DNA of 64,000 bases from Vicinamibacteria bacterium (GCA_963828745.1 CAWHFZ010000006.1:449549-513548); one strand, 5' to 3'. Numbered from the stretch's first letter, positions 1 to 64,000 are shown. A program made the numbers and translations. The notes: generated from the letters alone by a model not told the origin.

Positions 1-2873
1 GTAGACCAGGATCAGGTTGAACATGTGCGTGCGATCGAAGTCTGTCAGGCCTTGGTTCAGGTCTCGGTCGTAGAAGAAGTACGAGCCGTCTTCTCGCTCG
101 GCCTTCTGCCACGTGTAGTTCATCTGGTACGAGTAGCCGCCGGCAAACCTGCGGATCAAGCGCGTTTGGACCGAATCGTACCGAGTTGTGTCCACAGTTG
201 CAGAAGAAATCGATGCCTTGTGTCCACCCAAATGCCCCACCGTAGCCGCCCACGGTCGTCGGAAACTGACCCGCAAAAAAGGGACGGCGCTGGTCTCTCG
301 GGATATTCGGGAAGCCTTCGAGCGTGGGATCGTTCACATTGACGGCCGGACCTTCGCCCACAAACGCGTGACGTCCGCGGTTGCCCACGTAGCCGACCTC
401 GACCGACATCACGTCACTCAACTGGCGCTGAACGGTGACGTTGAACGCGTCCACCGAGGGCGGCCGCTGCTTCGGCGGCAGTGCCCGTGTGAACACGCCA
501 TTGGGAAGCGTCAGTTCGCCGTTCGCTGGTACGGCGGGGAACTGTGGCGGATCGGTCCCGAGGCGAGCGTAAACACGCGATCGAAGTTGGACGGCGCATT
601 CAACTGCTGCACCGAGAGCACCGGCAAGTTCTGGGTGACGCTGTGTCCGAAGAGTGTCCCGAACACGCCGATGTCGTAAGAGCGCCCATAGCCGCCGCGG
701 ATGACCGTCTTCTCGTCGAGCTGATACGCCGCACCAAGGCGCGGCGCCCAGTTCAAGTTGTTCTCGACGTTGCCGGCAAGATTGACGTCGCCGACTCCGC
801 CCACGAGAATCTTGCCGGTGTTGAGATCGAGCCAGCCGCCGTTGCCTGCTTCGTTCACTGTCTGCGGGTTGATGACGTCGAGCCGCAGCCCGTAGTTCAG
901 CGTGAGCTTGGGGGTGGCCCGCCAGGTGTCCTGCGCGTAGTAGAAGTGGCGCCACTGCCGCTCCCTGGCGTTGGTGTTCGGGCTGACGTAGCGCACGAAC
1001 TGCGTCACGTCGCCGAGAAGGAATGTCGCCAGACCAAGGCCGCCGGTGCCGGCGAGCGAGGTCCGATCGCCGCTGAACGTCAGCTCGCCCGAGCGGTGGT
1101 TGTCTGACGGAACGCGCAGGTTGTACGCGCGCCGGATGTCGATGCCGAACTTGAAGCTGTGGTTTCCCATCAGCTTCGTGAGGTTGCCCACGGCCTGCCA
1201 CTGCTTTTCGTTCTGGGCCAGCGGACAGTTGCACTGGTTCACGCCTAGGCCGGATCCGGCTTCGAACGCGCTCGGCGACGTGCTGTCGTTGCCTCCGATG
1301 AACAACGACGGCAGCCCGGACGTGAACGTCGTGTCCACATTCAGCCCGGGGATGCCGGCGTCGGCCGCGGGGGTCGTGCCGAAGTCGAACGGCAGCACGT
1401 TGACGTCGTATTCGAACCAGCCAAACCGGAAATCGGCAAGCAGGCTCGACGACAGCGTCTTGTCCACGCCGACAGCCAGGCTCTGGTTCTTGACGTCCGA
1501 AACACCGCCAAGGCTGACGAAATACGGGCCGCCACCCTGCCCGTATGCCGTCGGACCGTTGCGGGTGAACTTGCCGCGGCTGTAACGACCGAAGATATTG
1601 GTCGACTCGTTCAGGCGGTGGTCGACGCGTCCGTCGAACTGATCCGCATCGAAGGTTTCGGCGCCCGATGCCTGGAAATTGTCGCGCGTACCGTTCTCCC
1701 GGCCGGGCAGATTCGGCAGTGGAATGAGCTGGAGGAGGGCCAGCGCCTGTTGCGAAAGCTGACCGCTGGGAATCACGGCGCCTGGAGAACTGCGCTCGCG
1801 CAGCAGGGTTCGCATTGCTCGACGGATCGTAAATGTTGACGCCGTACTCGCTGAGGTTGCCGGTGCGCGCCAGCGCGGTCGGCACGGACCGCAGAACCGA
1901 GCCGCCCTGCGAGCTTCGTGTCCCCTGGTAGTCGCCAAAGAAGAACGACTTGTTCTTCATGATCGGCCCGCCAATGGCCACGCCGAACTGGTTGCGCTTC
2001 GTGTCCGGCAGGCTGTCTTTCGTTGGCTGTGTGAAGGGGTTCCTGGCCTGGAACGCGTCGTTCTGGAAGAACTCGAAGGCGCTACCGTGGAAGTCGTTCG
2101 TGCCCGACTTGGTCTGGATCGAGACAACGCCCGCCGTCGCTTGACCGAACTCCGCGTCGTAATTCTGCGACGTGATCTTGGCTTCACCAATCGATTCAAG
2201 ATTCGGGTTGATGACAATAATCCCGAGAATCGGGATCACGGTTTTCGGTACCATCGAGCTGATAGCCGGTCCCGCTGAAGCTTTGTCCGTTGACCATCGT
2301 CTGCGTGGAACCCTGCGGATTCTCAGACGCCGCGTGCTGCCAGGGGAGCTGCTGTGCACCCGGCGTGAGCAGGATGAACTTGGTGAAGTTCCGATCCAAC
2401 ACCGGCGCTTCGGTGAGCTGCCGCTGATCGAATGTCGTCGACACGTCGGCGCGATCGGTCTTGAGCAGTGGCGATCCGCCCGTGACTTCGACCGTCTCGG
2501 TCAGCTGGCCGACCGCCATCTTCACGTCGAGCGGTGTCTGCGTGTCGACGCTCACCCGCGCCGAGGGCACGACCGCCGTTTTGAAGCCAGACAGCTCTGC
2601 CTTGACCTCGTAATTGCCCGGCAGCAGCCGTTCCTTGACGAAGTGGCCCGATTCGTTAGTGACCACGGTGTCGGCGGTCTTCCGCTCGACGCTCGTGATG
2701 GTTACTGTCACGCCGGGCAGCACAGCGGCGCTTTCGTCGGTGACCGTGCCGGCAATGCTGCCGTACACCGCCTGGGCCGCCGCCTGTTGGGCACCGCATA
2801 AGGCAAGAGCTAGAACAAGCCCAAGACCGGCGAGGTGACGCGGGACGACGCTCCGTCCGCAGACCCGAAACAT
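1..2873 (-). pseudogene. TonB-dependent receptor with carboxypeptidase-regulatory-like N-terminal domain. The 3' end lies beyond the window edge and the reading frame is broken at least 4 times.
   Basis: ATG at 2873 is preceded by AGGAGG. A signal peptide (MFRVCGRS...QQAAAQA) is followed by YGSIAGTVTDESAAVLPGVTVTITS. Plug-like text ILGIIVINPNLESIGEAKITSQNYDAEFGQATAGVVSIQTKSGTNDFHG is readable only after a frame change near 2231. Further frame changes are near 1785, 550 and 185. The pieces match track ORFs 2196..3095 and 511..1938. Confidence 0.85.
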
Positions 2874-3427
2874 ATCCGCCTCCTGATCTCCCGAAGTGCA
2901 ATGAAAGTCGCGGCCGCGTGGTGCGCGAGGAGGGGACATCGAACAAGCAGTCACGTCATGTACGCCTGCATGCGGATGTCGCCGCGCATTCGGTCCCATC
3001 AGACCGATTGGAAGAACACGGCCATTCGTCACCGGTAGACTGGCGACGGCCGATGCTAGGACCCAATTGGTATTACCGTCAAGCCAAAATTGCATTAGCT
3101 CGACGCTGGAGCGCGAAATACAAATCGTTTTAGTAGCGGGATTTTTCGAACTGACGAGATTGACCTCACCGAGCAGAGTTTCAATTGTGGCGCAAAGAGG
3201 TCATGCCATCGCCCGCCGACTCAGCCATTCCCTGCCCGCCGCCACCCCCGATCTTTGTGCCTGGTGCGACGGCCGTGCGGACCGTGTTCGATGCCAGCGT
3301 TGAGGCGCGACCCATCCTTAGCCGCGATCTGTCACGATCGGGTTGCGATGTGAATTGTCAGCGAGCAGACAGACCGGTCGGTTGAAGTCAGGTAGGGTGA
3401 GCGCGTCCACATTTCCGAGGATGAGGT

Positions 3428-3619
3428 ATGCCGTGGCTCGATCGATCTGATCGGTCGTCGTCTCACGCCGTAGCGATTCCGGATTGTCCGCGCTGCCATA
3501 AGACTGTCAGCGTGAGCGAAGTCAAGCTGCAGGACCTCCCCGTTCCTCAAGGCATCCAGTACTGGCGCTGTCAAGTGTGCGGTTTTGTGTGGGTGACGAT
3601 CGAGGGTCGAACCGTCTAA
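3428..3619 (+). CDS. Small zinc-ribbon protein (hypothetical)
   Basis: 63-aa ORF with CPRC...(24 aa)...CQVC cysteine pairs. It lies in a lower-GC intergenic-like region and no homolog is recognised. Confidence 0.35.
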   Translation: MPWLDRSDRSSSHAVAIPDCPRCHKTVSVSEVKLQDLPVPQGIQYWRCQVCGFVWVTIEGRTV

Positions 3620-4117
3620 GGCACCCAAACCCATGTCTCTTCCTCCGCCCGACGGCGTCAGGCTCGAACAGCTCGTCATGATGGGCGCCGTCGTCCTCAT
3701 CGCGCTCGGCATCGCCACCGCGTTCTTCTGGTAGCGGGACGGCAGGCCGACGATTTCAAGGCTCTTGCTGGGCGCGGTCATCATCAACTCGGCGCGTTAC
3801 TGAGTCGATGGCCGGCGCGCCATCCACCGCACTTGCGCCAGTTCCCGAACCTGCGTCCCTGACGCTGCTCGGCCTCGGCCTCGCCGGGATCGGCGCGCGG
3901 CGCTGGCGGCAACGGCACGCGCCTAGGCACGATTCGTCGGCACACCAGCTGTCGACGTCTTCTCGCGCGATGAACGCTTCGGCGCTCTGCCGTCGCGCTC
4001 TGACGTGCAGCCCAAATCGAGCTCCAAGCAGCATCGAAGCTGCGCTGAAGTTTAGCGTTACCGTCAGCGGGGCGGTTCAGGTGGGATCCGTGAACGGCCG
4101 TAGGCAGTTGATGGGCA

Positions 4118-4204
4118 TGCCGGGGGCGGGAATCGAACCCACACGAGGGGTTGGCCCTCCGCGGATTTTAAGTCCGCTGCGTCTGCCAGTTTCGCCACCC
4201 CGGC
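4118..4204 (-). tRNA. tRNA-Leu (anticodon UAA)
   Basis: The reverse complement reads GCCGGGG..GCGGA-CTTAAAA-TCCGC..long variable arm..GGTTCGATTCC..CCCCGGC-A. It has a 7-bp acceptor stem, a 7-nt anticodon loop with TAA, and a class II long variable arm. Confidence 0.9.
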
Positions 4205-4307
4205 ATAAAGAGGTTCAGCCGAGATCGTCCGCGAGCCGTGGAGTCGCACGCTCGCGGGCGAAGCAGCCGTTGAAAGTGCGCTAGGCAGACCTCACGGGTA
4301 TGACGGC

Positions 4308-4673
4308 TTACTCCGCTTTCTTCGCGGCCGTGAAGGTGCCCGTGTACTGCCCGAACTTCCACGTGCCTTTCAGCGCATCGGCCTCGAGCGTGCCGTCGAT
4401 CACGAGGTCGGCGGTGATCCCCGCTTCCGACGACGCGAACGGAAAGCTGAGCGCGAGCTTGCCGTCCTTGAACGTTCCCTTCAATTCCGTCGTGTCCCAG
4501 GTACCGCTCACCAGCTCGCCGTCGGTCTTCATCTCGACGGCCGCTTCGCGCGGACCGCCGTCGGTCTGCAGGTTGAACTGCCACTTTCCGTCGATGGCGC
4601 TCGCCGCCTGCAAAATGGCGGCGACGGCCAACGCGGCAGCCAGTGCGAACACTTTCGGCATCTTTCGCGTCAT
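4308..4673 (-). CDS. Hypothetical secreted protein
   Basis: 121-aa ORF with a clear signal peptide (MTRKMPKVFALAAALAVAAILQAASA) and a beta-rich mature part. Codon third positions are GC-rich. Confidence 0.6.
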   Translation of the reverse strand: MTRKMPKVFALAAALAVAAILQAASAIDGKWQFNLQTDGGPREAAVEMKTDGELVSGTWDTTELKGTFKDGKLALSFPFASSEAGITADLVIDGTLEADALKGTWKFGQYTGTFTAAKKAE

Positions 4674-4728
4674 GGGCGAGGCTCCTGAGGTCCCGCGGCG
4701 ATGCCGCGGACGTCGATGATTGCGTTCG

Positions 4729-4974
4729 CTAATGGTCGGTGACTTCGGTCCAACCGGCGACGATGAGCGGCGACTTGAGGCTCTCGGCGCGCATCAATGC
4801 CGGATCGAGCTCGGTGTGCGTCTCACTGAACACGAGATCGGGGCCGCGTTCCACACCCAGCCAGAAGCCGCCCGGCGGCTCGACGATGAAGCAGTGCAGC
4901 TTGTCCTTGGCACGCTCCAGCCGCCACAACGTGACGGCTTCTCCGCGCAGGCGAGCGAGTTGGCTCTTCAGCAT
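4729..4974 (-). CDS. Hypothetical protein
   Basis: 81-aa ORF that starts 10 nt after the stop of the upstream co-directional ORF. No motif recognised. Confidence 0.4.
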   Translation of the reverse strand: MLKSQLARLRGEAVTLWRLERAKDKLHCFIVEPPGGFWLGVERGPDLVFSETHTELDPALMRAESLKSPLIVAGWTEVTDH

Positions 4975-4984
4975 GAGTGAACGG

Positions 4985-5353
4985 TCAGTGCACGGTTTGC
5001 GCGCCGGGTCCTTTCGCCCGATCCGCCGCCATCACCCGAGCGATCGCCTGCTCCAGAAGCGGCTGGTCGATCGCAAACGGCCCTGCGGCGGCCGCGCCAA
5101 GCTGAATCTCGACGGCCACGGTGTAGCCGCCGCTCTCGAACGGGCTCACGATCCAGCTGAACCCGCGAAGCGCCACCGGACGATTGCGGTCGGCGTTCGG
5201 ATGCCGCGCGCGTTCGATCGCCCGCAACAGCTCTTCGAGCAACCGGCGCACGTCATGATCGGTCCATCGATCGGGCACCGCCAGCGGCGCGTCAACGACA
5301 TCGGTCGTTGCGAAGTCGTTGCCACGCAACCAGACCTCGATCTCGAGCTGCAT
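4985..5353 (-). CDS. Hypothetical protein
   Basis: 122-aa ORF co-directional with its neighbours. No motif recognised. Confidence 0.45.
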   Translation of the reverse strand: MQLEIEVWLRGNDFATTDVVDAPLAVPDRWTDHDVRRLLEELLRAIERARHPNADRNRPVALRGFSWIVSPFESGGYTVAVEIQLGAAAAGPFAIDQPLLEQAIARVMAADRAKGPGAQTVH

Positions 5354-5412
5354 CGATCGATTCTACCCGGCGCCCGGTTGCGGCGGGCATTCTACCCGAG
5401 GTCCGGCCGGCT

Positions 5413-7600
5413 TCAAGTATCAATTGTCTGGCTTGGCGCTCGTTCGTGCGCGTCGAGCGCCTCCAACAGCCCGTCAACGGTCGTCGTGGGCGCCTGACAC
5501 ACGAAGCGTCGGCACACATAGGCGGTTGCCGCCCTCCCGGCGGCGGTCATCGACGCAATGAACGGCAAATGGTCAACCACTTTGCTGCCGCCCGCGCTCG
5601 GATCCAACGCAACCTCGATCGCGAACGGCCGATAGCGCGAAGCGGCCGCCCGCTGCAACGCGTCGAAGTCCGCTGAGCCGGGACGACCGACAATCACGGT
5701 CTGTCCGATTCCGGCGTGCCATGTCGAGAGCGCCGCAGCGACCAGGGGGACCGCCCGCGCCACTTCGCCGAGATTCGCTCCGTAGCGCGCAAGCGCCCGC
5801 TCGATTCGTCGTGTTCGTGCCTCATCCGGCCGGAGGTGCGTGAGTGTCAGCAGGTTCAGGAGTGCCATCGCACCCGCGGACGGCTCGGCGCCGTCATAGT
5901 CTTCCTTCAGCCGCAACAGCACGCTCGGATCGTTGCCCGTCGTGCTGAACCATCCGGCGCTCTCCTCGTCCCAGAAGCGGCGGTCGAGCGCCTCCTGGAG
6001 GGCGTCGGCCCAGGCAAGCCAGCGGACGTTGCCGTCCGCCTGGAATAGCTCGAGGAGCCCGTACGTTGTCGAGGCGTAGTCTTCTGCATAGCCTTCGCCA
6101 CCGCGCTGACCGTCACGGTGACGCCGGTAGAGCACTACCGCCGACGGATCCCAAAGCTCGTCGTAAAGAAACTGCGCGGCGCGCGTCGCGACCGTCCGAT
6201 AGTGTTCCGCGTTCGCTCCGAGACCGAATGCCTCGGCGCGCAACACGCGTGACGCCCGCGCGAAGGCGGCAATCATCAACCCGTTCCACGCGGTCAGCAC
6301 CTTGTCGTCCAGATGGGGCCGTGGCCGCTTCAGCCGCGCGCCAAACAAGGCGACGCGGGCCCGCGCCAGCGCATCGGTCACTGTCTCCTCACGGTCGCCC
6401 AGCGGTGCCTGCGATCTCGGCGACGGATCGCGCCGTATAGAGCAGGTTCTTGCCCACGAATTCTCCCTGCGGATCCGCCGGCGCATTGCCGCTCTCCTCG
6501 ATGCCGAACCGGAGCGCGAACGCATCGTAAGCATCGCCCAACACCTCACGCAGCTCGCTCGCGGCCCACACGTAGAACGCCCCCTCGACGCCGTGCGCGC
6601 CGGGCTGGCCGACCTGCTCTGCGGGAATACTGTCAGCGTCCTCCGCCGAGTAGAAACCGCCGGCGCCACCGGTCAGCTCGCGGGCGACGTACTGCAGCGT
6701 GTCGTCGGCGATCTGCGCGAAGAACCGATCGCCGGTGATCTGCCCCGCTTCGAGATACGCCAGCGCAAGCTGCGCCTGGTCGTACAGCATCTTCTCGAAG
6801 TGCGGGACGCGCCAATCGCCGTCCACCGAGTAGCGATGGAAGCCGCCGCCGACATGATCGCGCATGCCGCCGAGCGCCATCGCACGCAGCGTGTGCAGGG
6901 CCATATCGCGCGCGGACGCCTGGCCGGTGCGGGCATGTTCGCGAAACAGGAACAACAGCTCGCTGGGACGCGGGAACTTGGGTGCATCGCCGAATCCTCC
7001 GCGGCGGGCATCGTAGGCGAGCTCGAATTGCCGCACTCCTCGCGTCAACGAGTCCGCACCGGCCACGCCGGTCGCGCCTTCATTCGGCAGTCGACCGGCC
7101 GCAGTGCGTTGCAGATCTGCGACCAGCGACTCCGCAGACTGCTCGACGCGCGGGCGCTCGTCGCGCCACGCACGCCCGACTGCCTGCAAGACGTCGACGA
7201 ATCCCACTCTTCCCCACCGCGTTTGAGGAGGGAAATATGTCCCGCCAAAGAACGGCTTCAGCGCCGGTGTCAGCCAGACGCTCATCGGCCACCCGCCGGA
7301 CCCTGTCGTCGCCTGCACGAACGTCATGTAGACGCGATCGACGTCAGGACGCTCCTCGCGATCGAGCTTGATCGAGATGAAGTCGCGGTTGAGCACCTCG
7401 GCGACCGCCACACTCTCGAACGACTCGTGCGCCATGACGTGACACCAGTGACACGTCGAATAGCCCACCGAGAGGAAGATCGGCTTGTCCGCTGCGCGGG
7501 CCGCCGCGAAAGCCTCTTCACCCCAGGGATACCAGTCAACGGGATTGTCCGCGTGCTGCAAGAGGTACGGACTCTTCTCGTGCGCCAGACGATTCGGCAT
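5413..7600 (-). pseudogene. Thioredoxin-domain protein of the DUF255 / YyaL (spermatogenesis-associated protein 20-like) family, with one frame break
   Basis: ATG at 7600 gives [31 protein letters not shown]...[11 protein letters not shown]. The frame stops at 6389 and the protein continues in the frame of track ORF 5413..6669 (TDALARARVALFGARLKRPRPHLDDKVLTAWNGLMI...). The break is near 6390-6420. Confidence 0.85.
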
Positions 7601-7613
7601 CCAATCATTATCC

Positions 7614-7676
7614 CCTCGTCCTCCGTCCCTCGTCCTCCGTCCCTCGTCCTTCGTCCTTCGTCCTTCATCTTTCGTC
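7614..7676. repeat. Heptanucleotide tandem repeat, 9 units of YYTCRTC (cctcgtc/ctccgtc/cttcgtc), in a divergent promoter/leader region
   Basis: Direct reading: cctcgtc ctccgtc cctcgtc ctccgtc cctcgtc cttcgtc cttcgtc cttcatc tttcgtc. The top strand is all pyrimidine apart from G/A at one position. Confidence 0.9.
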
Positions 7677-7708
7677 TTTGCCCTCCGAGGTATACACTCC
7701 CAGACCGC

Positions 7709-8263
7709 ATGAGCGAGGGAGAGAGCGTAAGAGCGAAGCGAGTCGCCATCTTGATCGAGGAAGAGTTCGAAGATCTCGCCGTGAACGGCACCGCCGACCA
7801 TTTGCGCGCGGCCGGGCTCGAGGTCGTCCTCGTCGGCCCGGTGGCAGGGGCCACCTACACGGGCCGCCGCGGCGGCCAGGTCGCGGCGACGCTCGCGGCG
7901 GGCAAGGCCCGCGTTCGCGACTTCGACGCGGTCGTCATTCCGGGAGGACACGCACCGGACCGGATGCGCATGCGCCATGCGATGGTCGATCTGGTGCGAG
8001 ATATGGTCGGCGCGGGGAAGCCCGTCGCCGCAATCTGTCACGGACCGCTGCTGCTGATCTCCGTGAACGCGTTGCGTGGTAAGACCGTGACCTGCTGGCC
8101 GTCGATCGCGATCGATGTGAAGAACGCCGGCGGCCTTTACGTCGACAAGCCGGTGGTCGAAGACGGCAACATCATCACGTCCCGAAAGCCGGACGACGTC
8201 GTCGTCTTCACCGAAGCGATCGTGCGCGCTCTCGCACGTGCCGATCAGAATCGTCCGGTCTAG
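7709..8263 (+). CDS. DJ-1/PfpI family protein (type 1 glutamine amidotransferase-like)
   Basis: Internal ATG at 7709 of track ORF 6302..8263. It has the nucleophile-elbow motif AAICHGP and a typical length of about 184 aa. Confidence 0.85.
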
Positions 8264-8293
8264 GCGTCGCACAGGCGCTTTCGTCATTGGACC

Positions 8294-9235
8294 ATGCGCA
8301 TCGGAGTCGATCTTGGCGGAACCAAAATCGAGGGCATCGTTCTCGACGAGGCCGGCACGATCCCGTTTCGCGAGCGGCGATCCACGCCAAAGGGCGACTA
8401 CGACGGTACGATTGCCGCGATTGCGGACATCGTCGAAGCGGCCGATCACTTCGCAGGGCATTCCTGTACCGTTGGCATCGGCATGCCCGGGGCGATCTCA
8501 CCCGCTACCGGTCTGGTGAAGAACGCGAACTCCACCTGGCTGAACGCGAGGCGACTCGGGCCAGACCTCGAGGCTCGTCTTCGCCGTCCAGTACGCCTCG
8601 CCAACGATGCCAATTGCTTCGCCCTCTCGGAGGCAAGTGACGGCGCCGCCGCCGGACGACGCGTCGTTTTTGGCGTCATCATCGGCACGGGCTGCGGTGG
8701 CGGGGTCGTCGTCAATGGGGCCGTGCTGACAGGACCCAATGCAATCGCTGGCGAATGGGGCCACAATCCCCTGCCGTGGCCCGAAGATGACGAACGACCC
8801 GGGCCGCCCTGCTATTGCGGCAAGCGCGGTTGCCTCGAGACTTTCATCTCGGGTACCGGGCTCGCTGCAGACTACGCCGCGAAAGAGCGAGGATCGGCCC
8901 GGGTGGACGCCGCAACGGTCGTGGCGCGAGCAGCCGGTGGGGACGCTGTTGCCCGTGGCGCACTCGATCGGTACAGCCATCGCCTCGCAAGAGGCCTGGC
9001 GACGATCGTCAACGTCCTCGATCCTGACGCCATCGTGCTGGGCGGCGGAATGTCGAACGTCGGCGAGCTATACCAGACCGTGCCGCGCCTGCTTCCGGCC
9101 TTCGTTTTCTCCGACCGCGTCGACACGGTCCTGGTGGCGCCCAAACATGGCGATTCCAGCGGCGTTCGCGGCGCTGCCTGGTTGTGGTCACTGGAGGAAG
9201 CAGGCATCTTCGCCAGGAAGGCAGAGATTGCCTGA
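8294..9235 (+). CDS. ROK family sugar kinase (N-acetylglucosamine/fructokinase-like)
   Basis: N-terminal [14 protein letters not shown]-binding motif, GEWGH, and the zinc motif [12 protein letters not shown]. Confidence 0.85.
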
Positions 9236-9267
9236 AGCCATCGAACTCCGCTAAGCTGCCAACGACC

Positions 9268-9636
9268 ATGTGCGCATTGCGCCTGCGGCTTCGACACTGG
9301 GTCGCCCTGTGGCTCGTCGTTCAGACGACGTCGCTTGCGGCGCTGGTCCCGCGCGATTGCTGCAAGGCGCATCGGCCGGATCCGCAAGACCGGCCGGACG
9401 CGCCGGCCTGCCACAAGAAGGTTGCGGCGCACACCGATAACACGCCGACCTGCAGCATGCGCACCGCGTGTCAGGGGCCGATGGCCGTTCTGGCCTCTCT
9501 GCTCTCGACCCACGGCATCGTGCCCGACGCTCCGGCTCTCCAGCCGCAACTGCCGACAAGCTTCGTCGGACCCGTCGTCATCGAAACCCCGCTCCGCCGC
9601 ATCAACTCGCCCGAAACTCCACCCCCGCGCGCGTAG
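9268..9636 (+). CDS. Small Cys/His-rich exported protein upstream of a TonB-dependent receptor (possibly DUF2946-like)
   Basis: In-frame ATG at 9268 of track ORF 9184..9636. A hydrophobic N-terminus (WVALWLVVQTTSLAAL) is followed by CCKAH, ACHKK and TCSMRTAC. Confidence 0.4.
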   Translation: MCALRLRLRHWVALWLVVQTTSLAALVPRDCCKAHRPDPQDRPDAPACHKKVAAHTDNTPTCSMRTACQGPMAVLASLLSTHGIVPDAPALQPQLPTSFVGPVVIETPLRRINSPETPPPRA

Positions 9637-9706
9637 CCCGCTCCCCTTCCCTGCAAACGAAGACGTGGTGTCGGCGGCGCCTCGCGCCAGCCGGTGGAGT
9701 TTTTCG

Positions 9707-12529
9707 ATGAGGCTCGTATTTCGCGTGGTGTGCGCTTGCCTGGCGCTTTCGCTGTCGCCGGCCGCCTTTGGGCAGCAGGCGGTCGATTACGGAAGTATCG
9801 GCGGTCAGGTCACGGATCCCTCGGGAGGAGTGGTGCAGGGCGCGCGAGTCAGCGCGCGCCACGGCGACACGAACGTGACGACGACAACGGCCACGGACCG
9901 CGAAGGCCGATTCCGGTTTCCCTTTTTGAAGGTCGGCACCTATGAAATCGTCGTGCGTCAGGCCGGGTTCCGCGAGGCCATGCAGCGGGTGTCGCTCGCG
10001 GCGGGATCCGCGTTCCAGCTACCGATCGCGCTCGACGTCGGCGAACTGGACGCACGGGTGACCGTCACGGCGCACGACACGACGATCGACGCGGCGCGGA
10101 GTCAGATCGCGACCACGGTTCCCGAAGCGGAGGTAGGGAATCTCCCGCTCAACGGACGCAACTTCCTGGAGATTGCGCTGCTCGTCCCGGGTGTCGCACC
10201 GACGAACGTGGGCAGCACACAGGTGTTTCCCGAGACGTCTGCCGTCCCGGGTGTCACGCTGTCGGTCAACGGCCAGCGGAACCTGTCGAACAATTTCATC
10301 GTCGACGGCCTTTCAGCCAACGACGACGCGGCGGCGTTGAGCGGCATTACGTACGGCGTCGATGCCATCGAACAGTTTCAGGTGGTGACGTCAGGGGGAC
10401 AAGCCGAGCTCGGACGCGCGCTCGGCGGATACGTCAACGTCGTCACGCGCAGCGGCACGAACCTGTTGCGCGGCACCGTCTACGACTTCGTGCGCGACGA
10501 TCGGTTCAATGCGAGCAACCCGCTTTCCGGCACGAAGCTGCCGATGGACCAGTCGCAGTATGGCGCGAGCGCCGGAGGTCCGCTGGTCAAGGATCGGACG
10601 TTCTACTTCGCGAACGTCGAGCAGCGGCGGCTCGACCAGTCGGGCCTGACGACGATCTCGCCCGGCAACGTCAGCGCGATCAACGCGCGGCTCACGGCGG
10701 TCGGGTACCAGGGCCCGCAGGTGACGACCGGTACTTATCCGAATCCTCTGGACTCGACCAACCTGCTTGGCAAGATTGACCATCAAATCAGCGGCCGCGA
10801 TCAGTTGACGGTCCGCTACGCGCTCTACGACGTGAGTTCCGACAATTCTCGCGGCGCGGGTGCCTTGAACGCCCCCAGCGCGTCCTCCGCGCTCGACAAC
10901 CGCGATCAGACCGTTTCTGCCGGCAACACGCTGACGATTTCGGACCGAACGGTTCTCGAAACGCGAGTGCAGTTCGCCAACAGCAACCTCAAAGCGCCGC
11001 CAACGGATCCCGTCGGTCCCGCAGTCAGCATCGCGGGCGTGGCATCGTTCGGCACGCTATCGAGCAGCCCGACCGCCAGAATCAACCGGCTCGTACAGGT
11101 CATCAACAGCCTGTCGCATCAGGCCGGCTCTCACGCCCTGAGAATCGGCGCAGACTTCCTGTACAACGACGACCGCATCACGTTCCCGCGGGCGTACCGC
11201 GGCGGCTATACCTTCTCATCGCTGCCGAACTTTCTGAGCGGGATCTACAACAACGCAGGATTTACACAAACCTTCGGTGAGACCGCTGTTCATCAGACCA
11301 ATCCCAATCTGGGGATGTATGCGCAAGACGAATGGAAGCTGGCTTCGAATCTGACACTGAATCTCGGCGTTCGCTTCGATCTGCAGTATCTCGAGACCAT
11401 CGACGCTGACGCCAACAACGTCTCGCCACGCGTCGGCCTTGCCTGGTCGCCGTTTCAATCGCGGCGGACGCTGGTGCGAGCGAGCTCCGGGCTGTTCTAC
11501 GACCGCGTGCCGCTCCGCGCGGTGGCGAACGCGTTACTCTCCGCAGGCAACACGACGGACCTGTCCCAGTTGCGTCAGATCGCCGTGAGCCTGTCTCCAT
11601 CGCAAGCCGGTGCGCCCGTGTTCCCCGCGATCCTGAGCGGCGTGGTGCCTTCAGTGACGTTGCCAAACCTCACAACCATGGATCGCGATCTGCAGAACGC
11701 GTTCTCGCGACAGGCGAGCGTGGAAGTCGAACAGCAGATCGGCGACGGCACGACAGTGACGTTTGGCTATCAGTATCTGCGCGGCCGCGATCTGCTGATG
11801 TCCATCAACCAGAACGTGCCGTCCTGCGTGCCGACGGGCACGAACAACGGCTGCCGGCCAAATCCTTCGTACGGCAACAACAATCAGTATTCAGCCGCTG
11901 GTGACTCGCGGTACCACGGGCTGTACGTTTCCTGGTTGCAGCGACCGGCGCGCTGGGGCAGCTATCGCGTTTCGTACACGCTGTCGACTGCGCGGAACAA
12001 CGTCGGCGAGTTCTTCTTCAGCTCGCCGATCGATCCGTTCGATCTCTCGAAGGACTGGGGCCGCTCGGACGACGATCAACGTCATCGGCTGGTGATGAAC
12101 GGCACCGTGCAAACGTCGAGCGCACCAGCGGCCACGGTCTGGGAACGGATCAGTCACGGGTTCCAGCTCAGTGGCACGGTGCAAGCATATTCTTCGCTGC
12201 CGTTCAACGTCACGTCCGGCGTCACCACCGTTCAGGGCACCGCGGGCCGCCCGATCGTGGATGGCGTATTCATCCCGCGGAACGCAGGCGTCGGCAGTCG
12301 CTTCTTCAGCGTCAGCGCGCGGATCAGCCGTACGTTCCATGTCGGCGACCGCCTCGAACTCGAGGGCCTTGCGGAAGTGTTCAATCTGACGAATCACGAA
12401 AACGTCGTCAGCCGGAATAGCAATTTCGGGCCGGGCATGTATCCCACGAACCCGCTTCCCTCGTTCGGCCAGACCACGGCCGTCGGCGAGCCGCGGTCGA
12501 TGCAGTTGGGAGTGCGGATGCGGTTTTGA
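9707..12529 (+). CDS. TonB-dependent receptor with carboxypeptidase-regulatory-like domain (intact)
   Basis: Internal ATG at 9707. A signal peptide (MRLVFRVVCACLALSLSPAAFGQQ) is followed by GGQVTDPSGGVVQGARVSA. Plug and barrel text is present and the C-terminus is ...MQLGVRMRF. Confidence 0.9.
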   Translation: MRLVFRVVCACLALSLSPAAFGQQAVDYGSIGGQVTDPSGGVVQGARVSARHGDTNVTTTTATDREGRFRFPFLKVGTYEIVVRQAGFREAMQRVSLAAGSAFQLPIALDVGELDARVTVTAHDTTIDAARSQIATTVPEAEVGNLPLNGRNFLEIALLVPGVAPTNVGSTQVFPETSAVPGVTLSVNGQRNLSNNFIVDGLSANDDAAALSGITYGVDAIEQFQVVTSGGQAELGRALGGYVNVVTRSGTNLLRGTVYDFVRDDRFNASNPLSGTKLPMDQSQYGASAGGPLVKDRTFYFANVEQRRLDQSGLTTISPGNVSAINARLTAVGYQGPQVTTGTYPNPLDSTNLLGKIDHQISGRDQLTVRYALYDVSSDNSRGAGALNAPSASSALDNRDQTVSAGNTLTISDRTVLETRVQFANSNLKAPPTDPVGPAVSIAGVASFGTLSSSPTARINRLVQVINSLSHQAGSHALRIGADFLYNDDRITFPRAYRGGYTFSSLPNFLSGIYNNAGFTQTFGETAVHQTNPNLGMYAQDEWKLASNLTLNLGVRFDLQYLETIDADANNVSPRVGLAWSPFQSRRTLVRASSGLFYDRVPLRAVANALLSAGNTTDLSQLRQIAVSLSPSQAGAPVFPAILSGVVPSVTLPNLTTMDRDLQNAFSRQASVEVEQQIGDGTTVTFGYQYLRGRDLLMSINQNVPSCVPTGTNNGCRPNPSYGNNNQYSAAGDSRYHGLYVSWLQRPARWGSYRVSYTLSTARNNVGEFFFSSPIDPFDLSKDWGRSDDDQRHRLVMNGTVQTSSAPAATVWERISHGFQLSGTVQAYSSLPFNVTSGVTTVQGTAGRPIVDGVFIPRNAGVGSRFFSVSARISRTFHVGDRLELEGLAEVFNLTNHENVVSRNSNFGPGMYPTNPLPSFGQTTAVGEPRSMQLGVRMRF

Positions 12530-12552
12530 TGCGGACCGACTGAGGTCCGAAT

Positions 12553-13395
12553 CTACCGCGCCCTTGGCAGCCTGCTGACGCGTCTGGCGCAGTCGCGGAA
12601 CGCCGCGCTGTCGCGCCGTCCCGTCGTCTTCACGGCCTGCCGGCGGCGCAGATCGGCCAGCCGCTCGTCGACCGCCGGGTGCGTCGATAAAAACACATCT
12701 ACCGTCGACGGTGCGTTGCGGGCGCGCACCCGGACGATCTCGAGGAACTCGGCGAGGCCTCGCGGATCCCAGCCGGCACGTTTCAGAAGATCCGTTCCCA
12801 GGCGGTCTGCTTCACGCTCATCGTCCCGAGAGAACCCGAAGAAGACGCCCGTCGCCATCGTGCGCGCGGCGGCATCCGACGTCACCGCGCCGCCCACATT
12901 GCCGAGGAGCGCGCTCAGGAATCCGAGCCCGGCGCGCGCGACCGCGGCGTTCGACACCTGCCGGGCGGCGTGCCGCAGCGCCACATGCGCCACTTCATGC
13001 GCGAGAACACCAGCCAGTTGCGACTCGTTGCGCGCCGCGTGCAGCGCGCCACGATTGATCCAGATGTAGCCGCCCGGCAGCGCCAACGCGTTCAGCTCTG
13101 CATGGTCGCCGACCGTGAACGTGTATCGGTACTTCGGACCGCCCGCACGGGCCGCGAGCCGGCGCCCGATGCCCGCCACGTACTGCTCGATCGCTGGATC
13201 GGAGACGAGCGGCACGTCCTTCCGCATCGCCGCCTGCGCTTCACGTCCCCAGCGAGATTCTTCTTCTACCGACATCAGCACGAATGCCGACAGCGTCGGT
13301 GACAACAGCAGGCACACGAACAGTGCCGCGGTGCTGCAGTGCCACAGTGCTGCCGTGCTCCAGGGCCGCAGCGCGGCGGCGCTACCATCCATCAT
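12553..13395 (-). CDS. M48 family zinc metallopeptidase
   Basis: The internal start MMDGS at 13395 overlaps the upstream stop by 1 nt. HEVAH zinc motif and a hydrophobic N-terminus are present. Confidence 0.85.
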   Translation of the reverse strand: MMDGSAAALRPWSTAALWHCSTAALFVCLLLSPTLSAFVLMSVEEESRWGREAQAAMRKDVPLVSDPAIEQYVAGIGRRLAARAGGPKYRYTFTVGDHAELNALALPGGYIWINRGALHAARNESQLAGVLAHEVAHVALRHAARQVSNAAVARAGLGFLSALLGNVGGAVTSDAAARTMATGVFFGFSRDDEREADRLGTDLLKRAGWDPRGLAEFLEIVRVRARNAPSTVDVFLSTHPAVDERLADLRRRQAVKTTGRRDSAAFRDCARRVSRLPRAR

Positions 13396-14330
13396 CAGAC
13401 GCGCGGCGCCGGCGCGGCCGGCGCCTCCTGGGGCCGACCTCGTCGAATGCGACTGTACGCGGCGGTGAACTCGACGCCGTAGAGAAGAATGAACGCCGAG
13501 ATGTAGACCCAGATCAGGAAGACGACAACCGCGCCAATCGATCCGTGGATGCTGTAGCGCGACAAGTCGCGGACGTACCACGAGAATCCGGCAAAGGCAC
13601 CCCGCCACAGCAGGCCCGTGAGCACGGCGCCGACCCAGACGTCGCGGAAGCGCACTTTCGCGTTGGGCACGAAGTAGAACACCAGCCCGACGCTGACGAT
13701 CAGGCCGACGGTCGCCGCCCAGTTGACGCCGAAACTGCGCAGCGTCATCAGACTGGGATGCCGGCTCGCGATCGCGAAGAACCAATGCGCGCCGACGACC
13801 TGCGCCGCGCTGAACAGCATCATCATCAGCGCCAGCAGCCCGCAGGCGGCCACCAGCATCAGGAACGCCACCAGCTTCTGTTTCAGATAGCTTCGCTGCC
13901 GCTCTACCTTCCACGCGTGGTTAACTGCCGAGGTCACGGCACTGAAGAACCCGAGCGCCGCCCAGATCAGGGCGAGACCGCCGACGACGCCGAGCGGCAC
14001 GCGGGTGCGCTGGAGCGCTTCGAGCTGAGAGGCGACAAAGTCGAGCCGCGTCGGGAAGTAGCGCAAGACGAACGACAGGGTCGAGGCGCGCGCTTCGGCG
14101 CTCGACGACAGGAACCCGAGCACCGAAATCAGCAGCAGGAGAAACGGGAAGAGCGACAGCAGCGCGTAGTAGGCGATGGCCGCGGCGTGGGTGGGATCTT
14201 CGCTGTTATAAAGGCTGACGATGCCGCGCCAGGCCGACTGCGCGGAAAGCTGGACCACCCGCTGGGCGCGAACGAGCAGTGCGAACAGGAAGCGGCGCAG
14301 GTGCGCCGCGCGGGGTACGAACGCGGACAT
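13395..14330 (-). CDS. YihY/BrkB family membrane protein
   Basis: 311-aa polytopic membrane protein with the AAIAYYALLSLFPFLLLL signature typical of the YihY family. Confidence 0.85.
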   Translation of the reverse strand: MSAFVPRAAHLRRFLFALLVRAQRVVQLSAQSAWRGIVSLYNSEDPTHAAAIAYYALLSLFPFLLLLISVLGFLSSSAEARASTLSFVLRYFPTRLDFVASQLEALQRTRVPLGVVGGLALIWAALGFFSAVTSAVNHAWKVERQRSYLKQKLVAFLMLVAACGLLALMMMLFSAAQVVGAHWFFAIASRHPSLMTLRSFGVNWAATVGLIVSVGLVFYFVPNAKVRFRDVWVGAVLTGLLWRGAFAGFSWYVRDLSRYSIHGSIGAVVVFLIWVYISAFILLYGVEFTAAYSRIRRGRPQEAPAAPAPRV

Positions 14331-14345
14331 CCCGCCGCTCGTGTC

Positions 14346-14585
14346 TTACCGCCCCGGACCCCGGGCCGATACCTCCCGCAGCGTACGCCAGCTTTCCGAG
14401 GCCGCACGTTCGGCACGCTGCGCGCTGTCGCGCAGCCGTTCGGCGCCGGCGGCGATGTCCTCGACAAGCGGCTCGAGCCGGGCGCGCAAGCGGCGTCCGT
14501 CTTCGGTCAGAAGGAACCAGCTGGCGACGCCACCAACCGCCGCCCCGGCGACCAGCCCGATCAGCACCGCCGTCTTGTCACGCAT
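14346..14585 (-). CDS. YtxH-like small membrane-anchored protein
   Basis: 79-aa ORF with an N-terminal glycine-rich helix (LIGLVAGAAVGGVASWFL) followed by a charged helical tail. Its start overlaps the upstream gene's end by 8 nt. Confidence 0.55.
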   Translation of the reverse strand: MRDKTAVLIGLVAGAAVGGVASWFLLTEDGRRLRARLEPLVEDIAAGAERLRDSAQRAERAASESWRTLREVSARGPGR

Positions 14586-16050
14586 GCTCGCCCCCCGTCA
14601 CCGCACGCGGGCCGCGGCTGGCGGTTCGCGGCGCGACCATCCGCGCGGGGACGCGCCGTCCGCGTCCCTCGTCGCGAATTTTGTGCTTTCGCATCTTGCT
14701 GTACAGCGTCGGGCGATACAAGCCGAGCTGAGCAGCGGCTTCCTGCTTGTTCCAGTTCGTCCGATCGAGCGCCTGGACGATCGCGATCCGCTCGATCTCC
14801 GCCAGGGTCCGATGCGGCGGAATCACGAAATCGCCTGCCGGCCCCGCTTCCTCGCGCAAAGAATCGGGCAGGTCGGCGGGCGTGACTTCGTTTCCCTTGG
14901 CGACGAGCACCGCGCGTTCGATCGCGTTTTCCAGCTCGCGGACGTTCCCCGGCCAGCGGCTCCTGATCAAGAGATGGTAGGCGGACGGTCCGATCGTGCG
15001 AACGCTCCGCTGGTAGCGCTGCCGGAACCGATCGAGGAAGTGGTCGCAGAGGAGCGGAATGTCCTCCGTGCGCTCGCGGAGCGCGGGCACGCGCAAGGTG
15101 ATGGTGTTGATGCGGAAGTACAGATCCTCGCGCAACCGGCCGTCCTTCAGCGCCGCCTCAACGTCCACGTTCGTCGCGCAAATGAGGCGGAAATCCACGC
15201 GGAGCACGCGATCGCTGCCGACCGGACGATACTCGCGCTCCTGCAAGACCCGCAACAGCTTCGTCTGGAGATACGGTGGCATCTCGCCGATCTCATCCAG
15301 CAGGAGCGACCCGCCCTGCGCCTCCGACAACAGACCGTCCTTGTCGCTGAACGCGCCGGTGAACGAACCCTTGCGGTAGCCGAAGAGCTCCGATTCGATC
15401 AGATCCTTCGGGATCGCCGCGCAGTTGATCTTGACGAATGGCCCTTTGGTGCGGCGGCTGTTGTAATGCAGGGCATTCGCAATCAGCTCCTTGCCGGTAC
15501 CGTTCTCGCCCTCGATCAGAACGTTGGCCTCCGAGTCGGCGACGGCGGCGACGAGATCGAACAGCTCACGCATCCGGCGGCTGCGCCCGATGATGTTTTC
15601 GAACTGGTAGCGATCGCGGAGCTGGCGCTTGAGAGCGAGGTTTTCGGCTTCGAGATCGGTCCGCTCGATGGCGCGGCTCAGCATCGCGACGACGGTGTCG
15701 GCGTCGATGGGCTTCTCGAGAAAGTACGAGGCGCCCGCCTTGATGGCCTCGACCGCCCGCGGGATGCTGCCCTGTCCGCTGATGACCAGGACTTCAGTGC
15801 GCGGCTGCAGGTTCTTCAGTCGACCGACGAGCTCGGCGCCGCTGACGTCGGGCAGCACGAGATCGACCAACGCCGCATCCGGCAACCACGCCGCGAACAG
15901 TTCTTCGGCTTCCGCGCCGCGGGTCGCGACGCGTGTCTCATAGCCGGCGCGAGCGACGACGGTGGCCAGCCAGTCGGCCATATCGGGCTCGTCGTCCACG
16001 ACGAGGACGCGCCGCGTCCGGGTGATGCTCATGACCTTGGGTGTCGTCAA
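14578..16050 (-). CDS. Sigma-54-dependent Fis-family response regulator (NtrC-like)
   Basis: Domain order is REC (VLVVDDEPD...DLVLPD), AAA+ (GENGTGKE, GSFTGAF, ESELFGY) and a C-terminal HTH (AAAQLGLYRPTLYSKM). Confidence 0.9.
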   Translation of the reverse strand: MTTPKVMSITRTRRVLVVDDEPDMADWLATVVARAGYETRVATRGAEAEELFAAWLPDAALVDLVLPDVSGAELVGRLKNLQPRTEVLVISGQGSIPRAVEAIKAGASYFLEKPIDADTVVAMLSRAIERTDLEAENLALKRQLRDRYQFENIIGRSRRMRELFDLVAAVADSEANVLIEGENGTGKELIANALHYNSRRTKGPFVKINCAAIPKDLIESELFGYRKGSFTGAFSDKDGLLSEAQGGSLLLDEIGEMPPYLQTKLLRVLQEREYRPVGSDRVLRVDFRLICATNVDVEAALKDGRLREDLYFRINTITLRVPALRERTEDIPLLCDHFLDRFRQRYQRSVRTIGPSAYHLLIRSRWPGNVRELENAIERAVLVAKGNEVTPADLPDSLREEAGPAGDFVIPPHRTLAEIERIAIVQALDRTNWNKQEAAAQLGLYRPTLYSKMRKHKIRDEGRGRRVPARMVAPRTASRGPRAVTGGEHA

Positions 16051-16172
16051 GCTGATGTCGCCTGTCGATACTGGACTGTAGCATGGCGCCGAAAGCTTTT
16101 CATACAGAATGACGGTCTTGTGTCGAAGAACCCGACGTTTGTGTGCAATCGCGGCGACTTCCGTGAGGTCGG

Positions 16173-16178
16173 TATAAT
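16173..16178 (+). promoter_or_regulatory. Candidate -10 element (perfect TATAAT) ahead of the liu-type operon
   Basis: A perfect TATAAT lies in GC-rich DNA, 7 nt upstream of an in-frame ATG at 16186. No convincing -35 was found. Confidence 0.25.
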
Positions 16179-16377
16179 GCGCGCCATGGCTGATGCTCCG
16201 GACCCAAGCCGGCCCATCCTGACCAGAATCCGGCCGCTTCTTACCGATCCCGACCCTCAGACCCCCGGTTCGTCAGCCATGCTGTGCGAGCGCTGCGGCG
16301 GCGGAAACGTCTATCGAATGCACGCCGTCTGGCGCTGTGCCGACTGCGGTTTCAAGACCGACTGCTGCGGCTGGTAG
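16177..16377 (+). CDS. Small zinc-ribbon protein (hypothetical). The start is uncertain (16177, 16186 or 16279).
   Basis: The C-terminal 32 aa read [32 protein letters not shown], with CxxC...CxxC pairs. Third-position GC is high. It ends 8 nt before the carboxylase gene. Confidence 0.4.
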
Positions 16378-16385
16378 GCTCGCAC

Positions 16386-17993
16386 ATGGAGCAGCTGATC
16401 AGCGCGATCCGGCCGGACAGCGCCGAGTTCGCCGCGAATCGTGCACACATGCTTACCGAGGTCGAGCGGCTTCGCGACGCGCGGGCCCGCGTCCGCGCCG
16501 GTGGAGGCCCGAAAGCGCTCGAACGACACACGTCGCTCGGCAAGCTGCCGGTGCGTGAGCGGATCGAACGGCTCCTGGATCCGGCGTCGCCGTTTCTGGA
16601 ACTGGCGCCGCTGGCCGCGTGGGGAATGTACGAGGACGACGCCCCGGGTGCCGGCATCGTCACCGGCGTCGGCCGCGTTCAGGGCCGCGACGTGATGATC
16701 GTGGCCAACGACGCCACGGTGAAGGGCGGCACCTACTACCCCATCACCGTGCGCAAGCACCTGCGCGCGCAAGACGTGGCGCAGGCGAACCGCCTGCCCT
16801 GTATCTACCTGGTGGACTCGGGCGGCGCTTTCCTCCCGCTACAGGCAGACGTTTTCCCCGATCGCGAGCATTTCGGGCGAATCTTTTACAACCAGGCACG
16901 GATGTCGGCGGAGGGAATCGCGCAGATTGCCATCGTCATGGGATCGTGCACCGCCGGCGGCGCCTACGTCCCGGCGATGTCCGATGAGACGGTCATCGTC
17001 AAAGGGACGGGGACGATCTTTCTTGGCGGCCCGCCGCTCGTGAAGGCCGCGACCGGCGAGGATGTCACTGCCGAGGAACTCGGGGGTGCGACCGTTCACA
17101 CGACGCAGTCCGGCGTCGCCGACTATTTCGCCGAGGACGACGTACACGCGCTCGAGCTGGCCCGAACGATCGTCTCGACCTTGCATACCCCGCCGCCCGC
17201 GCCGTTTGACGTGACGACGCCGGAACCGCCGAAGTACGACATCCAGGAGCTCTACGGCATCGTTCCCAGCGATCTGCGACGCCAATACGATGTGCGGGAA
17301 GTGGTCGCGCGACTGGTCGACGGCTCGCGATTCGATGAGTTCAAGGCACGCTATGCGACGACGGTCGTCACAGGTTTCGCGCGCCTGCACGGCATGCTCG
17401 TGGGCATTGTCGCGAACAACGGCGTGCTCTTTTCCGAGTCCGCCTTGAAGGCCACGCACTTCATCGAACTCTGCAACCAGCGCGGCGTGCCGCTGATCTT
17501 CCTGCAGAACATCACCGGCTTCATCGTAGGACGACAATATGAGCGGGCAGGAATCGCCAAGGACGGAGCGAAACTGGTACATGCTGTGGCCAACAGCGTG
17601 GTGCCGAAGTTCACCGTCATCATCGGTGGCTCGTTCGGTGCCGGCAATTACGGCATGTGCGGGCGCGCGTACGAGCCACGGTGGCTCTGGATGTGGCCCA
17701 ATGCCCGAATCTCGGTGATGGGAGGGGAACAAGCGGCAGGGGTGCTCGCCACTGTGAAACGCGACCAGCTGGCGCGTGAGGGGAAAGAACTTTCGCAGGA
17801 GGACGAGACGGCGATTCGCGGCCCGATCCTGGAAAAGTACGAGCGCGAAGGCTCGCCGTACCACTCCACCGCACGCCTGTGGGACGACGGCATTCTCGAC
17901 CCTGTCGAGACGCGCGATGCGCTGGGCCTGGCCCTGGCTGCCGCGTGGAATGTGCCGATTCTCTCGCCACGTTATGGCGTGTTCCGGATGTAG
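16386..17993 (+). CDS. Methylcrotonyl-CoA carboxylase beta subunit (carboxyltransferase)
   Basis: Internal ATG at 16386. Carboxyl-transferase family text runs throughout ([15 protein letters not shown]...[14 protein letters not shown]...[16 protein letters not shown]). Confidence 0.9.
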
Positions 17994-17996
17994 CGA

Positions 17997-18791
17997 ATGG
18001 GATTCAAGTATCTCGACATCCGGCGCGACGGACCGATCGAGCGGCTCGTGCTCAATCGCCCGGAGGTGCGCAACGCGTTCAACGAGGGCATGATCGCCGA
18101 ACTCACCTGGTGGGCGAACTCGGTGTCATGCGATGGCTCGGTTCGTCTCGTCGTTCTCGAGGGCGCCGGCCCGACCTTCTGCGCCGGCGCCGATCTCGAG
18201 TGGATGGGACGAATGGCAGGCTTCACGCACGATCAGAACGTGGACGATGCGAGCGAGATGGCACGGATGTTCCAGGCGCTCGATCGTCTGCCCGTGCCGG
18301 TCATCGGCCGCGTCCACGGCGCCGCCCTCGGCGGTGGGGCCGGCCTTGCCGCGATCTGCGACATCGTTGTCGCCTCGGAGAACACGCTGTTTGGATTCAC
18401 CGAGGTTCGTCTGGGGCTGATCCCGGCGGTCATCGCGCCTTTTGTGGTCGCCAAGATCGGACGCTCGTTCACCGGCGAGCTCTTTCTCACTGCGGAGCGG
18501 TTCGACGCCGCGCGCGCTCACGCGTTGGGACTGGTGCACAAGGTCGTGGCCGATGACGGGCTCGATACCGCGGTCGCCGCTTACGCGCACGAGATCATGC
18601 AGGGCGCGCCCGGCGCTCTGTGCGCGGCCAAGCACCTGCTCGCAGAGATCGGCCGCCGCGGACCGACCGACGTCGCGTCGCTCTGCGCCGAAGCGATCGC
18701 CAGCCGGCGAAACTCCGCGGAGGGCCAGGAAGGGATGCGCGCGTTCCTGGAGAAACGAAAGCCATCCTGGATTACCGATCGCACACCGTAG
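17997..18791 (+). CDS. Enoyl-CoA hydratase family (methylglutaconyl-CoA hydratase-like)
   Basis: Crotonase fold motifs (FCAGADL, GAALGGGAGLA) and its position between the two carboxylase subunits. Confidence 0.9.
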   Translation: MGFKYLDIRRDGPIERLVLNRPEVRNAFNEGMIAELTWWANSVSCDGSVRLVVLEGAGPTFCAGADLEWMGRMAGFTHDQNVDDASEMARMFQALDRLPVPVIGRVHGAALGGGAGLAAICDIVVASENTLFGFTEVRLGLIPAVIAPFVVAKIGRSFTGELFLTAERFDAARAHALGLVHKVVADDGLDTAVAAYAHEIMQGAPGALCAAKHLLAEIGRRGPTDVASLCAEAIASRRNSAEGQEGMRAFLEKRKPSWITDRTP

Positions 18792-18800
18792 ATACGCACC

Positions 18801-20303
18801 GTGTTCAGTAGAGTCCTGATTGCCAATCGTGGCGAAATCGCGGTGCGGATCATCCGTACTTGCCGCGAGATGGGCATCGAGACCGTGGCCGTCTACTCCG
18901 ATGCTGACGAGCGTGCCGCGCATGTCGCCGCAGCCGATCGTGCGGTGCGCGTCGGTCCGCCGCCTCCGGGCAAAAGCTACCTCTCCATCGACGCGGTCAT
19001 CGACGCCGCGCGATCGTCTGGCGCCGAAGCCGTACACCCGGGCTACGGATTCCTTTCCGAGAACAGCGCGTTTGCGGCCGCCTGTGCGGACGCTGGATTG
19101 GCATTCGTCGGCCCGCCGCCGGATGCAATCGACCGCATGGGTTCCAAGGTCCAGGCACGCCGGTTGATGGAGCGCGCCGGCGTTCCGGTCGTTCCGGGCG
19201 AAGCGCCGGTGGACCAGAGCGATGCCGCGCTCGAGGCGGCTGTTTCGCGCGTCGGGTTACCGGCGCTGATCAAACCGTCCGAAGGCGGCGGCGGGATCGG
19301 CATGCAGGTCGTCAGGCGGCAGGAGGAGGCGCTCGCCGCAATCCAATCGTCGCGGCGGGAAGCGCAAAACGCGTTCGGGGACGGCACGCTCTACGTCGAA
19401 CGCCTGATCGAACGGCCCCGGCACATCGAGATCCAGGTGTTCGCAGACGATCACGATCACGTCGTGTCGCTGTTCGAACGCGAGTGCTCGCTGCAGCGGC
19501 GTCACCAGAAGGTTGTCGAGGAGAGTCCGTCGCCGGCGGTCACTGCTGAAGTGCGGAAAGAAATGGGGAATGCGGCAGTCGCGGCCGCGCGCGCTGCGGG
19601 CTACCGCAACGCGGGGACGATCGAATTCCTCCTCGAAGAGACGCCCTCGGGTTCCCGCTTCTACTTCCTCGAGATGAACACGCGGCTGCAGGTCGAGCAT
19701 CCGGTCACGGAACAGGTCGTCGGCCTCGATCTCGTCCGGGCGCAGCTGATGGTGGCCGCGGGCCAGGCGTTGCCGTGGAAGCCGGAGCAGCTTCGGCAGC
19801 GAGGTCACGCCATCGAATGCCGCATCTACGCGGAGGATCCGGCACGCAGTTTCCTGCCGCAGGCGGGTCCGCTGCTGCTCTACCGGGAACCCTCAGGCCC
19901 CGGGATTCGCGTGGACAGCGGCGTCCGCGAAGGCGACGCGATCCCGGTGCACTACGATCCGCTGATCGCGAAGCTGATTGTCTCGGCGGAATCGCGGAGC
20001 GGTGCACTCGCGCGGCTCGGACGCGCGTTGACCGAGTTCCCGATCCTGGGCATCACGACGAATATCCCGTTTCTGGTGCGGCTGATGAAGCATCCGGACG
20101 TGCATGCGGCGCGCATCGACACTGGCTTCGTCGAGCGGGAAATTGGAACCCTGATCGATGGCGAACCGGGTGAGCTGCCGCCTGCCGTCGCCGCGGTGGC
20201 AGCGGCAAGAAGTCTTCGTGGCGATGGCATGGCAGCGAGCCGCTCAGGCACGGGTGCGATCGTCGTCGATCCCTGGACTGCCCTCCGCGGCTGGAGAAAC
20301 TGA
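18801..20303 (+). CDS. Methylcrotonyl-CoA/acyl-CoA carboxylase alpha subunit, biotin carboxylase part
   Basis: ATP-grasp biotin carboxylase text (MFSRVLIANRGEIAVRIIRT...EMNTRLQVEHPVTE). It ends ...GWRN-TGA without a biotinyl domain. Confidence 0.9.
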   Translation: MFSRVLIANRGEIAVRIIRTCREMGIETVAVYSDADERAAHVAAADRAVRVGPPPPGKSYLSIDAVIDAARSSGAEAVHPGYGFLSENSAFAAACADAGLAFVGPPPDAIDRMGSKVQARRLMERAGVPVVPGEAPVDQSDAALEAAVSRVGLPALIKPSEGGGGIGMQVVRRQEEALAAIQSSRREAQNAFGDGTLYVERLIERPRHIEIQVFADDHDHVVSLFERECSLQRRHQKVVEESPSPAVTAEVRKEMGNAAVAAARAAGYRNAGTIEFLLEETPSGSRFYFLEMNTRLQVEHPVTEQVVGLDLVRAQLMVAAGQALPWKPEQLRQRGHAIECRIYAEDPARSFLPQAGPLLLYREPSGPGIRVDSGVREGDAIPVHYDPLIAKLIVSAESRSGALARLGRALTEFPILGITTNIPFLVRLMKHPDVHAARIDTGFVEREIGTLIDGEPGELPPAVAAVAAARSLRGDGMAASRSGTGAIVVDPWTALRGWRN

Positions 20304-20308
20304 GGCGC

Positions 20309-20776
20309 GTGGCCTACATCAGGGTTGAGAGTGATACGGCCAGCCTGAACGTCGAGTTGCTGCCTGATGGCCGCATTCGACACGGCGACGCGGTGTTCAC
20401 GCTGGACGAGCTCCGTCACGGCGAGTGGCGCGTCGCCGCCGATGGCAGGGCGATCCGCGTCTGGGCCGCTGGCACTCGCGAAAACCCATGGGTTTACGCG
20501 GAAGGCGTTGTCTATCGCCTTGCTGCCGGCTCCGGAAGCGCCCGAGGTCCACGTCGTGACGAGTCCGCTTCGTTGTCGGCACCGATGCCGGCGACGGTCC
20601 GGGCCGTGCTCGTGGAAGCCGGTCAGACCGTTGCCCGAGGTGAAACAGTCGTCATTCTCGAAGCGATGAAGATGGAGCTTCCGGTGCGTGCGCCACATGA
20701 CGGCGTCGTGAAAACGATCGCGTGTCAACCGGGCGAGCTCGTGCAACCTGGCACGCCACTCCTGGAGATGCAGTGA
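20309..20776 (+). CDS. Biotin carboxyl carrier (biotinyl/lipoyl) domain protein, probably the detached C-terminus of the alpha subunit
   Basis: GTG start. The biotinylation motif is VVILEAMKMELPV. It lies 5 nt after the previous stop in another frame. Confidence 0.75.
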   Translation: MAYIRVESDTASLNVELLPDGRIRHGDAVFTLDELRHGEWRVAADGRAIRVWAAGTRENPWVYAEGVVYRLAAGSGSARGPRRDESASLSAPMPATVRAVLVEAGQTVARGETVVILEAMKMELPVRAPHDGVVKTIACQPGELVQPGTPLLEMQ

Positions 20777-21690
20777 TCGACCAGCGTCTTCCCCGCCGCG
20801 TCACCGTCGTCGAGGTCGGCCCTCGCGACGGACTGCAGAACGAGTCGTCGATCGTTCCGTCGTCCACCAAGGTCGCATTCATCGAGGCGCTTGCCAAGGC
20901 CGGCCTTCCGGTTGTCGAGATCACCGCGTTCGTCAGTCCGAAGTGGGTGCCGCAAATGTCGGATGCTGCCGACGTAGCGCGCGCCGTGACTCGCCGTGAG
21001 GGGACTCGATACCTTGCACTGGTGCCGAACAGGACCGGACTCGCGCGAGCCATCGACACCGGACTTCGGGAGATAGCGATCTTCGCGGCGGCGTCCGAGA
21101 CGTTCAGTCGCAAGAACATCAACCAGGGCATCGACGACTCACTGACGGCATATGCCGACGTTGCCGCCGAGGCACGTCGCAGCGGTCTGCGCGTCCGCGG
21201 TTATCTTTCGACAGCCTTCGGATGTCCGTACGAAGGCGCCGTTGCCGTCGAGCGAGTCGTGGAGGTCGCGGAACGATTGATCGAGATCGGATGCGAAGAA
21301 GTGGCAGTCAGCGACACGATCGGCGTCGCGAACCCCCGGCAGGTCGCCGAGGTCGTCGGGGCCGTTTCCGCCCGCGTGCCGCTGGAAAAGATCGCGCTGC
21401 ACTTTCACGATACGCGCGGCACCGCGCTTGCGAATGTGTATGCCGCCCTCGAGGCGGGGATTGCCACCTTCGACAGCTCCGCCGGCGGCCTGGGCGGCTG
21501 TCCCTACGCGCCGGGTGCGGCGGGGAATCTGGCGACCGAGGATCTAATCTACTTGCTCGACGGCCTGGGAATCGAAACGGGCGTCACCCTCGACGGTGTC
21601 GTCGAGGCGTCGAAACTGATCGCGGCCCACATCGGCCACCCGCTGGCATCTCGGTACTACCAGGCGGTGCGAGCGACGGCGTCATCGTAA
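20773..21690 (+). CDS. Hydroxymethylglutaryl-CoA lyase
   Basis: The GTG start overlaps the upstream stop (GTGA). Motifs include EVGPRDGLQNE, HFHDTRG and GGLGGCPYAPGAAGN. Confidence 0.9.
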   Translation: MIDQRLPRRVTVVEVGPRDGLQNESSIVPSSTKVAFIEALAKAGLPVVEITAFVSPKWVPQMSDAADVARAVTRREGTRYLALVPNRTGLARAIDTGLREIAIFAAASETFSRKNINQGIDDSLTAYADVAAEARRSGLRVRGYLSTAFGCPYEGAVAVERVVEVAERLIEIGCEEVAVSDTIGVANPRQVAEVVGAVSARVPLEKIALHFHDTRGTALANVYAALEAGIATFDSSAGGLGGCPYAPGAAGNLATEDLIYLLDGLGIETGVTLDGVVEASKLIAAHIGHPLASRYYQAVRATASS

Positions 21691-22938
21691 GAACACCAAC
21701 ACCGCGGCGGCGAGAGCGACAGCGATTGCTGCCAGGCCGATTGCCACGAACGTGCGGAAGGCGCCCCGGCCGAACGCAACGCCGATCAGCAGCTTGACGA
21801 TCGTGTTCGAGATAATCCCGATGGTGAGCGCGAGCGCCGCCAGATTCAGATCGGTCCCACCCGCGGCCTGGCGGCTCATCGAGAGCGTCAACGCGTCGAT
21901 ATCAGTGAGACCCAGCAGCGCGCCGGTAATCACCATGCCCGAATCGCCAAAACGTGACCGTACGAAGTGAACCAGAAACAGCACGGCCTGAAAGAGCGCT
22001 GTCATCTGGATGGCGGATCGAAATTCGAGCGGATTGCCCGGGCCCTGGCGGTCGGCGCCCTCCCCATCCTCCATCCGGAGCCCGAGCAGAAATCCCGCCA
22101 CGCCGACGACGAACGCGGGCAGGAATACCGGCACCAGACGCAGTGCCAATGACTGGCTCAGAACCGCGGACGTGATCTCGACGCGAACGAACAGCAGCGC
22201 ACAGGCCGCGAGCACTCCTGCGGCCAAGGCAGGGCGCGGCGAACCCTGATCCTGGCTGAGACGTGCGAAGGTCAACGTGACGTTCGTGGACGAGACGAGA
22301 CCACCGAGAAGACCGGCCAGCGCGTAGCCCTGGCGGGGTCCGGCCATCCGCCGCGCCACGTAGCCGACGAAGCTCAGACCGGAGAAGAACAGAACCAGCG
22401 CCCACAGCGTGCGTGGCCGGATGCCGCCCCACGGGCCGAACGGGCCCTCCGGCAGAAGCGGCAGGATGACGACCGCCATCACTGCGAACCGCACCCCTGC
22501 TCGCATCTCAGGCTCGTCGATGCGCGAGACCAGCGCATGGAGTCGTGGCTTCTCGACGAGGAGCAGGCTGGTCAGTGCCACGATGCCGCTCGACAGCGCG
22601 ATGTAGCCGAGGCCGGCAAGAACGCCTGCCGCGCTCGTGACTATCGCCGCCGTTTCGGTCGTCCCGTCCACGTCGCGGGTGCTTGCGCGGGCGTAGGCGG
22701 CGATGATCAGGCCCATCAACCCACCGAGCAGCACCATGGCGAGCGGTAAGAATCCAGAAGTACAGAGCCAGCCCGCGATGCCCGACAGCCCACCGATCAG
22801 CGTGAAGGTGCGGACACCGGCGAAGCGTGCGTTGGGGCCGGTAGCGTGCCCCGACCACTGGCGTTCGAGGCCGACAACAGCGCCGCCGAATGTTGCGACG
22901 AGGATGTGGAGGACGTCGCTGGATGCGACGTCGTTCAC
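21682..22938 (-). CDS. MgtC/SapB family membrane protein with DUF4010-type C-terminal extension
   Basis: N-terminal FGGAVVGLERQW MgtC signature followed by about 10 predicted helices. The start overlaps the upstream kinase stop by 4 nt. Confidence 0.85.
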   Translation of the reverse strand: MNDVASSDVLHILVATFGGAVVGLERQWSGHATGPNARFAGVRTFTLIGGLSGIAGWLCTSGFLPLAMVLLGGLMGLIIAAYARASTRDVDGTTETAAIVTSAAGVLAGLGYIALSSGIVALTSLLLVEKPRLHALVSRIDEPEMRAGVRFAVMAVVILPLLPEGPFGPWGGIRPRTLWALVLFFSGLSFVGYVARRMAGPRQGYALAGLLGGLVSSTNVTLTFARLSQDQGSPRPALAAGVLAACALLFVRVEITSAVLSQSLALRLVPVFLPAFVVGVAGFLLGLRMEDGEGADRQGPGNPLEFRSAIQMTALFQAVLFLVHFVRSRFGDSGMVITGALLGLTDIDALTLSMSRQAAGGTDLNLAALALTIGIISNTIVKLLIGVAFGRGAFRTFVAIGLAAIAVALAAAVLVFLR

Positions 22939-24389
22939 CGAATGGCCTCGGCGGGGGCCGGGCGTGACGCGGTTTCAGCCAGTCGAGTGGGCAGGGAGAC
23001 AGTGAACGTGGCGCCAAGACCCTGACCGGGGCTGGCGGCTCCCACCGTGCCGCCGTGCGCTTCCACGAGTTCGTGGACGATCGCCAGGCCGATGCCGAGC
23101 CCGCGCACGCCGCGCACCTCTTCGCCTTCGGCCTGCGAAAACCGTTCGAACACGTGCGGCAGGAACTGCGGATCGATGCCGCGACCGGTGTCCTGCACGA
23201 TGAGATCGACACCGTCCCGGTGCGGCGCGATCGAGATCGTGACTTTTCCGCCCGCGGGCGTGAACTTCACGCCGTTCGACAGCAGGTTCCAAACGATCTG
23301 CCGGAGCCGGTCCGGGTCGCCGGAAACCCAGCGAGCTGATGGATCGATGTTCGTCAGAAGGTGAACTTGTCTGGCCTCGGCCGCGGGACGAACGGCGTCC
23401 AGGGCGGACAGCGCCACTGCGCCAAGATCGAGGGGCTCGACGCGAAGACGGAGCCGGCCGGTCACGATGCTCGAGAGATCGAGGAGGTCTTCGACCAGCC
23501 GCGCCTGCACCTGCGCGTTGCGTTCGATGACGCTGATCGCGTGCGGGACGCGATGCGCGGGCAAGCCGCCGGTTGCCAGGAGCCGCGCCCAGCCGAGCAC
23601 CGCATTGAGCGGCGTGCGCAACTCGTGCGACAGCGCGCCGAGGAACTCGTCCTTCATGCGGTTCGCATCCGAGAGCGTCTGTTCCGCCGACTTCTGCGAG
23701 GTGATGTCCACCGTGATCCCGTCGAAGCGCGTGGGATGGCCGTTCTGATCGTAAAAGCCGCGCCCGAGCGCCTTGAGCCAGCGCACCTGCCCGTCGGGGT
23801 GCAGCACGCGGTAGTCCACGTCGCAGCTCGTATGGCTGAATACCGCCCGTTCATTCTCGGACTGCACGCGTTCACGGTCGTCGGGATACACCCGCTCGAG
23901 GAACAGATCCAGCGTGACCTCGGCGTCGGGCGGCAGACCGTAGTGCGCCTTACACTGCGTGTCCCAATACATCTGCTGGGTCGGCAAGTCGCTATACCAA
24001 TGGCCGATGCCGATGGAGTGCATGACCTCGGCCAGACGCGCGTGCTGCATCTGTAGATCCTGAAGCTGGAGCTGCTGCCGGCGCCGGCGATCGGCAAAGG
24101 CGCTGACCACCGCCCCCACGACGGCGAACACGATGAGGCGAGGGAGCGTGACGGCCGGGGCGGCATCGCGGCCGAGGATCGCCCAGGGCACGGCAACGCT
24201 CCCAACGACGCCGAGGACGGTGGCGGTGAGGCCAATCAGCAGGCCGCCATACCACGCACTGATCAGGACTCCCAGCAGGAGAACGCTGAACAGTACGCGG
24301 TCGTCGGGAAGGACAATCGCACTGACGAGCAGGCTCAGGCTGACAATGCCGAGGGCTAGCGCGGCGCGCAGCCATGGCGAGCGCATCAT
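22935..24389 (-). CDS. Membrane-anchored PAS sensor histidine kinase
   Basis: Four N-terminal hydrophobic helices, a PAS-like segment (VDYRVLHPDGQVRWL), the H-box SHELRTPLNAVLGW, and HATPase G-boxes (DTGRGI, GLGIGLAIV). Confidence 0.9.
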   Translation of the reverse strand: MMRSPWLRAALALGIVSLSLLVSAIVLPDDRVLFSVLLLGVLISAWYGGLLIGLTATVLGVVGSVAVPWAILGRDAAPAVTLPRLIVFAVVGAVVSAFADRRRRQQLQLQDLQMQHARLAEVMHSIGIGHWYSDLPTQQMYWDTQCKAHYGLPPDAEVTLDLFLERVYPDDRERVQSENERAVFSHTSCDVDYRVLHPDGQVRWLKALGRGFYDQNGHPTRFDGITVDITSQKSAEQTLSDANRMKDEFLGALSHELRTPLNAVLGWARLLATGGLPAHRVPHAISVIERNAQVQARLVEDLLDLSSIVTGRLRLRVEPLDLGAVALSALDAVRPAAEARQVHLLTNIDPSARWVSGDPDRLRQIVWNLLSNGVKFTPAGGKVTISIAPHRDGVDLIVQDTGRGIDPQFLPHVFERFSQAEGEEVRGVRGLGIGLAIVHELVEAHGGTVGAASPGQGLGATFTVSLPTRLAETASRPAPAEAIR

Positions 24390-24674
24390 GGATATCGTGG
24401 CCGGTCAGAGGACCGGATGCGACCAACGATAGGGGCGGTACGCCCCCCTGTCAAACCTGCAGAGGTAACGCCTGTGCAACCGGGACGGGAAAGTGCTCCG
24501 GCCCGGCCTCGAGTGACGCCCAGTCGAACGGCACACGTCCGTGTTCCTCCTCGGGGCCGAGGAGAAGCAGCGGCAGCAGCCAGTCAGCGAATGCCATCCG
24601 CGCGGAATATCGGCGCGGTCAAATCGCGGCTATAGGGCAGGCGACCTCGGTGCGTCGAGCCGGCCCCTATCCCC

Positions 24675-25049
24675 CTAGAACAAGATAAATTCCCCGGTTT
24701 CGATCCGGGACTGGAGGGCAGCTGACGCAGCAAGTTGCGCGTAGCGCTCGAATCGATCCGGAGCGCCGGGATGCGACAAGTGCGGTGCCGGGCTATCGAG
24801 ATCCCAGCCGGGTGACTCGAGGTGACACTCCGGGCAATAGAGGTAAACGCGTTCGCGATCGAACCGCATCGACGGCGCGTGGGCGTGCAGCTCGCAGCGC
24901 CACACCGCCAGGCGATACCGAATCTTCGTGAGCAGGCCGGGCTCCACCGAGGAACTCTCGACCAGCACGGGCAATTCTCTCGGCAACGTATCCGTGGGGG
25001 TCATGCGCAGACATGACGGCAACTCCCGCGCCACCGGAAAACAGGGCAA
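24675..25049 (-). CDS. Hypothetical protein (weak). It may start at the internal Met at 25004.
   Basis: ORF only. It contains WRCELHAH...YCPECH. No homolog recognised. Confidence 0.3.
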   Translation of the reverse strand: MPCFPVARELPSCLRMTPTDTLPRELPVLVESSSVEPGLLTKIRYRLAVWRCELHAHAPSMRFDRERVYLYCPECHLESPGWDLDSPAPHLSHPGAPDRFERYAQLAASAALQSRIETGEFILF

Positions 25050-25217
25050 AAACCCTTGGTTTCTGCCCGTTCACGCGCCGATCGTCTGGTGACGGCCAGA
25101 AAATTGTCAGCCGGAGGATTGTGAAAAAAAGAAGCCCCGGCGTGTCTCGCGGCGGAGGAGGTCGCCAGAGACACGACGGGGCAAATTCCAAGACACCCGG
25201 GGCAGCAGAGCCCGCGG

Positions 25218-25337
25218 TTAGAACTTTGGCGTGCGCTTTCCCTGCCTGCTCCGGCGCCGCATGATGTACAGCGTCAGGGCGATGCCGGCCAGAACGAGGA
25301 GCGCGAGTTGCTGCATGTTCATCGTGCTACCTTTCAT
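25218..25337 (-). CDS. Possible 39-aa single-helix membrane peptide (not in the ORF track)
   Basis: Hand translation gives MKGSTMNMQQLALLVLAGIALTLYIMRRRSRQGKRTPKF: one hydrophobic helix plus a basic tail. Confidence 0.3.
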   Translation of the reverse strand: MKGSTMNMQQLALLVLAGIALTLYIMRRRSRQGKRTPKF

Positions 25338-25446
25338 CGGCTCGAGTCGGCTCAGCCTTTAACCGGCCTGCGACCCTGAAACACCAAACCCAGCCCAACT
25401 GCTCGAGCCCGAAGTATACCCTCCAGTGCCAAAGTGTGCAGTCGAA

Positions 25447-26136
25447 TCAACCTGGAATCGCGTGCACGACGGCCGCGACCGCCTCGACTTTCCCGGCCAC
25501 GACTCGCCCATCGTCGGTCTCCGGTTCGCGCACAGCACGGCCGACGTGAATCTCGGTGAAGCCGCGGATGGCGGGAAGCGTGCTCAGCAACTCGAGGGTG
25601 ACACCGCCACCGAGAATGAATTGCAGCTCTGGCGGACCGGCATCGCACCACTCCAGCAGCCGCGCAAACCGCTCGGGCCACTCCCCCGCTCCGCCGTTCG
25701 TGAGCACGCGGTCGACACGCTCCAACCCGTTCAGTTCGCGAAGAGCCGCAATCGGATCGCGCACGGACTCGAAAGCGCGGTGGAACGTCACGCGCTTGCC
25801 GCCGCTCGCCTCCACGACTTGCCGCACGAGCGGCACATCGACGCTGCCGTCGACCACTGCTCCGCAGACGAGACCATCGACCGGGCGATCGGCCAGCGCC
25901 TTCGCGCTGCTCAGGATCCGACGCCGGTCTGCGTCGTGACCGACAACGTGCGAGACGGTATGGCGAACCATCACACGAACGGGAATGCGAACGCGCGACA
26001 GCACCGCGTCAACGAGATCCAACGGCGGCGTCAACCCGCCGGCCGCCAGGTCGCGCACCAGCTCGATCCGATCGGCGCTTCCCGCTTCGGCCTCGACGGC
26101 ATCCTCGAGCGTGGTGGCAATCACTTCGAGGCGCAT
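25447..26136 (-). CDS. cutC: Copper homeostasis protein CutC family
   Basis: 229 aa beginning MRLEVIATTLEDAVEAEAGSADRIELV, with the family-typical TFHRAF motif. Confidence 0.85.
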   Translation of the reverse strand: MRLEVIATTLEDAVEAEAGSADRIELVRDLAAGGLTPPLDLVDAVLSRVRIPVRVMVRHTVSHVVGHDADRRRILSSAKALADRPVDGLVCGAVVDGSVDVPLVRQVVEASGGKRVTFHRAFESVRDPIAALRELNGLERVDRVLTNGGAGEWPERFARLLEWCDAGPPELQFILGGGVTLELLSTLPAIRGFTEIHVGRAVREPETDDGRVVAGKVEAVAAVVHAIPG

Positions 26137-26158
26137 GCGCCTCCGTCCATCGTTCCGC

Positions 26159-27223
26159 TCACACCCTGCGAAGCTTGGTCACGCGGCCGACCTCGACCCA
26201 TTCGACGACGAAGATGTTGCCTTCGTGATCGAAGCAGGCGCTGTGGGGGCAGACGAACTTTCCGACCGGGAAATTCTCGCGCGGGCCGCCGCGGAGCTCC
26301 TTCCACGAATCGATGCCGGCCTCGCCGAGCTGTTCGATCACGCGATTCTGTTTGTCGATCAGCGTGACGCGTGCGAACAGGTCGGGTACGACCATCACGC
26401 CATGACGTTCGCTGAAGTGACAGGGCGCCGGGAAGTCGTTGACGAACCCGAGATGTTCGCCAGCAAGCGAGAACGTCTGCAGCCGCTTGTTGCTGCGATC
26501 GGCGACGAGCAGCATCGGCGTGGCTCCGCGCGTATCGACGGTGAGACCGTGCGGGCAATCGAGTTGTCCCGGGCCATTGCCCTTCCCGCCGAACGTGCGA
26601 AGGTACTTCCCTGCACTGTCGTATTGGTTGATGAAACTGGATCCGTAGCCGTCGGCGACGTAGACGTCGCCGTTTGGTGCGATCGCCACGTTGGTCGGCG
26701 AATACTTGATGCCCGGGGTGCCGTCCGCGTTCACTGGGTACTTCGCCGATTCCTTTGGATAGGCCAGCTGCCAGACCGTCTCGCCGCGCGGCGTCACCTT
26801 CGTGACGAGCGCACGCTTCGTATCGCACAGATAGAGGAACTCGTCACGACCTTCGCGGCGGATGTGCAGGCCGTGCGCGCCACCCTCGAACTCGCTGCCC
26901 CAGCTGCGGACGAACCTGCCGTTGCGATCGAACACGACCATCGTGTCGTGCCGCTCGCTGGTTGCATGCACCGTGTGGTGGACGTAGATATTGCCCTGGC
27001 GGTCCTCGCACACGCCATGCGTGTTCCCATACTTGAGACCCGCCGGCAGTTCACCCCAGTCGTGGATGACCTCATAGGTGAACTCACCAGTACCGACGAT
27101 CGGGCGCTTCGTGCCGGCCTTGTCGGAGCGGGCCAGGATCGTAGGTCCGGTGACGGCAGCGGTCACTCCAGCCGCGACCTGTCCGAGGAACGTGCGGCGT
27201 GACGTGGAAGGCGTCGTACGCAT
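26159..27223 (-). CDS. Tat-exported NHL-repeat / six-bladed beta-propeller protein
   Basis: Twin-arginine signal (SRRTFLGQVAAGVTAAVTG) and repeated motifs such as HGL.VD....L.VADR.N.R. Confidence 0.8.
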   Translation of the reverse strand: MRTTPSTSRRTFLGQVAAGVTAAVTGPTILARSDKAGTKRPIVGTGEFTYEVIHDWGELPAGLKYGNTHGVCEDRQGNIYVHHTVHATSERHDTMVVFDRNGRFVRSWGSEFEGGAHGLHIRREGRDEFLYLCDTKRALVTKVTPRGETVWQLAYPKESAKYPVNADGTPGIKYSPTNVAIAPNGDVYVADGYGSSFINQYDSAGKYLRTFGGKGNGPGQLDCPHGLTVDTRGATPMLLVADRSNKRLQTFSLAGEHLGFVNDFPAPCHFSERHGVMVVPDLFARVTLIDKQNRVIEQLGEAGIDSWKELRGGPRENFPVGKFVCPHSACFDHEGNIFVVEWVEVGRVTKLRRV

Positions 27224-27298
27224 GATATGACTCCAGTCGCGGCGCGGACCGTGCGACGATCATCGGGTCCGACAACCACCGGAGGCGCATTTTACGCC

Positions 27299-27805
27299 AT
27301 GACTCTCGCGCTCGGCCGCTACGATTCGCCGCTCGGTCAACTCGCGGTCGCCACCGTCGGCGACTGCGTCGTGGGCATCGACCTGAGGGGAGATCCCGCG
27401 GCCCTCGAAATACAACTCATCAAGCAAACCGGCGCCTCGGCATCCGGCTCACCAAGCCGCGTCGTCCTCGAGGGCCTGGACCGCTACTTTGCCGGCGACC
27501 TGACGGCGATCGACGCGCTGGCCGTCAACCCGAGCGGAACACCGTTTCAATTGCGTGTCTGGAGCGCGTTGCGCGACGTCCGCGCGGGGTTGACGACCAG
27601 TTACAGCGCGATCGCGACGCGCCTCGGAACGCCCCGGGCCGTGCGCGCGGTCGGCGCGGCGAACGGGGCGAATCCGATCCCGATCGTCATCCCGTGCCAT
27701 CGCGTCATCGGCGCCGATGGCCGGCTCGTGGGCTATGGAGGCGGCCTCGAGAGGAAGCGCTGGTTGCTGGCCCACGAAGGCGTGCGGTCGGGGATGTTGC
27801 TGTAG
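27299..27805 (+). CDS. ogt: Methylated-DNA--protein-cysteine methyltransferase
   Basis: Active-site motif IPCHRVIG. The internal Met at 27299 is preferred because the ATG at 27227 is only 3 nt from the divergent gene's start. Confidence 0.85.
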   Translation: MTLALGRYDSPLGQLAVATVGDCVVGIDLRGDPAALEIQLIKQTGASASGSPSRVVLEGLDRYFAGDLTAIDALAVNPSGTPFQLRVWSALRDVRAGLTTSYSAIATRLGTPRAVRAVGAANGANPIPIVIPCHRVIGADGRLVGYGGGLERKRWLLAHEGVRSGMLL

Positions 27806-27861
27806 TCCGTGGCCCGGTCGCCCTACCAACGTCGGGCCCTACTGCGTTAATCCGTCCTGTG

Positions 27862-30294
27862 TCATTCCGTCCGTAGAGCGGCCGCCGGATCGACGCGCGA
27901 TGCACGTGCGGCGGGGCGCCACCCGGCGGCCAGCGCTGCAACCATCAGCAGCGCGACGGTCGTCGTCAACACCGCAGGCGTCAGTGGCACGGTGCCGACG
28001 AGTAGATAGTGCAGGGCTCGGCTTGCCGCGACCGCCAGCCCCGCGCCGCAGCAGAGACCGACCGCGACGGGCATTGCCGCCTCGCGCGCCGCGAGGCCTC
28101 GGATGCTGCGACCCGATGCACCGAGCGCCAGACGGACGCCGAATTCCCGGGTGCGTTGCGAGACGGTGTAGGCAAGGATCCCGTGAATGCCGACGGCGGC
28201 CAACGTCAACGCAACCAGCGCGAACACCCCGACGAGATCGGCGGCCAGTCGCTCGCGCCACACCTCGCGGTCGAGCACGTCCGTCAGCGTGATGGCTTCG
28301 TAGACCGCGGCCTCGCGATCCTCCGACCAGACGGCGTTCCTCAGCGCCGGAATCAATGAAGCCGCGTCGCCGGCCGTTCGTGCCACCAGGGTCATCGCAC
28401 CGCGCGAGGGATCGCCACCAGGGCGCTGCGCCAGCGGCACATAGATTTCGTCGGCGGCCTCGGCGGTCAGCTCGCTCTGCCGCACGTTCCCCACGATACC
28501 GACGATAGTGAGATACGTCGGCACGACATCACTGGTCCTGAACGCGATACGTGCGCCCAATGCGTCGCCGCGCGGCCACCAGCGGTCCGCCAGCGCCCGA
28601 TTCACGATGGCGACCTGGAGTCCTTCCGCGGTGTCCCGGACATCGAACTCACGCCCGACAACGAGCGGCTGGGCCAGCGCCCGGAAATATCCGGGCGAGG
28701 CAACACGATAGACGGCATGCGGCTCGGTCCCCGGGTCCGGCACGGGACGCGCAGCGATCGTGAAGCCAAAGGTCCACACGTCGCCGAACAGCGGCAGATG
28801 ATTGATCGTTCCGACGGCCGTCACGCCCGGAATGGCCCCTGCCCTGGTCAGCACGTTGTTGAAGAATTGCACGCGCTCCGCCGCACTCGAAGCCGATGCC
28901 CCATCGGTGGACACGCTCAACGCGACCCCGCCATCCGGGCGGAAGCCGGGATCGACGTCGCGCAAGGCCATCAGGGTGCGAGCCAGCAGGCCTGCGGAGA
29001 CCAGGAGCGTTACTGCCAGCGCGACTTCGACTCCGACCATCGTCCGGCGCAGCGCCCGGCTCGGGCGCGACCCGGTCGTGGCGCGGCCCTCGCCGCGAAG
29101 CGTCTCGGCAGGAGCGTGAAGCCGCGCCTGCCATGCCGGCGCAATCGTCGCGACGATGGCGCACGTGAGTGCGGCCATCATCGCGAATGCGGCCACAGGA
29201 GGCGCGAGGCCAATCGTCGCATACGGCGGCAGCGCATCCGCCGGAAGGAATCCAGCCAGCGCCTTGATGGCGGCGGTCGCGATGCCGAGGCCGACCAATG
29301 CACTCGCGACCCCGAGCAGCAGCCCCTCGGCGAGCAGCAGCCGAACCATACGTCCGCGGCCGGCGCCAAGGGCGGACCGCACGGCCAGCTCGCGCGTGCG
29401 TCCCAGCGACCTGACGATCGTGAGCGTCGTGACGTTGGCGCAGGCGATGAGTAAGACCACGGCGGCCATGGCAAACGTCGCAAGAATCATCGGCTGCACG
29501 CGGCGGGTGGCTTTCTCTGACAGGAGTGCCACGCCCGTCGTCAATCCGCGATTGGTATCTGGATGTGCCTGCACGAGCCGATCGTTGAGGACGCGGATCT
29601 CGGCGCGCGCGGCATCCAGGGTGACACCGTTGGCCAGCCGCGCGAAGACGCGGAGCGAGCGCCCCGGCCGATCGGTGCGCCGCGCGTGGAGATCGAGCGG
29701 CACCCACAGCTCCGCCTGCGTCTGCCAGAAGGGTGCGAACCGGAACGATTCGGGCATCACGCCGACGATCTGATAGTCATCCCCGTTCAGCCGAACACGT
29801 CTCCCAACGATGCCGGGATCGGCGCCGAAGCGGCGCGTCCACAGCGTGTGTCCGATGACGACTTGAAGCGCATCGCCCTCTCCGTCGTCAGTACCAACCA
29901 ACACACGCCCCAATGCCGGCTGGACACCGAGCAGGTGGAACAACCCCGGAGTGACCTGGAGCGCCGGGACGCGCTCGGCCCTACCGTCACCCGCGAGGTT
30001 GGCCGACCACGCCTGGGCGGCAGCCATGCTCGCAAACGATCGCGCCGCCCGCCGCAGGTCGAGATAGTCCGCCGGCGAGACCGGACTGTTCACCTCGTCA
30101 CCATGGAGAATGGCGACCAGCCGGTCAGGGTCGTGATACGGCAGAGGCTTGAGAAGCACCGCCCACACCACCGAAAACAAGGCGCTGGTGGCGCCGATTC
30201 CCAGCGCCAGCGCAACAGCCGCCGCGACGGTGAAGCCGCGCGCCCGGCTCAGCGATCGAACGGCATAGCGAAAATCCTGCAGCATCGCGTCCAC
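27862..30294 (-). CDS. ADOP-family duplicated FtsX/MacB-type permease
   Basis: 810 aa. It has the N-terminal LQDFRYAVRSLSRARGFT signature, two FtsX modules, and the C-terminal ARASRVDPAAALRTE. Confidence 0.9.
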   Translation of the reverse strand: MDAMLQDFRYAVRSLSRARGFTVAAAVALALGIGATSALFSVVWAVLLKPLPYHDPDRLVAILHGDEVNSPVSPADYLDLRRAARSFASMAAAQAWSANLAGDGRAERVPALQVTPGLFHLLGVQPALGRVLVGTDDGEGDALQVVIGHTLWTRRFGADPGIVGRRVRLNGDDYQIVGVMPESFRFAPFWQTQAELWVPLDLHARRTDRPGRSLRVFARLANGVTLDAARAEIRVLNDRLVQAHPDTNRGLTTGVALLSEKATRRVQPMILATFAMAAVVLLIACANVTTLTIVRSLGRTRELAVRSALGAGRGRMVRLLLAEGLLLGVASALVGLGIATAAIKALAGFLPADALPPYATIGLAPPVAAFAMMAALTCAIVATIAPAWQARLHAPAETLRGEGRATTGSRPSRALRRTMVGVEVALAVTLLVSAGLLARTLMALRDVDPGFRPDGGVALSVSTDGASASSAAERVQFFNNVLTRAGAIPGVTAVGTINHLPLFGDVWTFGFTIAARPVPDPGTEPHAVYRVASPGYFRALAQPLVVGREFDVRDTAEGLQVAIVNRALADRWWPRGDALGARIAFRTSDVVPTYLTIVGIVGNVRQSELTAEAADEIYVPLAQRPGGDPSRGAMTLVARTAGDAASLIPALRNAVWSEDREAAVYEAITLTDVLDREVWRERLAADLVGVFALVALTLAAVGIHGILAYTVSQRTREFGVRLALGASGRSIRGLAAREAAMPVAVGLCCGAGLAVAASRALHYLLVGTVPLTPAVLTTTVALLMVAALAAGWRPAARASRVDPAAALRTE

Positions 30295-30374
30295 GGGTGT
30301 CTCCTCGATTCCTGCTTTGACGCACCGGTGAGACGCATCGTTAGGTCTGGCCCGTTGCCTGCTACATTACGTCG

Positions 30375-32241
30375 ATGCGTTTCCGACCTGTTGCGGTGCT
30401 CCTCGGTCTTTTTGCCGCCGGCTCGGCCTGGCTGCTCGCGCAGTCGCCGGTCGCCTCGTGCGACGCTACGCCCGCTCCCGCCTGGTGCAGCGCCGTCGCC
30501 GGCGATCGCGCGCAGGGGTGGGCTTCACAGCGCCGCTCGGAGGTCTTTGCGCGGCGCGGGATGGTCGCAACGAGCCAGCCGCTCGCGGCGCAGGCCGGCC
30601 TCGACATCTTGAAACGAGGCGGCAACGCGATCGACGCCGCAGTCGCGACTGCCGCTGTCCTGAGCGTCGTCGAACCGATGAACGTCGGCCCCGGCGGCGA
30701 TCTCTTTGCGATCGTCTACATCGCGAAAGAGAACAAGGTCTACGCGCTCAACGCCAGCGGCAAGGCGCCGAGCGGACTGACGCTGGCGAAGATGCAATCG
30801 CTTGGCTACGCCTGGGATTCGAAGAACTGGGGGCCCGGCTCAGGGATGCCGCCGGGGGGCATTCTGACGGTGACCGTGCCCGGCGCCGCGTGGGGCTGGG
30901 AGGAAGTGCAGCGTCGCTTCGGTTCGATGCCGCTGAAAGAAACGCTGCAGCCAGCCATCGACTATGCGGAGCAGGGCTTTGCCGTCTCCGAGCGCATCGC
31001 GCACGATTGGTCGATTCCGAAGGGGTTGCCCCCCGCCCCTGCCGATCCACGGCAGTGCTGCACCGCCGTCGATCCGGATTCGATCGCCACATGGTACGTG
31101 CAGGGCAAGCCACCCGCCGCCGGTCAGATCATGCGGAATCCGGATCTGGCGAGGACGCTGCGCCTCCTGCAGGAAAAAGGCCGTGACGGTTTTTACAAAG
31201 GAGAGATCGCAAGCGCCATCGTCGCGAAGTCTCGCGCGCTGGGGGGCACGATGACGCTGGAGGACCTCGCCGCCTATGCGGGAGAGTGGGTGAATCCAGC
31301 GACGACCAGCTATCACGGCTTCGATGTGTTCACCTTGCCTCCGCCGGCGCAGACCTGGGCGGCCGACGAGATCTTGAATATCCTCGAGACTTGCGTGCCG
31401 AAGTGGGCGCCGGGCCAGACGTTGGCAACGCTCGGCCCCGCCAGCCCGACCTACTGGCATCTCGTCGTCGAAGCCAAGAAGCTCGCCTACGCGGATCTCT
31501 ACGCGCACAACGCCGATCCCAATGTCGTGACGGTGCCGCTCGAACGCCTGCTGTCCAAAGCGCACGCCGGCTCGCTCTGCGGGCGCGTCGATCCGTCGCG
31601 CGCCTCGGCGACCGGCCGCGAAGGCCAGGCCGAGAGTTCAGGCGACACCATCGTGCTCTCGACCGCCGATCGATCGGGAAACATGGTGGCGTGGGTCAAC
31701 AGCCTGTTCAACGGCTTCGGATCCGGTCTCACCGTGCCGGGGTATGGCATCACCCTCCACAATCGCGGAGGGCTCTTCACGCTGAATCCGTCGAGCCCGA
31801 ATGTCATCGCTCCGCACAAGCGTCCATTCAACACGCTGTCAGCAGGCTTCGTGATGATGAAGAACCGCCCGTTGATGACCGTGACGCTGATGGGCGGCGA
31901 CATGCAGGCCCAGGGGATCGCCCAGGTGCTGGTCAACGTCCTCGATCTGGGCGCGAACGTGCAAGCGGCCAGCGACATGGCGCGCTTCCGCCACTCGCAG
32001 GTCTCCAACGTCCTGAACCTCGAGTCGCAACTGTTCGGACTCGTGGGCGGTCAGCTTCAATCGATGGGCCACACGGTGAAATCGATCAATGGCGCGGAGG
32101 TCGGCGGCTACCAGGCGATCATGTTCACGCCAGACGCCGACGATGCCAACAAACAATCCCTGTCGCCGTCACGCGGCCGTCCCCGGCTTCTATCGGTCCG
32201 GCTCCGATCACCGGAAGGACGGACAGGCGGTAGGCTTCTGA
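30375..32241 (+). pseudogene. ggt: Gamma-glutamyltranspeptidase, with one frame break close to the 3' end
   Basis: A signal peptide is present, then GGNAIDAAVA and the GDT nucleophile region (SGDTIVLSTAD). The family C-terminus GFYRSGSDHRKDGQAVGF-TGA (stop 32239-32241) is readable only in the +1 frame. The annotated frame instead runs on into the next gene. Confidence 0.85.
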
Positions 32242-32291
32242 GATTCACTTCCCCACCGCCCGCTGGCGGGTGGCCCGTACGCTGTCATCTC

Positions 32292-33356
32292 GTGCGGCGC
32301 TCGGCGACAGTTCTCATCTGCGTCCTTGCCTCGGCTGCGGTGCTCATCGAGTCGTCCGTCGCGGCGGGGACCGACGCAGCCACGGACCTCTCGCCCTCAG
32401 TCGCTCGCTACCTTCAGAGCGTCGGCTTCGAGACCGACGACATCGCCGCGCTCGGTTCCGGCCGGGCCGCGGCGCGGGTCACGGAAACGTCTACGCGCGA
32501 GCTGCTCGGGGTGGTCGCGGTGGTCCGCGTCAATCGCCCGGTGCTCCGCTACGTCGATGCCCTTCGCGATATCGTGACCTTTGAAAAAGACGGTAACGGT
32601 GTGATCTCGATGGGCACGTTCTCGAAGCCGGCCCGACTCGACGATGTGAGTGGGCTGGAGGTTGCGGATGTGGACTTCGAGGGGCTCTCGCAGTGCCGCG
32701 TTGGCAGCTGCGACATGAACCTGCCAGCGGCCGCGATTCAGAAATTCCGCGCGGTCAAATGGTCGGCGCCGGCAGCGCGGGCACAGGCGCGGCACGCCCT
32801 TCAAACCACGCTGGTTGATTACGTCAACGACTATCAGACTCGCGGGAATTCGGCCCTGGTCGTTTACGAGGACCGCGGGTCGCCGATGCCACTGGCCGCC
32901 CGATCGGCATCGCTCTTTGCGGGGAGCGATGGGTTGGCCTCTCTTGGCGGACTCGCGGCGTATTTCACGAAGTACCGAAACCTGACGTTGCCGGCGGACG
33001 CCGAGGAATTTTTCTACTGGCAGCAGATCACGTTCGGGATGAAGCCGGTGACGCGGGTCAATCACCTCATCATCATTCCCCAGACGATCGACGGCCGGCC
33101 ATCCTGGGTCGCCGTCTCGCGGATGATTTATGCGTCGCACTATTTCCGCGACGGGCTCGAGGTCCGCTATCTGGTCCCCGTGGACGCCTCTCCGTCGTCG
33201 AACGCGTTCTACCTGGTGCTGATCAGCCGATCCCACAGCGAGTCGCTGGCCGGGCTCAAGGGCTTGCTCCTCGGCGGAATCATCCGCCGCAAAGTGCGCG
33301 ATTCGACGGCTCGCCATGTCGCACACGTGAAGGAGCGCGTCGAAGAACGCCCGTGA
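32292..33356 (+). CDS. Hypothetical exported protein
   Basis: GTG at 32292 followed by a hydrophobic signal-like segment (VLICVLASAAVLIESSVAAG). It is the C-terminal part of the fused track ORF 30375..33356. No motif recognised. Confidence 0.55.
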   Translation: MRRSATVLICVLASAAVLIESSVAAGTDAATDLSPSVARYLQSVGFETDDIAALGSGRAAARVTETSTRELLGVVAVVRVNRPVLRYVDALRDIVTFEKDGNGVISMGTFSKPARLDDVSGLEVADVDFEGLSQCRVGSCDMNLPAAAIQKFRAVKWSAPAARAQARHALQTTLVDYVNDYQTRGNSALVVYEDRGSPMPLAARSASLFAGSDGLASLGGLAAYFTKYRNLTLPADAEEFFYWQQITFGMKPVTRVNHLIIIPQTIDGRPSWVAVSRMIYASHYFRDGLEVRYLVPVDASPSSNAFYLVLISRSHSESLAGLKGLLLGGIIRRKVRDSTARHVAHVKERVEERP

Positions 33357-33680
33357 ACCTGGTCACTGACAAAGGCGGTCACGGATTACACGGACAGTTA
33401 CGGATCGATCGGGGCAGCTTCCAAAGTTGACCGCGCGCACTTTGGCCTGATGGCCGGCCGCGAACGCGGCCGGCGGACACGGCGCTGTTTGACGCATGCC
33501 GTTCCCTCGGGCCGTCGTTCGTGCGTCGTGCGTCAGCCAGTCGATTGAGATCCGTGTTAGTCGGTCCCCTTCCGTGCTGTCCGCGTCCCTCTGCGTCTGT
33601 GCGGTCCGTGACCGATAGAAAACACCCAGCCTCGTGCGTCGGCAGTCGTCGTCGAACGTCATGGTAAAGTCGCGCCCCAT

Positions 33681-35513
33681 ATGCGGCGCGTCCTGCTCCT
33701 CTTCCTGATCGTCACGTCTTCCATTCTCGTCGCCCAGTCGGTTCAGTATCCCGAGCCGCGTTTCCGCGACCCGCATCGAGCTGCGGTGCTCGCGAAGGCG
33801 TACTCAGACCTCCCCGCGCGCATGGAGACGCTGCGCAATGAACTGCATGCGCCCGGATTGTCCTGGGGCGTAGTGGTCGATGGCGAGATAGCCGCGTCGG
33901 GAGGCGTTGGTGTATCGCGCGTGCCTGACGGGCCCTCGGTCGACGAGGACACCGTCTTTCGCATCGCGTCGATGACGAAAAGCTTCACCGCGCTGGCCAT
34001 TCTCAAGCTGCGAGACGACGGGAGATTGCGTCTGGACGACGCGGCTGGCAAATACCTGCCGGAACTCGCACGGATACCGCTGCCGACGAAGGATGCCCCG
34101 CCGATTACGGTTCGTCACCTGCTGACGCATTCCGCCGGATTCCCTGAGGACAACCCCTGGGGGGACCGTCAGCTCGCCCAGCCGGCCGCGACGCTTCACG
34201 CGTGGGTGGCGAAGGGGCTCCCGTTCTCTACGTCGCCTGCGACGTCGTACGAGTATTCGAACTATGGCTTCGCGCTCCTCGGGCAGATCGTCAGCACGGC
34301 ATCGGGGATGGCGTATCGCGAGTATGTGACCACGCGCATCCTGCACCCGCTCGGCATGCAATCGACCTACTGGGACGAGCGCGACGTGCCGCCGGCGCAC
34401 CTGGCTCGCGGCTACCGCTTTGTCGAGGGCGCCTGGAAAGACGAGCCGCTCCTCGCGGATGGATCGTTCGGCGCCATGGGAGGGCTCTTCACGTCCGGGC
34501 GCGATCTCGGCCGGTATGTAACGTTCATGCTCTCGGCCTGGCCGCCGCGTGACGCCGCCGATTCGGGACCGGTGCGACGCAGCTCGGTGCGCGAGATGCA
34601 GCAAGGTCAGCGGCTGATCGGGTTCACCGCGACGCGCCCGACACCCGACGCACCATTGAATGCGAACATGCGAGCCTACGGCTACGGCTTGAGCGAAGCC
34701 CGCGACTGTCGATCGCGGACGACGATCTCTCACGGCGGCGGCCTGCCAGGCTTCGGATCCACGATGATGTGGCTCCCTGAACATGGCGTCGGCGTCTATG
34801 CGATGGCCAATGTCACTTACGCCGGCGCCAGCGCGGCCGGCCGGTCGATCATCGAGCAACTCGCGGCGACGGGCGGATTGCTGCCGCGCGAGCTCGCGCC
34901 GTCTCGCGCCCTGGTCGGGGCGCGCGAGACCGTCACCATACTCGTGAACGACTGGGATGACGCGGCGCTGTCGAAGATCGCCGCCGACAATTTGTTTCTC
35001 GATCGGTCGCTCGACGATCGGCGAACCGAAACGAGGACGCTGCACGAGACGCTTGGCGCCTGCCGACCTGACGGCGATATCCGCTCGGAGAACTGGCTAC
35101 GCGGCAGGTTCCGTCTCGCCTGCGAGCGCGGCTGGCTCGATGTGACGCTCACGTTGGCGCCGACGGCGCCGCCCACCATCCAATACCTGGAGCTCGACGA
35201 GGGTCGGCCGTTGGCCCCGGCGCTGCGGACGGCCATCGAATCTACGCTCCGCTCGGCGTCCGGCGCCGAGACCTCGTCGGCGCTGGCACCATCCGTCGAG
35301 CGTCAAGCGGTTGCGAGCCAGCTGACCGCATTGGCTGCGTCGTACGGACACTGCGCGATTCGCGACGCGCTCAGCGGCGATGGCCAGACAGACGCACGGG
35401 TTTCACTGCAATGTGATCGCGGCGCCATCGATCTCGTCGTCCACGCCGACGCCGAGGGCCGCCTCGACCGTGCGCGCTTCATCCAGCCGCGCGATACGCC
35501 GTGCGTGCCGTAA
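33681..35513 (+). CDS. Beta-lactamase-family serine hydrolase with extra C-terminal domain
   Basis: Signal peptide, S-x-x-K motif (SMTKSF) and YSN motif (YEYSNYGF). About 200 extra C-terminal residues follow. Confidence 0.85.
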   Translation: MRRVLLLFLIVTSSILVAQSVQYPEPRFRDPHRAAVLAKAYSDLPARMETLRNELHAPGLSWGVVVDGEIAASGGVGVSRVPDGPSVDEDTVFRIASMTKSFTALAILKLRDDGRLRLDDAAGKYLPELARIPLPTKDAPPITVRHLLTHSAGFPEDNPWGDRQLAQPAATLHAWVAKGLPFSTSPATSYEYSNYGFALLGQIVSTASGMAYREYVTTRILHPLGMQSTYWDERDVPPAHLARGYRFVEGAWKDEPLLADGSFGAMGGLFTSGRDLGRYVTFMLSAWPPRDAADSGPVRRSSVREMQQGQRLIGFTATRPTPDAPLNANMRAYGYGLSEARDCRSRTTISHGGGLPGFGSTMMWLPEHGVGVYAMANVTYAGASAAGRSIIEQLAATGGLLPRELAPSRALVGARETVTILVNDWDDAALSKIAADNLFLDRSLDDRRTETRTLHETLGACRPDGDIRSENWLRGRFRLACERGWLDVTLTLAPTAPPTIQYLELDEGRPLAPALRTAIESTLRSASGAETSSALAPSVERQAVASQLTALAASYGHCAIRDALSGDGQTDARVSLQCDRGAIDLVVHADAEGRLDRARFIQPRDTPCVP

Positions 35514-35540
35514 ACTGGATCGCAGGGTCCGCGACAGCTC

Positions 35541-35927
35541 ATGTCCGTCTCTGCGCTTCGTCTTCGTCAGGTCCGCGATCGCCTGCTGGATCTTCATAAG
35601 GCATTGCTCGACGCCGAACGTGCGCGCTTCGAGCGCGAACACGGTCGCGTCGCCTCCAGCGGCCAATGGCTGCAGCTGGTGCTTGGCCACGAGCAATTCG
35701 CCTGGCTCCGTCCCTACTCGGGCCTGATCGTCAGGATCGACGAATGGCTCGCCTCGGATGCGCCGGCGCCGGACGAAGGCGAGGCGCTGTGGCGGGAAGC
35801 CGACAAGCTGACGACTGTCGGCGAGGCACGCGACGAGAGTCCGGAGGGTCTATACGGCGTCCTCGTCGACACCGTGCCCGCGGCGGCCGCGCAGCATGCG
35901 GCCGTCCGAGAAGCTCTTCACACGTAG
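35541..35927 (+). CDS. Hypothetical protein
   Basis: 128-aa helical ORF. No motif recognised. Confidence 0.45.
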   Translation: MSVSALRLRQVRDRLLDLHKALLDAERARFEREHGRVASSGQWLQLVLGHEQFAWLRPYSGLIVRIDEWLASDAPAPDEGEALWREADKLTTVGEARDESPEGLYGVLVDTVPAAAAQHAAVREALHT

Positions 35928-35947
35928 GCGCGACGATTTGCCCCTGC

Positions 35948-35964
35948 CCAGGCTCAACGCCTGG
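35948..35964. terminator. Candidate bidirectional hairpin between convergent genes
   Basis: CCAGGC-tcaac-GCCTGG (6-bp stem) in the 26-nt gap. It overlaps the permease stop codon and has no U-tract. Confidence 0.2.
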
Positions 35965-37684
35965 ACCTGCGTGCATAGACTGCAATAACCGCCAACACGA
36001 TTGCGGACGCTCCGAGCACCCACAGGCCTCGAGCCACTGACGCAGTCGAGCCCGCAGCCGCAGCGGCGGACGACGGCACGGGCACCATCCACGACAGCCA
36101 GGTCGCCTGAAGCCAGGAGATCACACCGACGATCGCGACCATCGCCACTGAATGCGGCAGCGTGAACCGTAGAAGCTCGGGCTCGCGGCCGACCAGGCCG
36201 CTGGCCGCGCAGGCGACGGTGATCGATTGCGGTGAGATCATTTTCCCTGTGACGCCGCCGGAAGAATTCGAGGCCACGGTCAGGATCGGGCTGAGATCGA
36301 GCCGCGTGGCGGACACCTGCTGCAATCGCCCGAACAGTGCGTTTGCCGAGGTGTCCGAGCCGGTGATGAACACGCCGAGCCATCCGAGCACCGGCGAGAA
36401 GAACGCGAACATCGGGCCGGTCGCCGCCAGCGACCAGCCAAGCGTCGTCGTAATGCCCGAGGCGCTGCCCACGAAGGCGAATCCCAGGAACGCCGCAATC
36501 GTGACGAAGGACCACGCGAGCTGGCGCGTCGCATCGGCGCAGACGCCGGCGAACGCGCGCAGCGGCATCTTCAGAATCAATGCCGAGATGACCGCCGCGA
36601 TGAAGACGGACGTACCCGATGCGCCCAGCCAGTTGAAGCGGAAGATGGCGGGCAACGCGGCGCCGGTTTCCGGGTTCACCACGGCTTGATGCAGCCACGG
36701 CACCGGAATCCGTAGACTCACCAGGTCGACGACCGCCTGTACGGATCGGACGCCCCAATCGCCGACGAGCAGCGTCAGCACCACAAAGGGCGACCAGGCT
36801 CGCAAGGTGGCCGCGAGCGGGGGCGGTTCGGCGCGTCCCGTGGACGGGCCTTCGTGCGGAAAGCGGAACGTGTCCGCGGGCTGCCACACGCGCAGCAACA
36901 GCACGAGGGCAAGAATCGACACCACCGACGAGATGACGTCGGGCAACATCGGCCCGAGCAGGTTCGAGGTCAGGAACTGCGCGATTGCAAACGTCCCGCC
37001 CGAGACGAGCGCCGCCGGCCACACGGCACGAACCCCACGCCAGCCCGCCATCAGCGCGATCAGATAGAACGGCACGATGAGCGACAGGAGCGGCAGTTGG
37101 CGGCCGACCATCTGCGACAGCGCGTGCAGATCGAGCCCGGTGACCTGGCTGGCCGTGATCAACGGGATGCCAATGCTGCCGAACGCGACCGGCGCAGTGT
37201 TCGCAACCAAGCAGAGGCCAGCCGCGTAGCGCGGATCGAAGCCGAGCCCTACCAGCATTCCTGCCGAGATCGCCACCGGCGCGCCAAAGCCAGCGCACCC
37301 CTCGAGAAACGCACCGAAGCTGAAGCCGATCAGCAACGCCTGGATGCGCCGATCTTCGGTCAGCGACGCAATCGACTGCTTGATCACGTCGAACTGCCCG
37401 GTCCGCACGGTGATCTGATAGAGGATGACGGCGGCGAGCACGATCCAGCCGATTGGGAACAACCCGTACAACGCGCCGTGTGCCGCCGCCAGCAATGCCA
37501 GGTGCGCGGGCATGCCGTAGACCACGATCGCGATCAGCACGGTCAACGTCACGGTCAGCAGACCGGCGAGATAGCCCTTGATGCGGCGGATGACGAGCGC
37601 CCAGAGCAGGAAGACGATCGGGAGCGCGGCGACGAAGGCGGAAAGGGCGAGATTTCGAAACGGGTCGAACGTCTGCGTCCACAT
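35954..37684 (-). CDS. L-lactate permease family transporter
   Basis: Start at MWTQTFDPF (37684). It is a polytopic protein with LctP-family text (GFSFGAFLEGCAGFGAPVAI, SNSSGGVTGKMISPQSI). Confidence 0.9.
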   Translation of the reverse strand: MWTQTFDPFRNLALSAFVAALPIVFLLWALVIRRIKGYLAGLLTVTLTVLIAIVVYGMPAHLALLAAAHGALYGLFPIGWIVLAAVILYQITVRTGQFDVIKQSIASLTEDRRIQALLIGFSFGAFLEGCAGFGAPVAISAGMLVGLGFDPRYAAGLCLVANTAPVAFGSIGIPLITASQVTGLDLHALSQMVGRQLPLLSLIVPFYLIALMAGWRGVRAVWPAALVSGGTFAIAQFLTSNLLGPMLPDVISSVVSILALVLLLRVWQPADTFRFPHEGPSTGRAEPPPLAATLRAWSPFVVLTLLVGDWGVRSVQAVVDLVSLRIPVPWLHQAVVNPETGAALPAIFRFNWLGASGTSVFIAAVISALILKMPLRAFAGVCADATRQLAWSFVTIAAFLGFAFVGSASGITTTLGWSLAATGPMFAFFSPVLGWLGVFITGSDTSANALFGRLQQVSATRLDLSPILTVASNSSGGVTGKMISPQSITVACAASGLVGREPELLRFTLPHSVAMVAIVGVISWLQATWLSWMVPVPSSAAAAAGSTASVARGLWVLGASAIVLAVIAVYARRSRR

Positions 37685-37768
37685 CGGTGCATGATGATAG
37701 TGCGAGTGGCCGCGTGCCGACCGGTTCGTCGTGGCCACCTCGCAGTCCGCAGACGTGAGCAGTCGGCC

Positions 37769-38716
37769 TCACGACCTGAGCCGACGAATCAACGCCTCCA
37801 TGTCGTCTGGCAACGGCGCCTCGAATCGGAGTTCCCTCTCGTCGTCCGGATGCCGAAAGCCAAGCTTCCAGGCATGGAGCGCCTGACGCGGAAAGTCGAT
37901 TGGGCGGATTTCGTCGGGGCCGTAGATATAGCGCTGCTCGCCGACGAGGGTGTGACCTCGGAGTCTGGCCTGGAGGCGGATCTGGTTGCGCTTGCCGGTA
38001 ACGAGACGCACTTCAATCAGCGACGCGGCATCGAAACGATCGACGACGCAATAATCGCTGATGGCGTCTTTGCCCCTGGGATCAGACGTGTAGGTCTGCT
38101 TCTGAATCAGCGAATCACGATCCCAGAACAGCCGGTCGCTCCACCGCCCCGCCTCCGGATCGGGATGGCCGTAGACGACCGCGAGATAGACCCGTTCCGG
38201 TTCCCGTCGCCGGAACTGTGCTTTCAGCCGCTCCTGCGCCCCGGCATCCTTCGCAAAGACGACCAGCCCCGACGTGTCGCGATCGATCCGATGGACGACG
38301 AGCGGACGTCGCTTACCGCGTGGCCGCAAATGATGTTCGACCTGGTCATAGACCGATGGCTCGTCTGTTCGTGGGAGCGGCACGGCAAGCAGTCCCGCCG
38401 GCTTGTTGATGACGAGTAGCGCGCTGTCTTCATAGAGAATTTCGAGCGCGCCGGCCTTTCTTGGGCGAAAGCCCGATTTCGAGGTGCCTGGTCGATCGAT
38501 CCAGACGCGCACACGATCGCCCGCCGTGAGCTTGACGGCCGCGTCCTGTGGTGCAGCTTCACGATCGTTCAGAAACACTTTCCCGCGCTGAATCGCGGCG
38601 GTCGCACGCGCGCGCGAGCCGAGGCGCTCGGCGGCCGCCAGGAACTTGTCCAGACGAATGCCGGCCGCTTCTCGCGCCACGGTCCACGCATCACCACGCT
38701 CGCTGTTGCGTCCCAC
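37769..38716 (-). CDS. RluA-family 23S rRNA pseudouridine synthase with S4 domain
   Basis: S4-like N-terminus (IRLDKFLA) and the catalytic motif HRIDRDTSGLVVFAKD. Confidence 0.9.
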   Translation of the reverse strand: MGRNSERGDAWTVAREAAGIRLDKFLAAAERLGSRARATAAIQRGKVFLNDREAAPQDAAVKLTAGDRVRVWIDRPGTSKSGFRPRKAGALEILYEDSALLVINKPAGLLAVPLPRTDEPSVYDQVEHHLRPRGKRRPLVVHRIDRDTSGLVVFAKDAGAQERLKAQFRRREPERVYLAVVYGHPDPEAGRWSDRLFWDRDSLIQKQTYTSDPRGKDAISDYCVVDRFDAASLIEVRLVTGKRNQIRLQARLRGHTLVGEQRYIYGPDEIRPIDFPRQALHAWKLGFRHPDDERELRFEAPLPDDMEALIRRLRS

Positions 38717-38825
38717 GGTCGTTGTATTACCACCTCACGGCCGGATGTTGACTGTCGCTCGCGGATCGTCCACGCTACTGAGCCATTCACGCTACATCTG
38801 CGTCATCCCCGATCGAGGAGGCTCA

Positions 38826-41772
38826 ATGCACAACGCACGTCGCGGCGTCCTGACGATGCTGACGATCGTATTGCTGTCGGGCGCGGCTTTCGCGCAGTCA
38901 CAGGCGACAACCGGTGTCATCGAGGGCACCGTGTCGGATTCATCCGGCGCCGTGCTGCCAGGCGCGACGGTCACCTTGAAGAATACCGGGACGAATTTCA
39001 CTCGCGACCTCGTGACCGATGCCGACGGCCGCTTCCGTGGCCTGCTGCTGCCTCTCGGGACCTACAAACTCACCGTCGCACTCGCTGGCTTCTCCAACTA
39101 CGAGCAGGACGGCATCGAGCTCGTGGTCGGCCAGACGGCGAATATCCCGATCATCCTGCAAGTCGGCGGTGTCGCGGAGAAGATTACGGTCACGAGCGAT
39201 TCGCCCGTCGTCGAGACCACGCGCTCCGAGGCTTCGACGCTGATCAATCAGCAGGCGCTTCGCGGCTTGCCCAACAACGGGCGCAACTTCCTCAGCTTCA
39301 TGCAGCTGACCCCGGGCGTCACGATCGTGCAGGGCCCGGACGGCGACGAGATCAGCGTCAACGGCCAGAAAGGGCATCACCAACAACATCTCGGTGGACG
39401 GCGCCGACTTCAACAATCCGTTCTTCGGCGAACAGCGCGGCGGCCAGCGTCCGGCGTTCACGTTCAATCAGGACGCGATCAAGGAGATGGTGGTCGTCGC
39501 GGACGGCGCGGCGCCCGAGTTCGGCCGCAGCGGATCCGGCTTCGTCAACGTCGTCACCAAGTCGGGCACCAACACGCCCGGCGGATCGGCGCACTTCTTC
39601 TTCAAGCACGACAATCTGTCCACGAAGAACTCCGCCGGCGAGAAGTTCCCGTTCGATCAGGAGCAGTTCGGCGCGACGCTGGGCGGCCCGCTCAAGAAGG
39701 ACAGGTTGTTCTACTTCCTGGCCTACGACGAGCAGCAGTTCGACCAGACCAAGCAGCTCGATCCGAACCGCATCGAGCCGCGCGTCGTCGACTTCTTCGC
39801 CGCCCTCGGCAGCCCCGACGAGAACGGCTCGATCGCCCGCACGAACGACGCCCGCGTGTTCCTCGGCAAAATCGACTCGCAGCTGTCGCAGAAGAACCTC
39901 TTGTCGGTGCGCTACAACTACACATGGAGTGAACAGCAGAACGGGACGTTCGACGTCGATTCGTGGGGACGAAGCGCCAACGCGGTCGAGCGCGACTTTT
40001 CCAACGCCGTGTCGGGCTCCCTCGCCGACGACGCTCTCGCTCGACCATGCTGCACGAGTTCCGATTCCAGTTCGCGCGAGAAGATCGGCCACGCCCCTAC
40101 GATGGCCCCGACATCTCGGGCCAGACGCGGCCGTTTCCCGACACGGCATTCGATTTCGGTCACGGGCTATCGTTTCGGTGAGCCGTTCTTCATTCCGGTC
40201 GACTATTACGACACGCGCGTGCAGTTCGTCGACAACCTGTCGTGGATCAAGGGGCGACACACGATCAAGGGTGGCTTCGAATTCAATCGCGTCAATTCGG
40301 TGCAGACCTTCGTCGGCTTCGCCAACGGCCGCTACATCTTCGGCAGCACTGACGGCTTCCTCAACTACCAGCAGTTCGGCCCCACCTACGTCGAATGCTC
40401 CAACGGCACGACGAGCCTCACCGGTTCGTGCCCTGCCGGCGCCAGCATCACCGGACCGCTCCTCCTGTTTCTGCAGCAGGCTGGCGTTGGCGGCCTCACG
40501 CGTCGAGGAGGCGGGCACGCAGTCGATCCCGCAGACCGAGCCGGCGCTTTTCATCCAGGACAAGTGGCAGCCGACCAGCAACCTCACGATTTCGTACGGG
40601 ATCCGCTGGGAGGCGCAGCTCCAGCCGGACATGATCACGCCGCGCGATCAGCTCTTCTACCGGGAGTTCCTCGACAACCCGGCCTTTCCTTCCGACGGCA
40701 CGATTCCGTCGGATACGAGCATGTGGCAGCCGCGCCTCGGCCTGTCGTGGGATCCGGGAGACGATGGCAAGCAGGTCATTCGCGCGAGTGCCGGTATCTT
40801 CTACTCGCGCATTCCCGGTCTGAGCCTCGCGAGCACGCGGTCGACCGACGGCACCCGCGGACAGTCGCTCTATCGTGACAGCACGTTCAACGGCTTCGGC
40901 GTGACGCCGCCGACATGGCCGAATCTGATCCCGGCCGACGCAGAATGCGACCCCGGATCATCCGGACGTGTTCGTCTTCGACAAGAACTTCCACAATCCG
41001 CGGACCTACTCCGGCACGATCAGCTACGAGCGCGAGCTGATCGCCAACCTCACGGCGTTCGCCACCTTCACGCACTCGAAGACGGTGCACGTGACCCGTT
41101 TCATCAATCGCAACGATGCGGTGTTCGGCAGACCGTTCAGCACCGGGCTTGGGCCGAACGACCAGAACGGCATCGGCGTGCTGACGACGGTGGAGAGCTC
41201 CGCGAAGGCGAAGTGGGACGGTCTCACGATCGGCATGACCAAGCGCTACGCGAACAGCTACCAGTTCCAGTGGAACTACACGCTGTCGCGCGACATGTCG
41301 GACGACGACAACGAGCGCGATCCGTTCAACTTCCGCTACGCGCGAGCGGACAACCTGGCTCCTGAATACAACTACTCGGACCGCGATCAGCGTCACCGGT
41401 TCAACGCCTGGCTGCTGGTCACCCACCGCGGTTTCGAGTTCAATACCCGCGTCTCGGCGCGCTCGGCGCAGCCTCAATCGGTCGGCAACACGCCGCAGGA
41501 TCGCATCCAGCCTGACGGCACGCATCATCAAGCGCAACACGCTGCGCAAGGACAACGAGTTCTTTACGTGGGACATCCGCGTCGCGCGGCCGTTCAAGTT
41601 CCGTGATTCCTCGGTGTCGATCGAACCGATCTTCGAGATCTTCAACCTGACGAACAGCAAGAACATTCGCCGTCCGGAAGTCACGAACCTGATCTTCAAC
41701 TTCGACGGCACGGTCCAGAACGGCCTCGGCGATCCTCGTCAGGCGCAGCTCGGGGTTCGGGTCAGGTTCTGA
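38826..41772 (+). pseudogene. TonB-dependent receptor with carboxypeptidase-regulatory-like domain, reading frame broken 6-7 times
   Basis: GAGGAGG precedes the ATG at 38826. The text starts with a signal peptide and GVIEGTVSDSSGAVLPGATVTL. It can be followed through track ORFs 38646.., 39394.., 39963.., 39929.. and 40968.., then a last frame ending ...PRQAQLGVRVRF-TGA at 41772. Frame changes are near 39372, 40028-40045, 40162, 40500, 40950 and 41522. Confidence 0.85.
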
Positions 41773-41785
41773 GAAATATGAAGTT

Positions 41786-41839
41786 GGCCGGGTTACCCGG
41801 GTTAGCCGGGTTGCACGGGTTGGAAGGTTTGCTCGGGTT
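41786..41839. repeat. Nonanucleotide tandem repeat, 6 units of NNNCGGGTT, between convergent genes
   Basis: Direct reading: ggccgggtt acccgggtt agccgggtt gcacgggtt ggaaggttt gctcgggtt. Confidence 0.85.
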
Positions 41840-41851
41840 GATGCCGTAGAC

Positions 41852-43132
41852 TTACGGGTTGGTTTCGACAAAGTCGAGATCTCGCCCGTAAGTCTCATGA
41901 AGGAGTGAAACGGCCAGGATGGCGATGATGAGCGTCACGGCGCCGACGAGGATGCCGCTCATTGTCAGGCCGACGATGGGCGTCAGGGCTTGAAATGTCG
42001 AGGTCAGCGGCACGACAGCGCCCCTGACGAAGTTCGGAACGGTCGTCGTCGCTGTCGCACGCAGGTTCGTGCCGAAATGCTCGGAGGCGATCGTCACGAA
42101 GACGGCCCAATAGCCGGTCGCGAATCCGAGATAGAAACAGAGGGCGTAGAACGCCCACAACGTCCGCGGCCACGGAGCGAAATAGATGACGACGCCCAGC
42201 GCCGTCAAGCCGATGAACAGGCGGAGGACATATTTCCGGCTGCGAATCCACTGCGACATCCAGCCGCTCGCCAAATCGCCCAGCGCCAGCCCCATGTAAC
42301 AGAACATCACCGCACGCCCTGCGTTCGGCGGCGGTGCCATACCCATCGCCTTGCCGAACTCAGGTGAGAACGTCACCAGGATGCCCACGACATACCAGAT
42401 CGGCACGCCAATCAGGATGCACGAGAGATAACGGGAGGCTCGCTCTCGCGTCGCGAACAGCTGAAGGAAACGGCCGCGCGCGTGCGAGAGCGTCTTGACC
42501 TGCTGGAACATCCCCGACTCGTGCACGCCGATCCGCAGCAACAACAGCAGAATGCCCATCAGCCCGCCGACAATGTACGCGGTGCGCCAGTCGAACCAGT
42601 CGCCCACGAGCACTGCCACCACGGCGCCACAGATCCCCACGGCGGCGACGAGCGTGGTCGCGTAGCCCCGGCTCTCGCGCGGCATGATCTCGCTGACCAG
42701 CGTGATGCCGGCACCCAGCTCTCCCGCCAGGCCAATCCCCGCCACGAGGCGAAGGGCTGCGTACTGCGGCACCGTCGTGACGTAGGCGTTGAGCAGGTTG
42801 GCGACCGAGTACATCACGATCGACCCGAACAGCACCGATAACCGGCCGCGCCGATCGCCGAGCACGCCCCAGGCGATGCCGCCGATCAGCATGCCGGTCA
42901 TCTGCATGTTCAGGAGCAGCACGCCCCGCGGCAACAGTTGATCGGGCGGGACACCAATCGCGGTCAGGCTGCGAACGCGGACGATGCTGAACAGGATCAG
43001 ATCGTAGATATCGACGAAATATCCGAGGGCGGCGACGAGAACGGCGAGGGCGACCGTACGACGATTGAGGCCAGGCGACGACACGGACGGCATCGAAGCC
43101 GAATTGTAGTGCCGGAGTGCCAGAATAGGCAC
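41852..43132 (-). CDS. MFS transporter. The start is uncertain (GTG at 43132 or ATG at 43093).
   Basis: 12-helix profile with the MFS loop motif GVLGDRRGRLSVL. Confidence 0.85.
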   Translation of the reverse strand: MPILALRHYNSASMPSVSSPGLNRRTVALAVLVAALGYFVDIYDLILFSIVRVRSLTAIGVPPDQLLPRGVLLLNMQMTGMLIGGIAWGVLGDRRGRLSVLFGSIVMYSVANLLNAYVTTVPQYAALRLVAGIGLAGELGAGITLVSEIMPRESRGYATTLVAAVGICGAVVAVLVGDWFDWRTAYIVGGLMGILLLLLRIGVHESGMFQQVKTLSHARGRFLQLFATRERASRYLSCILIGVPIWYVVGILVTFSPEFGKAMGMAPPPNAGRAVMFCYMGLALGDLASGWMSQWIRSRKYVLRLFIGLTALGVVIYFAPWPRTLWAFYALCFYLGFATGYWAVFVTIASEHFGTNLRATATTTVPNFVRGAVVPLTSTFQALTPIVGLTMSGILVGAVTLIIAILAVSLLHETYGRDLDFVETNP

Positions 43133-43169
43133 CGGCTGGACTGACGTCCGGCTCTATGGAGGCTCCCCT

Positions 43170-43988
43170 ATGGTGATCGAGTTGCAGCCGCGCCGGGCGC
43201 GGCGCTTCGGGCTGTCCGTCCTGATCCTCGTCCTGACCTTTCTGACGGCGACGTGCGCGTTTCGTACGATCTCGACAGGCCACGTCGGCGTGACCACGCT
43301 CTTCGGGAAGGTCACCGGTGAACAGCTCGACGAAGGCATTCACGTCGTCAACCCGCTGAAACGCGTCGCCGAGATGTCCGTGCGCACGCAGGAGGTGAAA
43401 GAGCAGGCGGCGGTGCCCTCGTCCGAGGGGCTGATCATGCGGCTCGAAGTATCGCTCCTCTTCCGTGTCGATCCGGCGCGCGCGCCGGAAGTCTACCGGA
43501 CTATCGGTCCCGACTACGCCCAGGTGATCATCGCTCCGAACTTCCGATCCGTGATGCGCGCAATCACCGCGGCGCACACGGCGAGCACGCTGTACAGCGA
43601 AGGCCGCGACACGGTCGCCCGGCAGATGCTCGAGATGATGCAGCGATCGCTGGGATCCCGCGGCATCATCGTCGAGAACGTCCTCCTGCGCGACATCGTG
43701 CTGCCCGACACGCTGCGCCAGGCGATCGAGGCCAAGCAGCAGGCCGACCAGGAAGCGCAGCGCATGAACTTCGTGCTGCTGCGCGAGAAGCAGGAGGCCG
43801 AGCGCAAGCGGATCGAGGCGCAGGGCATCTCCGACTTCCAGCGGATCGTCGCGCAGGGGATCAGCCAGCAGTTGCTGGAATGGAAAGGAATCGAGGCGAC
43901 GATGGAAGTGGCCAAGAGCCAGAACGCGAAGGTGATCGTCATCGGCAACCCGAAGAACGGACTGCCGTTGATCTTCCCAAGCCAGTAG
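43170..43988 (+). CDS. SPFH/band-7 (prohibitin-like) protein
   Basis: GGAGG precedes the ATG. It has an N-terminal anchor, an SPFH core and a coiled-coil tail (EAKQQADQEAQRMNFVLLREKQEAERKRIEAQG). Confidence 0.9.
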   Translation: MVIELQPRRARRFGLSVLILVLTFLTATCAFRTISTGHVGVTTLFGKVTGEQLDEGIHVVNPLKRVAEMSVRTQEVKEQAAVPSSEGLIMRLEVSLLFRVDPARAPEVYRTIGPDYAQVIIAPNFRSVMRAITAAHTASTLYSEGRDTVARQMLEMMQRSLGSRGIIVENVLLRDIVLPDTLRQAIEAKQQADQEAQRMNFVLLREKQEAERKRIEAQGISDFQRIVAQGISQQLLEWKGIEATMEVAKSQNAKVIVIGNPKNGLPLIFPSQ

Positions 43989-43991
43989 TTT

Positions 43992-44933
43992 CTAGCCTGC
44001 GGCTCGCACCGGACGGAGAATCGGCTTCGTGGTGACGTGCTCGCGGCGGACTGGCGCACAGGAGCCAATCAATCGCAGGAACTCGAGGACGTAGTCGGTA
44101 CGTGCGAGTCCGCGCGGCACGACTGCCGACCATCCTCGCAGGAATCCACGAGGACCGATCCGCACGCCGCAGAGCCCGAGCGGCTGCAGGTATGGCTGGA
44201 CCACCCAGCGCGGAAGGACGCTGACGCCAAGGCCGGCGCGCACGAGCTCGAGGATCGCTTCGGTGAGCTGGACCTGGCGCCATACGGGTTGCACCCCGGC
44301 GGGTTGGAGCAGCGTGTTGTAGACGTAGCTCTCCTGCGGCGTGGCATACATGTACAACGTCTCGCCGGCCAGGTCCGTCGCACGGGCGTGCGGCCGGCTG
44401 GCCAGGCGATGGCCGGCCGGGGCCACGATCAGCATTTCGTCGCGGAACAGCGCTGTCGAGGCGAGCCGGCGGTCGCGGGCCGGGGACGTGACCACCGCGA
44501 GATCGAGCGTTCCGGCAAGAAGCGCCGCCAGCGGCTTGGTGGTCGCGTCGACCTCAATCCGCACGTCTACGCCCGGCGCCGCCTTCTGGAACTGGCGCAG
44601 CACCGCGGGCAACCAGTGGTAACACGTGTAGCACTCGGTCGCCACGCGAAGCAGCCCCTGCCGCTCCGTTGCGATGTCTCGCACTTGGGCTTCGGTGCGC
44701 GCGAGATCGGCGAGCACCCGTCCCGCGGTCTCGATCAGGTGCTGACCCGCGGCGGTCGGGATCATGCGGCGGCTGCGCCGCAGGAACAGTGGCGTGCCGA
44801 GGCGGTCTTCGATGTCGCGAAGCTGATGGCTCAAGGCCGATTGCGTCAGGTTCAGCTGGCCGGCGGCGGCGGTGAGGCTGCCCAGCGTCGCGACCGTCTG
44901 CACCAGCCGAAGGTGTCGGACTTCGAGCTCCAT
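43992..44933 (-). CDS. LysR-family transcriptional regulator
   Basis: Start at MELEVRHLRLV (44933). It has a wHTH (LNLTQSALSHQLRDIEDRLG) and a LysR substrate-binding domain. Confidence 0.9.
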   Translation of the reverse strand: MELEVRHLRLVQTVATLGSLTAAAGQLNLTQSALSHQLRDIEDRLGTPLFLRRSRRMIPTAAGQHLIETAGRVLADLARTEAQVRDIATERQGLLRVATECYTCYHWLPAVLRQFQKAAPGVDVRIEVDATTKPLAALLAGTLDLAVVTSPARDRRLASTALFRDEMLIVAPAGHRLASRPHARATDLAGETLYMYATPQESYVYNTLLQPAGVQPVWRQVQLTEAILELVRAGLGVSVLPRWVVQPYLQPLGLCGVRIGPRGFLRGWSAVVPRGLARTDYVLEFLRLIGSCAPVRREHVTTKPILRPVRAAG

Positions 44934-44970
44934 GGATCCGTCGCTCCCTGAGATGTCCGCGATGAGGCAC

Positions 44971-45627
44971 TCATCGCGACGCGATTCGGCGCACCTCGCA
45001 GCCGGCGCCGATGGTCGACGCCGAGTTCTTCGAGAGGGTGAACCGCGATCGGTCGCCCCATGCCACATCATCTGGCGCAAAGCCCGCAGCCATCAGTCCG
45101 GCGGCTGTATGCTCCGGCGATCGGAGCATGAAGTGGCCAATCTCGTGCGCCAGCCCGCGCCCCAGAATCCGCGGCAGGACACCTGCGCGAACAGCCGCCG
45201 GCCACGCCGTCAGCGGACGGCCGCCGAGACGCGCGTGAGCCGAAAGCCTCGAGGCGGCGGCCAGCGAGAGCTCGATCTCGCCAAGAGGACTGCCGTCACG
45301 AAAGCGAATGCGGCCCAGCGACGGCTTGCCGGCGGTCGTGTCCTGCGGCGGCAGGTTCGGCGAGATGAGCACTCGCACCCGCACTTCGAACCCCTCACAG
45401 CGGTCGGGACCATGCGCCCAGCAGAACGTCAGTCCGTAGGCGGCCCAGGTGGCCTCGACTTCGCGCGTGAACAGGTGCCATTCCCGATCCCCCCAGGCCA
45501 GCGGCGCACGGACGTCGATCGCAATCGCGATGGCACAGGACATGGCCGGACCCTCACCATTCGCCGGCTCGATCGGCGCCAGGGGCATCAACGGGACCAA
45601 CGCCAGCATCACGGGCCACGCCTTCAT
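44971..45627 (-). CDS. Small exported putative zinc metallopeptidase (HExxH)
   Basis: GAGGAGG precedes the ATG. A signal-like N-terminus is present, and [14 protein letters not shown] is followed by GLM. No family recognised. Confidence 0.55.
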
Positions 45628-45755
45628 GTCGTCCTCCTCGAGGCCATCGGCCCCCGCGGACGACTGTAGGCACTGGACTATATGAACACAAGCGCAATGA
45701 TTTTTGTATTTGGATGAATATCTCTCATATATTTGCCGGAGAGTGCAGGACGTGG

Positions 45756-45884
45756 TCTACCGACCCGGCGACCTATGCCGCGGTGTCTGCCATCCTCGCC
45801 GGCATCGCGCTGCTGGCAACCTACGTTCCGGCGCGACGCGCGTCGAGGATCGATCCGATGGTGGCGCTGCGGTCGGATGGCTAG
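45756..45884 (+). pseudogene. Orphan 3' remnant of an FtsX/ADOP permease gene
   Basis: Hand translation gives [45 protein letters not shown]. This matches the C-terminal signature of the intact ADOP permease at 27862. There is no upstream permease sequence, only an AT-rich patch. Confidence 0.6.
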
Positions 45885-47817
45885 GAGCTGTGCGTGTTCG
45901 CGACGAGCCGGACGATGCTCCTGAGCAGGTCGGCGATTTCCAGCGGCTTGGGCAGGTGATCGTGGAACCCGGCGGTCCGCGCCCGCGAGCGGTCCTCGTC
46001 GCCGACATACCCGCTGACGGCGATGGCGCGGAACGATGCTGCCGGATTCATCGAGCGCAGGCGCTCCAGCAGTGCATAGCCATCCTCGCCGGGCATGCCG
46101 ATGTCGGCGATGAGCACGTCCGGCTCGGTCGTCGAAAAGCTGTTCACTGCCTCTGCGGTTGACGATGCTGTCCGCACGGTGGCGCCGCGTGCCGTCAGCA
46201 ACAGTTGCAGCAGGTCTCGCGTGTCGCGATCGTCGTCCACCACCAGCACCTTGATCCTGGTCAGCGCGATACGCTCCTGATCAGGACCTTCCCCGACCGC
46301 GCTCACCACTTCGGTCGCCGACGCCAGCGGCAAGCTGACGCGGAACGTGCTGCCTTGCCCGGTCCCGGCACTGTCGGCAGCGACGGAGCCCTGGTGCGCC
46401 TCGACCAGGTGACGGACGATTGCAAGCCCGAGTCCAAGTCCGCCGTGCGAACGAGAGGTCGTGCTGTCGGCCTGAGCGAATCGCTCGAACACGCGCGGCA
46501 AGAATTGCTCGTCGATGCCGACTCCCGTATCCGCGATCTCGACAACGGCCGAGGTCCCGCGAACCGACAGCGATAGCTCGACGCGGCCGTTTGGCGAGGT
46601 GAACTTCATCGCGTTCGACAGCAGGTTCGTGATCACCTGCTGCAGCCGCTGTGGGTCACCGCGGACGGCGACGCTCTTGGAGGGAATGTTGGTGCTCAAG
46701 GTGATCCGACGATCCGCGGCCGCGGGGCGCAACATATCGGCGGCGGCGTTCACGACCTTCACAAGGTCGATGATGTGCATCTGCAGCCGCAGCTTGCCGC
46801 TGACGATCCGCGAGACGTCGAGGATGTCCTCGATCAGCCGCACTTGCGCAGCGGTGTTCCGCTCGATCACTTCGAGCGCGTATTGCACCTTGTCCGGAGG
46901 CACCTCGCCACGGCGAAGCAGATGTACCCACACCGAGAGTGCGTTCATCGGTGTGCGGAGTTCGTGCGACAGCATGGCGAGGAACTCGTCCTTCGCGCGC
47001 CCGGCACGATTCGCCTCGTCGTAGAGGCGGGCCATTTCCTGCTCGGCACGCTTGCGCTGCGTGATGTCCTCGAACAGGGCGAGCGCGCCCGGTGATCTCT
47101 CCGCTGGCATCGCGCAACGGCGCCGTCGAGAGGCTGACCGGGATCAGCTGTCCGTCACGACGCAGACGCTGCGTCTCGTAGCCGAGTCTCCGACTTCCCG
47201 GCCAGGGTCAACGCCAGCCGGGTGCCGAACTCCTCTTCGAATCCTGGCGGGACGAGGGGCAGCGGTTGTCCAAGCACCTCCTGCTCGGTCCACCCGAAGA
47301 TGCGTTCAGCGGCGGGACTCCAGCGAACCACGTACCCCCTGGCATCGGTGGCGACGACGCCGAGAGGGGACGCCTCGACAACCGCATGCAGGGTCGCATT
47401 GGCTTCGCGAACCGCCTCCTCCGCGCGCTTCAGGCGAAGCAACGCGTTGACGTTCGCGACGAGCTCGTCGGGATGGACCGGCTCGGTCAGGTAGCCGTCG
47501 GACCCGCCAGCCAGTCCGGTCAGCTTGCTCTCGAGGGTCACCGACGTCGCCGACATATGCACCACTAACACGTGTGCTGTCGCCGGATCCTGCTTGATCT
47601 GCCGGCACACCTCGAAGCCCGTAATGTCGGGCAGGTTGACGTCGAGCAGCACGAGCTGCGGGTGATGCGTGCGGACCAGCTGCAGCGCTTCCGATCCGGT
47701 CGTCGCTTCAAGGACGTCGAAACCGGCGCTCTTGAGGATGCGGCTGCGCGAGTATCTCCCTGGCGCGTAGTCGTCGACGTTCAGGATCGTTGCCGGCTGG
47801 TGTCCGGTCATGACCAT
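45881..47817 (-). pseudogene. Hybrid histidine kinase (REC-PAS-HisKA-HATPase-REC), last gene of the stressosome-type operon, with two frame breaks in the PAS segment
   Basis: The ATG at 47817 is 1 nt after the upstream stop. REC (ILNVDDY...LLDVNLPD) and PAS text run through track ORF 47155..47865, then a short third frame (YETQRLRRDGQLIPVSLSTAPLRDASGEITG), then ORF 45881..47110 (ALALFEDITQRKRAE, SHELRTPMNA, G-boxes, VLVVDDD...IADIGMPGEDG). Confidence 0.85.
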
Positions 47818-47818
47818 C

Positions 47819-49972
47819 TCAATGCACCTCGGCCACCCCTGCGCGTGCCAGGGCGCCGCGGACATGGATCGCCGCGTCCTGCCCCGCCAACAAATTCTTG
47901 GGCAGGATCGCCGCGGCTTCGCGTGTGAGAGCGGCCGTCTCGTCTGACGACAGATTCTTGGATGTCGCGATGATGACGGGAATGTCTCGGGTCACCGACG
48001 ACGCCTTCAAGGCGCTGAGCACGTCGCGGCCGGGCATCGAGGGCATAACTAGATCCAGGAAAATGACCGCGGGTCTTTCGTCTGCGGCGATTCGCAGTCC
48101 CGCCATGCCGTCGCGTGCTTCGAACACGGCAAACGACTCGGCCAGGAGCAACCGGCGGAGGACATATCGTATCCCCGGATCGTCGTCGATCAGCAATGCC
48201 GTCGTCGCCCCGGGCGCCGTTGTCAGTTCGCGCAGCCGTGTGAGCAGCCAGTCGCGCTCCACCGGCTTCACGGCATAGTCGTCGGCGCCAAGCGCGAGGC
48301 CCTTCCGCCGATCCTCGACGTTGCTGATAACGATGACCGGAATCGAAGACGTCAGGTCGCTGCCCTTCAATTCGGACAGAAATTTCCAGTTCTCCTCGCC
48401 CTGCATGACGATGTCGAGCAGGATGGCGGACGGCATCACGCGTTTCAGCCATTGCCGCGCCGCGGCCACGGACGACGCAGTAAGGATCTGGAACCGGGCG
48501 CCCCGAAGCATGCGGGCGTAGACCAGCTGCGCGTCGGGCGAATCTTCGATGATCAGGACCGGCAGCGACCCAGGCTCGGGACGGTATTCCACGGCGTCGA
48601 CCGCCGGCACGGCATTGGCCGCGGCCTCGCCGGGATATTGGACCGGAATCACTGCATAGAAGGTCGAGCCGACGCCGGGCGAGCTCCGGACGCCGAGCTC
48701 GCCGCCCAGTAGTTGCGCCAGCTTTCGCGACAGCGGCAGGCCCAGTCCGGTCCCGCGGACACGCCGCTGCGCGGGATTCTGGACTTGCGTGAATTCCAGG
48801 AAGATCTCCTCCTGATCCTCGGTCGCGATGCCGATGCCGGTGTCCGACACCTCGAATCGGACGGCACGCTCGGATGCGGAATAGACGGCCTTCACCCGAA
48901 CCTCGCCCCGTTCAGTGAACTTCAGGGCGTTCGAGATGAAGTTCCGGAGGATCTGCGACACTTTTGCCTCGTCGGTGTGCAGCGTCGGTACGCCCTCCGG
49001 CTCGTCGAAGACGAGCGAGATGGAGTCGCCGACGAGCAGCGGCCGCAGCATCCCGCGCAGAGCACCGAACAGGTCGCGAACCTCGAACTCGCCCGGGTGA
49101 ATCGCGATCTTGCCGGCTTCGACCTTCGCCAGGTCGAGCAGATCGTTGACGAGTTCCGAGAGATCCTGCGCCGACCGCTGCACGAGCGAGACCTGCGTCT
49201 CCTGTTCGCTCGTCAGCTCGCCATCGATCCTCTCGAGGAGCAGTCGCGTCAGCGCCAGCATCGAATTCAGCGGCGTCCTGAACTCGTGGCTCATGTTGGA
49301 GAGGAACTTCGACTTCATCTCGTCGGCGCGCCGGAGATGATCGGCCTTTTCGTCGAGCTCGGCGTACAGCGCGACGACGCCGCGATTGGTATCTTCGAGC
49401 TCGCTGTTCAGCCGTAAGAGCTCGTCCTGACGACGCCGGAGCTGATCGAGCGTTTCCAGCAGCTCGCGATTCTGCTGCTGAACTTCGGAGAGCATCGAGG
49501 GCGCGCGCTCCGCCACGAGACGCGACGAGATCTCGCCCAGGCGCTGCGGCGTCACGAGAATCGCCGCCGGCGGCAGCAGCTTGCCCATCGTCACGGTCGT
49601 GCCGCGTCCAGGCGCGGTCTCAATATGGAAGCGATCCATGAGGCGCCGCGAGCCGCTGATGCCGAGACCCATGCCCGTCACCGATCGGTAGGCTCCGGTC
49701 AGGATGTCGTTGAGAGTGGCGATGCCCGGCCCATCGTCCGAAATCGTGACCTGCAACACCTGAGGCGCGACCCGGCCCTCGATCGCAAACACGACGCGTC
49801 CTCCGCGCGCATAGCGGAAGGCATTGCGCGCGATCTCCGAGACGGCAGTCGCGATTCTCACCTGCTCCTGGGAGTCGAATCCGAGCAGCGACGCCAGATG
49901 CCGCGCGCGCTGGCGGGCGACGACGATATCGTCCTCGAGCTGGACGCGGAGCGTCAGGACCGGCAGGCTCAT
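47819..49972 (-). CDS. Hybrid histidine kinase with an N-terminal RsbT/RsbW-like GHKL domain, coiled coil, HisKA, HATPase and two receiver domains
   Basis: The N-terminal 130 aa resemble the RsbT-like protein upstream (ARNAFRYA..., DDGPGI, GMGLGISGSRRL). The H-box is SHEFRTPLNS, followed by G-boxes and two REC domains (LLDIVM.., FLDLVMPSMPG). Confidence 0.9.
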   Translation of the reverse strand: MSLPVLTLRVQLEDDIVVARQRARHLASLLGFDSQEQVRIATAVSEIARNAFRYARGGRVVFAIEGRVAPQVLQVTISDDGPGIATLNDILTGAYRSVTGMGLGISGSRRLMDRFHIETAPGRGTTVTMGKLLPPAAILVTPQRLGEISSRLVAERAPSMLSEVQQQNRELLETLDQLRRRQDELLRLNSELEDTNRGVVALYAELDEKADHLRRADEMKSKFLSNMSHEFRTPLNSMLALTRLLLERIDGELTSEQETQVSLVQRSAQDLSELVNDLLDLAKVEAGKIAIHPGEFEVRDLFGALRGMLRPLLVGDSISLVFDEPEGVPTLHTDEAKVSQILRNFISNALKFTERGEVRVKAVYSASERAVRFEVSDTGIGIATEDQEEIFLEFTQVQNPAQRRVRGTGLGLPLSRKLAQLLGGELGVRSSPGVGSTFYAVIPVQYPGEAAANAVPAVDAVEYRPEPGSLPVLIIEDSPDAQLVYARMLRGARFQILTASSVAAARQWLKRVMPSAILLDIVMQGEENWKFLSELKGSDLTSSIPVIVISNVEDRRKGLALGADDYAVKPVERDWLLTRLRELTTAPGATTALLIDDDPGIRYVLRRLLLAESFAVFEARDGMAGLRIAADERPAVIFLDLVMPSMPGRDVLSALKASSVTRDIPVIIATSKNLSSDETAALTREAAAILPKNLLAGQDAAIHVRGALARAGVAEVH

Positions 49973-51009
49973 TGGACGCGCCCTGGCGTCGCGCTCGTCG
50001 GTGGAGCGACGACGGCAATCACCGTGGCGTCGTCACGCGAGCGGCGATGATCGCGATAGAGAGCGGCGGCAATCAGCGACGGATGCCGGGTCGTCAGCCC
50101 CGGGTAATCCTCGATCTTCCAGTGCGTGGCGATTCCGTCGGAATGCAGCAGCAGCAGCCCGTCGTCCGGCCACGGATACGTCATCTCCTGAATCCGGCGG
50201 ACCTGGTGGCCGACGGTACCGTTGTGCGAGACGAGGTGACGTCCGCCGGCCGGCGAGATGATGACCGCCGAAATGTTGCCCACCCCGCAGTACCGCACCT
50301 CTTTCTGCGAGGCATCCAGCTCCACGGCGGCGGCGGCGGCGCCCCGGGTGTGCCGGATGCCGCCGTGGATACGGGACATGATCTCGCTGGGTCGCAGTCC
50401 ATCGAGACTACCGAATAGGTCGACGGCAGCATGCGACGCCTTCGCCGCGTCACCGCCGTGACCCAGGCCATCGGCGACGAGGAACTGCATGCCGCCGTTG
50501 CGGCGCTGAAATGCCCAGGCGTCGCCGCATTGCAATTCACCGGCGAGCGCCACACAGATGGCGCCGACTTCCAGTTGCGACGCCACCGGAGGGACGACGC
50601 GGGGGTCAGACGCGACACGGGCGAGTGCGATGGTCCCCTTGCCGGGCGACGAGAACACGTCGAAGAATTGCGACGCGCGCGCCACCGCGCCGAGCCCGGT
50701 GCCTGGACTGCTGGACGTGGTGTATCCATCGACCAGACACGCCCTCCAATTTGGCATCCCGGGACCACTGTCGAGGGCCAGCAGCTCCACTTCCCCAGAC
50801 GATGAGGCGTCTGCCGCTGCACGGACGATTAACTCGCCGCCGGATGCGTGCTTGAGCAGGTTGGTGGCGAGCTCCGTCGCCACCAGCGCCGCACGTCCTG
50901 CTGCCTCCTCGCCGAACCCCAGCCGGCCGGCGCACGTGCGCGCGAGCCGGCGCGCCTCCGCCACCTGGCTGGACTCGTGAATGGGGATCGACATGGATGT
51001 CAGGTCCAT
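49969..51009 (-). CDS. RsbT/RsbW-like ATP-binding domain fused to a PP2C/SpoIIE-type phosphatase
   Basis: The start MDLTSMSIP at 51009 overlaps the upstream gene by 10 nt. The N-terminal GHKL-like text is ELATNLLKHA, DSGPGM, GTGLGAV. The PP2C part reads GDAWAF...LVADGLGHG...LLLHSDGI...DDATVIAV. Confidence 0.85.
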   Translation of the reverse strand: MDLTSMSIPIHESSQVAEARRLARTCAGRLGFGEEAAGRAALVATELATNLLKHASGGELIVRAAADASSSGEVELLALDSGPGMPNWRACLVDGYTTSSSPGTGLGAVARASQFFDVFSSPGKGTIALARVASDPRVVPPVASQLEVGAICVALAGELQCGDAWAFQRRNGGMQFLVADGLGHGGDAAKASHAAVDLFGSLDGLRPSEIMSRIHGGIRHTRGAAAAAVELDASQKEVRYCGVGNISAVIISPAGGRHLVSHNGTVGHQVRRIQEMTYPWPDDGLLLLHSDGIATHWKIEDYPGLTTRHPSLIAAALYRDHRRSRDDATVIAVVAPPTSATPGRVQ

Positions 51010-51407
51010 CGCGCCACCGTGACCCGTGTCCCTTCGCCCACGCGCGAGACGATTTCGAACTCGCCGCACAGTCGCCGGGCGCCGCTCAGGCCCAATCCGA
51101 GGCCGCCGCCGGTGGTGTAGCCGTCGGTCAGCGCCAGGCCAATGTCCGGAATGCCGGGGCCCTTGTCTTCGAACGTCAACCGCAGACCCCTCTTGACGCC
51201 GTTGCTCAACGCCTCGATGGCTGCGGTTCCTCCGCCGCCGTACTGCAGGGTGTTCCTGGCGAGCTCGCTGGCGGCAGTCACGAGGCGCGTCTGATCGACC
51301 AGGCGGAAGCCCAGAGCGATCGCCCAGTCACGCACTTTCTGCCGCACGACGACCACATCGTCACCGCTTCGGATTTCGACAATCTCAGAGTTGCTGGTGG
51401 TCGCCAT
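51000..51407 (-). CDS. rsbT: RsbT-like anti-sigma-regulatory serine kinase (stressosome switch kinase homolog)
   Basis: 135-aa single GHKL domain (ELARNTLQYG, DKGPGIPD, GGGLGLGLSGARRL) immediately after two STAS genes. Confidence 0.85.
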   Translation of the reverse strand: MATTSNSEIVEIRSGDDVVVVRQKVRDWAIALGFRLVDQTRLVTAASELARNTLQYGGGGTAAIEALSNGVKRGLRLTFEDKGPGIPDIGLALTDGYTTGGGLGLGLSGARRLCGEFEIVSRVGEGTRVTVARWT

Positions 51408-51777
51408 CGCCCGGCTTCTGCGTCTGGATCGCGCCTCGCAGTAGCTCGATGCCCTTCTCCACGTTCAGGGCGGTTTTGACGCCGGGCAACGAGATGCCCA
51501 GCTCCACCAGCGTGATAGCGACCGCTGGCCGCATGCCGACGACGACGGTCTGCGCGTCCAGCACGCGTGACATCGCCGCGATGTTGCCCAGCATCCGTCC
51601 GATGAAGGAGTCCACGAGTTCGAGGGCGGAGATGTCGATCAGGACCCCGCGTGCGTGATGCTGCACGATCCGCTCGGTCAAATCGTCCTGCAGCGCCAGC
51701 GCCAGGCGGTCGTGCATATCGACTTGAATCGAGACCAGCAGGTGGTCGCCGATCTTGAGGATTGGGATTCGCTCCAT
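51385..51777 (-). CDS. rsbS: RsbS-like STAS-domain protein
   Basis: 130-aa STAS-only protein (IPILKIGDHLLVSIQ...VLIDISALELVDSFIGRML) containing the conserved Asp-Ser context. Confidence 0.85.
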   Translation of the reverse strand: MERIPILKIGDHLLVSIQVDMHDRLALALQDDLTERIVQHHARGVLIDISALELVDSFIGRMLGNIAAMSRVLDAQTVVVGMRPAVAITLVELGISLPGVKTALNVEKGIELLRGAIQTQKPGDGDHQQL

Positions 51778-51783
51778 ACCGTC

Positions 51784-52644
51784 TCAGGCGCCAGCCGTCA
51801 CCTTGCACACGGTCAGATTGCTCTTCTGGAGCGCGATGCGAAAGGCGTCGGCGAGCGTCGCCTTCGTGATCACCTGCCCGAGGTCCACGCCCAGATGCAC
51901 GATCGTTTGCGCGATCTGCGGACGGATACCGCTGATGATGCAGTCGGCGCCCATCAGTCTCGCCGCGGCCACCGTCTTCAACAGGTGCTGCGCCACCAGC
52001 GTATCCACCGTCGGGACGCCAGTGATGTCGATGATTGCGATGGCGGCCGACGTCTCGACGATTCTCTCCAGGAGGCTTTCCATCACCACTTGCGTGCGGG
52101 CGCTGTCGAGCGTCCCGATGAGCGGCAGGGCGAGGATGCCGTCCCACAATGCGACCACCGGTGTGGAGAGCTCCAACATCTCTTGCTGTTGCCGTGAAAT
52201 GACGTCTTCGCGGGCCTTCTGGTGCAGCTCGGTCGTGTGGAGACCCAGCTTGTCGAGCAGCACCGTGACGAGCCACGTCTGCCGGCCCAGACCGTCGGCG
52301 TCGTCCCGATACTCGTTGCGCAGCTGGTTGAAAATCGGCTGCTTCAGAGACAACACGAAGGTGGCCGTCTCGGAGGGCGAGATGCCATGCCGCGCGCGGG
52401 TTCGCGACAGGTCGCCGAGCATGTCGCGGATCTCGTCCCATTGGGTGCCGTCGATGTCGTCCAACTGACCCGACTGCACCGCATCCCGGAACAGGTTCAG
52501 GAACTGACGCGACCGGTCGCGGAGCTCTTTCTCGTCGTACTTGCTGTAGCCGCCCGCCAGCTGTAGTTTCAACCAGTCTGCCAGCAGGCTTGATTCATGC
52601 TTGCTCACGATCTCCGCGATCCGTGTGCCGTCGACTGTGCTCAT
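51784..52644 (-). CDS. rsbR: RsbR-like stressosome sensor protein (helical N-terminal domain plus STAS)
   Basis: 286 aa. The N-terminal ~140-aa helical domain begins IAEIVSKHESSLLADWLKL. The C-terminal STAS reads LSTPVVALWDGILALPLIGTLDSAR...IIDITGVPTVDT. Confidence 0.85.
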   Translation of the reverse strand: MSTVDGTRIAEIVSKHESSLLADWLKLQLAGGYSKYDEKELRDRSRQFLNLFRDAVQSGQLDDIDGTQWDEIRDMLGDLSRTRARHGISPSETATFVLSLKQPIFNQLRNEYRDDADGLGRQTWLVTVLLDKLGLHTTELHQKAREDVISRQQQEMLELSTPVVALWDGILALPLIGTLDSARTQVVMESLLERIVETSAAIAIIDITGVPTVDTLVAQHLLKTVAAARLMGADCIISGIRPQIAQTIVHLGVDLGQVITKATLADAFRIALQKSNLTVCKVTAGA

Positions 52645-52677
52645 TCGCGTGGCCCCCGCCCACAGGTAGGAACGATG

Positions 52678-52705
52678 ATCTTAGCTGGAAACGGTCCAGA
52701 CCCAA
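52678..52705 (-). promoter_or_regulatory. Candidate sigma-70-type promoter for the stressosome-type operon
   Basis: The minus strand reads TTGGGT-16 nt-TAAGAT, 34 nt upstream of the RsbR-like ATG. The spacer contains CTGGAccgttTCCAG. It rests on sequence resemblance only. Confidence 0.2.
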
Positions 52706-52762
52706 GTACTTGAAAAGTTTTGTGAATCGTGCCCGGCGGCGGGTGCGTCGAGCCGCAGGCCC

Positions 52763-53962
52763 TCAGAAGAGCGTCTGCTGCCGCGGGCGGCGACGGGCGC
52801 CGTCGAAGACCGTTCGGCCGCCGAATTCCTTGGAAATCTGGCGCTCGCGTGCGATCGCCGCACCGACGTCGGCCCGAGGGGCAAGGTGCGATTCGACCGC
52901 GGTAACGAATCGATCCAAGCGCTTCAGGCCATCGCGCTTCTCGAGCGCGTCGACCCTGGCGCGATCGAGGCTGCGCCGGAGGACGGCGATCGTGTCGTCG
53001 TAGGTGTGGAGCGGCACGGGGAACGGGTGGCCGTCCTTGCCGCCGTGCGCGAACGAGAAGCGCGCAGGATCCGCGAATCGCGTCGGCGTGCCGTGGATCA
53101 CTTCAGCGACGAGCGCCAGCGACTGCAGGGTCCGCGGACCGAGCTGCTCGACCAGCAGCAGCGACGCAAAATCGCGCAGGTCGCGCTCGTGGGCGACGGC
53201 CAGGACCGCGCCGAGCCGCTTCGCATCGACGTTGTGCGGGCGGACGTCATGATGATGAGGAAGGACCAGGTGTCTCACCTCCCGCAGCACCCGATCGGGA
53301 TTCTCGCGCGTCAGCGCAAGCATCGCGTCCTGGGCGGCCATCGCGTCGCGATCCACCAGGTTCTGAATCATCCCCTGGTGCTCACCGACAATGGCCGTGT
53401 GCGGCGAGGTGGTGAAGTCGCGGACCGATGCCGAATGCCAGTGGTACCGGCGCGCCGTGCGCTGCGCCTCGTTGAGTCCCTGCTGCACGACGGCCCACTC
53501 GCCGTCAGCGGTCACGACAAACGTGTGGAGATAGATCTGAAAGCCGTCCGCAATCGCGTTGTTGTCCACCCGTGCCGTGAGACGGCTGGTCTCGACCAGG
53601 GCGCTGCCGTTGAGACCGAGCCGATCGGACAGCGCGCGTAACTCGTCCGGCGTCCGCCGCGAGTGCCGGCCGCGGCCGCCACAGATATGGATGCCAAGCT
53701 CCGCCGATCTCGGGTTCAGGCCGCGCTTCAGCGCTCCCATCACCGACGTCGTAATGCCCGACGAATGCCAGTCCATGCCGAGCACCGAGCCGAACGCCTG
53801 GAACCAGAACGGGTCGCTGAGACGAGTCAGCAGCTCGGACCGTCCGTAGTGGACGACGACCGCTTCCGCAATCGCCGTGCCGAGCGTCGTCATTCTTGTC
53901 GCCAGCCAGGCGGGCACACGGCCGCCGTGCAGCGGCAAGTCAGCCGTGCCCGAGCGCTTCAT
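52763..53962 (-). CDS. DUF763-family protein
   Basis: 399 aa. The N-terminal TADLPLHGGRVPAWL...LSDPFWFQAFGSVLGMDWHSSGITTSV matches my memory of the DUF763 family signature. Confidence 0.7.
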   Translation of the reverse strand: MKRSGTADLPLHGGRVPAWLATRMTTLGTAIAEAVVVHYGRSELLTRLSDPFWFQAFGSVLGMDWHSSGITTSVMGALKRGLNPRSAELGIHICGGRGRHSRRTPDELRALSDRLGLNGSALVETSRLTARVDNNAIADGFQIYLHTFVVTADGEWAVVQQGLNEAQRTARRYHWHSASVRDFTTSPHTAIVGEHQGMIQNLVDRDAMAAQDAMLALTRENPDRVLREVRHLVLPHHHDVRPHNVDAKRLGAVLAVAHERDLRDFASLLLVEQLGPRTLQSLALVAEVIHGTPTRFADPARFSFAHGGKDGHPFPVPLHTYDDTIAVLRRSLDRARVDALEKRDGLKRLDRFVTAVESHLAPRADVGAAIARERQISKEFGGRTVFDGARRRPRQQTLF

Positions 53963-54044
53963 TCATTCATTCTCGCACTGTGACGATGGCGAGCGCCGCG
54001 TCGACACGCGGCCGGGGAAGGCCCGAAACCTAGATTTAACATCA

Positions 54045-55262
54045 ATGTCGCCTCAGCGTCGTGGCCCTCGGACAGCATCGAACCAGCTAAACGGTTTGGA
54101 GAGCCGCCCAGCACGTCGGGCCTGGAGGCCACAGTTGCGAGAAGGACTCATCACTAGAGGCGTTGCCGTCGCGATCGTGTGCGCCGGCTTGCTGTTCCAC
54201 GGCAGCGTGGTGTCGGCGCAGGTCACACCGGCGGCGGGATACACGCCCCCCGATGACACTCCCACGATCAAGGTCGGCGCCACGATCTTTGCCGACTACA
54301 CGTACCAAACAACCCCCGACGCAACAGACGCTGACGGCAACTCGGTCGATCCGAACCAGTTCAACGTCGCCCGCGCCTACATCAACGTCACCGGCAACAT
54401 CTCGCACCTGCTCGCGTTTCGCATCACTCCCGACATAGTGCGGCAAAGCGGCCTGGTGTCGCTCGCGACCGGCAACTCCGTGACCAGCGACAGCCTCGTA
54501 TACCGCCTGAAGTACGCCTATGCGCAGGTCAACATCGATGATTGGATGACCAAAGGCTCCTGGGTTCGCCTCGGCATGCAGCAGACGCCGTGGGTCGACT
54601 TCGAGGAGCAGATCTACCGCTACCGATTCCAGGGCCCGATTTTCATGGATCGTGAAACCTACCTCTCGTCGTCTGACGTTGGCGTCGCTTTTCACACCAA
54701 CTTCCCGAAGAACTTCGGCGACGTCATGGTCGGTATCTACAACGGCGAGACCTACTCGCGCCCGGAGGCCAACGATCAGAAAGCGTTCCAGATCCGCGGC
54801 ACGCTGCGCCCCTTGCCAATGAGCGCGCTCCTGCGTGGGCTTCGGTTTACCGGGTTCTACGACGCCGATCACTTCGTGAAGAATGGCGAGCGCGAGCGTT
54901 TCCTGGTCTCTCCCACGTTCGAGCACCAATACCTGAATGCGGCGTTTCAGTGGGTCGAGACCACGGATCAGATTTCTGCAGTCACCGGCACCAAGGTCGA
55001 GGGGGAGGGGTGGTCGTTCTGGGCCACGCCCCGGACCACAAAAGGCTTCGAGGGGCTGATTCGCTTCGACCACCTCGAACCGGACGACACGACGGACCGG
55101 AAACGCGACCGGGCGATCTACGGCATCGCCTATTGGTTGCCGCATCAAGGCACGGTGTCCGCGGCGTTTTTGCTGGATTACGAACAGGTCAAGAACAAGA
55201 ACTTCGCAGTGCCAATCCCGCGCCAAGAGCGGATTTTCCTGCATGCGCTCGTCAACTTCTGA
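54045..55262 (+). CDS. Outer-membrane beta-barrel porin upstream of pstS (putative phosphate-selective porin). The start is uncertain.
   Basis: It has a signal-like AVAIVCAGLLFHGSVVSAQ, alternating beta-strand pattern and a terminal ...HALVNF. It lies directly upstream of pstS. Confidence 0.65.
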   Translation: MSPQRRGPRTASNQLNGLESRPARRAWRPQLREGLITRGVAVAIVCAGLLFHGSVVSAQVTPAAGYTPPDDTPTIKVGATIFADYTYQTTPDATDADGNSVDPNQFNVARAYINVTGNISHLLAFRITPDIVRQSGLVSLATGNSVTSDSLVYRLKYAYAQVNIDDWMTKGSWVRLGMQQTPWVDFEEQIYRYRFQGPIFMDRETYLSSSDVGVAFHTNFPKNFGDVMVGIYNGETYSRPEANDQKAFQIRGTLRPLPMSALLRGLRFTGFYDADHFVKNGERERFLVSPTFEHQYLNAAFQWVETTDQISAVTGTKVEGEGWSFWATPRTTKGFEGLIRFDHLEPDDTTDRKRDRAIYGIAYWLPHQGTVSAAFLLDYEQVKNKNFAVPIPRQERIFLHALVNF

Positions 55263-55291
55263 TTGATTTCGACTTCACTGGAGCAGAGACC

Positions 55292-56329
55292 ATGAAATCG
55301 CTCGTTACGATGTCGCGCCGCGGAGCGCTGACGCTTGTTGTGGCGACTGTCAGCGTACTCGGCGTCTCGGCGCAGAACGTGCAGATCAACGGCGCCGGCG
55401 CCACGTTTCCCAACCCCATCTACTCGAAGTGGTTCGCCGAGTACAACAAGCTGCACCCGAACGTCGCGATCAACTACCAGAGCATCGGCTCGGGCGCCGG
55501 CATCCGGCAGATCACCAACCAGACCGTGTTCTTCGGCGCCACCGACGGCCCGATGACGAACGACCAGCTGCAGGGAGCGCCGGGAAAGATCCTGCACTTC
55601 CCCACCGTGCTCGGCGCGGTCGTACCGATCTACAACATCGAAGGCGTGAACCAGGAGCTCAAGTTCACCGGACCCGTCCTCGCCGACATCTTCCTCGGCA
55701 AGATCACCAAGTGGAACGATCCGGCCATCGCGAAGGCCAATCCTGGCGTCAATCTGCCCGCCACCGACATCACCGTGGCGCATCGCTCCGATGGCTCCGG
55801 CACGAGTTACATCTGGGTCGATTTCCTGGCCAAGGTCTCGCCCGAGTGGAAGCAGAAAGTGGGCGTCGCCACGTCAGTCAACTGGCCGGCCGGCGTCGGT
55901 GCAAAGGGAAACGAGGGTGTCTCTGGTCTCGTCAAGCAGACCCCCGGGGCGATCGGGTACGTGGAGCTGATCTACGCGCTGCAGAACAAGATTGCGTACG
56001 GCTCGGTTCAGAACGCCGCGGGTGAATTCGTCAAGGCGTCAGTACAGGCGGTGACGGCGGCGGCGGCGGTGGCGGCCAAGAGCATGCCGAAAGATTTCCG
56101 CGTCTCGATCACCAATGCGCCCGGTCAGGGCGTCTACCCCGTGTCGTCATTCACCTGGCTGCTGCTCTACGAGAATCCCAAGGACAAAGCCCAGGCGAAG
56201 CTCTTCGTCGACTTCCTGAAGTGGGCGCTCACCGACGGGCAGAAGTTTGCTACCGATCTGGGCTACGCGCCGCTGCCTGAAGAGGTCGTCAAGCTGGAGA
56301 TGGCGGTCATTCCGCAGATCAAGCTGTAG
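55292..56329 (+). CDS. pstS: Phosphate ABC transporter substrate-binding protein PstS
   Basis: Signal peptide followed by INGAGATFPNPIYSKW, GSGAGI and AHRSDGSGTS motifs. Confidence 0.95.
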   Translation: MKSLVTMSRRGALTLVVATVSVLGVSAQNVQINGAGATFPNPIYSKWFAEYNKLHPNVAINYQSIGSGAGIRQITNQTVFFGATDGPMTNDQLQGAPGKILHFPTVLGAVVPIYNIEGVNQELKFTGPVLADIFLGKITKWNDPAIAKANPGVNLPATDITVAHRSDGSGTSYIWVDFLAKVSPEWKQKVGVATSVNWPAGVGAKGNEGVSGLVKQTPGAIGYVELIYALQNKIAYGSVQNAAGEFVKASVQAVTAAAAVAAKSMPKDFRVSITNAPGQGVYPVSSFTWLLLYENPKDKAQAKLFVDFLKWALTDGQKFATDLGYAPLPEEVVKLEMAVIPQIKL

Positions 56330-56340
56330 GGATACACATC

Positions 56341-57312
56341 GTGCCGAGTACCCGCCTGCCGTTTCGACTCGGTGGAGATCTGAGCTTTCGGATCTTCACC
56401 GGGTTCTTCGCTCTGCTCTTGATCGTCATCGTGGTGGCGATCGGCGCGGAGCTGTGGCGGAACTCGGTGCTGTCGATTCAGAAGTTCGGGTTCAACTTCT
56501 GGGTGACCAGGATCTGGGACCCGGTTGCCGGGGAGTTCGGCGCGTTGCCCTTCATCTGGGGCACGCTCTACTCGGCGATTCTCGCCTTGGTACTGTCCAC
56601 GCCCGTCTCGTTGGGCATTGCTATCTTCCTGTCCGAAATGGCGCCCGGCTGGGCGCGCCAGCCGCTCGTCTTCCTCACCGAGCTGCTCGCGGCGATTCCT
56701 TCCATCGTCTACGGTGTCTGGGGCGCCTTCGTCCTCGCGCCCTGGGTCCGCTCGCTGCAGGTGCACATGCCGGATGCGTTGAGAGCGACACCGTTTTTCA
56801 GTGGTCCCCCCCTCGGCTACGGGATGCTGGCGGCCGGGTTGATTCTCTCGGTCATGGTCATCCCCTACTCCGCCTCGGTAGCCCGCGAAGTATTGAAGGC
56901 TGTGCCGCTGGCGCAGCGCGAGGCCGCGTATGCCCTCGGAGCGACCCGCTGGGAAGCGATCCGGGCCGCGCTTTTCTTCGCGCGCACCGGCATCGTCGGC
57001 GCCGTTATGCTGGGTTTCGGCCGCGCACTGGGCGAAACAATGGCGGTCACCATGGTGATTGGCAACAGTCCGCAAGTCTCGTGGTCGCTGAACGCACCGC
57101 AATACACGATGGCCGCCGTCATCGCCAACGAGTTCACGGAAGCCGCCGATGACCTGTACCTCAATGCGCTCGTCGAGATCGGGCTCGTGCTGTTCGCGAT
57201 CACGCTGGTCATCAACATGTGCTCACGTCTGCTGATTATGAGCATGACCCGGTCGCGCCGGCCGAAGGCACAGGACGAGGCACCCGTCCTGCCGGAACCG
57301 AAGGCCGCATGA
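56341..57312 (+). CDS. pstC: Phosphate ABC transporter permease PstC
   Basis: GTG start. It has six helices, EAAYALGATRWE in the EAA loop, and its operon position. Confidence 0.95.
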   Translation: MPSTRLPFRLGGDLSFRIFTGFFALLLIVIVVAIGAELWRNSVLSIQKFGFNFWVTRIWDPVAGEFGALPFIWGTLYSAILALVLSTPVSLGIAIFLSEMAPGWARQPLVFLTELLAAIPSIVYGVWGAFVLAPWVRSLQVHMPDALRATPFFSGPPLGYGMLAAGLILSVMVIPYSASVAREVLKAVPLAQREAAYALGATRWEAIRAALFFARTGIVGAVMLGFGRALGETMAVTMVIGNSPQVSWSLNAPQYTMAAVIANEFTEAADDLYLNALVEIGLVLFAITLVINMCSRLLIMSMTRSRRPKAQDEAPVLPEPKAA

Positions 57313-58160
57313 ATCTCGACTTCCGCCGCCGCGTGCTCTCGGCCGCCGTCACCGGCTTCTGCGGCCTGTCGATCCTGGTGGCGCTGGTCCCGCTCGGACT
57401 GATCTTCTTCTTCGTCATCAGCCAGGGGATCCGCGCACTGAACTTCGAGTTCTTCACGAACATGCCGCAGCCGGTTGGCGAGCCTGGCGGCGGCATGGCC
57501 AACGCCATCGTCGGGTCGCTCATCGTGACCGGGATCGGCGCCATCTTCGCCATTCCGATCGGGATCCTCTGCGGCGTTTACGCGGCGGAGTACGCAGGAT
57601 CGCGTCTGGCTTTCGCCGTCCGCTTTGCCGCCGACACGCTGAACGGCGTGCCCTCGATCGTCATCGGCGTCTTCATCTACAGCCTGGTCGTGCTGCCGAT
57701 CCGTCAGTTCACGGCGGTCGCCGGTGGTGTGGCGCTGGGCGTCATGATGATCCCGATCATCGCCCGCAGCACCGAGGAACTGCTGCTGCTCGTGCCGGGT
57801 GGTCTTCGCGAAGCGTCGCTCGCCCTCGGCGCCACCCGCGGCCGCGCGATGTTCAGCGTGATTCTGCCAGCCGCCTTCCCCGGAATCGTCACCGGGATCA
57901 TGCTCGCCCTGTCGCGTATCGCTGGCGAGACGGCGCCCCTCCTGTTCACGGCGCTCAACAATCGCTTTTTCTCGACGCGGCTGGATCAGCCGATCTCGAC
58001 GTTGACGGTGCAGGTCTACACCTACGCGAACTCTCCGTACGATGATTGGCACCGGCAGGCCTGGGCAGGCGCGCTGGTGCTGGTGTCGATCGTGCTGCTC
58101 TGCTCGCTGTTGGCGCGCGTGGCCACGCGCCGACTCGAACGATTGCAGGTGGGACGCTGA
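57309..58160 (+). CDS. pstA: Phosphate ABC transporter permease PstA
   Basis: The ATG overlaps the pstC stop (ATGA). The EAA loop reads [12 protein letters not shown]. Confidence 0.95.
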
Positions 58161-59017
58161 TGGCAATGGTGACCGACACTCCGCGGGATCGAGGGATTCA
58201 GCTGACGCCGCCGACCGTGACCAAGTCGGACGGGCGAGCGAAATCGGCCGATCCTTCCCAGGCACCGGCGATCCATGTCGAAGGCCTGAACTTCTACTAC
58301 GGTGCCAAGAAGGCGCTCGAGAACGTCACCCTCAGCATTCAGCGCAATCAGGTCACGGCGCTCATGGGCCCGTCGGGCTGCGGCAAGAGCACCTTCCTCC
58401 GCGCGCTGAACCGCATGAACGACGTCATTCCCGGAACGCGGGCAGAGGGTGTCGTGCGGGTGCTCGATCTGGACGCCTATGCCAAGTCGACCGACGTCGT
58501 CGCGCTCCGTCGTCGAGTGGGAATGGTGTTCCAGAAATCGAATCCGTTCCCGAAGTCGATCTTCGAAAACATCGCCTACGGCATCAGGCTGAACAAGGTC
58601 GTGACCGATCGCGACAGTCTGAATCAGCGCGTCGAAGACAGCCTGCGTGAAGCCGCGCTCTGGGACGAAGTGAAGGACCGGCTCCACGAATCCGCGATCG
58701 CGCTCTCCGGCGGTCAGCAGCAGCGACTCTGTATCGCGCGGGCGCTCGCCATTCGACCGGAAGTGCTCCTGATGGACGAGCCCGCGTCAGCGCTGGACCC
58801 GATAGCCACGCAGCGGATTGAAGAGCTGATTTTCAAGCTGCGCACCGATTACACGATCGTCATCGTGACGCATAACCTGCAACAGGCGGCGCGGGTGTCA
58901 CAGATTACGGCCTTCTTCTGGCTGGGCCGTTTGATCGAGGCCGGTCTGACCGAAGAGATCTTCACGAATCCGAAGCAGAAGCTGACCGAGGACTACGTCA
59001 CCGGTCGCTTCGGTTAG
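58160..59017 (+). CDS. pstB: Phosphate ABC transporter ATP-binding protein PstB
   Basis: The ATG overlaps the pstA stop by 1 nt. It has Walker A (GPSGCGKST), the signature LSGGQQQRL and Walker B (LLMDEP). Confidence 0.95.
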
Positions 59018-59029
59018 GAGAGACGCGCC

Positions 59030-59717
59030 ATGTCCGACGACAAGACGACCAGGCACTTCATCGAGGAGCTGCAGCGCCTGAAAGAGCGCCTGCTCGAGAT
59101 GGGCGAGCTGGCGACGAGCCGGATCGACCGTGCGGTGAGCGGGCTCACCAGCCGTGATCCGGTGATTCTCGACGATGTCATCCAGGGCGACGAGTCGATC
59201 AATACGCTGCAGATCGAGCTCGACGATCGCTGCTTCAAGCTGCTGGCCCTGCGCCAGCCGATGGCGACAGACCTGCGCCTCATTATGTCGACGACGCGCA
59301 TCACCAGCGATCTGGAACGCGTGGGCGATCTCGCGGTGAATGTCGCGGAAGCGGCGGCACGCTACATTCAATACCCGCCGGTGAAGCCGTTGATCGATCT
59401 GCCGAAGATGAGCGAGCTCGCGCAACAGATGCTGCGCGATGCGCTCTCGTCGTTCGTCTCCGGCGAGGTGACGCTCGCCAGCGACGTCCTGAAGCGAGAC
59501 GACAGCCCTGGACGACCTGAAGCGCCAGGTCTTCCAGGATCTTCTCACCTACATGCTCAACAATCCGGATCTCGTCGCACCGGCGCTCGATCTCGTGCTG
59601 ATCTCACGGCATCTCGAGCGCGTGGGCGATCACGCGACCAATATCGCCGAGGACATCATCTTCCTCGTCGAAGGCCGCGACGTCCGGCATCAGACCAGCC
59701 GATTCGCCGCCAGCTAG
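59030..59717 (+). pseudogene. phoU: Phosphate signalling regulator PhoU, with one frame break
   Basis: The first repeat is intact (...ITSDLERVGDLAVNVAE). After VLKRDDS the PhoU text continues only in the +1 frame (LDDLKRQVFQDLLTYML...ISRHLERVGDHATNIAEDIIFLVEG...-TAG at 59715-59717). The break sits at the CCC run near 59505-59507. Confidence 0.9.
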
Positions 59718-59803
59718 GCCTCCGCCTGCTGGAGTGCGCAATTCCATGTAGCCCGACGCCATTCGGCTCATGATCCGCATCCGCCGTGACGATTACGCGG
59801 CGG

Positions 59804-60475
59804 ATGATCCCTCGACCGATTCGGATCGTGGTCGCGGACGAACAATCCATCTTCCGATCGGGTCTTCGCCTGCTGCTCGAGAGTGACGCCGCGTTCCAGG
59901 TCGTCGGCGAGGCAGCGGCCCCTGACGCCGCATTGGCTCTCGTCCGCCAGCACCATCCGGATCTCCTGCTGCTCGATCTGGTAATGCCCGACGGCGGCGG
60001 CATGGCCGCCGTCCGAGAACTGGCGAAGGATCCCGTCCCTGGCACGCGGACCGTGATCCTGACGGCGGCAATCGATCGCCCCGAGCAGATGATCGCGATT
60101 CAGCTGGGGGTGCGAGGCATCCTGACCAAAGACGTGTCCGCCGAGATGCTCTTGAAGTGCATCCGCTGTGTGGCTGCAGGTGAATACTGGCTGGGTCATC
60201 AGACCGTCAGCGATCTCGTGGATGCGATCGTGCTCAAGCCTGCGGATCATCGCTCCTCGAGGGTGACACTGACCCCGAGAGAGCTCGACATCGTGGCGGC
60301 AATCGTGGATGGCGCGAGCAATCGTGAAATCGCCGATCAATTCGGACTCAGTCCTCAGACGGTGAAGAATCACTTGAGCAGCATTTTCGACAAGCTCGGT
60401 GTGTCGAATCGGCTCGAACTCGCGCTCTACGCAGTGAACCACCGCTTGCTCGCCGAACGCCCCCCAACGCGTTGA
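59804..60475 (+). CDS. LuxR/NarL-family response regulator
   Basis: REC domain (IRIVVADEQ...LLLLDLVMPDGGG) plus a C-terminal LuxR HTH (LTPRELDIVAAIVDGASNREIADQFGLSPQTVKNHLSSIFDKLGV). Confidence 0.9.
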   Translation: MIPRPIRIVVADEQSIFRSGLRLLLESDAAFQVVGEAAAPDAALALVRQHHPDLLLLDLVMPDGGGMAAVRELAKDPVPGTRTVILTAAIDRPEQMIAIQLGVRGILTKDVSAEMLLKCIRCVAAGEYWLGHQTVSDLVDAIVLKPADHRSSRVTLTPRELDIVAAIVDGASNREIADQFGLSPQTVKNHLSSIFDKLGVSNRLELALYAVNHRLLAERPPTR

Positions 60476-60744
60476 CCGTCGTCACGACTCGCGGGTCTGT
60501 TGCGCGATTGATACGACCTGGTACTACCCACCCGGCGTCCCGTCCTAGCACTTCGCTCCCATTGTTGGGCTAGCTAAGCCCAGCCATACTGTCCGGACCA
60601 CTTTTCCGCCGGAAATCGCTGCAGACGAGCCAGCGCCCACCCCCAAGGGCACTGCTGCGGCGATGCGGAAGGTGCGGCCGGTGCGGTCGTCACTGCTCTC
60701 ACTCGACGCGGATTGCTGCGAGACCTGTTCTCGCGGGAGAAGGT

Positions 60745-63700
60745 ATGAAATCGCGACTGACGCTTCCGTTGCTCGTGGCTCTCACCATTGGGGGCTACGG
60801 AGTCGGGATCCATGGATCCGTGCCAGACGTTCCCACCGGTCAGTGGATGCCTGGCGCGTCCCTCGCGCAACCGCGTGAAGGGGCGGTATCGGTCGCGCTC
60901 GACGATGGGCGCGTGCTGATCATCGGCGGACGTGCGGCGGCTGGCCCGGTCGCCACTGTCGAAGCGCTGAACGCGGACGGATCGATGACCCTCCTCCCAC
61001 TCGATGTCGCTGCCGCGCGTCGGCCACACGGCGGTGCGCCTGACCGATGGCAGCGTGCTGGTCGCCGGCGGCACGACCGCGATTGTCGAGCGATCAGGGA
61101 ACAATCGAAGCCGCAACGTCCTCGGCCGAGATCTTTTCGCCGGGCGCCAACACGTGGAGTGCGGCGTCGCCGCTGAATGTCGCGCGCACCGGGACAGACC
61201 ACGGCGATCCTGCTCGATGGGCGAGTGCTGATCGCTGGCGGCACGGCGAGCAGGGACCACTCGACTCGATGGAAGTGTTCGACCCGGATTAGGGCACCTT
61301 CCGCGTCGCTGGCGTGCTTTCCGCGGCACGTGCAGAAGCAGCCGCGGCAGTCGCGGGTAAGACTCAGGTGCTGGTCGTCGGCGGCCGCAATGCGGATGGC
61401 GTTCTGGCCACCGCCGATCTCGTCGACGTGGACTCGGGTTCCGTCGCGCAGCTGACGCTGACGTCGCCGCGCGCCGGCGCGTCGGCGACAGAAGCTGCTC
61501 GACGGCACGGTGTTCGTCGCGGGCGGCAATGACGGTTCGAACGATCTCGCCACCGCGGAAGTGATCGATCCGGTCGCCGGAGCATCGACTCCCGTGGGCT
61601 CGATGTCGCAGCCGCGCAGCGGCCATCAGGCGACGCTGCTGGATCACAATGCGACCGTCCTGATCGTTGGCGGCACGAGCAACGGTGCCCGTCGCCACGA
61701 CGGCCGAGACTTTCATCCCCTGGACAGGCCAGTTCGCCGCTACGAATTCGCCGGCGGCCGCGCGCACGAGCGCAGATCGTCAGCCTCAACATCGACCGAG
61801 GGCGTCGCGGTCCTCGCGGCCGGCAAGGCGAGCAACGGCGCGCTGGTGGCTTCTACGGAGCTGTACGGGTTCGCGACGGTGAAGACGGATCAGGACGACT
61901 ACGCGCCGGGCACGCACGGTTGTCATCACGGGCACTGGCTGGCAGCCCGGCGAGATCGTCCACTTGCTGCTGCACGAAGTCGGAACCGGTGCCGAACCCG
62001 ACGTACCGCTGATCGCAACCGCCGACGCTACGGGAAAGATCTTTAACGATGTCTTCGCCCCGAACGAGGGAGACATTGGAAGACGGTTCTACCTCACTGT
62101 GGTGGGAGTTGGCGCGACGGCTCAAACGACTTTCACGGATGCACCAAACAACTCGACGTTCAGCAGCACGGCCAATGGCGCCCCAGTCACGACCTTCGGT
62201 ACGGTCCTTCCGAATCAATGTTCGGCGTGGTGGGGACAAGCTCGCCAAGGAAATAACCTGGACGTGGTAACCGGCACGATGACGCTCACATCGAATCCCG
62301 GTGGCGCCGAGTTTTTCGCTAACGACACGTGCAGTGGCAGTCCACAGACCACCCTTTCTCTTTCCTTCACTGCCGCCAGTGCCGTCCAGTTCTCGTCCAG
62401 AATTGCGACTACAGGACCGTACACGATTAGAGGCGCCGGTTCCTGGGACAACAATGCCAATCAAAACGCGACGGCGGCTGTAACCGTCAATGCGCAGCGT
62501 TCCACGAGTACGAGTGTCACCTGCGCGACCAATCCCGTCCTCGTCGGTCAGGGGACATTGTGCACTGCGACCGTTACGGATACGGGCGGCGCAGGCGCAT
62601 CCTCGCCGACGGGAACTGTTACGTTCTCATCGGACGCATCCGGAACCTTCGGCTCCGCCAGCACGTGCGCGCTGGTCTCCGCAACCTCGAACAGCAGCAC
62701 GTGCAGCAGAACCTACACACCAACGATAGTGGCGCCTGGGACACATAACATCGGCGCCAGCTATGCGGCAAATGGCGCGCATGCCGGCAGTTCGGATCCG
62801 ACACCGTTTGCCCTTACCGTCAATCCGATGTCGACGGCCACCACTGTCGCGTCCAATGCGAACCCGTCTGTCTTTGGTCAGAACGTTACGTTCACTGCGA
62901 CGGTTTCGGTGGTCGCGCCCGGCACGGGGACGCCGGCCGGGAACGCCGAGTTCTTCGATGGCGCGACGTCGTTGGGTATCGCCGCGTTGAACGGGTCGGG
63001 TGTCGCGACGTTGTCAACCAGCGCACTGGCCGTCGCCTCACACAGCATCACGGCAAAGTATCTTGGCAACGCTAGCTACAGTCAAAGCACGTCCGCAGTG
63101 TTGAATCAGACCGTTCAGAGCGCCGCTACAACAACGGCGCTGACGTCGTCCGTGAATCCCTCGAAATTCGGGCAGTCGGTGACGTTTACGGCGACAGTGA
63201 CGGTTAACTCACCTGGAACGGGCACACCGGCCGGAAGCGCTGAGTTCTTTGACGGCGCGACGTCGCTGGGTACCGGAACCTTGAACGCCTCCGGTGTGGC
63301 CACGCTAACGACCAGCACGTTGGCCGTCGCCTCGCACAGCATCACCGCGAAGTATCTCGGCAGCGCCAACTACAACGGCAGCACCTCGACGGTGTTGCCG
63401 CAGAACGTCGAGAAGGCCGGCACGACGACCGCGGTCACGTCTTCTGCGAATTCGTCGAAATTCGGACAATCTGTCACGTTTACCGCGACCGTGACGGTGA
63501 ATTCGCCGGGCACAGGCACGCCGGCCGGCAACGCCGAGTTCTTCGATGGTGGCACGTCGCTCGGGATGGGCACGTTGAACGCCTCCGGCGTGGCGACGTT
63601 TACGACCAGCGCCCTGGCCGTCGCCTCCCACAACATCACCGCGAAGTATCTCGGCAACGCCAACTACAACGAAAGTACCTCGGCGGGGCTGACGCAAACC

Positions 63701-64000
63701 GTTGAGAAGGCCGACACCGCGACGGCGCTGACTTCGTCGACGAATCCCTCGAAGTTCGGCCAGTCGGTGACCTTCACCGCGACGGTCACGGTCGACGCGC
63801 CGGGCACCGGCACGCCGGCCGGCAGCGCCGAGTTCTTCGATGGCGCCACCTCGCTCGGCACGGGGACCCTCAACGCCTCCGGCGTAGCGACGTTCTCGAC
63901 GAGCACGCTGGCGGTCGCCGGGCACAGCATCACGGCGAAGTATCTCGGCAACGGCGACTACAACGTGAGCATCTCGGCGGGGCTGACGCAGACCGTGGAG
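60745..64000 (+). pseudogene. Large surface protein with N-terminal Kelch-type repeats (heavily disrupted), a middle region and tandem bacterial Ig-like (Big_3_5-type) domains. It runs off the window end.
   Basis: GGAGAAGG precedes the ATG at 60745, followed by a signal peptide. Kelch-like units (DGRVLIIGG, DGSVLVAGG, DGRVLIAGG, QVLVVGG, DGTVFVAGG, TVLIVGG) are spread over all three frames between 60990 and 61915, with an in-frame TAG at 61290. From about 61915 one open frame (codon phase of 63167) runs uninterrupted to 64000. It is absent from the ORF track because it has no stop in the window. Confidence 0.8.
62828..64000 (+). repeat. Tandem 294-bp (98-codon) coding repeat, about 4 copies, continuing beyond the window
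   Basis: The motif F-G-Q-x-V-T-F-T-A-T-V recurs at 62873, 63167, 63461 and 63755, exactly 294 bp apart. Each unit reads ...PGTGTP(A)G.AEFFDG.TSLG...LN.SGVAT..TS.LAV..H.ITAKYLG...Y..S. Confidence 0.9.

Follow-up and report, generated by a model that had tools for sequence, protein, structure and literature searches.

The minus strand of a 64-kb stretch of Vicinamibacteria DNA (64,000 nucleotides, hereafter the window) carries a genuine RsbR-RsbS-RsbT module that is joined to a phosphatase and two histidine kinases, with no sigma factor among the six genes, an assignment supported by profile searches and by the comparison of related loci. We favor the reading, to which we give a probability of roughly 55%, that these genes form a conserved six-gene cassette in which RsbT-like domains of the phosphatase and of the first kinase (T' and T'') dock on the stressosome-type scaffold and couple it to a His-Asp relay, and that the frameshifts in the sixth gene are assembly errors.

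Organization of the gene cluster

ORF calls place six co-directional genes in an operon-like packing between positions 45881 and 52644. The genes, and two positions of interest within the last of them, are as follows.

51784-52644, minus strand: RsbR-type co-antagonist, 286 aa, with an RsbRD_N sensor domain and a STAS domain
51385-51777, minus strand: RsbS-type single-STAS scaffold protein, 130 aa
51000-51407, minus strand: RsbT-type stand-alone GHKL serine kinase (T), 135 aa
49969-51009, minus strand: fusion of the RsbT-like domain T' to a PP2C phosphatase (gene 4), 346 aa from the ATG at 51009; the longest ORF extends to 51069
47819-49972, minus strand: hybrid histidine kinase with the RsbT-like domain T'' (gene 5), 717 aa, T''-HisKA-HATPase-REC-REC
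45881-47817, minus strand: REC-PAS-HisKA-HATPase-REC kinase (gene 6), frame-broken into ORFs 47155-47817 and 45881-47110
47185, minus strand: 1-nt insertion in the interior of the gene 6 PAS domain, which shifts the frame; base absent from the related contig L001
47090, minus strand: 1-nt insertion at the end of the gene 6 PAS domain, GGG in the window for GG; base absent from L001

From rsbR to gene 6 the junctions consist of a 6-nt gap, overlaps of 23, 10 and 4 nt, and a 1-nt gap before 47817, all in agreement with a preliminary description of this DNA, and the Pfam profile searches that it had proposed reproduced its domain calls for all six proteins. Between 44800 and 54100 we found no match to a sigma-70-type promoter and only two terminator-like matches, both inside coding sequence and with no excess over shuffled sequence.

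RsbR, RsbS and RsbT make up a stressosome-type module

RsbR matched RsbRD_N (1.5e-25) and STAS (2e-13) in Pfam, and its best matches among solved structures were Vibrio vulnificus RsbR (7o0i, 1.8e-35) and the Listeria protein (7b0u, 1e-31). RsbS, for which STAS is the sole domain (3e-8), matched the proteins of Listeria (6qcm, 3e-31) and Bacillus subtilis (6jhk, 1e-30) and Moorella MtS (2vy9, 2e-26). With stressosome RsbR and RsbS as their respective best structural matches, both proteins are placed in the families proposed for them. A conserved serine preceded by aspartate (S59 in B. subtilis) is typical of stressosome RsbS proteins, and the presence of this Asp-Ser context in the window protein, suggested previously, is borne out by the sequence V55-D56-S57-F58 (VDSF), in which the candidate phospho-site Ser-57 is invariant in 67 of 67 sequences. 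The candidate phospho-sites of RsbR, Ser-181 (LDS) and Thr-215 (VDT), which we take to correspond to B. subtilis Thr-171 and Thr-205, are invariant in the 66 orthologues and the window protein (67/67).

RsbT matched HATPase_c (9e-13) and HATPase_c_2 (3e-5) in Pfam, and its N, G1 and G2 boxes are intact and invariant. The search of solved structures returned no chain named RsbT and only one histidine-kinase match at E ≤ 0.001. The profile of the RsbT clade matched SpoIIAB at 4e-9, and the RsbT-like call is supported by the fact that the profiles of both free RsbT and the kinase-fused T'' match SpoIIAB-type serine kinases. RsbR, RsbS, RsbT and an RsbX-type phosphatase, which are among the features that define a stressosome module, are each found in the cluster.

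At most positions, identity across phyla is at least 90% in RsbS and in the STAS half of RsbR. This high conservation is compatible with a pseudo-icosahedral RsbR/RsbS particle of ~1.5-1.8 MDa that would sequester RsbT. We considered whether RsbR and RsbS might instead be soluble STAS antagonists of the three serine-kinase domains, in a simple SpoIIAA-SpoIIAB-like partner switch with no megadalton stressosome. The assembly of a complex cannot be shown from sequence alone, and the solved structures nearest to T and T'', those of SpoIIAB and RsbW, come from simple switches. However, the STAS domains of RsbR and RsbS are most like proteins solved in stressosome particles (7o0i, 6qcm and 7b0u), their conservation fits many packing contacts, and the R-S-T gene order together with an RsbX-type phosphatase is a hallmark of stressosome modules, so that a simple switch appears unlikely.

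RsbT-like domains in the phosphatase and the first kinase

The gene 4 product matched HATPase_c_2 (4e-8) and SpoIIE (4e-11), with T' covering approximately residues 1-145. Its PP2C half is most similar to the stressosome phosphatases MtX (3zt9, 2.7e-15) and RsbX (3w40, 7.8e-12), and 39 homologues show no variation in either the N, G1 and G2 boxes or the metal-binding motifs of the PP2C domain. Whereas described RsbX proteins have no RsbT-like fusion, here an RsbX-type PP2C is fused to an RsbT-like domain. The gene 4 family holds at least 7960 clusters, and the cassette proteins bear generic database names such as "ATP-binding SpoIIE family protein phosphatase".

In gene 5, Pfam detected HATPase_c_2 (9e-16), HisKA, HATPase_c and two REC domains. 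The protein is laid out as T'' (residues 1-132), a long conserved helix (160-246), the invariant HisKA residue His-229, and the REC acceptors Asp-520 and Asp-640. T'' occupies the usual sensor-domain position of a histidine kinase. The AlphaFold model of the protein (mean pLDDT 85.5) has helix 160-246 as continuous, running from the N-terminal T'' into the phospho-acceptor helix via an invariant ELEDTNRGVVALYAELDEKA stretch. Foldseek gave SpoIIAB and RsbW as the best matches of the modeled T'', with target-normalized TM-scores of 0.78-0.86, and the residues Glu-46, Asn-50, Asp-79, Gly-81, Gly-83, Gly-102 and Gly-104 of this domain are invariant.

By pairwise identity, T, T' and T'' are three separate orthologous clades: for each class, all 67 sequences have their nearest neighbor in their own class, and identity is 52-68% within classes and 25-36% between them. 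The 67 free RsbT sequences have a mean pairwise identity of 68%; free RsbT and T'' share 36% on average and 41% in the window, T being closer to T'' than T' is. The N, G1 and G2 boxes are retained in all three classes, and from these motifs T' and T'' both apparently are able to bind ATP.

These relationships bear on whether T' and T'' would meet the scaffold themselves or only meet RsbT. In a classical release scheme only free RsbT would bind the scaffold; once freed on stress, it would pair with or phosphorylate T' and T'', which would serve as receptors in place of RsbU_N. The pairing expected in such a scheme, T with T' or T'' in a dimer like that of SpoIIAB, is in keeping with the dimeric action of SpoIIAB and RsbW, the folds to which T'' is closest. 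The closeness of T to T'' also speaks for it, as does its standing as the established model for the B. subtilis stressosome (PMC12143880). Nevertheless, T' and T'' retain all ATP-binding and catalytic motifs, which would be needless in a pure docking domain, and the only STAS partners that the cassette offers to kinase-type domains are RsbR and RsbS. On balance we find release doubtful as an account of this cassette and prefer docking of T' and T'' on the scaffold.

The second kinase and its frameshifts

Gene 6 had been described as a gene for a REC-PAS-HisKA-HATPase-REC kinase. The domains are all present, but a single ORF is not: the length of the interval 45881-47817, 1937 nt, is not divisible by three, and three-frame translation of the gene as assembled gives two ORFs in different frames, with the remaining part of the PAS domain in the third. 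Removal of the bases at 47185 and 47090 yields an uninterrupted protein of 644 aa in which Pfam finds a complete PAS domain (7e-18), and orthologues are intact, for example at 635 aa in another locus (L003). Both bases are missing from L001, a contig 96% identical to the window, which reads GAGAC-CGGC against GAGACTCGGC at 47185 and ACC-GGCGCG against ACCGGGCGCG at 47090; this sole comparison contig is a noisy assembly, and its alignment to the window contains 83 indels. Third-position GC, at 0.81 and 0.83, is gene-like both before and after the breaks. Elsewhere in the window, two long TonB-receptor-like genes are likewise spread over three to five frames. With neither base in L001 and with frame breaks in other long genes of the window, the gene 6 frameshifts are most likely assembly errors.

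Were the two frameshifts real, gene 6 would be a pseudogene, and signaling in a truncated relay would stop at gene 5 or be rerouted from it. The gene as assembled does contain two +1 frame breaks within 95 nt, and the only contig available for comparison is itself error-rich. Set against this are the absence of either insertion from so similar a contig, the extension of a G run by one of the two, the gene-like codon bias on both flanks with restoration of the full PAS domain by the removal of just two bases, and the broken TonB-receptor-like genes, which point to assembly noise. We therefore consider a pseudogene improbable and treat gene 6 as an intact kinase.

The phospho-acceptor histidines His-229 and His-284 are conserved, as is the acceptor aspartate of the REC domains wherever the domain aligns. 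The N-terminal REC domain of gene 6 lacks the conserved lysine (the position of CheY Lys-109) in ~95% of orthologues and therefore may not be an ordinary phospho-acceptor.

The cassette is conserved across phyla

A relative of the gene 4 phosphatase fusion is encoded in at least 576 species-representative genomes. The order R-S-T-(T'-PP2C)-(T''-HK)-(REC-PAS-HK) was the same in 66 of the 82 related loci that we examined, most of the non-complete loci being cut by contig ends, and the phosphatase and kinase genes typically overlap by 4 nt. No seventh gene is conserved beside the 66 complete loci; the comparison of neighborhoods called for by the preliminary description thus found the six-gene order conserved and nothing else in the flanks. 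More than 10 phyla are represented, among them Cyanobacteria, Planctomycetota, Acidobacteriota, Gemmatimonadota, Chloroflexota, Myxococcota and Proteobacteria, and cultured carriers that might be used as models include Singulisphaera acidiphila DSM 18658, Nostoc linckia NIES-25, Calothrix sp. NIES-4105 and Methylobacter psychrophilus Z-0021.

This distribution shows that the chain is no peculiarity of an Acidobacteria-like genome; hundreds of genomes in many phyla carry the cassette, and the copy in the window is therefore an ordinary one. It also makes it highly improbable that the two histidine kinases merely adjoin an RsbRSTX module and lie outside its pathway: the gene order is kept in distant phyla with its short phosphatase-kinase overlap, the gene 5 kinase bears an RsbT paralogue, and the flanks hold no further conserved gene. 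The locus belongs to a widespread, apparently uncharacterized variant of the known RsbRSTX-plus-two-component design. The literature searched, whose coverage did not extend to the founding survey (Pane-Farre 2005), contained no experimental study of the cassette.

Sigma factors, HPt domains and DNA-binding regulators

Pfam searches of the six-gene cluster found no RsbU_N, RsbV/RsbW or sigma factor, and when the domains of the cluster were used as tblastn queries, the 64-kb window yielded no STAS, RsbT-like or PP2C domain beyond those of the cluster itself. No sigma factor, RsbU_N or Hpt domain was present in the ORFs scanned, a set that leaves out several large ORFs that are enzyme- or transporter-like by eye. 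Nor were RsbV/RsbW, a sigma factor or a regulator found as a conserved neighbor of the 66 complete loci, and 39 gene 5 and 39 gene 6 orthologues contained no RsbU_N or Hpt domain. The previously noted absence of sigma B-type partners accordingly holds for the cluster, the window scans and the conserved surroundings, and that of HPt for the cluster, the scanned ORFs and the 78 orthologues. GGDEF and EAL domains were also absent from genes 5 and 6 and from these orthologues. One of the 39 gene 6 orthologues has an HD domain.

The elements that would mark a sigma B-type partner-switching output (RsbU_N, RsbV/RsbW and a sigma factor nearby) were not found. Of those expected in a hybrid-kinase phosphorelay, the HisKA histidine, HATPase_c and the REC aspartate are present, whereas an HPt domain and a terminal output regulator were not found. 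The window had also been said to encode no DNA-binding output, which proved incorrect in detail, as the window scan revealed three DNA-binding regulators, none of them linked to the cassette in other genomes.

59786-60475, plus strand: NarL/LuxR-type response regulator
14578-16050, minus strand: NtrC-type regulator
43992-45080, minus strand: LysR regulator

Comparison with known systems

With the stressosomes of B. subtilis and Listeria the cassette shares the R-S-T order, an RsbR of sensor plus STAS domain, a single-STAS RsbS with its conserved serine, a small GHKL RsbT and an RsbX-type PP2C. It differs from them in having no RsbU/RsbU_N, RsbV/RsbW or sigma factor, in the position of the phosphatase directly after rsbT and its extra RsbT-like domain, and in its output through a histidine-kinase relay.

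Vibrio and Moorella had been named as known precedents for RsbRST modules with non-sigma outputs, and the same systems emerged as comparable here. The RsbRSTX and D1/D2 genes of V. vulnificus and V. brasiliensis likewise have no sigma B and place a sensor kinase directly after RSTX, and V. vulnificus RsbR (7o0i) is the best match of the window RsbR; in Vibrio the stressosome module is co-regulated with the downstream D1/D2 sensor kinase (PMC9237108, PMC10014275, PMC4976288). However, the N-terminal domain of RsbR is a heme globin-coupled sensor in Vibrio and RsbRD_N in the window, RsbX is described as a single domain in Vibrio (PMC9237108) and is fused in the window, and c-di-GMP is tied to the output in Vibrio, while genes 5 and 6 encode no GGDEF or EAL domain. 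The combination of a protoglobin RsbR, a single-domain RsbX and a kinase with a c-di-GMP enzyme is thus not seen in the cassette, which shares only the general layout. The route from RsbT to the downstream kinase is unresolved in Vibrio, where no RsbT-D1 interaction was detected (PMC9237108), and the Vibrio literature compared mentions no RsbT-like domain for VvD1.

Moorella thermoacetica, with its MtR-MtS-MtT-MtX-MtG system, also re-uses a stressosome for a non-sigma effector, and genes 2 and 4 have MtS and MtX, respectively, among their nearest relatives of solved structure. According to the work cited in PMC12143880 (Quin 2012, Heinz 2022), the Moorella effector and proteobacterial RsbU_N-histidine kinases receive RsbT through the four-helix RsbU_N domain. 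Compared with the systems as described there, the effector kinase of the window bears an RsbT paralogue and has no detectable RsbU_N.

The pairs SpoIIAB-SpoIIAA and RsbW-RsbV supply the best matches of T and T'', and the partners of these kinases are STAS proteins with a phosphorylatable serine after an aspartate; SpoIIAB and RsbW, the closest solved structures to T'', have been solved in complex with their STAS partners. Both kinases are stand-alone proteins and additionally sequester a sigma factor, in contrast to T' and T'', which are fused to a PP2C and a histidine kinase, respectively, and have no sigma factor beside them. Fusion or wiring together of PP2C, GHKL serine-kinase and two-component parts in stress signaling is exemplified by Bacillus cereus RsbK-RsbY, in which a hybrid kinase leads to a REC-PP2C protein, and by the PP2C-kinase-STAS fusion Rv1364c of Mycobacterium tuberculosis. 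Both have other domain orders and logic, and neither is known to have an RsbR-RsbS-RsbT module upstream.

A proposed mechanism

By homology, RsbR and RsbS would form a stressosome-type scaffold, and RsbT would bind it and phosphorylate Ser-57 of RsbS and Ser-181 and Thr-215 of RsbR; the RsbX-type PP2C of gene 4 would strip these phosphates and so reset the system. From their fold and gene context we propose that T' and T'' share with free RsbT one docking surface, formed by the STAS domains of RsbR and RsbS. Recruitment of the phosphatase, and the holding or release of the RsbT-like domains of the kinase, would then depend on how the scaffold is phosphorylated. A change in T'' may travel along helix 160-246 to His-229, switching autophosphorylation on or off, and the phosphate would pass to the REC domains of gene 5 itself, to the N-terminal REC domain of gene 6, or to both, a route that is ambiguous because there are three hybrid-type REC domains and no HPt. 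Gene 6, as a REC-PAS-HK-REC protein, could add a second, PAS-sensed input, and the final acceptor would be an HPt protein or a response regulator encoded elsewhere. Tentatively, we suggest as a possibility that the three paralogous RsbT-type domains (free, phosphatase-tethered and histidine kinase-tethered) compete for one RsbR/RsbS scaffold and that the scaffold itself is a direct allosteric input to the His-Asp relay, in place of signaling through the release of a single small kinase to an adaptor protein.

Significance

The window itself adds one more copy from a noisy metagenome assembly and is of smaller value. How stressosomes signal without sigma B is an open question. Since its downstream kinase and its reset phosphatase each carry an RsbT-like domain, the cassette suggests an answer that is concrete and can be tested. 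Because carriers of the cassette range from Nostoc to Planctomycetes, Acidobacteria and methanotrophs, any mechanism would apply widely. If three-way competition for the scaffold is correct, it would be a previously undescribed joining of Ser/Thr partner-switching to two-component signaling in hundreds of species from more than 10 phyla, and it would also suggest how stressosomes that lack sigma B transmit their signal.

Organization and identity of the six genes

The cluster occupies 45881-52644 on the minus strand, and the open reading frames proposed for its first five genes in the preliminary description, which was made from the sequence alone, were reproduced at the same coordinates, as were the junctions (a 6-nt gap, overlaps of 23, 10 and 4 nt, and a 1-nt gap before 47817). 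Every domain that had been assigned to the six proteins was recovered by Pfam search.

Genes of the cluster, with the Pfam domains of their products
51784-52644 (-), RsbR gene, open reading frame; RsbRD_N and STAS
51385-51777 (-), RsbS gene, open reading frame; STAS
51000-51407 (-), RsbT gene, open reading frame; HATPase_c
49969-51009 (-), gene 4, open reading frame; HATPase_c_2 and SpoIIE
47819-49972 (-), gene 5, open reading frame; HATPase_c_2 with HisKA, HATPase_c and two REC
45881-47817 (-), gene 6; REC-PAS, then HisKA-HATPase_c-REC

The closest solved structures to RsbR were the Vibrio vulnificus stressosome RsbR (7o0i, 1.8e-35) and its Listeria counterpart (7b0u, 1e-31), and those to RsbS came from Listeria (6qcm, 3e-31), Bacillus subtilis (6jhk, 1e-30) and Moorella (MtS, 2vy9, 2e-26). 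The PP2C half of gene 4 was closest to Moorella MtX (3zt9, 2.7e-15) and B. subtilis RsbX (3w40, 7.8e-12). Here T denotes free RsbT, T' the RsbT-like domain on the gene 4 phosphatase and T'' that on the gene 5 kinase; searched as clade profiles, T and T'' both had SpoIIAB as the closest solved structure (4e-9 and 3e-8, respectively). An NCBIfam scan of the six proteins returned no model at cut-off, the sub-threshold matches being to YtvA, SpoIIAB, RsbA-type and generic histidine-kinase models, and therefore none of the six has a curated name. A database search for an exact match to the gene 5 protein found none on record. Scanning 44800-54100 for promoter consensus sequences gave zero matches, and the terminator consensus matched only twice, at chance level and both times within coding sequence.

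Gene 6, unlike the other five, is not one open reading frame in this assembly: translation of the 1937 nt (45881-47817) in three frames shows its PAS domain beginning in one frame, running through the second and ending in the third. In L001, a contig of a separate public assembly with 96% identity over 16 kb, a single base is missing at window position 47185 and another at 47090; with these two bases deleted, the gene reads without a break as a 644-residue REC-PAS-HisKA-HATPase-REC protein whose PAS domain is complete. Orthologues are intact elsewhere, for example in the related locus L003 (635 residues). Programmed frameshifting was rejected, as neither extra base is present in the near-identical L001. 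Two TonB-receptor-like genes in the window that carry CarboxypepD_reg / OMP_b-brl_4, at 38889-41769 (+) and 1-3095 (-), are likewise split over 3-5 frames (an intact paralogue for comparison lies at 9335-12529), which suggests an assembly with many single-base indel errors. The two frameshifts in gene 6 are thus probably assembly errors rather than the mark of a pseudogene.

Distribution of the cassette

The architecture of gene 4 (HATPase_c_2 plus SpoIIE), whose relatives are named 'ATP-binding SpoIIE family protein phosphatase' by NCBI, is found in at least 7960 protein clusters at E<=1e-10, and a scan in which each species was represented by a single genome placed gene 4 relatives in at least 576 loci. 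We annotated the best 80 of these at least 576 loci, plus L003 and L004, which came from two look-ups of gene context (82 in total), using profiles from the window's own domains. This comparison of gene neighbourhoods, which the preliminary description had proposed, found the full order R-S-T-(T'-PP2C)-(T''-HisKA-HATPase-REC[-REC])-(REC-PASn-HisKA-HATPase-REC) in 66 of the 82 loci, with no conserved gene beyond it; the loci without the full order are mostly interrupted by contig ends. The annotated loci belong to Cyanobacteria (Nostoc, Calothrix, Leptolyngbya), Planctomycetota (Singulisphaera acidiphila DSM 18658, Paludisphaera, Aquisphaera), Acidobacteriota, Gemmatimonadota, Chloroflexota, Myxococcota, Nitrospirota, Rokubacteria, Binatia, Bacteroidota, Armatimonadota, Actinomycetes and Proteobacteria (Methylobacter, Aquabacterium). 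Among the matches listed, the window's proteins have their closest named relatives in metagenome-assembled genomes of Acidobacteriota and Vicinamibacteria, consistent with the Acidobacteria-like host suggested in the preliminary description; the cluster seems to lie in a metagenome-derived Acidobacteriota genome. Within this very widespread cassette, the copy in the window is unremarkable.

Variant arrangements were also seen. At L004 (10001-14145) RsbT is fused to T'-PP2C (473 residues), and a kinase without T'' is followed by a REC-HWE_HK protein and a lone REC. The protein after the kinase at L022 (12803-15790) is the likely bearer of the single HD-domain match among 39 gene 6 orthologues, and in L055 and the Methylobacter locus L057 the REC domains of the kinase are separate genes.

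Conserved residues and the RsbT-like domains

Ser-57 of RsbS (in the motif VDSF), Ser-181 and Thr-215 of RsbR and His-229 of gene 5 are all invariant, as are the PP2C metal-binding motifs of gene 4, and the receiver aspartates are kept wherever the domain aligns. Across phyla, most positions of RsbS and of the STAS half of RsbR show conservation of 90% or more. Hpt and RsbU_N domains were found in 0 of 39 gene 5 orthologues and 0 of 39 gene 6 orthologues. The N-terminal REC of gene 6 (47428-47817, minus strand) keeps its acceptor Asp-59 and the acidic pocket, and in about 95% of orthologues it is without the near-universal lysine at the CheY Lys-109 position, where, of 67 sequences (the window and 66 orthologues), 33 have Q, 12 have E, 6 have D and just 3 have K. 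Judged by these residues, the domain may be an atypical receiver or a pseudo-receiver.

T, T' and T'' form three clades, every one of the 67 sequences per class being closest to another member of its own class; mean identity within the classes is 68%, 52% and 56%, and between them 25-36%. The N, G1 and G2 ATP-binding boxes are kept in all three. Residues 1-320 of gene 5 were modelled with AlphaFold (mean pLDDT 85.5), and the model consists of an alpha/beta domain (residues 1-132) and then one continuous 87-residue helix (residues 160-246) that enters the phospho-acceptor helix bearing His-229. A Foldseek search put the N-terminal domain closest to SpoIIAB and RsbW (target-normalised TM-scores 0.77-0.86), in entries where these are complexed with SpoIIAA, sigma F or RsbV. 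Between T'' and HisKA, and within the modelled helix, lies an invariant linker motif, ELEDTNRGVVALYAELDEKA (residues 191-210; window 49340-49400, minus strand), in a region that no Pfam family spans. As modelled, the motif resembles a signalling helix.

The remainder of the window and the flanking genes

The lack of a sigma-type or HPt partner noted earlier was borne out, with no sigma-factor protein, RsbU_N or Hpt in any ORF scanned in the window, and no further STAS, RsbT-like or PP2C domain in the window by tblastn with the cluster's own domains. The accompanying claim that the window encodes no DNA-binding output was overstated, the window holding NarL-type, NtrC-type and LysR genes, none of which recurs beside the cassette in other genomes.

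Regulatory genes elsewhere in the window
59786-60475 (+), NarL/LuxR-type response regulator, after pstSCAB-phoU
14578-16050 (-), NtrC-type sigma-54 activator, unrelated to the cassette
22935-24389 (-), DUF4118-PAS histidine kinase, unrelated to the cassette
43992-45080 (-), LysR regulator, on the cassette's strand and downstream of it

Since these four genes are not recurrent beside the cassette, they were not counted as parts of the system. When every ORF lying up to 4 kb from either end of the 66 complete cassettes was clustered, no conserved seventh gene emerged on either side, the recurring flanking ORFs being generic PAS/histidine-kinase paralogues and Nostoc-specific synteny only.

Just 118 nt upstream of rsbR, a co-directional gene encodes a DUF763 protein (52763-53962, minus strand; Pfam 1.5e-128), which adjoins the cassette in L001 too and not in other lineages. 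Divergent from it is a phosphate-uptake cluster (53877-60475, plus strand) comprising a 461-residue ORF, pstS, pstC, pstA, pstB, phoU and the NarL/LuxR-type regulator; the 461-residue product, without a Pfam match and with the C terminus ...HALVNF, is by appearance an outer-membrane porin. Between the cassette and the LysR gene, a 218-residue ORF (44971-45627, minus strand) has gene-like codon bias, a hydrophobic N terminus and a HEIGH zinc-protease-like motif, and was matched by neither Pfam nor NCBIfam. The DUF763, LysR, HEIGH-motif and pst-phoU/NarL genes were dismissed as cassette parts, not being conserved in the flanks of the 66 cassettes. Elsewhere in the window, the DUF4118-PAS histidine kinase gene overlaps a gene for an MgtC/DUF4010 membrane protein by 4 nt (21682-24389, minus strand), and a PEP-CTERM motif ORF (3808-4284, plus strand) overlaps the opposite-strand tRNA-Leu(TAA) (4117-4205, minus strand), the sole RNA family match in the window. 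A long ORF running off the window end (61964-64000, plus strand) contains repeats of ~90 residues (...GTGTPAG.AEFFDGATSLG...ASHSITAKYLG...) and, by eye only, has the appearance of a tandem Ig-like-domain surface protein.

A proposed signalling mechanism

Our analysis establishes the parts list, the conservation of the catalytic residues, the predicted fold of T'' and the integrity of the cassette across phyla. By homology with the systems of B. subtilis, Listeria, Moorella and Vibrio, RsbR and RsbS would build a scaffold on which RsbT docks and phosphorylates Ser-57, Ser-181 and Thr-215, and the RsbX-type PP2C of gene 4 would reset the system. T' and T'' most likely bind this scaffold too, as free RsbT would, because both are of the SpoIIAB type, their catalytic motifs are intact and the cassette encodes no STAS partner but RsbR and RsbS. 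The main rival is classical release, in which free RsbT would quit the scaffold and pair with, or phosphorylate, T' and T''; the data are compatible with either model, and the catalytic motifs retained in both domains mildly favour docking over release. Docking of T' would tether the phosphatase to its own substrate, and docking of T'' would make the scaffold a direct histidine-kinase input, the long conserved helix of gene 5 transmitting the change to His-229. Phosphate would then pass to the receivers of gene 5 itself and/or to the second, PAS-gated kinase (gene 6), and the final acceptor would be encoded outside the cassette.

Comparison with known systems

The idea that RsbRST(X) modules are coupled to varied outputs, including two-component systems, reportedly originates with Pane-Farre et al. 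in 2005. The initial reading of the cluster as a stressosome-type module joined to a phosphatase and histidine kinases, without a sigma factor, was essentially right. Studied modules are the Vibrio stressosome, in which RSTX with D1/D2 is coupled to a two-component output (PMC9237108, PMC10014275), and Moorella MtR/S/T/X with an RsbU_N-GGDEF protein (PMC12143880); histidine kinases bearing RsbU_N in stressosome operons are noted there too. The cassette has in common with such modules an RsbRST(X) core with varied downstream output. It differs in that its RsbX forms a fusion with an RsbT paralogue, whereas the phosphatase of the surveyed Vibrio-type modules has a single domain (PMC9237108), and in that its kinase bears an RsbT paralogue in place of RsbU_N. 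Unlike those modules, it always has a second hybrid kinase after the first and has no c-di-GMP enzyme. In full-text literature other than the 2005 survey, we found RsbRSTX with variable downstream modules as a general concept and no description of an RsbT-like domain fused to RsbX or to a kinase. As a class, the cassette seems to represent an uncharacterised variant of the known stressosome-plus-two-component design, and it provides a testable hypothesis on signalling by stressosomes without sigma B.
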